Assembly (NCBI GenBank): GCA_010909165.1
Contig: VJWM01000044.1
Location: forward strand, 310,001-374,000
Source: Anthoceros angustus
Lineage: Eukaryota; Plantae; Anthocerotophyta
Reading direction: 5' to 3'
DNA: 64,000 nucleotides
Within the stretch, counting starts at the first letter, position 1, and every line of letters starts with the position of its first letter. The notes under the pieces are model-generated. The model made no database searches, was not told the DNA's origin, and worked only from the letters and a program-made list of their open reading frames with translations. The translations under genes and the position numbers were made by a program. Positions 1 to 64,000 of the stretch are shown here, in pieces.

Positions 1-17
1 GCCTTGCTTGTTGGGAA

Positions 18-1465
18 ATGAGAGTTGTGCGGTGGCGATTGGTGACCACGAGGCCTCGAACTTTCACACAAGTCTCATGGGGCGAAACCCAGCGTCTGAG
101 CGGCGATAAGTGTGGCGCTATAGTGGGAGGACACAGGGGTGCCCTGATTCTCCCTACCACACACACACTGCCTACTCCGCGAGAAATTGCCAAGTGGGAC
201 CGAGACAATGCCATAGCGGTGGCGATGCTTTGGCCGGACTCGGGATCTTGTCCCAGTGTTGAGTTCTACAACTCGCCGAGTGAGATCACGGGGCCACTTG
301 GAGAGACATACAAGGTCCAAAACTTAATGACACTTTCTGTGCGGACAGACAAGAGTTTTCGCCTTGGAAGATGAAGGACAAGGGGGGACAAAAGTGGCCG
401 ATTCCACACCTTAGAGCCCAGCTCACCTCGGCGGAGAAGATGTCGGAGGTAGATGCTGTGGCGCAGTTCCTCACAACCCTTCCTCCCTCCTACCAAACCT
501 TTGTCACTAGTCAGAACGGCCCCCTGCAAGCTGCTTCTACTGCCTCTGGTGCAACAACGACCATCACCTTGGAAGAAGTGATCGGTGCGTTGTTCCAGGA
601 GGAGCAAAGTCGCGCCTTCTCATCTGACGTTGTTAAGAACAAGATGGACAAGGTGTTAGCAGCCAACTTCCGCAGAGGCCAACCACCTAAGGACAGAGGA
701 AGACCGAGGAGCACCTCCCCACGGTCGTGGAGGCGTCCTCTACTAGGCGCCCGGTAAGCGCAATTGGTGCGCATACGGACCGGAACGGTAGTGAGTCTGA
801 AGAAAAGGCGGGTGAGCCCGGCTACAAACCCAAGTGTACCGGCGATCGAGGGGCGCTCGAGAGGCACGGTGAAGATACTCACGATGCGCCTGCTCCATGA
901 CGGCGGTTGTTGGTACCTCGACTCGGAGCTACCACACATGCAGGAATGAGAGTCTGTTCACCACCTTGACCTTGCCTCGGGGCCAACAAGGTCATGTTAG
1001 GCTGACAATGAGCGAGTGCTTGTGGATACAAGGCAAAATTGTGTATCTTCAAACTCAACGATGGCTCATATCTTTTCTTTGGAAGACGTCCTCTTCGTGC
1101 CCACCATGGCAAAGAACTTGATGTCCATGAGCCTCATGCGCCCAAAGAATTCAACTGCGAGCGGATCATGAGCACCTGCTGCTTCTGGTAGCTCCCCGGA
1201 CACCGTGGTGTTCAAGGACTACCTATCGGGATCTGTCACAGCTCAACATCACACTGGCCAAATTTGCACAACACTCATCTCGCTCTCACCGGAGCCCCTC
1301 GAGGCTTTTACGGAGAGAGGCGGACTCAACACTTTGTCCTCCCGGCCGGATATCACGCCGTACCACTGCGTACCGGCTACAGGCGGATCAAGCTGAGCTT
1401 CACCTAATCGCTGAAGCCTTCCTCTAATCCAATTATCCTAAATAGGGTATTAAGTTTAAGAGGGG
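18..1465 (+). mobile_element. Ty1/copia retrotransposon internal region: gag, protease, then the end of RNase H (integrase and RT missing), degenerate
   Basis: UBN2-type gag text FLTTLPPSYQTFVTS...TLEEVIGALFQEE (371-757). Protease WYLDS(G)ATTHM at 911-940 with a 1-bp slip, then VLFVPTMAKNLMS. RNase H tail motifs TVVFKD, ITLAKFAQHSSRSH and QAD at ~1200-1400. PPT AAGAGGGG at 1458-1465. Confidence 0.88.
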
Positions 1466-1739
1466 TGTTAGAGATAATAAGTAAACGTTAATATTATTTA
1501 GTGTCCTAATTATCTAGGCCATAGGGTTTAGCGAAGAGTCACCAGTGTCACTTTCCTAGTATTTAAACACCCATGCCTTATGGCCTTGTTAACCTAATTC
1601 ATTTGTTGAATTACAAGCTTAGCTCTCGCTACATTTTCTATACGGTTTCCCGATGTGTCCTTACTCCAGTGATCGCTACCTGTCCCTCCTTACCTTCGGA
1701 TCCCGATCAATGGTTTGAAGTCATATCTCCTTCCTTAGA
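1466..1739 (+). repeat. 3' LTR of the copia element (right end uncertain)
   Basis: TGTTAGAG starts directly after the PPT. AT-rich with a TATTTAAA box near 1560. A clean terminal CA was not identified. Confidence 0.6.
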
Positions 1740-2233
1740 AGTGTAGTTTTATGCAGCGAGTCCCGGCCGAGGGCCTTCTTGATACCTCGTACCCCAGTCC
1801 GGCGGGCTGATGACCCACAGTCCAATGTGTAGGTGCCCCTGCTGTGGTTGCTTGACTCGACAACTCCCATACAGCGCGCCGTGACATGTCCGCATATCCC
1901 AGGGTTTTGGTGGATGGCTCAAATCTTATGAACCCTAACGCTTGCTGTGGCCTCCGTGATGAGGTTGACTCGACCCGTGTCCAAGGGTACGCGTTTTTAA
2001 TCACGCCTCCTGATTTGTTCTGCAACCACCTGCTCAGGGGTCCATATGATACCACTACCTCCACGTTCTGGTCCCACGACCGAGCGTTTAGCCGTGGTTG
2101 TGTCTCCTTGATGGCCTCCGGACTTCTGCGATACTTCGGATTGTCTCTTAACAACTGTCTGAGTGACACCAGGTGTTGTTGGTCCATCATCAAGTCAGCC
2201 ACCTTGAAGGGCGTGGGCGGCTCCGAGTCGCGT
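1740..2233 (-). mobile_element. Fragment of a different Ty3/gypsy element (gag-protease region)
   Basis: Minus strand reads LVSLRQLLRDNPKYR and, after a frameshift, LDTG(x)VNLITEATA..LG (retropepsin motif). It is cut off by the Athila-like LTR at 2234. Confidence 0.6.
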
Positions 2234-3114
2234 TGTGGTAGGTTTGCCTCGGTCACGGGCTGCCTCGGTGGCCACACTTATCCCATCGTTGAATCGTGGG
2301 TTCGATCCCAAGAGATTTGGTTCGGATTGTTGCGGTCGTTCCTCTCACTCTCTCACTCTCGTCATTGCCGGTCTACTTGTCCTCGATGTGGGCAACAAGC
2401 GGTGTTATGCGTTTGGGTTGCTCCGGCGCGCTCCACGCCTTCCGATTCCCTCCACCTCAACACTCTCCTCCGCCAACCAACGATCAATCAATTCACTCTA
2501 CGACACACCCATAGCCAACCTCTTCACCATTCTCAAAAGAAACATAGCTCACGGACCACATACAGACTCACTTCATTCGATCCCCAAATCTAACTCTACT
2601 CGAACGTTCGCGCCTCCCTTGCGGCACAACCGCCTGACGGCTAGTGGGTATTTCTCTCCGATTGCTGGTACGAACACACGCGAGCGTAGTGGCCATCCGC
2701 AGGGGGCCACCCAACAAACACAAAGCACATCCAACAACAATCTTTCACGAGAGGAGGAGCTGCGTGAGCGAACCCACCGCGACCTCCTCAACCCCACCTT
2801 CGCCTTCCGTCTGACGGTCACACACACACAAAGGGATGCGCCGGAGGCGAAGAATGCATGACAAAGCAAGGTCCGGTGTTTATTCATTCTTCCACCCTCC
2901 CTTTTATAGGTGGGGAGTCGGCGCTCGTGCTAGTTTAATGCTAGGGCGACTTGCCAAGTCCAACAATAGGACTCTTGTCGCCCAGTTCGTCCTCTCCGAT
3001 CCGGCTCACCTTGACGAATATCCTATCATCTATCTGCCGCCACTCTTAAATACTCACACTTCCCAAGGTGTGCACCACTTGGGACAAAACGTCCTCTTGA
3101 AAAGGTCCTCGACA
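2234..3114 (-). repeat. 3' LTR of element A (~880 bp; inner boundary approximate)
   Basis: Homologous to 13712-14626. The minus strand has CCTATAAAAGGGAGG (TATA) near 2905. Tentative termini are TGTCG...CCACA. Confidence 0.6.
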
Positions 3115-3166
3115 TCCTCGTTCGGCTTTTGTTCGCGACTTCAATGTCTTCCCCTTGATGGGTCGC

Positions 3167-5750
3167 TTAGCCTTGCCCACCTCCGAGTCTTCTCGGGACT
3201 ATGCAGTAGCACCGCCTCGCCCATCGGTGGTAGGTCTTCCTTTGGTAGGAGGTTCCATTCCTCCTACTGTTCATCCTCGATGGGTTCCTCCCCTCTTTCT
3301 CGTCTTCTTGGTAGGCGGTTCGTCTCCTACCTACCTGGATCTTGCTATGGGTTCCTTCCCTCACGGCTGGGTTTTCGTGAGGAGGTACCCTTCCTTGGTC
3401 ACCTCCTCCTCTTCAGCAGTTCCTACAGTAGGAACTTTGGTAAATACCATCCTATCGGTCTCTTCCTCCCGCTTGATAGCTCCACCTCTCGGGAGGTTCT
3501 CGGCGTCGCCGTAGGTGCTTCTGGCTCGCCATGTCTAGCCACCGCTTTCCTTGTACCAACTCAAAGTTTGACCTCCGTTGCCATTCCACTTCGTAAGTGA
3601 GGTCTGCTTTCTTCGCCTTCCTCACCGTTCCTCAATCGCTTCAGGAGGTTGTTGTTGTAGGTCGCCACCCTACCACTCTCCTTCTTTTGTGCGTCCATGA
3701 TGCGGACCCTTAGTGGGATGACGACTCGTCCCACCCGGATTTGTCACTCCTACCAATGCGGCCTCTTTCTCCACTACCGCTCTCCAACCTGTGGCAAGCC
3801 TCCCAATCTCCTTATCTTTCTCCATGGCTTCCATCGCCATGCGTTTCACTATGGCGCTGCCTCGCTCCTCGAATGACCAAGACCCTCCAAAGATCGTTGG
3901 GCCATCAAAACTTCCTTCCCAGCCTTCCTTGCCTCCGTTTCATAGGCGTGGGTAAGGTCGTTCTTTTTTTGCTCCAAAAGTTCTCGTGTAAGCTCCTCTT
4001 TGTGACCCTTAGTCACATTGTCCCATCCTTGTCGTTCCTTCACCAAGGTCGATTTTCCCTTGTAATGCTCCTTCCGTTGCTCCATGGCAACTAACTTCTT
4101 CAGGAGGTCCTTCTCGTCTTCAAGGTCCGGCCTTGCTAGCAGATGCCGCCTCCTCCGGCTCGATGTGTCCTACCCTTGCTAGGGTAGCTTCCAACTTCCT
4201 TCCGCCTCCTTCTGGCGCTTCCAACTCCTCACCCTCTTGGCTGATTTTGCCTCGTCCTAAGACAATCAATCATTTCCCACACATTCACCAACTTGGTGGT
4301 CATCTGTCGCTCTTTGGCGGATCTAGCACGGAGTGTTGCTTCTGAGGTGGTTTTGAGCTCCTCTCAATTTCTTCTCATCCTCCTTTTTCAGGGTCTCAAG
4401 TTCGGCGAACTCGGCCACCGACACACGGTCCACTAGGGCGTCCATAGATCCTGCGCCCACTTCCTTCTCACCAAGAACACTACCCTGTAGGGATGCCTCT
4501 CAACACTTCCTCCGCCTCCTCCTGGTGCGTAGGTCACCAACGCCTCGGCGTTCTTCTCCGCCACCGCCTCAAGTCTTGTTACTACTTCTTGGTAGGAGCT
4601 CCCACGTAGGTCCTCCGTCCTCCACAGGTCCTCGTAGGGGTTCACTCCCTACCCTGGTGTTGTCTTCAATCCTCAACCCTCGGTAGGTGGTCTCGTATCC
4701 TTTCCTCCTTCCTCCGTAGGAGGGCTTCTATGGCCTTCTTCCCTTTCTCTTGTTGGGTTCCGATCCACGAGGCCTCATGTTGGTTCATGGGCGTGGCGGT
4801 CTCTTGCCGGGGCCTCTGTCACTGTCTCTTCATCCTCAGGGCTCTCCTTCCGCTACCCTCACCGGAGTAGCTTCTATCTTGGCTTCTTCCATTTCGTCTG
4901 TAGAACCTCCTCCCTCGATATAGGTGTCTACGAGGAAGGTAGAGACAAAGCGATTCTTGCTCCTCCATCACCAAATGGTTCGTGCGCAACCTTTGTTCAT
5001 ACAGAATGGTGGCCCAATCCACCAACTTCCAGACATCTCATACATCATCATTAAATGGGAATTTCCAGTCGTCTTCCTCGCGCGCCGTTAGTCAGCCATA
5101 TCTTGGCGAATAAATTCCACTTCCGCTCCTTGAACAAAGAGATCCTCCACCATTGCCTTGCGACCATACTTCCTCCTTTGGTCGTAGGAACATCATAACC
5201 TCCTCCGGATCGATTCTTGAAGGAGGCGCGGAATGATCCCTCCCTTGTGGGCTTCCGGTATCAAATCGTATCCGGAAATGCGTACCTTCCACATCCCGGG
5301 ATGACTTGATGTCGCATCCTCAGGGTCCGCCTTGGTCACTCTCATTAGTCACTCACAGACCAAGGGGCTGCAAAGTGCCACCCGGTACCAAGTACAACCA
5401 TTCCATCTTCATCTCGGGCGCGTGGCGACGCCTCAAATCTCGAGGTGAAATTTGGGCGGCCTACTCGAACTCGGGGAATTGGGTGTTTCTTACCTTTTCC
5501 CTTGTGGGCGGTGGCGGCGGAGGTTTCCTCCCGTGGGAGTACCCCGTTCCGTCCTCACTATCTTTACCATCGCGCAGGAGCACACACAAGGATAGCAAAA
5601 TTGGAGATTGGAGGTAATCTATCGGGCTAAGAGAGTGGAGAGCAAAGAGGTGGTGGTTTGGGTGAGAGACAGCAAGGAGTTCTTCCGCTCCTCGGCAGTC
5701 GGCCTCACGCAACCACTAAGAGGTGGCCTTGGCCCCTTCAATCTCCCCTC
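3167..5750 (-). pseudogene. Extra ORF downstream of pol (Athila ORF2/env-position ORF), frameshifted, coiled-coil-rich
   Basis: Successive minus-strand fragments HHLFALHSLSPIDYL, VDWATILYEQ, YQEVVTRLEAVAEKNAEAL and EELTRELLEQKKNDLTHAYETEAR. A homologous copy lies at ~15.7-18.4 kb. Confidence 0.6.
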
Positions 5751-6382
5751 CAGCAACTTCTCCACCTTGCCTTTTGACGGTAGCCTTCTCACCTCGCGCC
5801 TCTCACAATCGCCTCCTCGAGCACCTCCACTCGCCTGGATCCCCTCCGAACTCCTTTCCGGCCATCGCTCATGCCCCTAGCTCGCTGGATGCCCCCTCGC
5901 TCCTCGCCAGTTCGCTCTCCCCTCCGCCTGTCGGCCCAGCCGCTCGCCTTCCTTCTTGGCAACTCCACTTACTCCCTCGGCCCCGCCCACTGCGGTTCGC
6001 TGGCCGTTCAAAACCACGGCTAACGGGTTTGCGGTACATGCAAATCGCCTTAATGGCGCTCCTCCTCTGGGCGCCACGTGTCCGGTTCAAAACTCCAGCC
6101 ATTTTCCATCTACAACTTAACTAGCCCTTTTGGCATATATAGCCATGCGGAACCTAAATAATTCAAGGCCAAGGAACTTCCTATCCCCAATATTCCTACT
6201 CCCCATGGTCCAAGGAACTTTCGGAACCTATCATGCCTATATATGCTTCTATCTACCCATACTTCCCGATCGAACCTCCTCAGTGCCGATTCGATTAAGT
6301 CCGAACTCCCTCGGACGTCCTACCATCTTCCTACATTTCTATCGACCTACCTACTACACTGAACCCGACTATTCATCCTTGG

Positions 6383-9300
6383 TCAGTCTCCCCTGCGCGT
6401 CTTGGGTGACCAAAATTCTTCGTTCCACATGCTCCTCTCCCCATCTGTTTGCGCCCCGCAAACATCCTCGGGTGTGAAGTACTTCTTGATCTTCCACCCA
6501 TTCACTCTGGTAGGAAGTAGTTCCCCCAGTAGACTTTCCAACTGCACTGACCCATTTTCATAGACTGTTACAACCCGCATAGGCCCCATCCATCTCAGGC
6601 GTAGCTTCCCAGGAAAATCTAAATACCTACTATCGTAAAGGAGCACCAAGTCTCCCGCTACTATAGGGTCCTGAAGTCGAAGCCTCCCATCGTGCCTCTC
6701 CTTCCTCTCTGTTCCTCATGTCTCCTCTAAGGCATCGTCCTAGTTTCCTCATGCCTCAAATTCTTCCAACCTTGTTCACTATCTTCCACCGTCATTCGCT
6801 CATCTTCCATAATTCTATCGTTGGTACCTCAAACTCGGCATTACGGGTGACATACCGTATGTCGAGATAATCTGATGTCTTCTTGTGGTCACCTTCTCCA
6901 TGATCCGAAAGCCCATAGCACGGAATGTAGCTTGGTATCCCGATCATACATATGGGAGTCACTTTGTCAAAATGTTGCATAGTAACCCATTTGTCTTCTC
7001 GTGAGTCCGTTGGCTTTCGGGTTGTAAGGCGTAGTCTTCCATGTCGAATGTTGAAATAGGCGATCCTGACTCGATTATCTTTGTTGAAATCGTCCCTCGA
7101 TCGCTAACAAGTTCCGGTGGGCATCCATACCTTGTGATAATCCGTTCAAACAAAAACTTGGCGGCGGTGGGCGCATCATCCTTCCTGTCGCCGCCTCTAC
7201 CATCTTTGTGCGATGTCTGCAGCGAATGTCTTTGCTGGTGGTGGTCGAATAGGTCCCACAAAATCAATTCCCCATTTTCGAAAGGTGCGGTGGTAGGATG
7301 TACGTTAGAGGCCAGGTGTCGTGGGCCTCCCGTTCGACAAGCATCACAACTCGATGAATAACCATACATCTCTATACATGTATCCCACCAAAACCACTGG
7401 TTAGAATCTTCTTTGTTGTGATTGTGGCGGAATAGTGTCCTCCTGCTTCCTCGTGTGCAAGGCTTCTATCACCATGGCTTTCTCATTCCCCTCCAAACAT
7501 CTTGAATCACCTCATCATTTAATTTACAATACTCCCTTGCGATGCAATATGGTGCCGCCTGTGTATGAACACAACTCCTTCCTTTGATAAATCCACGGCA
7601 ACTCCCCATGCTCTAAATACCTCGACCTCGGCGTTGATGTGTCGTGGACACGCACGCCCCTCCCCTGCTTCTCTTACGGTGCGGGGTTTACGTCGGGTTG
7701 CGTAGTCCTTGGTCTGTGGCGTCCCCTCCGGTTCTCGATGCTCGCGATATCCGGAGGAGTCCCCAAGCTCCGCCGTTTCCTCGATCCGTCCTTCTGCGGT
7801 GCCTCCTGCCGTCTTTCGATCATGCTTTCGCTACCAACTCCTCATCCGGGAACTTATCGTTCGGTGGTGACGCTTCCCTTCATTCGTAGTCGAAATGAAG
7901 TCGGCGTTCACATGTTGCTTCAGCCCGTGTTTCCACCTCATAATCGAATTCCAGAATATCCATCGCGATTCGTCCGGATAGATCGGGTTTGTTTACCAAG
8001 TACTTCAATGCGAAATGGTCCACATGGAACACAACTTTGCAAGCCGGCGAGATAGTGTCGAAATTTCTTGCGAGAATAGATGATGCCAAGAGCTTCTCTT
8101 TCGATCGTGGAGTAGTTCCGTTACGCATCCGAAAGTTGGCGTCTGCATAGAAGATCGGCCTATCATGCTTCTTTCCATCACGTTGACTCGGGATGGCCCC
8201 TATGGCATAGGCGATACATCCACAAAGACATGAAAAGGTTCTTCCCGGTTGGGGGTTGCAATCGGTGCCCGCCAAGCTCTTTTCAAACTTAGGGCGCTTC
8301 ACTGCTCGGCCGATCAAAGGAACATCTTTCTTGATGGTTGCGTGAGAGGTCGCCTTCTTTGCAAAATCAATGATGAATCTCTGTAGTATCCCACCAAGCC
8401 GATGAAGGCTCGAACTTGCCTTACCGTTTGAGCATCCATCTCGTGATGACTCGACCTTTTCCTATCCACCTCCAAACCTCGCTTGAAACACGATGTGCAG
8501 GATTCTTCATCATTCCGAAATAACATTTGCTGGGTGTAACTTCAAATTGGTTTCTCTACATACAGTAACTGGCGAAGATGTCCCAAGTGCGCTCTCTTCC
8601 CAAACACACAAAAGTCATCCGAAATACTTCCATGAATTTCCTCGGTACTCTCGGAAAATGGTATTCACTACTCTACGAAGGTGGCGGGGGCATTGCAAAG
8701 ACCAAAGGGTAATTTGGCATATGCAAACGTCCCCAATCGATAGCGTTGTTTTGTCTGATCTTCCTTTCTCGAGTGATCGATTGTATCCACGAATACCCGT
8801 CTAAGCTGTACATCTCATGCCTGCGACCGTGTCCAATACACTATCCATAAGCGGCAAAGGGTGATGGTCTTTCTTAGTTGCCTCATTCAACTTCACGAAA
8901 TCTGACACGAACTTTCCCTGTTGCTTCTTAGGCACAATCACAATCGGTGCCACCCATTCGCTTGTGAGCAGGATAGATTACTCACTCCGGAATCTTGATC
9001 CAATTGCTCCTTCACCACTAGAGAATACTTTGGATTGAGTCGTCTTGCTTGATCCTCACCGAGTCGCTCCTTCCTTCAAGTCGATTCGGTGCACTCCCAA
9101 CTCCTCGGTATACGGTCATTTCGGTTACCTTGAAGCGAAACAATCTATGTATTCCAACAACGGTGATGGAGTTGTTTCTTCTCTTTGTTCGCGGATGCGC
9201 ATACCATGACTTTCTTCCGGGGCCAGCTCCATTTCCTCTAAGGCTCTCAGATCCCTTTGGTCCGTCCGGACAACTTCCGAGTGGCCGTTCCTTCATCGGA

Positions 9301-9830
9301 AAATCTTCATTGTCGGCTTTCCTTATCCAAGGATGCTTTCGTCCCTTCTCCATTGTACTCGATTCTTCTCTATCTCGACTTGGAAAAGTCAACAAGCAGC
9401 GGGACAATACGTTTGATCATCGATCGAAGAATTTTCCTCTCCTCTGTCTCCTCCCCAACCTCGGAGGTGTACTCCTCGGTGAGGATTAGTTTCCCTTCAT
9501 AGGTTTCCTTGCTCCGACTCACGAGGCATGAGCCAGCGGCATGCCCTTGAGCGATAATTTCCTTCTTCCCCAATCAAGCGGCTTTTCTGTGTATAGCCAT
9601 GGCCTCCCTATCAACACTTGATACCCAGGTCGGACGGTCGCATGACCACATAAGTCAAAGGAAAACAATGCCTCCAATGTTAGTGGGTATCGCGAAGTAC
9701 CCAGCGGTCGCGCGTCGATCCGCCATTCGAAGAATGGTGCGTGTCTCGAACTTGGTGTATCCTAGTTTGCTGGCCGTTTCTTCCATCATCAGTTAACCGA
9801 GCGGAGTCGATGGTACCGCCTTATCAAGCA
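6383..9830 (-). pseudogene. pol: pol of element A: protease, RT, RNase H, integrase (many frameshifts)
   Basis: PR: IDS(G)SSVN...LIGRPWL (9590-9830). RT: DFxKLNEATKKDHHPLPLMDSVLD, LPFGLCNAP, FMEVFxDDF. RH: VFHVDHFALKYLVNKPDLSGRIA. INT: CDAC, PFEKWGIDFVGP (frame-joined), YGCPPELVSDRG, VLLYDSRYLDFPGKLRLRWMGP...VNGWKIKKY. Confidence 0.92.
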
Positions 9831-10049
9831 TCCGTTCACTTGACCGATATTTCACGGCACCCAAATCCATGAGTTCCACAACTTTCAATCCGTAATTCGT
9901 TTACGGTTTTACGTATTGAGTCCCTTTCGCCGCTTCTCGCATCATCGTCGATACTTGGGGTTGTCGGACAAGAGTTGTCGAAATGTCACAAGGAATTCTT
10001 GATCCAACGAGTTACCGGTGACCTTCTCAATGAGAGGGTCTTCTTTCCT

Positions 10050-12590
10050 CCGATTACTTCTTCTTGCGTAACCCTCCATCTTTTGTCATCACTCCCCTGA
10101 CCCATGGTTTACGGGGTGCATGTTTCACTTTCTGAGTGAGTTTCCGTAATTCGGCATCGAGCATGGCCACCTCTGGCGATGTCGGTGTGAATTTGAAACC
10201 TTGGACCGCCCTCCCTCGGTGGCCCGGTCTCGTGGCCGTTTCTTCATCTCTCATGTCACTTCCTCGGCATTCTTCTTTTCTTTCGCTCGGATTCGCCCAT
10301 CTCCGAACTTCCAATTTCGAGCATTCCCTTGTCGTGAGGTGTCGTCCCTCCTTCCGTCTTGGCCGAGTGGCGGCGCGTGCGACTAACTCGTCTTCTCCGG
10401 AGATATGCAGTCCACTTCCACTTCCAACCATTGCCTTCTTGCTCCTCTCCCCAGCGTTCGCCATCTTCTACTTCCACTGTCTGGGGGTGGGCACGAGAGT
10501 GTCTCTGGGTTTGGTGGAATCTCCTCTGTCACCCGGTTAGCGAATCACCACAGTGCAGCGAGAATGGTCTTGGGCCCCGTACATCTTGCATCTCCGCTAT
10601 ATGACTGCGCCTTGCAGACTGACGGAAGGGGTGTATCTGTCGCCTTGGTTACGGACATGCATTCGCATAATGATCAGGACAGTTGTAACAATGGCCGGTA
10701 CACTACAGGGTCGTTGAGAGGATTCTTCCATTGATTCGCGATTGCCTTGGACCATACCTCATCCCTTTGGGTGATCTTGGGTTGATAGGTGGCTCTCATG
10801 GATTGAGGCGGTCGAGCTCACATCCTGCATCGATACACCTCCTCTCACGAATAGTATGGGTCTAGATCGTACTCCACGATTGACCCATCGTGTCTTGAGG
10901 CGGCATTCACGATGCGTATGGCTGGTGATGACAATTGCTACAAAAGACTTGCTGCCGGGTAGGGAAGGAGATCGTCGTCGGTCGATTCTTGACTAATTTG
11001 ATCTCGATGTCCGACCGTTTCATCACATCTTCCAAATTGGTGTCTTGGCTGACGACCTTCCATTCGTTCCCTTTTCCCTTCTCACAACCTTCGTGGCGTT
11101 TTCTCTTGTCTCTCTCCTTCTTCTTGACAAATGTTCCAAGTCTTTTTCACTCGCTTATGATGTGCTTCTTCCGATTCGCTATCATCCGTCCGGATGTTGA
11201 ATTCTCTTGAGATGATGATGGTTCCGGAGTGTCTTGGTCGATTCTTGACGAACTTGAAGGCGATGTCTCTTCCTTCTTCCTCTTGCCACTCGCTTTCTTC
11301 CGTCTTCTCCTCCCGAGAGGCGGCCTCCCAAGGTGCTCGAATGCCTTCCTCCAAGGTATCATTGCCCTCGGCGGTGAATCTCCATCTTCGTGGTAGTCCA
11401 GACGAACCAATCCAACGCTTGTTCTTCCGAATACGCTTGTGATTCTCCTCCGTGTTGTCCACTCTCGGAGGTATCTTCTCGAGCGTAAAACCTCCACATA
11501 ATCGAGCAAGGATTCTTTCTTCTTTCGCTTGGTCGAAGTTTTGTTAACACATGGGTGTGGCTCAAACCCAACGAATAAGGAAATCAGCTAAACAACCAAC
11601 GGTGGGTGGGGTAGAGAACTTCGGCATACCATTGTTGCGGGTCCTATGATCTGGAAAAATCCGTGCGATCGCCGAGGAATCCTCGATGTTAGCCCTCGAG
11701 ATGGATTGAAAAGTTTTACAAAACTTTCGGCATCGATGTCGTCCTCCTTCTTGGATCCAAATTTGGGATATGGCTGCCTTGTGTGCGGGTGATGAGGGCT
11801 TGCTCCTCCGTCGGCTCCTCCGCTCCGCTCATGGCTATGGGCAAAGGTGTCGATCTTGTCGCGAAGTCGTCACTGAGTAAGTGAGAAACTCGGGCCGCTC
11901 TGGCTCGTGGGTTGTGAACCTGGTTGTGTCTTCGCTCGCTCCCACAATTCTTGCTTCTTCTCTCGCGCCTCGCTACATTGCGCAACTTCCGCTGTCGAGC
12001 CAAATGATCGAGATATTGTCGATTGTAAGTGTCCCAATCCTTGCTCCTGATGCGATCAACGCCGCCCGTATGGCTGCCTCCCGAGCTCTCTCGGTAACAA
12101 ATTCAGCGTGACGCTCGTTGACTCCCCTCCGGAGGTGATCTCTGTCAAACAAGACGTCTTCCTCGTCAGGCTCTGAGTCCGAAAAATCTTCTAAGGTGTC
12201 AGTGTCGGAAGAGGATGCAGGTACGTTTCGGACGGGTGGTAGCGGCAGGACCACCCCTTCTTCCCTCTCAGATTCTTTTGCACCGTTCGTGGGCGATATT
12301 AACTCCACGGTCGTGCACTCTCGAAGGGTGCGCAAAGAAATGAGCACGGCCTCCGTTGCTGATTCCGCTGTCTTCTTGATGTTCCAAAGTACCACGGCTC
12401 CCGTCCGTGGGTAGGGCGCTGTCGGACCTTTCTCCCGCAAAACAATCGAGACAACCTAAGCGTGGTGACGATCGTTGTCGTACTTTCTTCCTCATGAAGC
12501 TTCAGCTTCGCACTGCTCGCCACCTCCACTCTAGCGCGAGCTACGGCTAACCTCTCGGGATTGCCTCTATCCGTCGATACTCATCCCTTC
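10050..12590 (-). pseudogene. gag: gag region of element A with acidic N-terminal extension
   Basis: Minus strand SRHDGSIVEYD near 10880 resembles the LxQ-GS-VxEY Retrotrans_gag motif. The ORF at 11973-12440 contains SSSDTDTLEDFSDSEPDEED. Position is between the PBS and the protease. Confidence 0.6.
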
Positions 12591-13683
12591 CGCCCTTTTC
12601 GCACGAGTTGAAAGGGGATGACGGACTCGCAATGCCCGTTTACTCCCTCTGTCATTCACTCACACAATCCTCAAACAAGGCGTTTTCTTGTCGGGGCTCA
12701 GTCGAAAAATCTTCTAAGGTGTCGATGTCGAGAAGAGGATGCAGTGCGTTCGGACGGTGGTAGCGGGACCACCCTACTTCCCTCTCGAGTCCTTTCACCG
12801 TTCGTGGGTGATACTAACTCCAGTCGTGATCTCTCGAAGGGTTCGCAAAGGATCGGCCTCCGTTCGTTCCGCTCTGTCTTCTTGATGTTCCAAAGTACCA
12901 CGGCTCCCGTCCGTGGGTAGGCGCTGTCGGACCTTTCTCCCGCAAAACAATCGAGACAACCTAAGCGTGGTGACGGTCGTTGTCGTACTTTCTTCCTCAT
13001 GAAGCTTCAGCTTCGCACTGCTCGCCACCTCCACTCTAGCGCGAGCTACGGCTAACCTCTCGGGATTGCCTCTATCCGTCGATACTCATCCCTTCCGCCC
13101 TTTTCGCACGAGTTGAAAGGGGATGACGGACTCGCAATGCCCGTTTACTCCCTCTGTCATTCACTCACACAATCCTCAAACAAGGCGTTTTCTTGTCGGG
13201 GCTCAGTCGAAAAATCTTCTAAGGTGTCGATGTCGAGAAGAGGATGCAGTGCGTTCGGACGGTGGTAGCGGGACCACCCTACTTCCCTCTCGAGTCCTTT
13301 CACCGTTCGTGGGTGATACTAACTCCAGTCGTGATCTCTCGAAGGGTTCGCAAAGGATCGGCCTCCGTTCGTTCCGCTCTGTCTTCTTGATGTTCCAAAG
13401 TACCACGGCTCCCGTCCGTGGTAGGCGCTGTCGGACCTTTCTCCCGCAAAACAATCGAGACAACCTAAGCGTGGTGACGGTGTTGTACTGCGTACTTTCT
13501 TCCTCGGCGAGCTTCCGCTTGACTTGTTGCTTACCTCCACTCTAGCGATGGCTCGGCTAACCTCTCGGGATTGCCTCTATCCGTCGATACTCATCCCTTC
13601 GGCGCCCTTTGCGAGTTGAAAGGGGGATGACGGACTCGCAATGTCCCGTTTACTCCCTCTATCATCATTCACTCACACAATCC
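12145..13683. repeat. Three head-to-tail copies of a ~505-525 bp 5'-leader/gag-start segment
   Basis: Copies start at 12145, 12671 and 13176 with TCAAA microhomology at the junctions. ORF pairs 12618/13123 and 12698/13203 are offset by 505. Confidence 0.9.
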
Positions 13684-13691
13684 TCAAAGCA

Positions 13692-13711
13692 AATCCCGAC
13701 AGCGCCAAAAA
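13692..13711 (-). promoter_or_regulatory. Primer-binding site of element A (Athila-type, tRNA-Asp-like)
   Basis: Minus strand reads CA-TTTTTGGCGCTGTCGGGATT immediately after the LTR end, resembling the TTTGGCGCCGTTGCCGGGGA PBS. Confidence 0.7.
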
Positions 13712-14626
13712 TGTGGTAGGTTTGCCTCGGTCACCCGGAGCTCGCCTCGGTGGCCACACTTATCCACAGTCGTTGAATCGTGGGTTCGATCCCAAGAGAT
13801 TTGGTTCGGATTGTTTGCGAGTCGTTCCTCTCACTCTCACTCTCTCATTCACCGTCTACTTGTCCTCGGTGTGGGCAACAAAGCGGTGTTATGCGTTTGG
13901 GTTATCGGCCCGCGGCGCGCTCCACGCCTTCGATTCCCTCCACCTCAACACTCTCCTGCCAACTACGATCAATTCACTCTACAACGACACACCCATAGCC
14001 AACCTCTTCACCATTCTCAAAAGAAACATAGCTCACGGACCACCACATCAGACTCACTTCATTCGATCCCCAAATCTAACTCTACTATAGCGTTCGCGGT
14101 TGCGCGCCTCCCTTGCGGCTGGCGCACAGGGTGACAGCTGGTATTTCTCTCGGGCGATTGCGTACGAACACGACAGCGTAGTCGGCCGATCACCCTGCGG
14201 GGGCCACCCAGCAACACAAAGCACATCCAACAACAATCTTTCACGAGAGGAGGAGCTGCGTTGGCGAACCCGCGAGGGGCCTCCGAACCCCACCCTTCGC
14301 CTTCTCGTCGCTTGGCGGGCGGCGGTCAGCACACACACAAAGGGATGCGGGAGGCGAAGAATGCATGACAAAGCAAGGTCGGTGTTTATTCATTCTTCCA
14401 CCCTCCCTTTTATAGGTGGGGAGTCGGCCACTCGTGCTAGTTTAATGCTAGGCGACTTGCCAAGTCCAACAATAGGACTCTTGTCGGCCCTTACAGTTCG
14501 TCCTCTCGGCTCGATCCATCACCTTGACCGAATATCCTCATCTATCGCCGCCACTCTTAAATACTCACACTTCCCAAGGTGTGCACCACTTGGGACAAAA
14601 CGTCCTCTTGAAAAGGTCCTACGACA
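13712..14626 (-). repeat. LTR serving as 5' LTR of element A and 3' LTR of element B
   Basis: Homologous to 2234-3114. It has the PBS on one side and element 3'-internal sequence (homologous to 3115-6425) on the other. Confidence 0.72.
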
Positions 14627-15879
14627 TCCTCGTTCGCTGCTTTTGTTAGCCTCGCGGCTTCAATGTCTTCCCCTTGATGGGTCGCTTAGCCTTGCCCACC
14701 TCCGAGTCTTCTCCGGGACTATGCTGGTAACGCCTCGTCGGCCCCTCGGTGGTAGGTCTTCCCGTGGTAGGAGGTTCCATTCCTCCTACTCGTTCATCCT
14801 CGATGGGTTCCTCCCCTCTCTCGTCTTCTTGGTAGGTTCGATCCCAAGAGATTTGGTTCGGATTGTTTGCGAGTCGTTCCTCTCACTCTCTCACTCTCGT
14901 CATTCGCGGTCTACTTGTCCTCGGTGTGGGCAACAAAGCGGTGTTATGCGTTTGGGTTATCGGCCCACGCGCTCCACGCCTTCGAGATTCCCTCCACCTC
15001 AACACTCTCCTGCCAACTACGATCAATTCACTCTACAACGACACACCCATAGCCAACCTCTTCACCATTCTCAAAAGAAACATAGCTCACGGACCACATA
15101 CGGACTCACTTCATTCGATCCCCAAATCTAACTCTACTCATAGCCGCGGTTGCGCCTCCCTTGCGGCTGCAGGGTGGACTAGCGGGTATTTCTCTCGGGC
15201 GATTGCGTACGAACACAGCGGCGTAGTCGGCCGATCACCCTGCGGGGGCCACCCAACAAACACAAGCACATCCAACAACAATCTTTCACGAGAGGAGGAG
15301 CTGCGTTGGCGAACCCCACGCGAGGGGCCTCCGAGAACCCCACCCTTCGCCTTCTCGTCGCTTGGCGGCGGTCAAGCACACACACAAAGGGATGCGCCGG
15401 AGGCGAAGAATGCATGACAAAGCAAGGTGGTGTTTATTCATTCTTCCACCCTCCCTTTTATAGGTGGGGAGTCGGTAGCCACTCGTGCTAGTTTAATGCT
15501 AGGCGACTTGCCAAGTCCAACAATAGGACTCTTGTCGCCCCTTAATCCTCTCGGCTCGATCCGGCTCACCTTGACCGAATATCCTACATCTATCTGCCAC
15601 TCTTAAATACTCACACTTCCCAAGGTGTGCACCACTTGGGACAAAACGTCCTCTTGAAAAGGTCTCTGACATCCCTCGTTCGCTGCTTTTGTTAGCCCTC
15701 GCGGCTGTCTTCCCCTTGATGGGTCGCTTAGCCTTGCCCACCTCCGAGTCTTCTCCGGACTATGCAGTAGCACGCCTCGTCGGCCCCTCGGTGGTAGGTC
15801 TTCCGTGGTAGGAGGTTCCATTCCTCCTACTCGTTCATCCTCGATGGGTTCCTCCCCTCTTCTCGTCTTCTTGGTAGGC
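13783..15879. repeat. Tandem duplication of ~1.05 kb covering most of the LTR
   Basis: 13783-14834 is repeated at 14835-15879. The junction CTTCTTGGTA-GGTTCG-ATCCCAAG uses GGTTCG microhomology. Confidence 0.85.
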
Positions 15880-18800
15880 GGTTCGTCTCCTACCTCTTTG
15901 GATCTTGCTATGGGGTACCTTCCCTCACGGCTGGGTTTCGTGCCGGAGGTACCCTTCCTTCGGTCACCTCCTCCTCTTCAGCAGTTCCTACGAGTAGGAA
16001 CTTTGGTAGGTACCATCCTACCATCGGTCTCTTCCTCCCGGCATAGCTCCACCGTCTCGGGAGGTTCTCTTGGCGTCATGGTGCTTCTTGACTCGCTCGC
16101 TCGGCTATGTCTAGACTGCCTTTCCTTGTACCAACTCAAAGTTTTGACCTCCGGCGCCATTCCACTTGGCGTCGAGCGTGGTCCTTTCTTCGTCTTCCTC
16201 CATGGCGTTCCTCAATCGCTTCGAGGAGGTTGTTGTAGTAGGTCGCCACCCTACCACTCTCCTTCTTTTGTGCGTCCATGATCACGGACCCTTAGTGGGA
16301 TGGCCTTTTCGTCCCACCGGCGATTTGTCACTCCTACCAATGCGGCCTCTTTCTCCACTACCGCTCCTCCAACTCCAGGCAAGCCTCCCAATCTCCTTAT
16401 CTTTCTCCATGGCTTCCATCGCCATGCGTTTCACTATGGCGATCGCCTCGCTTTGCTCCTCGAATGACCAAGACCCTCCAAAGATCGTTGGGCCATCAAA
16501 ACTTCCTTCCGGGTTCCTTGCCTCCGTTTCATAGGCGTGGGTAAGGTCGGCCTTCTTCGTTCTTTGCTCCAAAAGTTCTCTCGTGTCTGAGCTCCTCTTT
16601 GTGACCCTTGGTCACATTGTCCCATCCTTGTCGTTCCTTCACCAAGGCCGTATTTTCCCTTGTAATGCTCCTTCCGTTGCTCCATGGCAACTAACTTCTT
16701 CGTAGGAGGTCCTTCTCGTCTTCAAGGTCCGGGGCCTTGCTAGGGTAGCTTCCTTGCCTCCTCCTTGCTGCGTTCGATGTGTCCTACCCTTGCTAGGGTA
16801 GCTTCCAACTTTCCCGCCTCCTTCTGGCGGTTTCCAACTCCTCACCCTCTTGGCTGATTTTGCCTCTGTCCTAAGACAGTCAATCATTTCCACACATTCA
16901 CCAACTTGGTGGTCATCTGTCGCTCTTTGGCGGATCTAGCAGTGTGTTGCTTCTCGGAGGTGGTTTTGAGCTCCTCTCAATTTCTTCATCCTCCGGCTCC
17001 TTTAGGTCTCGAAGTTCGGCCCGCCACCTCGACACGGTCCACTAGGGCGTCCATAGATCCTGCGCCCACTTCCTTGACTCGGCAACTACCCTCTGTAGGA
17101 TGCCGGCTTCTCAACACTTCCTCACTCCTCCTGGTGCGTGGGTCACCAACGTTCCTCGGCGTTCTTCTCCGTCCACGCCTCAAGTCTTGTTACTACTTCT
17201 TGGTGGGAGGTAAAGCTCCCGTAGGTCCTCCGTCCTCCACAGGTCCTCTGAGGTTCACTCCTACCGGTGTTGTCGGCCTTCCAATCCTCAACCCTCACAG
17301 TAGGTGGTCTCGTATCCTTTCCTCCTTCCTCCGTAGGAGGTGCTTCTATGGCCTTCTTCCCTTTCTCTTGTTGGGTTCCGATCCCGAGGCCTCATGTTGG
17401 TTCGCGGGCGTGGCGGTCTCTTGCCCAGGGCCTCATCTGTCTCTTCATCCTCAGGGCCGTGATGGCTCTCCTTCCGCTACCCTCACGAGTAGCTTCTATC
17501 TTGGCTTCTTCCAGCTCGTTGTAACCTCCTCCCTCGATATAGGTGTACGAGGAAGGTAGAGACAAAGCGATTCTTGCTCCTCCATCACCAAATGGTTTGT
17601 GCAACCCTTTGTTCATCTGAGAATGGTGGCCCAATCCACCAACTTCACGACATCTCATACATCATCATTAAATGGGAATTTCCAGTCGTCTTCCTTGCGC
17701 CGTTAGTCCAGCCATATCTTGGCGAATAAATTCCACTTCCGCTCCTTGAACAAAGAGATCCTCCAGCCATTGCCTTGCGACCATACTTCCTCCTTTGGTC
17801 GTAGGAACATGCTCATAACCTCCTCGGGATCGATTCTTGGAGGCTGAGCTGGAATGATCCCTCCCTTGTGGGCTTCCGGTATCAAATCGTATCACGGAAA
17901 TGCCGTACCTTCCACATCCCGGGATGACTTGATTGTCGCATCCTCGAGGCGGCGTCTTGGTCACTCTCATTCGTCGCGCACACTCGAACCAAGGCGGGGC
18001 TCTGCCAGTGCCAAGTACCATTCCATCTTCATCTCGGGCGTGGCGCTCGAGCGCCTCAAATCTCGAGGTGAAATTTGGGCGGCCTACACTCGAACTCGGG
18101 GTGGGTGTTTCTTACCTTTTCCCTTGTGGGCGGTGTGGCGGAGGTTTCCTCCCGTGGGAGTACCCCGTTCCCGTCCTCACTATCTTTACCATCGCAGAGC
18201 ACACACAAGGATAGCAAAATTGGAGAGATTGGAGTAATCTATCGGGCTAAGAGTGGAGAGCAAAGAGGTGGTGGTTTGGGTGAGACAGCGGCAAGGGGAG
18301 TTCTTCCGGCTCCTCGGCCTCGGCCTCAACGCAACCACTAAGAGGTGGCCTTGGCCCCTTCAATCTCCCTCCAGAACTTCTCCACCTTGCTCGCCTTTTT
18401 GATCTGGTAGCCAAGCTCACCCCTCGGCGCCTCTACAATCGCCTCCGCTCGAGCACCTCCACTCGCGCGCCTTGCGGATCCCCCTCAGAACTCCTTTCCA
18501 ATCGCTCATGCCCCGCTAGCTCCGCTCGATGGCCGCCTCGCTCTCTCGCCTTGAGTTCGCGCTCCTTGACTGCAGCGCTGCAATCGGTGAGGCGCCGCTC
18601 ACTTCTTGCCTTCCTTCTTGGCGCAACTCCACTTACTCCCTCGGTAGCCGACTGCGGGTTCGCTGGCGCCCGTTCAAAACCACAGCTAACCGAGTTTGCG
18701 GTACATGCAAATCGCCTTAATGGCGCTCCTCCCTCGATGGCCGCGTGTCGGTTCAAAACTCCTGTAGCCATTTTCCATCTACAACTTAACTAGCCCTTTT

Positions 18801-21800
18801 GGCATATATAGCCATGCGGAACCTAAATAATTGAAGGCCAAGGAACTTCCTATCCCGAATATTCCTACTCCCCATGGTCCAAGGAACTCGAACCTATCAT
18901 GCCTATATATGCTTCTATCTACCCATACTTTCTACCCGATCGAACCTCCTACGGCACGCCGATCTGCTTAAGTCCCGAACTCCTCGGACGTCCCTACTAT
19001 CTTCCTACCTTCTATCGACCTACCTACTACCACCGCCTCGAACTTATTCATCCTTCGCGCTGCCTCTCCGCCTTGGGTGACCAAAATTGCTCCACACGCT
19101 GTCCGCCAGTGATTCTTCCAGGCTCACCACCGTCTCCCTGCGGGCCACCTCCTGTCCTCGGATCTCCTCCCGAAGCATCTCCGCCACTTCTCGAACCATC
19201 CGGTGGAAACCGGGGTGTTGCCTTGGGTGGGTTCTGCTTCTCCTGCTATCATTTCAGAGGTTTCGGTCGGGTGATTCTCCGCAAAGCCGCCCGATTCAAC
19301 TCGCCTTCTTGGTGGGAGGTAAAGCTCCCGTAGGTCCTCCGTCCTCCACAGGTCCTCTGAGGTTCACTCCCTACCGGTGTTGTCGGCCTCCTCAACCCTC
19401 ACAGTAGGTGGTCTCGTATCCTTTCCTCCTTCCTCCGTAGGAGGTGCTTCTATTTTCTTCCCTTTCTCTTGTTGGGTTCCGATCCCGAGGCCTCATGTTG
19501 GTTCGCGGGCGTGGCGGTCTCTTGCCCAGGGCCTCATCTGTCTCTTCATCCTCAGGGCCGTGATGGCTCTCCTTCCGCTACCCTCACGAGTAGCTTCTAT
19601 CTTGGCTTCTTCCAGCTCGTTGTAACCTCCTCCCTCGATATAGGTGTACGAGGTAGAGACAAAGCGATTCTTGCTCCCTCCATCACCAAATGGTTTGTGC
19701 AACCCTTTGTTCATCTGAGAATGGTGGCCCAATCCACCAACTTCACGACATCTCATACATCATCATTAAATGGGAATTTCCAGTCGTCTTCCTTGCGCCG
19801 TTAGTCCAGCCATATCTTGGCGAATAAATTCCACTTCCGCTCCTTGAACAAAGAGATCCTCCAGCCATTGCCTTGCGACCATACTTCCTCCTTTGGTCGT
19901 AGGAACATGCTCATAACCTCCTCGGGATCGATTCTTGGAGGCTGAGCTGGAATGATCCCTCCCTTGTGGGCTTCCGGTATCAAATCGTATCCGGAAATGC
20001 CGTACCTTCCACATCCCGGGATGACTTGATTGTCGCATCCTCGAGGCGGCGTCTTGGTCACTCTCATTCGTCGCGCACACTCGAACCAAGGCGGGGCTCT
20101 GCCAGTGCCAAGTACCATTCCATCTTCATCTCGGGCGTGGCGCTCGAGCGCCTCAAATCTCGAGGTGAAATTTGGGCGGCCTACACTCGAACTCGGGGTG
20201 GGTGTTTCTTACCTTTTCCCTTTGTGGGCGGTGTGGCGGAGGTTTCCTCCCGTGGGAGTACCCCGTTCCCGTCCTCACTATCTTTACCATCGCAGAGCAC
20301 ACACAAGGATAGCAAAATTGGAGAGATTGGAGTAATCTATCGGGGCTAAGAGTGGAGAGCAAAGAGGTGGTGGTTTGGGTGAGACAGCGGCAAGGGGAGT
20401 TCTTCCGGCTCCTCGGCCTCGGCCTCAACGCAACCACTAAGAGGTGGCCTTGGCCCCTTCAATCTCCCTCCAGAACTTCTCCACCTTGCTCGCCTTTTTG
20501 ATCTGGTAGCCAAGCTCACCCCTCGGCGCCTCTACAATCGCCTCCGCTCGAGCACCTCCACTCGCGCGCCTTGCGGATCCCCCTCAGAACTCCTTTCCAA
20601 TCGCTCATGCCCCGCTAGCTCCGCTCGATGGCCGCCTCGCTCTCTCGCCTTGAGTTCGCGCTCCTTGACTGCAGCGCTGCAATCGGTGAGGCGCCGCTCA
20701 CTTCTTGCCTTCCTTCTTGGCGCAACTCCACTTACTCCCTCGGTAGCCGACTGCGGGTTCGCTGGCGCCCGTTCAAAACCACAGCTAACCGAGTTTGCGG
20801 TACATGCAAATCGCCTTAATGGCGCTCCTCCCTCGATGGCCGCGTGTCGGTTCAAAACTCCTGTAGCCATTTTCCATCTACAACTTAACTAGCCCTTTTG
20901 GCATATATAGCCATGCGGAACCTAAATAATTGAAGGCCAAGGAACTTCCTATCCCGAATATTCCTACTCCCCATGGTCCAAGGAACTCGAACCTATCATG
21001 CCTATATATGCTTCTATCTACCCATACTTTCTACCCGATCGAACCTCCTACGGCACGCCGATCTGCTTAAGTCCCGAACTCCTCGGACGTCCCTACTATC
21101 TTCCTACCTTCTATCGACCTACCTACTACCACCGCCTCGAACTTATTCATCCTTCGCGCTGCCTCTCCGCCTTGGGTGACCAAAATTGCTCCACACGCTG
21201 TCCGCCAGTGATTCTTCCAGGCTCACCACCGTCTCCCTGCGGGCCACCTCCTGTCCTCGGATCTCCTCCTGAAGCATCTCCGCCACTTCTCGAACCACAT
21301 CCGGTGGAAACTGGGGTGTTGCCTTGGGTGGGTTCGTTTCCTCTGCTATCATTTCAGGAGGTTTCTGGTCGGGTGATTCCTCTGGCAAAGCTGCCCGATT
21401 CAACTCGCCTTCCTTGGCTGGCTCTCTCTCCTTCGCGAGAGTCCCGTCCTCCGTATCCGTGGTGCTCTCTCCATTTTTCTTCCTCTTAATCGCTTCTCTC
21501 CTTTAGCTTCCTTCGGCCGGGTTGACACCTCCAAGACTTCCTCCAGTGTCTACCTTCTCCTCCTTAACCGAACACGCCTGCACCACCGCCCCTAAGTTCC
21601 TTCTACGCCTCTTCCCACTCCGCCACCGTGCATCTTCAATCAGACCGGGCCATGGTCTTAGGGAGAGGGGCGAGGCGGTCGCGTGGTTTCTGGCCGGGTG
21701 GCGTAGCGCCAGATCCTCGGCGAGGGTTCCGGACCTGGTGCCCGCAGCCATCTGCCACGCTGCAATCTCGGCATGCTCAAAATCCACGTTACCTGCGAGT

Positions 21801-21888
21801 AGGGTATGGGCATGCATTGGAGAAGTGCCCAGGTTCCCCCAGCAGTTCGGCGGACCAGTATCGCCGCCGAGAATTCCCGATAATTTTA

Positions 21889-21890
<2 letters not shown>
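14627..21890 (-). mobile_element. 3' half of related Athila-like element B (extra ORF and 3' noncoding; upstream ORF is not integrase)
   Basis: Collinear with 3115-6425 up to GGGTGACCAAAATT...TCCACA (~19095 and ~21195), then unrelated to the integrase of A. Truncated at the (AT)n tract. Confidence 0.75.
17196..21408. repeat. Tandem duplication of ~2.1 kb inside element B
   Basis: 17196-19304 is repeated at 19305-21408. ORFs 18433/20532 and 18874/20973 give identical translations, offset 2099. CTTC(C)TTGG microhomology at the junction. Confidence 0.9.

Positions 21891-21892
<2 letters not shown>

Positions 21893-21930
<38 letters not shown>
21893..21930. repeat. (AT)19 microsatellite
   Basis: Read directly; it separates the gypsy nest from the macro-array. 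Confidence 0.98.
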
Positions 21931-21931
<1 letters not shown>

Positions 21932-21932
<1 letters not shown>

Positions 21933-24229
21933 GATCAAGCCACCTGAAACCCGAGCTGGACTTTTGTGGCAGGAGAGGCATTTTGTCCGGATAGGGTGGT
22001 TTTCAGTCGAGTTCTAACCATCACCTTGCAACTTTCCTCAGATAGTTCATCGAGAACTCCCGAGAATCCTTCCATTGATTTTTGTGAGCTTTTCAGACTA
22101 CCCGTAGATGTAGCAAAGGGGGAGACTCCCATTGGATTTCCCAGGTGTTGGGGGCTTGCAGGTTATTGGTTATAAAGAAGCCCCGGTGCGCCCCTTTTGT
22201 TGGGGAGGCATTTTCCAGCTCATGTAAATCGGGTAAGTGCCTCTCCGGGCCCTAGAGGCCCAAGCTCATCTCACCTTATCGGTATGTGATAGCTACTCCA
22301 AGGGCTTGGGTAATTATTTCGACATCGTAATGATTCTTGAGTCACATCCGGGAATTTGGGTTGTCTCACTGAGTCCAATCGTGGAAATGCTTTCAACACT
22401 ATTCCACGACGCCCATTTTCAACGAGAATCTGGGCGGATGTAGTGCCATAGTTAATTCCTTTTGTTCGTTCTTTTTAGTTCCCGTATAACTTTATTTCAT
22501 TAGCGCATGGTCCCTTAGTGGATGCGGTCTCGCGTCGACCCGCCGGCTGTGACTAGCCAAGGATCGTGTCATGTGACACTAATCTCAGCGCTTGGGTTTA
22601 GTGTTTGATTAGTGCTAATTAATCTACTTACTTATCTTTTAGTAAGTAAGAAGTATTAATTAATATAAAGTGCTTATATTAATTAAGCATTGATTAGTGT
22701 TAATTAAACATGGTTAGCAATAGCTAAGTGGATAAGCGCAAGTAATATGCTTTAGAATATTTTTTGCATATTATAGTGTATTCTTAGGATATTATCTTCC
22801 TTGCATATTATAGTGTATTCTTAGGATATTTTCGGTAGATGCTAATGCCAATAGGATATCTTATGAATATGCCAATGCCAAGGGCTAATATATATAGACC
22901 CTTTCACAGATGACAAGCTCATATTATAGCTTGTCCTCTAGATATGCAATGCAAAAGTGTTGTGATGAGGCCAAAACTATGACTGTGAGAGCGATGTGTG
23001 AGAAATTTGCGTATTGTTCTCGTGAAAAGAATGTGTTTATGCCACAACGTGCAAGCTACTCTATCCTATTGTTATTGGTTTGCACCTATATTTGCATATT
23101 AGATTTTTTTGCTTGGTTGTCTGTTGAGGAAGTGCTCATATGAATGCAAGTGCTTATCTCATGCGACAGATCCCGTGGGGGGTACCCTCTTTACCATGGC
23201 GGACTTCATGGCTCACTCCACAGCAGTCTCCACGGAGTCGGAATGTCTCTTTCCATCAAGTGCAGATGACACTCATATCTAGGTCCGGGGGACAAGGTCA
23301 AAGAACTTTTCAAAATTTTCTCCTTAGAGTTCTCCCTCTTTGGTTTGAAAGTCAAGATTTTGAAGTGCAAGATCCGGTCCCTGTTAAGAGTTACGCTCTT
23401 TCTTCAATATCCCGAGGAGCATATTGATTTTCGCAGGGACTCCGCATTTTAGAGGTCCCGGTGGGGCCCTCGGATTTTATTCAAGATTACATGGACACTG
23501 TTATGAAGAAGAATTTGGCTCACGACGGCAACCTCTCTCTATAAGAGGACCCACAGGTGGTGTTTGGTATCTTCTTTTCCAACTTCGCATGTCGCCTGAA
23601 GTACCTTCTCCGAACGGTGCCTCTCTCTTTGGCTTTTGTATCTAGCCTGAAGGATTTCAACAAGTAGATCATACAAGTGTTGGAGGACATAATCGGCCCA
23701 GATACCTTTCAATGGTAGCGGGATCTTGCAGTGTTGGCGTCCACCTTTGTTTTGGTGGCACAAGTCCACGCCACCCAGAGGCCTCGGCTTTGCCAGCCTT
23801 CTATGTACTGCAAGCTCTCTCTGCCCCTATCTTGGCTTCTCGCTTCCATATCAGGGATTTTTGCATCTTGAAGGGTTTCGTCTCAAGCGTTGAGGAAAGG
23901 GCCCTTCCCCCTCCAGGTGTTCTTAAGGTTGGCTAGGGGCCTCTTATCCACAAAGGCCAAGGATGCCTCTCTCCCTCATTCCTCGGGGACGGTATAAGAG
24001 GGCTTCAAGCCTATCTCTAGGAGAAGCAGTATGGGTAGGCGCATCAAGCTTTTCTTCTGGATTCCTCCATTCCTCGACTTGCAAGAGCTCGCCTTCGTTC
24101 TTGCTCGGTAAAGGGAGCAGTTCACAGTTTCACCCAACCTTGCATCCGTGCCTTCGGTGCAGGCACTTTTTTCTCTGCGATGAGGTTTTGCCTGGGGCTT
24201 ATCCAATCTCTGGCCTGTTCTCTTACATC
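21932..24229 (+). mobile_element. CRE-like (R2-group) non-LTR retrotransposon RT fragment, unit 1 (RLE part deleted)
   Basis: WISQVLGACRLLVIKK...GVRP..VGEAF, NAFNTI, GDPxGG and ADDTHI motifs. Interrupted by a solo LTR. Confidence 0.75.
22572..23161. mobile_element. ~590 bp AT-rich solo LTR-like insertion in the CRE RT (unit 1)
   Basis: TGTGACAC...TATCTCA termini (TG..CA) and a TATATATA box. It splits the RT just before the GDP motif. The TSD is not reliably readable. Confidence 0.7.
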
Positions 24230-24894
24230 GTTCGTTTCCCCCTCTCTCACATCCCCCCCAACCACCACATCAGAAGGAACCTCAAATTGAGATACCTTCA
24301 TCACTTGGTCTCCTCTCTCTTCTGCCCCTCTTCTCACGCCCAGACTCCGTTTTTACAAGGAGGAGTTTCGTTTCAATCTCCCCTTTGGCTTCCCTGCCCT
24401 GTCACACTATCTTAGTTCTCCCCTCTCCTTTAAACTCTGTACACTCATTGGTCAATTCCGAGTTATCTCCCATCACCTTTAGATCGAAACCGACCGCTAG
24501 CTCAAGCCCGCGCCTCCTCAAGAAGAATGGATTTGCAAGCTCTGTTCCTTGGGCCCTGAATGTGAATCACATTTTTTCTTCTATTGTCTCGCCTATGCTG
24601 ATATTCGGGCTCTTTTCAAGTGTGCTGATTTTTCCTTGTGCAAATTCTTCTCTTTTCACATTCCTTAGCTCTCTGGACTCTGTCTCTATGAGCTTTTTGA
24701 CCGTCGGCAAGCTTTGCTTGACTCCTTATAGGTTTCACCTCCTTTTTCCCTCTTTTTCCTCCTTTTAATCATCTCAAATATTTACTGTCTTTTTATTTCA
24801 GATGTACATATGTGTACTCGCTTTTTCCCCTCTTTTGCCCTATACTATCTTCGTCCCATGATGGTCCTTCCATCCTTAGCGGATATAAATAAAG

Positions 24895-24940
24895 CTGTTG
24901 TTGGCAAAGCGGAAGCGTGGTGGGCCCATAACCCATAGGT
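24895..24940 (+). pseudogene. 5' half of initiator tRNA-Met (nt ~1-46), unit 1; also 38816-38861 and 53036-53081
   Basis: 24902-24940 TGGCAAAGCGGAAGCGTGGTGGGCCCATAACCCATAGGT matches recalled plant tRNA-iMet nt 8-46 (TGGCGCAGCGGAAGCGTGGTGGGCCCATAACCCACAGGT) at 36/39 with the CAT anticodon intact. A TATAAATA motif lies just upstream. Confidence 0.85.
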
Positions 24941-24941
24941 T

Positions 24942-26483
24942 AACAGCGTCTGTGCAGAAATGGGTTTCTCCTGTCAAAAGAGGTTTTGGAAAAAATCCCA
25001 ACCCTATTTCGCCGGAAACTGAAGTTGGTTTGGTTTTTGTTGGTTTTTGTAGGTGTTCATCCATCGGTTTCGGGCATTCTACTCGGCACCACTTCTGTCA
25101 GTCATTTACATGCTGGCGCAGTCCTCGAGTTCATGGCGATTTAGGCGGTGTGATGAAGGGCTAGTGACCTCATTGTTCCATAATTTCGTCATGTCCGTAG
25201 TTTTTGCATTTTGTGTGGTTCTGCATGTTTTTGTATACCCGGGGGGCCTAGACGCGCATAAGTGAGTGCCTAAACAACGCTATGCACAATTTTTTGCACG
25301 TATTGTGCTAAAAGAACGCAAAAAATGATCTTCTAATGGGGAAACATGTCCTTTCGGAGCCCTAAGGATGTGTCGGAATTCCCGACAAAATAACAAGTAG
25401 CACACATCGGCGGAGGTTCACCTAGAACGCTCTCATATATCTATCTTATGCCCTAATGCGACGAAGAACACCCTCTCCCCTTTTTATCCTTTACGGTGTT
25501 TCCATCTCTTTCGACCGTGACCTAATACCGGGTTATCATCAAACATGCCAGGGGGGCTTAGCTGGGTGAACAAGTGCTGCACCAAGGGGCAAGGGGGCCC
25601 GGGTGCGCGCATCCGAGGTCAAGAAGGGCCTAGGAGCATGAACCCATTTGGTTCATGCCTCCTAATGCATTCTCAGACGGTTCATCCAAAGAAAAAGAGA
25701 AATCTAAAAATCCCAAAAGAATCCCAAAAGTCCAATTTTTGAGCGCGACTTGCCTAAAATTTTTGACAATTTTTAAATTTTTGGTATTTTTGATATTTTG
25801 TTATTTTAAAGGGTTCCTTCGACGCTTTTCAACCTTTTTGTGCACCTCCCTAATGTGGATATGTTCTTATCTTTACTTAGCCCTCATCTTTTTCTAGTGG
25901 TTAAAACTTTGAACTAGTAGTGAGAACCTTTTGCATCTTTTGAATCTTGAGACGTTTGGCATGGGCCCAGCTCCAAGTGCAAACCATGCCACTCTCATTC
26001 TTGCACTGCACGTGGATCAAGAGCATCAGGTGAATGAAGATATTATTGTCCCAATGTCTAAGAAACAAAGTCCAGTAAAATTCTCAAAGCGAGAGTATAG
26101 TCTTAGGATTGATTGGTATGAATGAAAGGTTGGTGCGCAAACAAGTTTGCGCACCAAAATTACGGCAAGCTCTAAAAATTCTAATCGTTTGTATACGTCC
26201 AACACTTGGCAATGATTGCCAGGTGTTGGAGCTTGTTTAGATGTAAGTGCGCGCATAAGTTTGCGCACGAATTCTGTATCTAGTTTGAAAGAAAAAGCTG
26301 AACGAGAATGAGGCTTTAAGTTTTTGCCACGTACTAGCAATCTACAATCTGAAATAACGTGTATCAAAACAATTATTCAAAAGGTTGTTGGGTGACATGT
26401 TTGCAGAGAAATACCAAAAAGGCTGATTATACTGCGGATTTCAAGGGGTTTAAGGAAAAACCCCTTTCTACACAGATGCTGTT
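24942..26483. mobile_element. ~1.55 kb non-coding insert with ~30 bp terminal inverted repeats, unit 1
   Basis: Left AACAGCGTCTGTGCAGAAATGGGTTTCTCC (24942-24971); right GGAAAAACCCCTTTCTACACAGATGCTGTT (26454-26483). No recognisable ORF. Confidence 0.75.
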
Positions 26484-26528
26484 GGTTGGCAAAGCGGAAG
26501 CGTGGTAGGCATATAACCCATAGGATGA

Positions 26529-26600
26529 TGTTGGTTGGCAAAGCGGAAGCGTGGTAGGCACATAACCCATAAGTCCGTGGATCGAAACGAGGCTTTGATA
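26529..26600 (+). pseudogene. Full-length (72 nt) degenerate tRNA-iMet followed by TTTT, preceded by another 5'-half copy (26478-26524)
   Basis: TGGCAAAGCGGAAGCGTGG...ATAACCCATAAGTCCGTGGATCGAAACGAGGCTTTGATA-TTTT aligns without gaps to recalled tRNA-iMet (…GGATCGAAACCTGGCTCTGATA). The acceptor 5' strand and T-stem no longer pair. Confidence 0.82.
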
Positions 26601-26639
26601 TTTTGATATAGTAGTTAAAGTTTTTAATAAGCTTTAAGT

Positions 26640-27400
26640 CTATATGAAAAAGACTACATGCAAGAATGATAGTTAAAGATTACATGCAGAAAGTAGTTAA
26701 CTTTTTAAGTAGCTTTAAGTATACATGAAAAATACTACATGCGAGAATGATGGTTAAAGATTACATGCCGTGCATTTATGGCTGGACTTTTCGACCATCC
26801 GATCATTTCTTCTCATGAAAAACATGCAAGGTGATACTCGAGTCTATGGCTCGACAATGGAAGCGAGCTGATTTCTTCTCATGAAAAATATACAAGACCA
26901 CCAGTTTAGCCAAATAGTAAGCTCTGCAAAACTAGACACACTGCAAAGTTTGCTATCCACGCACATTGCAAAGTTTGCTATCAATTTCTACCTTGTTATC
27001 TAGGCATAGTGCAAAGTTTGCTATCAACAAGGTAGAAGTAGTTAGAGACTGTGACTCCAATTCCAACTCAGAATATGGTGTGGTTCAAATTTCAGATGCC
27101 CATAATGGAAGGGAACAATTACGTGCAAGGATGATAGGTGGAGTCTATGGCTGGGCTTTCCATAATAAAAAGGGTGAGAGTCATAGGGTCACTTGTTCTG
27201 GAAACTGGTTCGGGCCGGATTCGTGAACAACGGAACGCGAGAACCCTACACTCTAACGCGTGTGCCGCCAGGCAGCATCCTGTGTGGGGATCCATTTTCA
27301 GCTAATGAAGCATGTACAAGCAGATACAGTCAAGTTAAAAAGAATACATGCCGCAAAGTCATTTTGCCGTGAAACTTTCCTACGGAGGAAAAAAAAACAC
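26640..27400 (+). pseudogene. Degenerate repeat region, probably PPR-derived; expanded in unit 2 (40560-41700) and unit 3 (54870-57540); paralogous piece upstream of GH9 (34600-34750)
   Basis: Recurrent FLLMKN(M/I)QD and [18 protein letters not shown] (PPR LF..M...VKP-like), MIGGVYGWAFHNKKGE and VRDxDSNSNSEY. The frame is conserved between paralogues. Confidence 0.35.
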
Positions 27401-27684
27401 AATTTACAGACAAATAGAAGAAGAGGGATTTGATTTAAGTCCACTAAGGACGGACTTCGTCATGAGACCTGGTACTTAACAACTTGTACCATGGTGTGCC
27501 TAAGCTACTTGCACCAAGGGCATCCACTCCCTTTAGGCACCCCATCTAAATACCGATCTAAGCTAGCATGCTTAATCACAGCGTTCTTATCAATTTGTGT
27601 GCATTTGGCGTTCTTATAAATACTCCAGCCAAGTTCCTCTTGGTAAAAGGCAAGATACTGTTGCTCCACAACAATATGGGACCC

Positions 27685-29560
27685 TTAGAGACACCGACTC
27701 CAAATCCAGCTGAGAATATCAAAAGTGGAGTCCAGAAGACCATCGGCTGAGCCACCTATCTGCTCTTAAGCTTGTTAGCCTGCAAGTCCTGCAAGAAATT
27801 GTACAGGTTAATAAAGTTTCAGCCTAGGTACAAGTCCCCGTTGTGGGAGAACCTGGCTGAATTTCAAGCGAATTACCTTTAAGGTACTTTTCCAAGATGC
27901 AAGTCTTAGGTCGACTTCGAAGGATGCCGAGCCCTCTGAGCTAGCAGCTTGGACAAACCTCAAACTATGCCTCGCTCAAAAATCTGGTTTTTCTGCGTGT
28001 TCTCACGCGTCTCTCAACCAAAGCTGAGTCCCCTGACTCTGCACCTGAAAGAGGCTAGCCCACCGGATGCCCAGTTCTGTACTAGGGTCTACGATAGCCC
28101 TTTGACAGTGTCTTCAGCTGTCCTTCGTTCATCTTCCTGTCAAACGAGGGCTTCAGACTGATGGAAAATGGTGGCCCAGTGCACTCACTACTTCCTATTG
28201 GACCCCTCTTTGCGTACACATATCAAACGAGTCTGTGTATTTCAGGAGGGAGGATGCACTTACCGAGATCGAGTCGTCTCCCTCCACCACCTCGGTGGAA
28301 AGCATAAGTCTCAGGTCCCATTCCGTGGCCCGAGATAGATCAGTAACCAGGTACCTGACCGGACGTCTCCTAAACTGCCAGAGTGCCAAGAGCATCAGCA
28401 AAGAGCTCTGCAATCCTACTAGGCGGACGAGACCATATGTTTTGAACACTGTAGATCATGAGAGTGTGCATTGTGTCAAGTGTAGACCTTGTCGATGGTC
28501 AAGGACTCGCCATGGGCCTTGCACTGGACCAAGAGAGGATGTCCAATTCCTTTTCGTAATCTGCAGGCCGACAATGTTGTGTCAGGGGTGACCATCGAGT
28601 TCAAGGTACCAGCTTCAGACACATTGTTACAGTATAATGTATACACCGGAGGAAGAAAGATACGAGTCACCTCTATGATGATAACTTCCTTCTCAACCGT
28701 GGGCTGCTTGTCCTCCTGAGATCGACAGGCAACCTCTTTCAGCCTGTCGAAATAATGTCGAGGAGTTTTGTGTCCAAAACTTTGAAGGTCGTGCAGGCCA
28801 ACGTTTTGGGCGACCCTCTCAAACTCCTCTTCAAGTTCAGTAAACGAGAAGGAAGGCAGACTTTCCAGTGTTTTTGGTCCCCTGCACAGGCGCGAGGGAG
28901 CACTGAGCTTCAAATTGCAGGGACAATGCAAAGTTTCAAAACTTTTGTGCATAACTCAAAAATGGGGCGTGAGCAGTGACGTCGATACTCCACGCGAGGG
29001 TAAAAGATCAATCGCCCAAAGCGCAGCCACAACAAAGGTCTCAGACGTCGGCCCGTCCGAGAGTCACTCGTGTCCGCACACGAGCTGGCAAACTCTTCGA
29101 GAGCTGCCTTCAAGTCCTGCTCCAGCTTGGACCGCAGTCGAAGGCCTTGAAGCGAGTGCAGCCTGATCCCGCAACCCCTGAGCCAAAGCTGGCGACGAGG
29201 CCGAAACCCAGGTTTAATTACAAGCCAGAAATCAATACGTGGATTGCAGATGCCATGATCAACCACAAGCTTTGCAAGCGTGGAACATGAACTGACAGAT
29301 ACCTCCATGAAATTCCTTCTGCTGAGCCAGAGCCGGAGCCGTAACCACGCTGAGCCGGCAGCAGCTGTCGTCATCGACGCGGAATCGAAGGGACTGGTCC
29401 ATCGGGGACAACATGTAAAGCTTGTTTATTGCGTTTGCAGAGTAGTTCAGCATCATCCCAATCCAAGGACGGAGAGGTCGTTCGTGGGACATCTGGAAAA
29501 GCTGGGCCGGTGGCAGATTGTGGCGCATCTTTTCGCAGATGTGGGGAATGTATTTCCCAT
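27685..29560 (-). CDS. Spliced gene for a conserved plant protein of unknown function (DUF7903-like, name recalled), unit 1
   Basis: Ordered motifs: (M)G.YIPH-like start, LNYSANAINKLY, LRPLLWLRFGRLIFY, SFGHKTPRHYFDRL, PDTTLSAC, VRYLVTDLSRATEWDLRLMLSTE, RAIVDPSTELGIRW, EVDLRL, then a GT-AG intron and last exon ending DILSWIWSRCL*. These parallel recalled angiosperm motifs ARFGKILF, VRHMVxDISCLDKNLDLRLML and SAILDPDVKGGLRWP. The start is tentative. Confidence 0.62.
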
Positions 29561-30091
29561 GCTAAGACTAGTCACTACAAAATCAAGGCTATGGACCTGG
29601 TCTTCGCCTGTCTCATGGAAACAAGTTGCCCTTTCCAGGGTTCTCTCAATGCCAGGTGAACGCTGCCGGATTCCTGAGAGAGAGCCAGAACGCTACGCTC
29701 CCGGACTTGTGAGAGTAAGAACCGGAACCTTCCGGATTTGAGAGAGCTGCGGATCGCCAGGCTTTACGGCTTCTATTGACGAGGCGCGTCGGGCACTAAT
29801 GATCAGATCTGTACATCCCCAACCGTGAGTTCGAGCGTGTTTAGGTAATTAACATAAAGCCAGTCGTCCCCTGTTGCCCGACTCCCTAGTGTAGGTACCT
29901 ACTCTCATCGGGTACTTCCCGCTTCACGCTCCGATAATTCAAATTGAATTCGCATTCACGGTCCGGCGACAGAAGCTAACCGCCACCTCTGCCAGACTCC
30001 AGCAACAGCCCCGCGAATTTATCCAGCCGTACTACGGTGGCTTACAATGATCCAACATGAAAGTTTGAGAGATCAGGTTTATCACCTAATA

Positions 30092-30611
30092 CAGTCCACC
30101 CCCTAATTGGGACTGGTTCGGAGTGCCTTTAGAGGTCCCATTAAGGGAGGTGTCCCGATTATATTTTCCTATTTAAAAATAATAAAATATTTTAAATTTT
30201 AAAAAAATAAAAAATACCCAAAAAAGAAAATTTTAAATTTTGATTGATAGGTTTCACTAAAAATAACTTTTACCACTTCTCTATATAGTTGTTTGAAAGC
30301 TAGCGCTCTCTAAGCAACATCAAAAACCTCTACCTACCATAAAGGAAAAAGCTTAGCTTAAGAGTCTTCAATCACACCTTAAAGTCTATTGTGCTTTGAA
30401 ATAATCGATTTTTTCTTTCATTTTTATTTTTATAGTAAAAAATTAGAAATCCCATTTAGGGAGAAACTAACATGAATGTATGTTTCAAAATGTCCCAATT
30501 ATCATTTAGGAAAAGTCCCATTTATTACATTGTAAACTAAAAGGAGTAGGATGGGAGGTCCCATTTAGAGAGGAATCCCATTTATAGAGTTCCCAATTAG
30601 GGGGCCGACTG
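30092..30611. mobile_element. Tc1/mariner-pogo-type MITE, unit 1
   Basis: TA|CAGTCCACCCCCTAATTGGGA ... TCCCAATTAGGGGGCCGACTG|TA: ~21 bp TIRs, TA TSD, AT-rich interior with repeated TCCCATTTA. Confidence 0.9.
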
Positions 30612-31430
30612 TATGTATCTGGCTTCAAACCTTGCAGAACAAAATCCTTTCGCACTTGATATCCAGCAAAGCCAACGATGAGGAACTCACACTAATCCGT
30701 GACATGGATGAAAATTAGGGCAAGCAAGTTGTAAGGGCAGCACGCAATGCAGAGAAACAACGTCTGCCCGCTTTTCTGAGGTTTATCATACTGGTGAGTG
30801 AGAAACAATGATACCGATGAACAAGTGAGGCTGTTAAACCTGATCTCTAAAATGCTGAAACAGTGACACTGATGCACAGGTGAGAGTGGTAGACCTGATT
30901 TCACTCATCAGTGTCAAAAGTTTAGACATCAGGCTTATCGTACTGATGAGTGAGATGAGGTTTACTAGTCTCACAGTTGTTGCACCTAGGATGTCAAGGA
31001 CAGTGATGAAAATAGCTGTGCCCTGTTGGCATCGGTAGATGAACACTTAAGGAATTGGAAAAAGATTGAAGTAAATTCTACCTGTCCACCTTACTTACAA
31101 TGAGGCAGCCTGCTGAACAAGATGTCTTTCTAAACTTGTGACCTGTCCGCGGCAACAGCACTTCTAGCTTGAACTAACCTTCAGATCTTGAAAGACCTGC
31201 AAAACAGATGGGACAGTTCCATGTCCTGTGTGTTATTGCTGAACACCTTGCTACAGCTTGACCGCAACACACCGGATTGCCATATGCATGTGACCATCAG
31301 TAAGCTCAGTCTGTCCGTTGAGGAACGCATTCCATGTTGCCACGATTGCAGCTCTCCCACACTCACACAAGCATGAAAAGGAGACACAGATGTTGCCCTC
31401 CAGTTGCATACTTTGTTTTCTGACCAACTC

Positions 31431-31860
31431 CTACCGTTGATACTTCCTTGCTTTCTCCCTCACATGGTTTATAATCTTGATCATGTTCTCTGCTTCATCT
31501 AATTGCCCTGTACGCCCAAGGAGATCCATCATGCAATCGCAATGCTCATTAGTAGGTTGATGCTGCATGCGGTTCAACCATGGAATCATAGCCAAGCTGT
31601 TAAATATCCGGCATGCATTTTCCAGTTCGCCACATTTGGCATATATGACCACCAGGCAAAATATTGCCCAACAGTATAGTGTTTGGCAACTGTCCTCCTC
31701 CCACAGGCTGAAACTATGCAGCTGCCTGTCCTTCTGTAAGGCACCAGCGCTTGTTTGTACAGGCCTTCATAGTACATGACGATCCATTTAGCAGGATCCA
31801 GACAAATGTTCTCCGCAAGTACTCTCCCTTCTGGCTTGCAGCGCTTATTCTTTTGATGAG
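31431..31860 (-). pseudogene. PLS-class PPR gene remnant, unit 1
   Basis: YAKCGELENACRIFNS and EHCDCMMDLLGRTGQLDEAENMIK; internally deleted. Confidence 0.8.
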
Positions 31861-32372
31861 GAAGCAATAAAACTTCCAGAGAAAACAGAGTCTGCTAGCC
31901 TAGTAGGCTGCCTTGAATAACAGTATGCAGTTTTCCTTTAGTTTCCACGGTGTTCAGTGCTATGGGCTGAGTGCACTTTTTAGCTGCACCTTGGGGACCA
32001 AACGTTCAGGACGGTGGGGCAGCCTCATGAACCTCCCCATCCGACACACTTATGGAGTAGTTACGAGCTTCAAGTTAGTGCACAGGGGATCAAAATTGCA
32101 CACACCTTGCGATGTGCAGTGTCCAGAGTACGATCAAGAGGATAGATTAGTATCAAGAATGAATTGGTACAGCCTCAGGTATACCATGGTTATGAACGTG
32201 TTTACATATAAGGGCAGCACAGGGGGCAATCCATCCATGAATGGGCCAGGTGCGCTCCGGCCACAGCTCTACCTATCTAATGCTGCTACTGGGTTTCAAG
32301 ACTAAGCATTACAGATATGGTACAAGCGAGTAGAGAAACGACTCCAAGATGTGAAGCAAGGGCAGCCTGGCA

Positions 32373-34095
<1,723 letters not shown>

Positions 34096-34747
34096 GCTTC
34101 AGCGAGCGCTGCAAAGCTGCTGCAGATGGAAACCAGGTCTGAGCTGTTGAGGAAGAAGATGGCGGAGAGATGAGCAGAATGCAATGCAAGAAACGTGGTG
34201 GAGGATGCCATTTATTGCAGCTGCAGGGGGAATGCGCCTGCTGCGTGTTGATGGAAGCCGCAAATGCGCCTGGCGTTCGCCTCGGTGCTCAGGACTGGGA
34301 TCTGAGCCACAGTTCATGGCGCCTTCTCCCGACCGTGAAAGCCGCTGGTGTGTCCCTTCACCCGTAACTCCGGTACCCGCTGTTGCGGCAGTTGCGGGGG
34401 ACCAAACTGGTTTCCACAACCTGTATGCTGAAGGCCGCTGATGTTAGATTCAGGGCAGCCCGTTTTCACTGGCATCGGACCGGCGACATCGCAGTCCAAG
34501 TGCGACAGAAGTCTATCAAGAATTATTGGTCGTTTGCCACTTGCGAAAGACCTCAATTCTAGGACATATTACTTTTATACGTAGTTTGAAGTACACATAA
34601 ATATATGGGAGAAATTATATGCAAGGATGAAGGCTAAAGTTTATGCCTGGACTTTTGATGATAAAAGGGTGGAAGTGGTGTCCCCATTGGAGATCTATTT
34701 TTGCTAATGAAGCATGTACAACAAGATAAAGTTCATTAAGCGTGCAA

Positions 34748-37377
34748 ATGTGGCAAAGGGGAGACTCCATTGATTTCCAGTGTTGGGGGCTTGTAGGTTA
34801 TTGGTTAAAAAGAAGCCCACGCCCGGGGTGCGCCCTGCAGTTGTTGGGGAGGCATTTTTTCAGCTCATAAGCCGTAGTATCGCCCTCCGGTTTGGGAGCG
34901 ATTCAAGCTCATCTTAGCCCCATCGGTATGGGATAGCTAATCCAAGGGCTTTGAGTCGTTGGCTTTGACATCGTAATGACTCTTAAGTCACATCCGGACT
35001 GGGTTGTCCTACGGGTCAATGTGGAAATGCTTTCAACACTATCTCCACGACGCCCATTTTCAACGAGCTGAAGGATGCGGGCGGGTAGCTGGCAAGTTAA
35101 TTCCTTTTGTTCGTTCTTTTTTAGTTCCCCGTATAACCTGTACTATTAGCATGGTCGCTCAGTGGGTGGGGTCTCCATGCTTGACTTGACGACAGGGACT
35201 AGCCAAGGGGATCTGTCATGCCGTGTGACACTAATCTCAGCGCTTGGGTTTAGTGTTCGATTAGTGCTAAGTAATCTACTTACTTATCTTTTAGTAAGTA
35301 ATAAGTATTAATTAATATAAAGTGCTTATATTAATTAAGCATTAATTAGTGTTAATTAAACATGGTTAGCAATAGCTAAGTGGATAAGTACACGTAATAT
35401 GCTTTAGAATATTCTTTTCATATTATAGTGTATTCTTAGGATATTATCTTCCTTGCATATTATAGTGTATTCTTAGGATATTTTTGGCAGATGCTGATGC
35501 CAATAGAATATCTTATGAATATGCCAATGCCAAGGGCTAATATATATAGAGCCTTTCACAGAGGACAAGCTCATATTATAGCTTGTCCTCTAGATATGCA
35601 ATGCAAGAGTGTTGTGAGGAGGCCAAAACTATACTCTGAGAGCGATGTGTGAGAAATTTGCGTGTTGTTCTCGTGGGGAGAATGTGTTTGTGCCACGACG
35701 TGCAAGCTACTCTATCCTATTGTTATTGGTTTGCACCTATATTTGCATATTAGATTTTTTTGCTTGGTTGTCTGTTGAGGAAGTGCTCATATGAATGCAA
35801 GTGCTTATCTCATGCGACAGATCCCATGGGGGGTGCCCTCTTTACCATGGCGGACTTCATGGCTCTGTCCACAGCAGTCTCCACGGAGTCGGAATGTCTC
35901 TTTCCATCAATTGCAGATGACACTCATATCGTAGGGCCCGGGGATAAGGTCAAAGAACTTTTCAAAATCTTCTCCTTAGAGTTCTTCCTCTTTGGTTTGA
36001 AAATCAAGATTTCGAAGTGCAAGATCTAGTCCCTGTCAAGAGTTACGCTCTTTCTTCAATATCCCGAGGAGCATATTGCTTTTCGCAGGGACTCCGCATT
36101 TTAGAGGTCCCGGTGGGGCCCTCGGATTTTATTCAAGATTACATGGACACTGTTATGAAGAAGAATTTGGCTCACAACGACAACCTCTCTCTATAAGAGG
36201 ACCCACAGGTGGTGTTTGGTATCTTCTTTTCTAACTTCGCAGGTCGCCTGAAGTACCTTCTCCGAACGGTGCCTCTCTCTTTGGCTTTCATATCTAGGCT
36301 GAAGGATTTCAACAAGTAGATCATACAAGTGTTGGAGGACATCATCGGCCCAGATACCTTTCAGTGTGGCGTGGGGGATCTTGCACGGTGGCAAGCGTCC
36401 CTGCTTGTTGCTTTTGGTGGCACAAGTCTACTGGCCACAGAGGCCTCGGCGCCGACAGCCTTTCTATGCAGCTGCAAGCTCTCTCTCTGCCCGTATCTTG
36501 GCTTCTCGCTTCCATATAAGGGATTTTTGCATCGTGAAGGGTTTCGTCTCAAGCGTTGAGGAAAAGGCCCTTCCCCCTCTAGGTGTTCTTAAGATTGGCT
36601 AGGGGCATCTTATCCACAAAGGCCAAGGATGCCTCTCGCCCTCGTTCCTCGGGGACGGTCTAAGGGGGCTTCAAGCCTATCTCTAGGAGAAGCAGTATGG
36701 CTAGGCGCATCAAGGGAAGGGAGCAGGTTCCTGGTTTCTGACCCAACTTTGTATCCAGGCCTTTCGAATTGCACCGACTTCTTTTTCTACTGTGATGAGG
36801 TTTTGCCTGGGCCTTATCCAATCTCTGGCTTGTTCTCTTACATCCTGCAGCTATGGGCCCACCTCCTCCCCTCTCCCCCTCCCACACTGGGACCCACTTA
36901 GCGGGTAGCACATCGCATTCCATGATGCCGTCCAAGATGTCATGTTCTCAATGTCCAAAGAGTGCGGAATCTTTCCTTTCAGGCCCATATACATTGCATG
37001 GCATGTCTCTCAAGGTTGATTTATTTTTGATCGGAGGGGACCAAGTCTATATTGTAGATGTGGTTGTAACAGATCCTATTCGGGACACCGTCAACGGGCA
37101 TGTCATCATCAACCCTCCGAACTGGGAGACGGAGGGATGCGCGATAGCGAAGGCTCACAAGTACACCTCCATGCAGGAAAGCCATGTATTCATTCCTCTT
37201 GCTATCGAGACTCACGAGACCATGGACAAGGATTTTTTGAAGTTTATCAAGGGTTGCACTAAAACCTACCACATCAGTAAGAATGGTGTAGGTCTCCCCC
37301 TTTCCTATGTGGCGGCTTTCTTTCAGCAACATCTTTTCATCTCCCTACAGAGCACGGTGGCAAACGCAAAATTTTAG
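34748..37377 (+). mobile_element. CRE-like non-LTR retrotransposon, unit 2: RT plus restriction-like endonuclease C-terminus
   Basis: RT motifs NAFNTIS, DPMGGALFTMA and PSIADDTHIVG. C-terminus KVDLFLIGGDQVYIVDVVVTDP...AKAHKY...FIPLAIETH...FISLQ (RLE-type). Confidence 0.8.
35224..35812. mobile_element. Solo LTR-like insertion (unit 2)
   Basis: Same sequence and insertion point as 22572-23161. Confidence 0.7.
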
Positions 37378-37399
37378 GACAACCATAAATGTGGGAGAC

Positions 37400-38690
37400 A
37401 CAACATCTTCAGCTCCCGTGGTAAGTAGGTCCTTTCTTATTCCAGACTACCATATCTTGGGGGCAATAGGTAGTTTCACGGTAAAACAATCGCGGGGACT
37501 AGTCCCACTTGGCCAAGAACCCTCTAGTGGGTTCTTCCTCACTCTCTCGGTGCAAATGGGACAATTCCCATCTAAGCGCATTTAAAAAGTCTTTGTGCTC
37601 TACTTATATACATATGTTTGTATACAACACGAGATCGCGGATATTAGATTCGGGGTTCCACAGCATCGGGCGAGACTTGGATCAAAGTTCTCTACTCAAT
37701 AATAGATTTTCTCCGTCTTTTTTTATCTTGTCATTTGCCTCTAAAATTTATTAAGTGCAGTAATTACGCAGGAAAGCGGATAAGAGGGTTCATATCCCTT
37801 CCCATTTTTCTAGGCGAAGGTGGAAAAGGTTCAAGCTTCCTTTATTTGAGCTCATATTGTCTGCAAGCGATCAACTCCTTTACCTATCCTCCTTTCTGAA
37901 TTTGCCGTCTTTCCCCTTAAACTTGAATGCCTTTTTAGCATGTCCTCTTTCTTCTACCGCCTTCAGCTCCTTGACATTGCCAACCCCAATCTTTTCCCTT
38001 ACCACCTCCTTGCCTATAGGTCTTTTTGTTCACCTTGGCTAAATATTGATTCCCAGGCTTTCTTTTGTTGGCTCTCTCAAGCTGCCGATTGGCTTAAAAG
38101 GCCTGAGTTTGAACCTCTTAGACTCCTAGATTGGCCTAGTAGCCCTACTCCCAACTTCCCCTCTCTCACATCCCCCCCAACCACCACATCCGAAGGAACT
38201 TCAAATTGAGATACCTTCGTCTCACTTGGTCTCCTCTCTCTTCTGCCCCTCTTCTCACGCCCAGACACCGTTTCTACAAGGAGGAGTTTCGTGTCAATCT
38301 CCCCTCTAGCTTCCGTGCCCTGTCACACTATCTTAGTTCTCCCCTCTCCTTTAAACTCTGTACACTCATTGGTCAATTCCGAGTTAGCTCCCATCACCTT
38401 TAGATCGAAACCGACCGCTAGCTCAAGCCCGCGCCTCTTCAAGAACAACGGATTTGCAAGCTCTGTTCCTTGGACCCTGAATGTGAATCGCATTTTTTCT
38501 TCTATTGTCTCGCCTATGCTGATATTCGGGCTCCTTTCAAGTGTGCTGGTTTTTCCTTGTGCAAATTCTTCTCTTTTCACATTCCTTAGCTCTCTGGACT
38601 CTGTCTCTATGAGCTTTTTGACCGTCGGCAGGCTTTGTTTGACTCCTTATAGGTTTCACCTCCTTTTTCCCTCTTTTTCCTCCTTTTTCT
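37400..38690 (-). pseudogene. Highly degraded L1/Tx1-like LINE ORF2 start (APE endonuclease and linker); also ~51640-52900 and partially 24230-24780
   Basis: Minus strand: xNLxGVKQ...VKKLIE near the N-terminus, PSDVVVGGD (GGDFN-like), LEKWEGI...FLRNY and EEE..RGFLAKWD, in APE-then-linker order. Many stops. Confidence 0.4.
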
Positions 38691-38862
38691 CATCTCAAAT
38701 ATTTACTATCTTTTTGGTTCAGATGTACATATGTGTACTCGCTTTTTCCCCTCTTTTGCCCTATACTATCTTTGTCCCATGATGGTCCTTCCATCCTTAG
38801 CGGATATAAATAAAGTTGTTGTTGGCAAAGCGGAAGCGTGGTGGGCCCATAACTCATAGGTT

Positions 38863-40412
38863 AACAACGTCTGTGTAGAAAGGGGTTTCTCCTGTCAAAA
38901 GGGGTTTTGGAAAAAATCTCAACCCTATTTCGCCGGAAACTGAAGTTGGTTTGGTTTTGTTGGTTTTGTAGGTGTTCATCCATCGGTTTCGGGCATTCTC
39001 GGCTCGGCACCACTTCTGTCGAGTCATTTACACGCATTGGCGCCTTGTACTCAAGTTCATGGCGATTTAGTCGGTGTGATGAAGGGCTAGTGACCTCATT
39101 GTTCCATAATTTCGTCATGTCGTAGTTTACGCATTTTGTGTGGTTTTGTATGTTTTGTATACCGGGGGCCTAGGCGCATAAGTGCGGCGTCTAAACAACG
39201 CTATGCAAACTTGTGCATTGTGCAAAAAGAGCAAAATGATCTTCTAATGGGGAAACATGTCCTTTTGGAGGTCGAGGATGTGGAACTCCCAACAAAATAA
39301 CAAGTAGTAGACATCGGCGGAGGTTCACCTAGACCGCTCTCATATATCTATCCTATGCCCTAATGCGACGAAGAACACCCTATCCCTTTTATCCTTTACG
39401 GTGTTTAGTCTCTTTCGTGACCTAGTACCGGGTTATCATCAAAACATGCTAGGGGCCGGTGGGTGAACAAGTGCATGCACCAAGGGCAGGGGTGCGCCAG
39501 GCATGAGGGGTGGGGCCTGCATGCAGGCACTGTGCAAGAGGGCAGTGCGCACGCGCACCAAGGTCAAGAAGGGCCTAGGAGCATGAACCCATATGGTTCA
39601 TGCCTCCTAGTGCATTCCCACACGGTTTATCCAAAGAAAAAGAGCAAAAGTCTAAAAACCCCAAAAATCACAAAGTCCAATTTTTGAGGCAAGTCTTGGC
39701 CCACGACAATTTTTATTTTTGAATTTTTTGTATTTTTTTGATATTTTATTGTTTTAAAGGGTTCCTTTCGACGTTTTCAACCTTTTTGTGCACCTCTAAT
39801 GTGGATATGTTCTTATCTTTACTTAACCCTCATCTTTTTCTAGTGGTTAAAACTTTGAACTAGTAGTGAGAACCTTTTGCATCTTTTGAATCTTGAGGCG
39901 TTTGGCATGGGCCCGGCTCAAGTGCAAACCATGCCACTCTCGTTCTCGTACTGCACATGGATCAAGAGCATCAGGTCAATGAAGATATTATTGTCCCAAA
40001 GTCTAAGAAACAAAGTCCAGTAAAATTCTCAGAGCGAGAGTATAGTCTTAGGATTGATTGGTATGAATGAAAGGTTGGTGCGCAAATGCGCACCAGAATT
40101 ACAGCAAGCCCTAAAAACTCTAAACGTTTGTATACGTCCAACACCTGGCAATGATTGCCAGGTGTTGGAGACTGTTTAGATGTAAGTGCACGCATAAGTT
40201 TGCGCACGAATTCTATGTCCAGTTTGAAAGAAAAAAGCCGAGCGAGAATGGGACTTTAGGTTTTGCCACGTACTTGCAATCTACAATCTCAAATAACGTG
40301 TATCAAAACAATTATTCAAAAGGTTGCGGGTGACATGTTTGCGAGAAATACCAAAAGGCTGATTATAATCACGGATTTCAAGGGGTTTGGAGAACCCTTT
40401 CTACGAATCTTT
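38863..40412. mobile_element. TIR insert, unit 2 (right TIR corrupted by indels)
   Basis: Left TIR at 38863-38892; interior collinear with unit 1. Confidence 0.65.
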
Positions 40413-40457
40413 GGTTGGCAAAGCGGAAGCGTGGTAGGCATATAACCCATAGGATGC

Positions 40458-40529
40458 TGTTGGTTGGCAAAGCGGAAGCGTGGTAGGCATATAACCCATA
40501 AGTCCGTGGATCGAAACGAGGCTTTGATA
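40458..40529 (+). pseudogene. Degenerate tRNA-iMet, unit 2 (anticodon reads TAT)
   Basis: 72 nt, same alignment, followed by TTTT; preceded by a 5'-half copy. Confidence 0.82.
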
Positions 40530-41990
40530 TTTTGATATAGTAGTTAAAGTTTTTAATAAGCTTTAAGTCTATATGAAAAAGACTACATGCAAGAATGATA
40601 GTTAAAGATTACATGCAGCCGAAAGTAGTTAACTTTTTTAAGTAGCTTTAAGTATACATGAAAAATACTACATGCGAGAATGATGGTTAAAGATTACATG
40701 CTGCCGTACTTCTATGGCTGGACTTTTCGACCATCCAATCATTTCTTCTCATGAAAAACATGCAAGATGATACTTGAGTCTATGGCTGATTTCTTCTCAT
40801 GAAAAATATACAAGACCACCAGTTTAGCCAAATAGTAAGCTCTGCAAAACTAGACACACTGCAAAGTTTGCTATCCAGGCACATTGCAAAGTTTGCTATC
40901 AATTTCTATCTTGCTATCTAGGCATAGTGCAAAGTTTGCTATCAACAAGGTAGAAATAGTTAGAGACCGTGACTCCAATTCCAACTCAGAATATGATATG
41001 GTGTAGCTTTAAGTATACATGAAAAATACTACATGCGAGAATGATGGTTAAAGATTACATGCCGCCGTGCTTCTATGGCTGGACTTTTCGACCATCCAAT
41101 CATTTCTTCTCATGAAAAACATGCAAGATGATACTTGAGTCTATGGCTCGACAATGGAAGCGAGCTGATTTCTTCTCATGAAAAATATACAAGACCACCA
41201 GTTTAGTCAAATAGTAAGCTCTGCAAAACTAGACACACTGCAAAGTTTGCTATCCAGGCACATTGCAAAGTTTGCTATCCAGGCACATTGCAAAGTTTGC
41301 TATCAATTTCTATCTTGCTATCTAGGCATAGTACAAAGTTTGCTATCAACAAGGTAGAAATAGTTAGAGACCGTGACTCCAATTCCAACTCGAATGGTGT
41401 GGTTCAAATTTGGATGCCCATAATGGAAGGAACAATTCGTTGCAAGGATGATAGGTGGAGTCTATGGCTGGGCTTTCCATAATAAAAGGGTGAGAGTCAT
41501 AGGGTCACTTGTTAGGCCGGTTCGGGCGGATTCGTGAACAACGGAACGCGAGAACCCTACACTCTAACGTGTGCCGCCAGCGGCAACATCACAATGTGGG
41601 GATCCATTTTCAGCTAATGAAGCATGCCTGGCATATCAAGTTAAAAAGAATACATGCCGCAAAGTCATTTTGCCGTGAAACTTTCCTACGGAGGAAAAAA
41701 AACACAATTCTGAGACAAATAGAAGAAGAGGATTTGATTTAAGTCCACTAAGGACGGATTTTCGTTATGGGACTTGGTACTTAACAACTTGTACCATGGT
41801 GTGCCTAAGCTACTTGCACCAAGGGCATCCACTCCCTTTAGGCACCCCATCTAAATACCGATCTAAGCTAGCATGCTTAATCACAGCGTTCTTATCAATT
41901 TGTGTGCATTTGGCGTTCTTATAAATACTCCAGCCAAGTTCCTCTTGGTAAAAGGCAAGATACTGTTGCTCCACAACAATATGGGACCCC

Positions 41991-43879
41991 TTAGAGACAC
42001 CGACTCCAAATCCAGCTGAGAATATCAAAAGTGGAGTCCAGAAGACCATCGGCTGAGCCACCTATCTGCTCCTTAAGCTTGTTAGCCTGCAAGTCCTGCA
42101 AGAAATTGTACAGGTTAATAAAGTTTCAGCCTAGGTACAAGTCCCCGTTGTGGGAGAACCTGGCTGAATTTCAAGCGGAATTACCTTTAAGGTACTTTTC
42201 CAAGATGCAAGTCTTAGGTCGACTTCGAAGGATGCCGAGCCCTCTGAGCTAGCAGCTTGGACAAACCTCCAAACTATGCCTCGCTCAAAAAATCTGGTTT
42301 TTCTGCGTGTTCTCACGCGTCTCTCAACCAAAGCTGAGTCCCCTGACTCTGCACCTGAAAGAGGGCTAGCCCACCGGATGCCCAGTTCTGTACTAGGGTC
42401 TACGATAGCCCCTTTGACAGTGTCTTCAGCTGTCCTTCGTTCATCTTCCTGTCAAACGAGGGCTTCAGACTGATGGAAAATGGTGGCCCAGTGCACTCAC
42501 TACTTCCTATTGGACCCCTCTTTGCGTACACATATCAAACGAGTCTGTGTATTTCAGGAGGGAGGATGCACTTACCGAGATCGAGTCGTCTCCTCCACCA
42601 CCTCGGTGGAAAAGCATAAGTCTCAGGTCCCATTCCGTGGCCCGAGATAGATCAGTAACCAGGTACCTGACCGGACGTCTCCTAAACTGCCAGAGTGCCA
42701 AGAGCATCAGCAAAGAGCTCTGCAATCCTACTAGGCGGACGAGACCATATGTTTTGAACACTGTAGATCATGAGAGTGTGCATTGTGTCAAGTGTAGACC
42801 TTGTCGATGGTCAAGGACTCGCCATGGGCCTTGCACTGGACCAAGAGAGGATGTTTCCAATTCCTTTTCGTAATCTGCAGGCCGACAATGTTGTGTCAGG
42901 GGTGACCATCGAGTTCAAGGTACCAGCTTCAGACACATTGTTACAGTATAATGTATACACCGGAGGAAGAAAGATACGAGTCACCTCTATGATGATAACT
43001 TCCTTCTCAACCGTGGGCTGCTTGTCCTCCTGAGATCGACAGGCAACCTCTTTCAGCCTGTCGAAATAATGTCGAGGAGTTTTGTGTCCAAAACTTTGAA
43101 GGGTCGTGCAGGCCAACGTTTTGGGCGACCCTCTCAAACTCCTCTTCAAGTTCAGTAAACGAGAAGGAAGGCAGACTTTCCAGTGTTTTGGTCCCCTGCA
43201 CAGGCGCGAGGGAGCACTGAGCTTCAAATTGCAGGGACAATGCAAAGTTTCAAAACTTTTGTGCATAACTCAAAAATGGGGCGTGAGCAGTGACGTCGAT
43301 ACTCCACGCGAGGGTAAAGATCAATCGCCCAAAGCGCAGCCACAACAAAGGTCTCAGACGTCGGCCCGTCCGAGAGTCACTCGTGTCCGCACACGAGCTG
43401 GCAAACTCTTCGAGAGCTGCCTTCAAGTCCTGCTCCAGCTTGGACCGCAGTCGAAGGCCTTGAAGCGAGTGCAGCCTGATCCCGCAACCCCTGAGCCAAA
43501 GCTGGCGACGAGGCCGAAACCAGGTTTAATTACAAGCCAGAAATCAATACGTGGATTGCAGATGCCATGATCAACCACAAGCTTTGCAAGCGTGGAACAT
43601 GAACTGACAGATACCTCCATGAAAATTCCTTCTGCTGAGCCAGAGCCGGAGCCGTAACCACGCTGAGCCGGCAGCAGCTGTCGTCATCGACGCGGAATCG
43701 AAGGGACTGGTCCATCGGGGACAACATGTAAAGCTTGTTTATTGCGTTTGCAGAGTAGTTCAGCATCATCCCAATCCAAGGACGGAGAGGAGGCGTCGTT
43801 CGTGGGACATCTGGAAAAAGCTGGGCCGGTGGCAGATTGTGGCGCATCTTTTCGCAGATGTGGGGAATGTATTTCCCAT
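41991..43879 (-). CDS. DUF7903-like gene, unit 2
   Basis: Near-identical to unit 1 apart from indels; stop TAA at 41991. Confidence 0.62.
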
Positions 43880-44418
43880 GCTAAGACTAGTCACTACAAA
43901 ATCAAGGCTATGGACCTGGTCTTCGCCTGTCTCATGGAAACAAGTTGCCCGCTTCCAGGGTTCTCTCAATGCCAGGTGAACGCTGCCGGATTCCTGAGAG
44001 TAAGAGCCAGAACGCTACGCTCCCGGACTTGTGAGTAAGAACCGGAACCTTCCGGATTTGAGAGAGAAGCTGCGGATCGCCAGGCTTTACGGCTTCTATT
44101 GACGAGGCGCGTCGGGCACTAATGATCAGATCTGTACATCCCCCAACCGTGAGTTCGAGCGTGTTTAGGTAATTAACATAAAGCCAGTCGTCCCCTGTTG
44201 CCCGACTCCCTAGTGTAGGTACCTACTCTCATCGGGTACTTCCCGCTCCTTCACGCTCCGATAATTCAAATTGAATTCGCATTCACGGTCCGGCGACAGA
44301 AGCTAACCGCCACCTCTGCCAGACTCCAGCAACAGCCCCATGAATTTATCCAGCCGTACTACGGTGGCTTACAATGATCCAACATGAAAGTTTGAGAGAT
44401 CAGGTTTATCACCTAATA

Positions 44419-44941
44419 CAGTCCACCCCTAATTGGGACTGGTTCGGAGTGCCTTTAGAGGTCCCATTAAGGAGGTGTCCCGATTATATTTTCCTATTTA
44501 AAAATAATAAAATATTTTAAATTTTAAAAAATAAAAAATACCCAAAAAAAAAGAAAATTTTAAATTTTGATTGATAGGTTTCACTAAAAATAACTTTTAC
44601 CACTTCTCTATATAGTTGTTTGAAAGCTAGCGCTCTCTAAGCAACATCAAAAACCTCTACCTACCATAAAGGAAAAAGCTTAGCTTAAGAGTCTTCAATC
44701 ACACCTTAAAGTCTATTGTGCTTTGAAATAATCGATTTTTTCTTTCATTTTTATTTTTATAGTAAAAAAATTAGAAATCCCATTTAGGAGGTGAAACTAA
44801 CATGAATGTATGTTTCAAAATGTCCCAATTATCATTTAGGAAAAGTCCCATTTATTACATTGTAAACTAAAAGGAGTAGGATGGGAGGTCCCATTTAGAG
44901 AGGAATCCCATTTATAGAGTTCCCAATTAGGGGGCCGACTG
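44419..44941. mobile_element. MITE, unit 2
   Basis: Same TIRs and TA flanks. Confidence 0.9.
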
Positions 44942-45758
44942 TATGTATCTGGCTTCAAACCTTGCAGAACAAAATCCTTTCGCACTTGATATCCAGCAAA
45001 GCCAACGATGAGGAACTCACACTAATCCGTGACATGGATGAAAATTAGGGCAAGCAAGTTGTAAGGGCAGCACGCAATGCAGAGAAACAACGTCTGCCCG
45101 CTTTTCTGAGGTTTATCATACTGGTGAGTGAGAAACAATGATACCGATGAACAAGTGAGGCTGTTAAACCTGATCTCTAAAATGCTGAAACAGTGACACT
45201 GATGCACAGGTGAGAGTGGTAGACCTGATTTCACTCATCAGTGTCAAAAGTTTAGACATCAGGCTTATCGTACTGATGAGTGAGATGAGGTTTACTAGTC
45301 TCACAGTTGTTGCACCTAGGATGTCAAGGACAGTGATGAAAATAGCTGTGCCCTGTTGGCATCGGTAGATGAACACTTAAGGAATTGGAAAAAGATTGAA
45401 GTAAATTCTACCTGTCCACCTTACTTACAATGAGGCAGCCTGCTGAACAAGATGTCTTTCTAAACTTGTGACCTGTCCCGCAACAGCACTTCTAGCTTGA
45501 ACTAACCTTCAGATCTTGAAAGACCTGCAAAACAGATGGGACAGTTCCATGTCCTGTGTGTTATTGCTGAACACCTTGCTACAGCTTGACCGCAACACAC
45601 CGGATTGCCATATGCATGTGACCATCGGTAAGCTCAGTCTGTCCGTTGAGGAACGCATTCCATGTTGCCACGATTGCAGCTCTCCCACACTCACACAAGC
45701 ATGAAAAGGAGACACAGATGTTGCCCTCCAGTTGCATACTTTGTTTTCTGACCAACTC

Positions 45759-46190
45759 CTACCGTTGATACTTCCTTGCTTTCTCCCTCACATGGTTTAT
45801 AATCTTGATCATGTTCTCTGCTTCATCTAATTGCCCTGTACGCCCAAGGAGATCCATCATGCAATCGCAATGCTCATTAGTAGGTTGATGCTGCATGCGG
45901 TTCAACCATGGAATCAACATAGCCAAGCTGTTAAATATCCGGCATGCATTTTCCAGTTCGCCACATTTGGCATATATGACCACCAGGCAAAATATTGCCC
46001 AACAGTATAGTGTTTGGCAACTGTCCTCCTCCACAGGCTGAAACTATGCAGCTGCCTGTCCTTCTGTAAGGCACCAGCGCTTGTTTGTACAGGCCTTCAT
46101 AGTACATGACGATCCATTTAGCAGGATCCAGACAAATGTTCTCCGCAAGTACTCCCTCTCCCTTCTGGCTTGCAGCGCTTATTCTTTTGA
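45759..46190 (-). pseudogene. PPR remnant, unit 2
   Basis: Same motifs (ORF 45759-46034). Confidence 0.8.
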
Positions 46191-46706
46191 TGAGGAAGCA
46201 ATAAAACTCCAGAGAAAAACAGAGTCTGCTAGCTGCTAGCTGCCTTGAATAACAGTATGCAGTTTTCCTTTAGTTTCCACGGTGTTCAGTGCTATGGGCT
46301 GAGTGCACTTTTTAGCTGCACCTTGGGGACCAAACGTTCAGGACGGTGGGGCAGCCTCATGAACCTCCCATCCGACACACTTATGGAGTAAGTAGTTACG
46401 AGCTTCAAGTTAGTGCACAGGGGATCAAAATTGCACACACCTTGCGATGTGCAGTGTCCAGAGTACGATCAAGAGGATAGATTAGTATCAAGAATGAATT
46501 GGTACAGCCTCAGGTATACCATGGTTATGAACGTGTTTACATATAAGGGCAGCACAGGGGCAATCCATCCATGAATGGGCCAGGTGCGCTCCGGCCACAG
46601 CTCTACCTATCTAATGCTGCTACTGGGTTTCAAGACTAAGCATTACAGATATGGTACAAGCGAGTAGAGAAACGACTCCAAGATGTGAAGCAAGGGCAGC
46701 CTGGCA

Positions 46707-48440
46707 TCAGGTGGCAGCTGCCAGGTGTGCCAAGAGGCCGACCATACCGGCGTTGATGATGGTGGGCTCCGCCTGCCCGTAGTTGCTACGGTCGTCGGCA
46801 TACGCATCGGCGTCGTCGGGTCCTCCCACAATGCCTCCCGTCAGCTGGTTGGGGTCGGAAGTTTTGGCCTCGTAGTAGGAAAAGCTGTCAGAGCAGTCGA
46901 TCTCGGCGGGTGAGTCTTCATGCTGGGCACTGAAGCAGCGCGATGGTGAACCCGCTGAGGAAGCTGGTCCCAAATCCCACCATGTACGACATGCGCTGAG
47001 GATTTTCTCCCAGGATGTAGTCCACCTGCAGCAGGCAGCAGGTAATTGTTCAGCGACAGAAGTTAAGATCCTTCAGTGAAGTAGGGCGGAACATCATCTG
47101 CAGACAACACGGGAAGTAGTACCTGGGTTTTGGCATGAGAATAGAGCTGGGCAGGAGTGATGGCCGTGGTGCCACAAGTGACAGTCTGTTGAGCTGCCTC
47201 CAGGTACTTGGCGTAGACAAGGAGAAGGAAGGAAGATGCAGTCACGTACTGCAGATTGCTACCTGCCAGGAAATAGAAGAGCCCGCCTGCAGCAGCGGCC
47301 ATATCATTCACAGATCATGGTTGATGCAATTGATTTGGCAGAGAATCCATCCATTCGATTATTCGTCAACACAGCAAGGAGATGTTCAACTGCATTTGCT
47401 TACCAGGAGTGTACTTGGCTGCAGACACGCCTGGCATGATACCGCACACGAATGCATCCGCTTGCTGCTTGTAGCCCTGAAGGCCGTCAGCCTTGCCAGC
47501 AAAGAAGAACTGGGCTGCCAGGACCTGAGCGCCCGCGTATTTGTTGTCCCAGCTGAGTGTGGGTGCGGAGGTGGTGGAGCCACCCAGCTCCTCGCCGTTG
47601 TCCACCAGGTATTGCAGGTACTTGTCGTCCCTGGATGCCTTGAAGAGCCAGGCTGCTCCCACAGCAGCTCATCCTTGAAGCCAGAGTAGGAGCAGTAGAA
47701 GGGCACACTTGCGGCTTCAGGGGTCCGTCGCTGTAGGCCGCTCTGTACTGGTCCGCAAACGAGAAGAGCTCAGCCGCGCCGGCCAGAAGCGTAGCTGAGT
47801 ACTGGGCGTCAGTGGCCTGGAACACAATGGACGCAGCGGCCAGCGCGGCAGCCGTTTCCGCAGCAGCGTCGGACCCTGGATTGCTGGCATCAATCTTGTA
47901 CGCAGTGCGATCTGTGTGCATGTCCTCAGGCCTTTGCCAGCACGCGTGATCCTTGGTCGGGTCTGCCACCTGAACGTACAGCTCGTTTGGTGCGGTGTGA
48001 GCTTTGAGCAGGTAGTCAGTCCCCAACGGATGGCATCCTGGCGTTGGTCATCTCTCCCGCTGCGCCCAGCTCTTTCCCCTTTCGATCACCGTCCACGACA
48101 GCAGCGTGATGGTGAAGGCCATGGGCAGGCCGAACTTGACATTGTCGCCAGCGTCGTAGTATCCTCCCACCAAATCCACGTTGGAGGAGGGCCGTCGGTC
48201 AATGCAGAATCCCCTCCACGTCAATCTCTGGGATGTGGGCAGCGGCCCAGATCGCTGTCCCTCATAGAACAAGATGGCCTTGGACAGGGCCTCCGTGTAC
48301 TCAGCCGCACCGAATCCTCCTGCACCAGCGGCAGCAGCATTGCAACCTGCAGGCGCCCAGGCAAGCGAGGCGACACACACCCACACTCCCAATGCTGCAG
48401 CAGCAGCTGCCATTGTTCCACAGCTGGAACCTGGGGCCAT
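46707..48440 (-). CDS. GH9B endoglucanase, unit 2 (introns 47026-47122 and 47287-47403)
   Basis: Same motifs; no CBM49 and no N-terminal cytosolic/TM domain. Confidence 0.95.
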
Positions 48441-49093
48441 GCTTCAGCGAGCGCTGCAAAGCTGCTGCAGATGGAAACCAGGTCTGAGCTGTTGAGGAAG
48501 AAGATGGCGGAGAGATGAGCAGAATGCAATGCAAGAAACGTGGTGGAGGATGCCATTTATTGCAGCTGCAGGGGGAATGCGCCTGCTGCGTGTTGATGGA
48601 AGCCGCAAATGCGCCTGGCGTTCGCCTCGGTGCTCAGGACTGGGATCTGAGCCACAGTTCATGGCGCCTTCTCCCGACCGTGAAAGCCGCTGGTGTGTCC
48701 CTTCACCGTAACTCCGGTACCCGCTGTTGCGGCAGTTGCGGGGACCAAACTGGTTTCCACAACCTGTATGCTGAAGGCCGCTGATGTTAGATTCAGGGCA
48801 GCCCGTTTTCACTGGCATCGGACCGGCGACATCGCAGTCAAGTGCGACAGAAGTCTATCAAGAATTATTGGTCGTTTGCCACTTGCGAAGACCTCAATTC
48901 TAGGACATATTACTTTTATACGTAGTTTGAAGTACACATAAATATATGGGAGAAATTATATGCAAGGATGAAGGCTAAAGTTTATGCCTGGACTTTTGAT
49001 GATAAAAGGGGTGGAAGTGGTGTCCCCCATTGGAGATCTATTTTTTGCTAATGAAGCATGTACAACAAGATAAAGTTCAGCCAAACAGTGCAA

Positions 49094-51622
49094 ATGTGGC
49101 AAAGGGGAGACTCCCATTGGATTTCCCAGGTGTTGGGGGCTTGTAGGTTATTGGTTAAAAAGAAGCCCACGCCCGGGGTGCGCCCTGCAGTTGTTGGGGA
49201 GGCATTTTTTCAGCTCATAAGCCGTAGTATCGCCCTCCAGTTTCGGGAGCAGTTCCAAGCTCATCTTAGCCCCCATCAGTATGGGATAGCTAATCCAAGG
49301 GCTTTGAGTCAGTGGCTTTCGACATCGTAATGACTCTTAAGTCACATCCGGACTGGGTTGTCCTACGGGTCAATGTGGAAATGCTTTCAACACTATCTCC
49401 ACGACGCCCATTTTCAACGAGCTGAAGGATGCGGGCGGGTAGCTGGCAAGTTAATTCCTTTTGTTCGTTCTTTTAGTTCCCGTATAACTGTACTATTAGC
49501 ATGGTCGCCGATTGGGTGGGGTCTCCATGCTTGACTTGACGGGGACTAGCCAAGGGATCTATTGTGACACTAATCTGGCTTGGGTTTAGTGTTCGATTAG
49601 TGCTAAGTAATCTACTTACTTATCTTTTAGTAAGTAATAAGTATTAATTAATATAAAGTGCTTATATTAATTAAGCATTAATTAGTGTTAATTAAACATG
49701 GTTAGCAATAGCTAAGTGGATAAGTACACGTAATATGCTTTAGAATATTCTTTTCATATTATAGTGTATTCTTAGGATATTATCTTCCTTGCATATTATA
49801 GTGTATTCTTAGGATATTTTTGGCAGATGCTGATGCCAATAGAATATCTTATGAATATGCCAATGCCAAGGGCTAATATATATAGAGCCTTTCACGTAAG
49901 CTCATGTAAGCTTGTCCTCTAGATATCAATGCAAGAGTGTTGTGAGGAGGCCAAAACTATACTCACGAGGCGATGTGTGAGAAATTTGCGTGTTGTTCTG
50001 TGGGAGAATGTGTTTGTGCCACGGCCTGCTACTCTATCCTATTGTTATTGGTTTGCACCTATATTTGCATATTAGATTTTTTTGCTTGGTTGTCATTGAG
50101 GAAGTGCTCATATGAATGCAAGTGCTTATCTCATCGGCGGATCCCGTAGAGTGCCTCTTTACCATGGCGGACTTCATGGCTCTGTCACGATCTCCGGTCA
50201 GAATGTCTCTTTCCATCAATTGCGGATGACACTCATATCGTAGGGCCGGGATAAGGTCAAGAACTTTTCAAAATCTTCTCCTTAGAGTTCTTCTCTTTGG
50301 TTTGAAAATCAAGATTTGATGCAAGATCTAGTCCGCCAAGAGTTACGCTCTTTCTTCAATATCCCGAGGAGCATATTGCTTTTCCAGGGACTCAGTTTAG
50401 AGAGGTGAGGCCTCGGATTTTATTCAAGATTACATGGACACTGTTATGAAGAAGAATTTGGCTCACAACGACAACCTCTCTCTATAAGAGGACCCACAGG
50501 TGGTGTTTGGTATCTTCTTTTCTAACCCATGGTGCACAGTACCTTCTCGGTGCCTCTCTCTTTGGCTTTCATATCTAAGTGAAGGATTTCAACAAGTAGA
50601 TCATACAAGTGTTGGAGGACATCGTGGCCCGAGATACCTTTCGATGTGGCGTGGGGGATCTTGCACGGTGGCAAGCGTCCCTGCTTGTTGCTTTTGGTGG
50701 CACAAGTCTCACAGCCCACAGGCCTCGGTGACCTTTCTATCTGCAAGCTCTCTCTCTGCCCGTATCTTGGCTTCTCGCTTCCATATAAGGGATTTTTGCA
50801 TCGTGAAGGGTTTCGTCTCAAGCGTTGAGGAAAAGGCCCTTCCCCCTCTAGGTGTTCTTAAGATTGGCTAGGGGCATCTTATCCACAAAGGCCAAGGATG
50901 CCTCTCGCCCTCGTTCCTCGGGACGGTCTAAGGGGCTTCAAGCCTATCTCTAGGAGAAGCAGTATGGCTAGGCGCATCAAGGGAAGGGAGGCAGTTCACA
51001 GTTTCGACCCAACTTTGTATCCAGCCTTTGGTGCCGACTTCTTTTTCTCTTGTGATGAGGTTTTGCACAGGCCTTATCCAATCTCGCTTGTTCTCTTACA
51101 TCCTGTGACTATGGGCCCACCTCCTCCCCTCTCCCCCCCCTCCAGGCAACTGGGACCCACTTAGCGGGTAGCACATCGCATTCCATGATGCCGTCCAAGA
51201 TGTCATGTTCTCAATGTCCAAAGAGTGCGGAATCTTTCCTTTCAGGCCCATATACATTGCATGGCATGTCTCTCAAGGTTGATTTATTTTGATCGGAGGG
51301 ACCAAGTCTATATTGTAGATGTGGTTGTAGCAGATCCTATTCGGGACACCGTCAGCATGTCATCATCAACCTCCGGGAGGCGGAGGGATCTTGCGATCGA
51401 GGCTCACAAGTACACCTCCATGCGGGAAAGCCATGTATTCATTCCTCTTGCTATCGAGACTCACGAGACCATGGACAAGGATTTTTGAAGTTTATCAAGG
51501 GTTGCACTAAAACCTACCACATCAGTAAGAATGGTGTAGGTCTCCCCCTTTCCTATGTGGCGGCTTTCTTTCAGCAACATCTTTTCATCTCCCCTGACAC
51601 GGTGGCAAGCGCAAAATTTTAG
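49094..51622 (+). mobile_element. CRE-like non-LTR retrotransposon, unit 3
   Basis: ORF 49058-49330 reads GVRPAVVGEAFFQLISRSIALQFREQFQAHLSPHQYGIA. DQVYIVDVVVADP...FIPLAIETH lies at 51225-51488. Confidence 0.8.
49563..50133. mobile_element. Solo LTR-like insertion (unit 3)
   Basis: Same sequence and insertion point as in units 1 and 2. Confidence 0.7.
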
Positions 51623-53082
51623 GACAACCATAAATGTGGGAGACACAACATCTTGACTCCGTGGTAAGTAGGTCCTTTCTTATTCCAGACTACCATATCT
51701 TGGGGGCAATAGGTAGTTTCACGGTAAAACAATCGCGGGGACTAGTCCCACTTGGCCAAGAACCCTCTAGTGGGTTCTTCCTCACTCTCTCGGTGCAAAT
51801 GGGACAATTCCCATCTAAGCGCATTTAAAAAGTCTTTGTGCTCTACTTATATACATATGTTTGTATACAACACCGAGATCGCGGATATTAGATTCAGGGT
51901 TCACAGGCATCGGAGCAGAGACTTCGCAGTCAAAGTTCTCTACTCAATAATAGATTTTCTCCGTCTTTTTTTATCTTGTCATTTGCCTCTAAAATTTATT
52001 AAGTGCAGTAATTACGCAGGAAAGCGGATAAGAGGGTTCATATCCCTTCCCATTTTTCTAGGCGAAGGTGGAAAAGGTTCAAGCTTCCTTTATTTGAGCT
52101 CATATTATGCATAAGCGATCAACTCCTTTACCTATCCTCCTTTACGAATTTAGTCTTTCCTTAAACTTGAATGCCTTTTTAGCATGTCCTCTTTCTTCTA
52201 CCGCCTTGACTCCTTGACATTGCCAACCCCAATCTTTCCTTACCACCTCCTTGCCTATAGGTCTTTTGTTCACCTTGGCTAAATATTGATTCGAGCTTTC
52301 TTTTGTTGGCTCTCTCAAGGCGATTGGCTTAAAAGGCTGAGTTTGAACCTCTTAGACTCCTAGATTGGCCTAGTAGCCCTACTCCCAACTTCCCTCTCTC
52401 ACATCCCCAACCACCACATCAGAAGGAACTTCAAATTGAGATACCTTCGTCTCACTTGGTCTCCTCTCTCTTGCCCTCTTCTCACGCCCGGACACCGTTT
52501 CTACAAGGAGGAGTTTCGTGTCAATCTCCCCTCTAGCTTCCAGGTGCCTGTCACACTATCTTAGTTCTCCCTCTCCTTTAAACTCTGTACACTCATTGGT
52601 CAATTCCGAGTTAGCTCCCATCACCTTTAGATCGAAGACCCGCTAGCTCAAGCCCGCCTCTTCAAGAACAACGGATTTGCAAGCTCTGTTCCTTGGACCC
52701 TGAATGTGAATCGCATTTTTTCTTCTATTGTCTCGCCTATGCTGATATTCGGGCTCCTTTCAAGTGTGCTGGTTTTCCTTGTGCAAATTCTTCTCTTTTC
52801 ACATTCCTTAGCTCTCGGACTCTGTCTCTATGAGCTTTTTGACCGTCGGCGGGCTTTGTTTGACTCTTATAGGTTTCACCTCCTTTTTCCCTCTTTTTCC
52901 TCCTTTTTCTCATCTCAAATATTTACTATCTTTTTGGTTCAGATGTACATATGTGTACTCGCTTTTTCCCCTCTTTTGCCCTATACTATCTTTGTCCCAT
53001 GATGGTCCTTCCATCCTTAGCGGATATAAATAAAGTTGTTGTTGGCAAAGCGGAAGCGTGGTGGGCCCATAACTCATAGGTT

Positions 53083-54725
53083 AACAACGTCTGTGTAGAA
53101 AGGGGTTTCTCCTGTCAAAAGGGGTTTTGGAAAAAATCTCAACCCTATTTCGCCGGAAACTGAAGTTGGTTTGGTTTTTGTTGGTTTTTGTAGGTGTTCA
53201 TCCATCGGTTTCGGGCATTCTCGGTTCCGGCACCACTTCCAGTCGAGTTATTTACACCGTGCTGGTACCTTGTACTCAAGTTCATGACGATTTAGTCGGT
53301 GTGATGAAGGGCCAGCGACCTCATTGTTCCATAATTTCGTTATGTTCGTAGTTTCTGCATTTTGTGTGGTTTTGTATGTTTTTATATACCAGGGGGGCCT
53401 AGGCGCGCATAAGTGCGCGTCTAAATAACGCTATGCGCAAACTTTTGTACGCATTGTGCAAAAAGAATGCAAAAAATGATCTTCTAATGGGGAAACATGT
53501 CCTTTTGGAGGTCTGAGGATGTGTCGGAATTCTCGATACAATAACAAGTAGCAGACATCGGCGGAGGTTCACCTAGACCGCTCTCATATATCTATCTTAT
53601 GCCCTAATGCGACGAAGAACATCCTATCCCTTTTTTATCCTTTACGGTATTTCCGTCTCTTTCGGCGGTGACCTAGTACCGGGTTATCATCAAACATATT
53701 AGGGGGGCCCAGCTGGGTGAACAAGTGCATGCACCAAGGGGCAAGGGGGCCAGAGTGCGCGCACTTGTGCGCGCATGAGGGGCAAGGGGCCAGTGCATGC
53801 ACCGAGGGGCAAGGGGCAAGGGGCCAGTCTGCGCGCAAAGCCAAGGTCAAGAAGGGCCTAGGAGCATGAACCCATATGGTTCATGCCTCCTAATGCATTC
53901 CCACACGGTTTATCCAAAGAAAAAAAGAGCAAAAGTTCTTAAAAACCCCAAAAAGATCCTAAAAATGTCCAATTTTTTGAGGCAAGTGCGCGCACGCGCA
54001 CTTGCCCTATAATTTTGTTAGTTTTTTGAATTTTTGGGTATTTTTTTTATATTTTTATTGTTTTTAAAGGTTCCTTTCGATGTTTTCAACCTTTTTTGTG
54101 CACCTCTCTAATGTAGATATGTTTTTATCTTTACTTAGCCTTCATCCTTTTTCTAGTGGTTAAAACTTTGAACTAGTAGTGAGAACCTTTTGCATCTTTT
54201 GAATCTTGAGACGTTTGGCATGGGCCTAGCTCCAAGTGCAGACCATGCCACTCTCGTTCTCGTACTGCACATGGATCAAGAGCATCAGGTCAATGAAGAT
54301 ATTATTGTCCCAAAGTCTAAGAAACAAAGTCCAGTAAAATTCTCAGAGCGAGAGTATAGTCTTAGGATTGATTGGTATGAATGAAAGGTTGGTGCGCAAA
54401 TGCGCGAGTCTAACAAGCCTAAAAACTCTAAGCGTTTGTATCGTCCAACACGCAATGATTGCCGGTGTTGGAGACTGTTTAGATGTAAGTGCACGCATAA
54501 GTTTGCGCACGAATTCTATGTCCAGCTTGAAAGAAAAAAGCCGAACGAGAATGAGACTTTAGGTTTTTGCCACGTACTTGCAATCTACAATCTCAAATAA
54601 CGTGTATCAAAACAATTATTCAAAAGGTTGCGGGTGACATGTTTGCAGAGAAATACCAAAAAGGCTGATTATAATGCGGATTTCAAGGGGTTTAAGGAGA
54701 AACCCCTTTCTACACAGATGCTGCT
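53083..54725. mobile_element. TIR insert, unit 3
   Basis: AACAACGTCTGTGTAGAAAGGGGTTTCTCC and GGAGAAACCCCTTTCTACACAGATGCTGCT are 27/30 complementary, with the inner 23 bp perfect. Contains a GC-rich AGGGGCAAGGGGCC minisatellite at ~53730-53850. Confidence 0.8.
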
Positions 54726-57624
54726 GGTTGGCAAAGCGGAAGCGTGGTAGGCATATAACCCATAGGATGCTGTTGGTTGGCAAAGCGGAAGCGTGGTAGG
54801 CATATAACCCATAAGTCCGTGGATCGAAACGAGGCTTTGATATTTTGATATAGTAGTTAAATTTTTTAATAAGCTTTAAGTCTATATGAAAAAGACTACA
54901 TGCAAGAATGATAGTTAAAGATTACATGCAGTAAAGTAGTTAACTTTTTAAGTAGCTTTAAGTATACATGAAAAATACTACATGCGAGAATGATGGTTAA
55001 AGATTACATGCCGCCGTGCTTCTATGGCTGGACTTTTCGACCATCCAATCATTTCTTCTCATGAAAAACATGCAAGATGATACTTGAGTCTATGGCTGAT
55101 TTCTTCTCATGAAAAATATACAAGACCACCAGTTTAGCCAAATAGTAAGCTCAAAACTAGACACCTGCAAAGTTTGCTATCCGGGCACATTGCAAGTTTG
55201 CTATCAATTTCTATCTTGCTATCTAGGCATAGTGCAAAGTTTGCTATCAACAAGGTAGAAATAGTTAGAGACCGTGACTCCAATTCCAACTCAGAATATG
55301 ATATGGTGTAGCTTTAAGTATACATGAAAAATACTACATGCGAGAATGATGGTTAAAGATTACATGGTGCTTCTATGGCTGGACTTTTCGACCATCCAAT
55401 CATTTCTTCTCATGAAAAACATGCAAGATGATACTTGAGTCTATGGCTCGACAATGGAAGCGAGCTGATTTCTTCTCATGAAAAATATACAAGACCACGG
55501 TTTAGTCAAATAGTAAGCTCGCAAAACTAGACACCGCAAAGTTTGCTATCGGGCACATTGCAAGTTTGCTATCCAGGCACATTGCAAAGTTTGCTATCAA
55601 TTTCTATCTTGCTATCTAGGCATAGTACAAAGTTTGCTATCAACAAGGTAGAAATAGTTAGAGACCGTGACTCCAATTCCAACTCAGAATATGATATGGT
55701 TCAAATTTCAGATGCCCATAATGGAAGGGAACAATTACATGCAAGGATGATAGGTGGAGTTTATGGCTGGGCTTTCCATAATAAAAAGGGTGAGAGTCAT
55801 AGGGTCACTTGTACTGGAAACTGGTTCGGGCCGGATTCGTGAACAACGGAACGCGAGAACCCTACACTCTAACGCGTGTGCCGTGAGACAGCATCCTGCG
55901 TGGGGATCCATTTTCAGCTAATGAAGCATGTACAAGAAGATACAGTCAAGCCAAAAAGAGTACATGCCGCAAAGTCATTTTGCCGTGAAACTTTCCTACG
56001 GAGGAAAAAAAAACACAATTTACAGACAAGTAGAAGAAGAAGAATTTTATTTAAGTCCACTAAGGACGGATTTTCGTTATGGGACTTGGTACTTAACAAC
56101 TTGTACCATGGTGTGCCTAAGCTACTTGCAATCTACAATCTCAAATAACGTGTATCAAAACAATTATTCAAAAGGTTGCGGGTGACATGTTTGCGAGAAA
56201 TACCAAAAGGTGATTATAATCACGGATTTCAAGGGGTTTGGAGAAACCCTTTCTACACGATCTTTGGTTGGCAAAGTGGTAGGCATATAACCCATAGGAT
56301 GTTGGTTGTGCAAAGCGGGCGTGGTAGGCATATAACCCATAAGTCCGTGGATCGAAGCGAGGCTTTGATATTTTGATATAGTAGTTAAATTTTTAATAAG
56401 CTTTAAGTCTATATGAAAAGACTACATGCAAGAATGATAGTTAAAGATTACATGCAGCGAAAGTAGTTAACTTTTTAAGTAGCTTTAAGTATACATGAAA
56501 AATACTACATGCGAGAATGATGGTTAAAGATTACATGCGTGCTTCTATGGACTTTTCGACCATCAATCATTTCTTCTCATGAAAAACATGCAAGATGATA
56601 CTTGAGTCTATGGCTGATTTCTTCTCATGAAAAATATACAAGACCACCAGTTTAGCCAAATAGTAAGCTCGCAAAACTAGACACCTGCAAAGTTTGCTAT
56701 CCGGGCACATTGCAAAGTTTGCTATCAATTTCTATCTTGCTATCTAGGCATAGTGCAAAGTTTGCTATCAACAAGGTAGAAATAGTTAGAGACGTGACTC
56801 CAATTCCAACTCGAGAATATGATATGGTGTAGCTTTAAGTATACATGAAAAATACTACATGCGAGAATGATGGTTAAAGATTACATGCGCCGTGCTTCTA
56901 TGGCTGGACTTTTCGACCATCCAATCATTTCTTCTCATGAAAAACATGCAAGATGATACTTGAGTCTATGGCTCGACAATGGAAGCGATTTCTTCTCATG
57001 AAAAATATACAAGACCACGGTTTAGTCAAATAGTAAGCTCGCAAAACTAGACACACCGCAAAGTTTGCTATCGGGCACATTGCAAGTTTGCTATCGCACA
57101 TTGCAAAGTTTGCTATCAATTTCTATCTTGCTATCTAGGCATAGTACAAAGTTTGCTATCAACAAGGTAGAAATAGTTAGAGACCGTGACTCAATTCCAA
57201 CTCGAATATGATATGGTTCAAATTTGGATGCCCATAATGGAAGGGAACAATTACATGCAAGGATGATAGGTGGAGTTTATGGCTGGGCTTTCCATAATAA
57301 AAAGGGTGAGAGTCATAGGGTCACTTGTCGGAAGCTGGTTGGGCGGATTCGTGAACAACGGAACGCGAGAACCCTACACTCTAGCGTGCAGTGGGCAGCA
57401 TCCTGCGTGGGGATCCATTTTCAGCTAATGAAGCATGTACAAGAAGATCTGATCAAGCCAAAAGTACATACGCAAAGTCATTTTTGGTGAAACTTTCCTA
57501 CGGAGGAAAAAAAAACACAATTTACAGACAAGTAGAAGAAGAAGAATTTTATTTAAGTCCACTAAGGACGGATTTTCGTTATGGGACTTGGTACTTAACA
57601 ACTTGTACCATGGTGTGCCTAAGC
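54575..57624. repeat. Unit-3-specific tandem duplication of ~1.5 kb
   Basis: 54575-56122 is repeated at 56123-57624 with TACTTGCA microhomology at the junction. Confidence 0.85.
54771..54842 (+). pseudogene. Degenerate tRNA-iMet, unit 3 (a further noisy copy at ~56300-56370)
   Basis: 72 nt, same alignment, followed by TTTT. Confidence 0.82.
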
Positions 57625-57804
57625 TACTTGCACCAAGGGCATCCACTCCCTTTAGGCACCCCATCTAAATACCGATCTAAGCTAGGATGCTTAATCACGG
57701 CGTTCTTATAAATGTGTGTGCATTTGGCGTTCTTATAAATACTCCAGCCAAGTTCCTCTTGGTAAAAGGCAAGATACTGTTGCTCCACAACAATATGGGA
57801 CCCC

Positions 57805-59692
57805 TTAGAGACACCGACTCCAAATCCAGCTGAGAATATCAAAAGTGGAGTCCAGAAGACCATCGGCTGAGCCACCTATCTGCTCCTTAAGCTTGCTAGC
57901 CTGCAAGTCCTGCAAGAAATTGTACAGGTTAATAAAGTTTCAGCCTAGGTACAAGTCCCCGTTGTGGGGAGAACCTGGCTGAATTTCAAGCGGAATTACC
58001 TTTAAGGTACTTTTCCAAGATGCAAGTCTTAGGTCGACTTCGAAGGATGCCGAGCCCTCTGAGCTAGCAGCTTGGACAAACCTCCAAAACTATGCCTCGC
58101 TCAAAAATCTGGTTTTTCTGAGTGTTCTCACGCGTCTCTCAACCAAAGCTGAGTCCCTGACTCTGCACCTGAAAGAGGGCTAGCCCACCGGATGCCCAGT
58201 TCTGTACTAGGGTCTACGATAGCCCTTTGACAGTGTCTTCAGCTGTCCTTCGTTCATCTTCCTGTCAAACGAGGGCTTCAGACTGATGGAAAATGGTGGC
58301 CCAGTGCACTCACTACTTCCTATTGGACCCCTCTTTGCGTACACATATCAAACGAGTCTGTGTATTTCTGGAGGGAGGATGCACTTACCGAGATCGAGTC
58401 GTCTCCCTCCACCACCTCGGTGGAAAGCATAAGTCTCAGGTCCCATTCCGTGGCCCGAGATAGACCAGTAACCAGGTACCTGACCGGACGTCTCCTAAAC
58501 TGCCAGAGTGCCAAGAGCATCAGCAAAGAGCTCTGCAATCCTACTAGGCGGACGAGACCATATGTTTTGAACACTGTAGATCATGAGAGTGTGCATTGTG
58601 TCAAGTGTAGACCTTGTCGATGGTCAAGGACTCGCCATGGGCCTTGCACTGGACCAAGAGGATGTTTCCAATTCCTTTTCGTAATCTGCAGGCCGACAAT
58701 GTTGTGTCAGGGGTGACCATCGAGTTCAAGGTACCAGCTTCAGACACATTGTTACAGTATAATGTATACACCGGAGGAAGAAAGATACGAGTCACCTCTA
58801 TGATGATAACTTCCTTCTCAACCGTGGGCTGCTTGTCCTCCTGAGATCGACAGGCAACCTCTTTCAGCCTGTCGAAATAATGTCGAGGAGTTTTGTGTCC
58901 AAAACTTTGAAGGGTCGTGCAGGCCAACGTTTTGGGCGACCCTCTCAAACTCCTCTTCAAGTTCAGTAAACGAGAAGGAAGGCAGACTTTCCAGTGTTTT
59001 GGTCCCCTGCACAGGCGCGAGGGAGCACTGAGCTTCAAATTGCAGGGACAATGCAAAGTTTCAAAACTTTTGTGCATAACTCAAAAATGGGGCGTGAGCA
59101 GTGACGTCGATACTCCACGCGAGGGTAAAAGGTCAATCGCCCAAAGCGCAGCCACAACAAAGGTCTCAGATGTCGGCCCGTCCGAGAGTCACTCGTGTCC
59201 GCACACGAGCTGGCAAACTCTTCGAGAGCTGCCTTCAAGTCCTGCTCCAGCTTGGACCGCAGTCGAAGGCCTTGAAGCGAGTGCAGCCCTGATCCCGCAA
59301 CCCCCTGAGCCAAAGCTGGCGACGAGGCTGAAACCCAGGTTTAATTACAAGCCAGAAATCAATACGTGGATTGCAGATGCCATGATCAACCACAAGCTTT
59401 GCAAGCGTGGAACATGAACTGACAGATACCTCCATGAAATTCCTTCTGCTGAGCCAGAGCCGGAGCCGTAACCACGCTGAGCCGGCAGCAGCTGTCGTCA
59501 TCGACGCGGAATCGAAGGGACTGGTCCATCGGGGACAACATGTAAAGCTTGTTTATTGCGTTTGCAGAGTAGTTCAGCATCATCCCAATCCAAGGACGGA
59601 GAGGAGGCGTCGTTCGTGGGACATCTGGAAAAGCTGGGCCGGTGGCAGATTGTGGCGCATCTTTTCGCAGATGTGGGGAATGTATTTCCCAT
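57805..59692 (-). CDS. DUF7903-like gene, unit 3
   Basis: Same motifs with several unit-3-specific substitutions; stop at 57805. Confidence 0.62.
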
Positions 59693-60234
59693 GCTAAGAC
59701 TAGTCACTACAAAATCAAGGCTATGGACCTGGTCTTCGCCTGTCTCATGGAAACAAGTTGCCCGCTTCCAGGGTTCTCTCAATGCCAGGTGAACGCTGCC
59801 GGATTCCTGAGAGTAAGAGCCAGAACGCTACGCTCCCGGACTTGTGAGAGTAAGAACCGGAACCTTCCGGATTTGAGAGAGAAGCTGCGGATCGCCAGGC
59901 TTTACGGCTTCTATTGACGAGGCGCGTCGGGCACTAATGATCAGATCTGTACATCCCCAACCGTGAGTTCGAGCGTGTTTAGGTAATTAACATAAAGCCA
60001 GTCGTCCCCTGTTGCCCGACTCCCTAGTGTAGGTACCTACTCTCATCGGGTACTTCCCGCTCCTTCACGCTCCGATAATTCAAATTGAATTCGCATTCAC
60101 GGTCCGGCGACAGAAGCTAACCGCCACCTCTGCCAGACTCCCAGCAACAGCCCCCGCGAATTTATCCAGCCGTACTACGGTGGCTTACAATGATCCAACA
60201 TGAAAGTTTGAGAGATCAGGTTTATCACCTAATA

Positions 60235-60766
60235 CAGTCCACCCCCCCTAATTGGGACTGGTTCGGAGTGCCTTTAGAGGTCCCATTAAGGGAGGTGTCC
60301 CGATTATATTTTCCCTATTTAAAAATAATAAAATATTTTAAATTTTAAAAAAAATAAAAAAATACCCAAAAAAAAAAGAAAATTTTAAATTTTGATTGAT
60401 AGGTTTCACTAAAAATAACTTTTACCACTTCTCTATATAGTTGTTTGAAAGCTAGCGCTCTCTCTAAGCAACATCAAAAACCTCTACCTACCATAAAGGA
60501 AAAAGCTTAGCTTAAGAGTCTTCAATCACACCTTAAAGTCTATTGTGCTTTGAAATAATCGATTTTTTCTTTCATTTTTATTTTTATAGTAAAAAAAATT
60601 AGAAATCCATTTAGGAGGTGAAACTAACATGAATGTATGTTTCAAAATGTCCCAATTATCATTTAGGAAAAGTCCCATTTATTACATTGTAAACTAAAAG
60701 GAGTAGGATGGGAGGTCCCATTTAGAGAGGAATCCATTTATAGAGTTCCCAATTAGGGGCCGACTG
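60235..60766. mobile_element. MITE, unit 3
   Basis: Same TIRs and TA flanks. Confidence 0.9.
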
Positions 60767-61583
60767 TATGTATCTGGCTTCAAACCTTGCAGAACAAAAT
60801 CCTTTCGCACTTGATATCCAGCAAAGCCAACGATGAGGAACTCACACTAATCCGTGACATGGATGAAAATTAGGGCAAGCAAGTTGTAAGGGCAGCACGC
60901 AATGCAGAGAAACAACGTCTGCCCGCTTTTCTGAGGTTTATCATACTGGTGAGTGAGAAACAATGATACCGATGAACAAGTGAGGCTGTTAAACCTGATC
61001 TCTAAAATGCTGAAACAGTGACACTGATGCACAGGTGAGAGTGGTAGACCTGATTTCACTCATCAGTGTCAAAAGTTTAGACATCAGGCTTATCGTACTG
61101 ATGAGTGAGATGAGGTTTACTAGTCTCACAGTTGTTGCACCTAGGATGTCAAGGACAGTGATGAAAATAGCTGTGCCCTGTTGGCATCGGTAGATGAACA
61201 CTTAAGGAATTGGAAAAAGATTGAAGTAAATTCTACCTGTCCACCTTACTTACAATGAGGCAGCCTGCTGAACAAGATGTCTTTCTAAACTTGTGACCTG
61301 TCCCGCAACAGCACTTCTAGCTTGAACTAACCTTCAGATCTTGAAAGACCTGCAAAACAGATGGGACAGTTCCATGTCCTGTGTGTTATTGCTGAACACC
61401 TTGCTACAGCTTGACCGCAACACACCGGATTGCCATATGCATGTGACCATCGGTAAGCTCAGTCTGTCCGTTGAGGAACGCATTCCATGTTGCCACGATT
61501 GCAGCTCTCCCACACTCACACAAGCATGAAAAGGAGACACAGATGTTGCCCTCCAGTTGCATACTTTGTTTTCTGACCAACTC

Positions 61584-62020
61584 CTACCGTTGATACTTCC
61601 TTGCTTTCTCCCTCACATGGTTTATAATCTTGATCATGTTCTCTGCTTCATCTAATTGCCCTGTACGCCCAAGGAGATCCATCATGCAATCGCAATGCTC
61701 ATTAGTAGGTTGATGCTGCATGCGGTTCAACCATGGAATCAGCATAGCCAAGCTGTTAAATATCCGGCATGCATTTTCCAGTTCGCCACATTTGGCATAT
61801 ATGACCACCAGGCAAAATATTGCCCAACAGTATAGTGTTTGGCAACTGTCCTCCTCCACAGGCTGAAACTATGCAGCTGCCTGTCCTTCTGTAAGGCACC
61901 AGCGCTTGTTTGTACAGGCCTTCATAGTACATGACGATCCATTTAGCAGGATCCAGACAAATGTTCTCCGCAAGTACTCCCTCTCCCTTCTAGCAGCGCT
62001 TATTCTTTTGATGAGGAAGC
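61584..62020 (-). pseudogene. PPR remnant, unit 3
   Basis: Same motifs (ORF 61584-61859). Confidence 0.8.
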
Positions 62021-62528
62021 AATAAAACTTCCAGAGAAAACAGAGTCTGCTAGCCTAGTAGGCTGCCTTGAATAACAGTATGCAGTTTTCCTTTAGTTTC
62101 CACGGTGTTCAGTGCTATGGGCTGAGTGCACTTTTTAGCTGCACCTTGGGGACCAAACGTTCAGGACGGTGGGGCAGCCTCATGAACCTCCCCATCCGAC
62201 ACACTTATGGAGTAAGTAGTTACGAGCTTCAAGTTAGTGCACAGGGATCAAAATTGCACACACCTTGCGATGTGCAGTGTCCAGAGTACGATCAAGAGGA
62301 TAGATTAGTATCAAGAATGAATTGGTACAGCCTCAGGTATACCATGGTTATGAACGTGTTTACATATAAGGGCAGCACAGGGGCAATCCATCCATGAATG
62401 GGCCAGGTGCGCTCCGGCCACAGCTCTACCTATCTAATGCTGCTACTGGGTTTCAAGACTAAGCATTACAGATATGGTACAAGCGAGTAGAGAAACGACT
62501 CAAGATGTGAAGCAAGGGCAGCCTGGCA

Positions 62529-64000
62529 TCAGGTGGCAGCTGCCAGGTGTGCCAAGAGGCCGACCATACCGGCGTTGATGTAAGTGGTGGGCTCCGCCTG
62601 CCCGTAGTTGCTACGGTCGTCGGCATACGCATCGGCGTCGTCGGGTCCTCCCACAATGCCTCCCGTCAGCTGGTTGGGGTCGGAAGTTTTGGCCTCGTAG
62701 TAGGAAAAGCTGTCAGAGCAGTCGATCTCGGCGGGTGAGTCTTCATGCTGGGCACTGAAGCAGCGCGATGGTGAACCCGCTGAGGAAGCTGGTCCCAAAT
62801 CCCACCATGTACGACATGCGCTGAGGATTTTCTCCCAGGATGTAGTCCACCTGCAGCAGGCAGCAGGTAATTGTTCAGCGACAGAGAAGTTAAGATCCTT
62901 CAGTGAAGTAGGGGCGGAACATCATCTGCAGACAACACGGGAAGTAGTACCTGGGTTTTGGCATGAGAATAGAGCTGGGCAGGAGTGATGGCCGTGGTGC
63001 CACAAGTGACAGTCTGTTGAGCTGCCTCCAGGTACTTGGCGTAGACAAGGAGAAGGAAGGAAGATGCAGTCACGTACTGCAGATTGCTACCTGCCAGGAA
63101 ATAGAAGAGCCCGCCTGCAGCAGCGGCCATATCATTCACAGATCATGGTTGATGCAATTGATTTGTGAGAATCCATCCATTCGATTATTCGTCAACACAG
63201 CAAGGAGATGTTCAACTGCATTTGCTTACCAGGAGTGTACTTGGCTGCAGACACGCCTGGCATGATACCGCACACGAATGCATCCGCTTGCTGCTTGTAG
63301 CCCTGTAGGCCGTCAGCCTTGCCAGCAAAGAAGAACTGGGCTGCCAGGACCTGAGCGCCCGCGTATTTGTTGTCCCAGCTGAGTGTGGGTGCGGAGGTGG
63401 TGGAGCCACCCAGCTCCTCGCCGTTGTCCACCAGGTATTGCAGGTACTTGTCGTCCCTGGATGCCTTGAAGAGCCAGGCTGCTCCCACAGCAGCTCATCC
63501 TTGAAGCCAGAGTAGGAGCAGTAGAAGGGCACACTTGCGGCTTCAGGGGTCCGTCGCTGTAGGCCGCTCTGTACTGGTCCGCAAACGAGAAGAGCTCAGC
63601 CGCGCCGGCCAGAAGCGTAGCTGAGTACTGGGCGTCAGTGGCCTGGAACACAATGGACGCAGCGGCCAGCGCGGCAGCCGTTTCCGCAGCAGCGTCGGAC
63701 CCTGGATTGCTGGCATCAATCTTGTACGCAGTGCGATCTGTGTGCATGTCCTCAGGCCTTTGCCAGCACGCGTGATCCTTGGTCGGGTCTGCCACCTGAA
63801 CGTACAGCTCGTTTGGTGCGGTGTGAGCTTTGAGCAGGTAGTCAGTCCCCAACGGATGGCATCCTGGGCGTTGGTCATCTCTCCCGCTGCGCCCAGCTCT
63901 TTCCCTTTCGATCACCGTCCACGACAGCAGCGTGATGGTGAAGGCCATGGGCAGGCCGAACTTGACATTGTCGCCAGCGTCGTAGTATCCTCCCACCAAA
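62529..64000 (-). CDS. GH9B endoglucanase, unit 3 (5' end beyond window)
   Basis: ORF 63313-63999 begins [12 protein letters not shown]; C-terminus [13 protein letters not shown]...AAAT*. Confidence 0.95.

Follow-up and report, generated by a model that had tools for sequence, protein, structure and literature searches.

A non-autonomous inverted-repeat element flanked by a 47-bp direct repeat in a decayed initiator tRNA-Met sequence of Anthoceros angustus

Introduction

Dada DNA transposons, which encode a DDE transposase, target tRNA and snRNA genes, carry no terminal inverted repeats, make target-site duplications (TSDs) of 6–7 bp and are represented by many independent insertions (PMC3706591). 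Plant non-autonomous transposons with terminal inverted repeats (TIRs), whether MITE-like or deletion derivatives of hAT, Mutator, PIF, Sola and similar elements, have flanking repeats of 2–11 bp and several copies with the same ends. Prokaryotic integrative elements, which use tRNA genes as tyrosine-recombinase att sites, leave a direct repeat of tens of tRNA bases on both sides and one rebuilt gene-like copy; they carry an integrase, have no inverted ends and usually rebuild the 3′ part of the gene. Templated insertions primed at microhomologies, in which a copy of the nearby flank lies at a junction bounded by the microhomologies, have also been documented (PMC2943611).

Here, we analyse a locus within a 64,000-nt stretch of Anthoceros angustus DNA (contig VJWM01000044.1, positions 310,001 to 374,000; hereafter the window), in which a 1.54-kb block separates two copies of a sequence derived from initiator tRNA-Met (tRNA-iMet). 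Its closest fit is an ordinary non-autonomous TIR element, and we assign it to the level of TIR elements only. The block resembles the plant elements in its near-perfect 31-nt inverted ends, its lack of coding capacity, its A/T-rich and hairpin-rich interior and the dispersed-repeat nature of that interior. By contrast, its flanking repeat measures 41–47 bp, and no copy with the same ends was seen beyond the local array in one DNA sequencing run (X1). With Dada it shares a position inside a Pol III small-RNA gene and a short end-related sequence that recurs in the target near the junction, but the 31-nt inverted ends, the 47-bp repeat, the single event and the lack of a transposase or domain-bearing open reading frame (ORF) place it outside that group. 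It also recalls templated insertions, with the 6-nt motif GCTGTT and the bases of the insertion site as the bounding microhomologies, although the template here is separated from the copy by the element, at a distance of 1.5 kb, and a copy length of about 41–47 nt is at the long end for such fillers. Unlike the prokaryotic elements, it lies in a eukaryotic host, has no recombinase and repeats the 5′ part of the tRNA sequence.

Results

Structure of the locus

The structure begins with a tRNA-iMet-like 5′ piece, which is followed by the non-coding block with inverted ends, by the 5′ piece again, by a 49-bp tandem copy (26475–26571 in unit 1) and by a full-length tRNA-like piece that runs into TTTT (Table 1). 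This is the order of parts that the initial annotation of the window had described, and every one of them was located in unit 1. A self-comparison revealed three tandem units of about 14.3 kb together with a local 1.5-kb duplication. In all three units the junctions coincide and the 49-bp tandem copy is present. They are thus paralogues that descend from one ancestral locus and record one event, not three observations, so that the array seen earlier does hold three copies, but copies of a single locus within a larger tandem repeat, one of which (unit 2) has lost part of its right inverted end.

Table 1. Features of the locus, with positions counted from the first letter of the window
Feature	Position	Strand	Remarks
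Unit 1, whole structure	24894–26604		
TATA-like A/T run directly before tRNA-like copy 1 (unit 1)	24884–24893	+	−11 to −2 of the expected tRNA nt 1 (24895)
Direct-repeat copy 1: 6-nt leader GCTGTT, then tRNA-iMet-like nt 8–46 (24902–24940)	24894–24941	+	CAT anticodon and GGG/CCC stem kept; 35/39 vs published initiator tRNA
Insert, 1,542 bp, non-coding, non-autonomous element with inverted ends	24942–26483	.	ORFs without Pfam match; interior high copy in X1
Left terminal inverted repeat, 31 nt	24942–24972	+	
Right terminal inverted repeat, 31 nt	26453–26483	-	Last 6 nt (26478–26483) shared with the start of direct-repeat copy 2
Direct-repeat copy 2, tRNA-like nt 8–45 at 26487–26524	26478–26524	+	3 further changes in the anticodon arm
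Second 49-bp unit continuing into full-length tRNA-like piece (nt 8–73 at 26536–26600)	26525–26604	+	A box, initiator-type B box/T loop, TTTT at 26601–26604; no cloverleaf fold
Unit 2 copy, whole structure	38815–40533	+	Left inverted end 38863–38893; right end partly deleted
Unit 3 copy, whole structure	53035–54846	+	Inverted ends 53083–53113 and 54695–54725
Extra partial copy: right end of insert and decayed tRNA-like pieces	56123–56400	+	Product of the local 1.5-kb tandem duplication

Inverted ends and interior of the insert

The two ends of the insert are complementary at 27/31 positions in unit 1 and 28/31 in unit 3, confirming as 31-nt ends the 30-bp TIRs that had been proposed. Once unit-private changes were removed by taking, where units differ, the state shared with the other arm, complementarity rose to 30/31, while the best of 200,000 random pairs reached 19/31. 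Within the window, the end motif is confined to the borders of the insert and has no additional copy. The interior is A/T-rich with many hairpins, and Pfam searches with ten ORFs from the insert and ten from the array yielded no match above the noise level, which, with the dispersed-repeat interior described below, supports the earlier reading of a non-coding insert that splits a tRNA-iMet-derived sequence.

Short near-perfect GC-rich palindromes of one motif type (GCGCA..TGCGC) lie inside the insert at 26130–26157, 26198–26230, 26247–26271 and 53403–53419 / 53757–53774; they are expanded in unit 3 and may be binding sites or tiny nested repeats.

Candidate flanking signatures of particular superfamilies were compared with the borders. 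For a hAT-type 8-bp TSD, only 5/8 positions agree by eye, which is not convincing, and the TTAA of piggyBac or Kolobok elements is present on the left side only. In units 1 and 3, each inverted end is bordered by the tetranucleotide GGTT, but this also belongs to the 47-bp repeat. A small nested MITE with a later big insert, as suggested by low-copy ends around a high-copy interior, was rejected, no inner TSD or inner inverted ends having been found.

Copy number in sequencing data

In the neighbouring segment 27581–28400, X1 contigs show 1–3 differences per 230–370 bases, indicating that the run derives from the same or a very close organism. Summed contig depth ranges from 138 to 2,942 inside the insert, from 16 to 98 in the left flank bins (24402–24902) and from 3 to 55 in the right flank bins. 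The sole depth reported at an inverted end comes from one contig at position 24946, in the left end, with a value of 10.2. High depth begins between that position and 25038, where it has reached 800; near the right side it is 284 at 26416 and has fallen away within bin 26406–26572, and the bin that holds the right end and the 5′ pieces averages 43. The high copy number of the interior in X1 marks it as dispersed-repeat material, consistent with a mobile-element origin.

Among the X1 contigs and in the window, neither a family sharing these ends nor another insertion site was seen; the X1 contigs are short and were placed at 80% likeness, so that diverged ends could have escaped notice. Metagenome contigs scanned with the 19-nt core of the inverted end yielded two matches, each sharing only about 20 bases with the window, and protein searches with ORFs spanning the left junction and the part of the insert with the highest copy number returned no homologue. 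One X1 contig connects 24940 with 27433, its shorter arm measuring only 22 bases. A further run, X2, which is possibly RNA, has no depth over 24569–27407, which is no proof of silence.

The tRNA-like pieces

The search pattern for tRNA-iMet was nt 8–46 of the human initiator tRNA-Met as printed in PMC12775451, with four positions left open. It matches copy 1 in each unit with 0–1 mismatches and the full-length copy of unit 1 with 3 mismatches, where chance would give none; copy 1 in unit 1 agrees with the human sequence at 35 of 39 positions, and its CAT and the three G-C pairs of its anticodon stem are intact. Initiator-type primary sequence is present in the GGG/CCC anticodon stem, CAT and the A54/A60 T loop, and the initiator-type T-loop decamer occurs three times, only in the three full-length copies, against a chance expectation of 0.03. 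At their 3′ end, the full-length copies have the discriminator A and then TTTT, which marks the sequence as gene-derived and not a retro-copy of mature tRNA. For the same stretch, an LTR-retrotransposon primer site is ruled out, as the tRNA-like 3′ end continues into TTTT and not CCA.

Likeness to the initiator tRNA begins at nt 8; nt 1–7 do not match the tRNA and are unable to pair with the 3′ strand, so the acceptor stem is absent, and two T-stem pairs are broken as read by eye. The initial annotation had given tRNA-iMet nt 1–46 with an intact CAT anticodon; this holds from nt 8 onwards but not for the first seven positions. It had also placed a TATA upstream, and the A/T run found there sits directly before copy 1 and not at the usual −30. 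ARAGORN called 0 tRNA genes in the window, relaxed thresholds included; Rfam gave no tRNA match there at the gathering score or at E values up to 10, and the full-length piece folds no better than shuffled sequence (z = 0.1 to 0.7), with no cloverleaf. The A box, initiator-type B box and TTTT of the cassette that was thought to be regenerated downstream are present in sequence, but the cassette does not fold as a tRNA. The tRNA-iMet-like sequence is a dead gene or pseudogene and no working tRNA. The break at nt 7/8 is common to all copies and is therefore older than the repeat.

Over the tRNA-like flanks, summed X1 depth is 3–98, comparable to the neighbouring low-copy flank bins. A dispersed tRNA-derived SINE, which the initial annotation had named as a competing source of these flanks, is ruled out by their low copy number in X1.

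The long direct repeat

BLAST aligns 24894–24939 with 26478–26524 over 47 columns at 91.5%, the copies differing by 3 substitutions and 1 indel. The duplication of about 40 bp of the tRNA 5′ half that had been described is thus present, although it also takes in 6–7 bases of the leader and shares 6 nt with the right inverted end. This overlap is the hexamer GCTGTT, found at 24894–24899 and again at 26478–26483, where the start of the repeat coincides with the last six bases of the right inverted end. The leader before copy 1 therefore equals the terminus of the transposon itself, and one 6-nt identity remains however the borders are drawn; it could be chance, at roughly 1 in 1,000. In addition, tRNA nt 45/46, the position of the insertion site, is the end point of two duplications: the one that spans the insert and the later 49-bp tandem copy. 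The 49-bp tandem copy carries 8–9 bases of the transposon end, and copies 2 and 3 share changes that are absent from copy 1.

The two inverted ends differ at about 1–2 positions in 31, whereas the units are 97–100% alike at the repeat/insert structure. The divergence of the repeat copies and of the ends, set against this likeness between units, indicates that the insertion, the repeat and the 49-bp copy all predate the amplification.

Surroundings of the locus

G+C makes up 49% of the window, which contains neither a long domain-bearing ORF nor an Rfam family. Positions 1–22000 form a distinct, G+C-richer block (about 55%) with internal repeats of its own (2296–6417 vs 14832–19088 at 87%; 17196–19315 vs 19305–21421 at 98%) and ORFs that have no Pfam match. 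The 14.3-kb units (22108–36700 and the two that follow) are mosaics, being 98–100% alike over 27436–34750 but only about 50–97% alike over 22108–27400, with unit 1 as the outlier, a pattern indicating conversion or unequal exchange, or else components that differ in age.

Immediately downstream of the tRNA-like piece, every unit has nested tandem repeats of 81–85 bp and about 361 bp (26610–26768, 40539–41306, 54852–55011 and 56380–56538). The local 1.5-kb tandem duplication comprises 54575–56130 and 56123–57632, and at its joint 8–9 shared bases link a high-copy stretch with the right portion of the insert. At 27408–27574, about 150 bp reach a summed contig depth near 55,000 in X1 and near 3,700 in X2; the stretch recurs in other units at about 41700 and 56000–57500, is adjoined by a GAA-type run and an A run, has no 5S or tRNA match in Rfam and, from its appearance, may be a very abundant minus-strand SINE.

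Discussion

The reading that we favour, to which we give a probability of about one half, is one old insertion of an ordinary short-TSD non-autonomous TIR element, after which the left flank would have been copied anew by way of microhomology, a slip would have added the 49-bp copy and the segment would have been amplified. A 1.54-kb cut-and-paste element with 31-nt inverted ends would have inserted at the variable-loop position (nt 46/47) of a tRNA-iMet-derived pseudogene whose acceptor stem had already been lost. The 47-bp repeat would then be a templated re-copy of the left flank and most likely no target-site duplication: a DNA end or nascent strand finishing in the last six bases of the transposon may have paired with the same hexamer before copy 1, copied the 5′ piece as far as the insertion site and rejoined the right flank through the short original TSD. 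A second slip would have produced the 49-bp tandem copy, and the 14.3-kb segment carrying the locus would later have been amplified in tandem and partly homogenised.

The shared hexamer is a prediction of microhomology priming, and templated re-copying accounts both for it and for the common end point of the two duplications, whereas a widely staggered cut, that is, a true long TSD, accounts for neither. The region is moreover prone to duplication, with tandem duplications of 49 bp, 81–85 bp, 361 bp, 1.5 kb and 14.3 kb, and the joint of the 1.5-kb duplication has a microhomology of 8–9 nt, which favours re-copying. We infer the short original TSD and the re-copying from this one locus, and several points count against them: neither an empty site nor a second copy fixes the true ends and the TSD, the putative short TSD is no longer readable and needs two transitions, and a reach back of 1.5 kb exceeds that of typical templated fillers.

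It is also conceivable, though unlikely, that the 5′ piece was already tandemly duplicated with a 41-bp period and that the transposon landed exactly at the joint with an ordinary 4-bp TSD (GGTT). The GGTT beside both inverted ends in units 1 and 3 would fit this course, as would the many local tandem duplications of the region and the later second duplication of the same segment; however, GGTT also arises from the start of the repeat and the tRNA sequence by themselves, and three coincidences would be needed: the element must have hit the joint exactly, two duplications must have ended independently at one tRNA position, and the transposon end must happen to share its hexamer with the leader. 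The initial annotation had instead proposed an element that targets tRNA-iMet and regenerates an A box/B box/terminator cassette downstream; a family of this kind would duplicate 41–47 bp of target by widely staggered cuts. That the repeat adjoins both ends of the insert, that repeat and inverted ends look about equally old, and that an end-like hexamer in the target recalls the sub-terminal repeats of Dada, which recur in its target gene (PMC3706591), speak for such a family. We nevertheless consider it improbable and find no support for a true 40-bp TSD or for tRNA-iMet targeting: the paralogous units record a single event, a second copy of the inverted ends was not seen in X1 or the window, the target had by then lost its acceptor stem and become a pseudogene, the rebuilt cassette has no tRNA fold, and a TSD of about 40 bp leaves the hexamer identity and the shared end point of the duplications unaccounted for. 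To our knowledge, DDE transposons make TSDs of 2–11 bp, none of the described superfamilies coming near 40 bp. A further variant, in which a plant DNA transposon family recognises an end-like hexamer before tRNA-iMet-type sequences, with either a duplication of about 40–47 bp or a tRNA 5′ half of its own, and rebuilds the Pol III cassette behind it, we regard as distinctly improbable; if true, it would be the first tRNA-targeting TIR element in plants and would have a TSD far longer than that of any DDE family.

A long repeat could also reflect an element that itself carried the tRNA 5′ piece and entered by recombination within the homology, in the Campbell-type manner of prokaryotic islands in tRNA genes, leaving the homology as a direct repeat. 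Integration of this kind classically leaves a tRNA-gene insert between repeats that are tens of bases long, and changes common to copies 2 and 3 but absent from copy 1 would be expected if one copy had come with the element. Such an entry is very improbable here, given the lack of a recombinase and of coding capacity, near-perfect inverted ends that point to a transposase, and the low copy number in X1 of the bin holding the right end and the 5′ pieces; we know of no such element in plants. The mobile element might even be dispensed with altogether, the insert being spacer DNA between two tRNA-like pieces that was rearranged by deletions and inversions, with the inverted ends as a by-product. 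The heavy rearrangement of the region and ends that appear unique to this array in X1 would agree with this, but we find it scarcely credible, because ends complementary at 30/31 positions, where random pairs reached no more than 19/31, coincide precisely with the direct-repeat borders, and because the interior belongs to a high-copy dispersed repeat.

On present evidence, the locus stands alone, is decayed and shows no sign of function. If the re-copying of the left flank proves true, the locus would show cleanly, in a natural setting, how a very long target-site duplication can be mimicked when repair or template switching acts at a transposon end, and it would call for caution in transposable-element annotation. 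If, on the other hand, further copies with the same long repeat lay in initiator-tRNA genes, they would represent a new type of target-specific plant DNA transposon.
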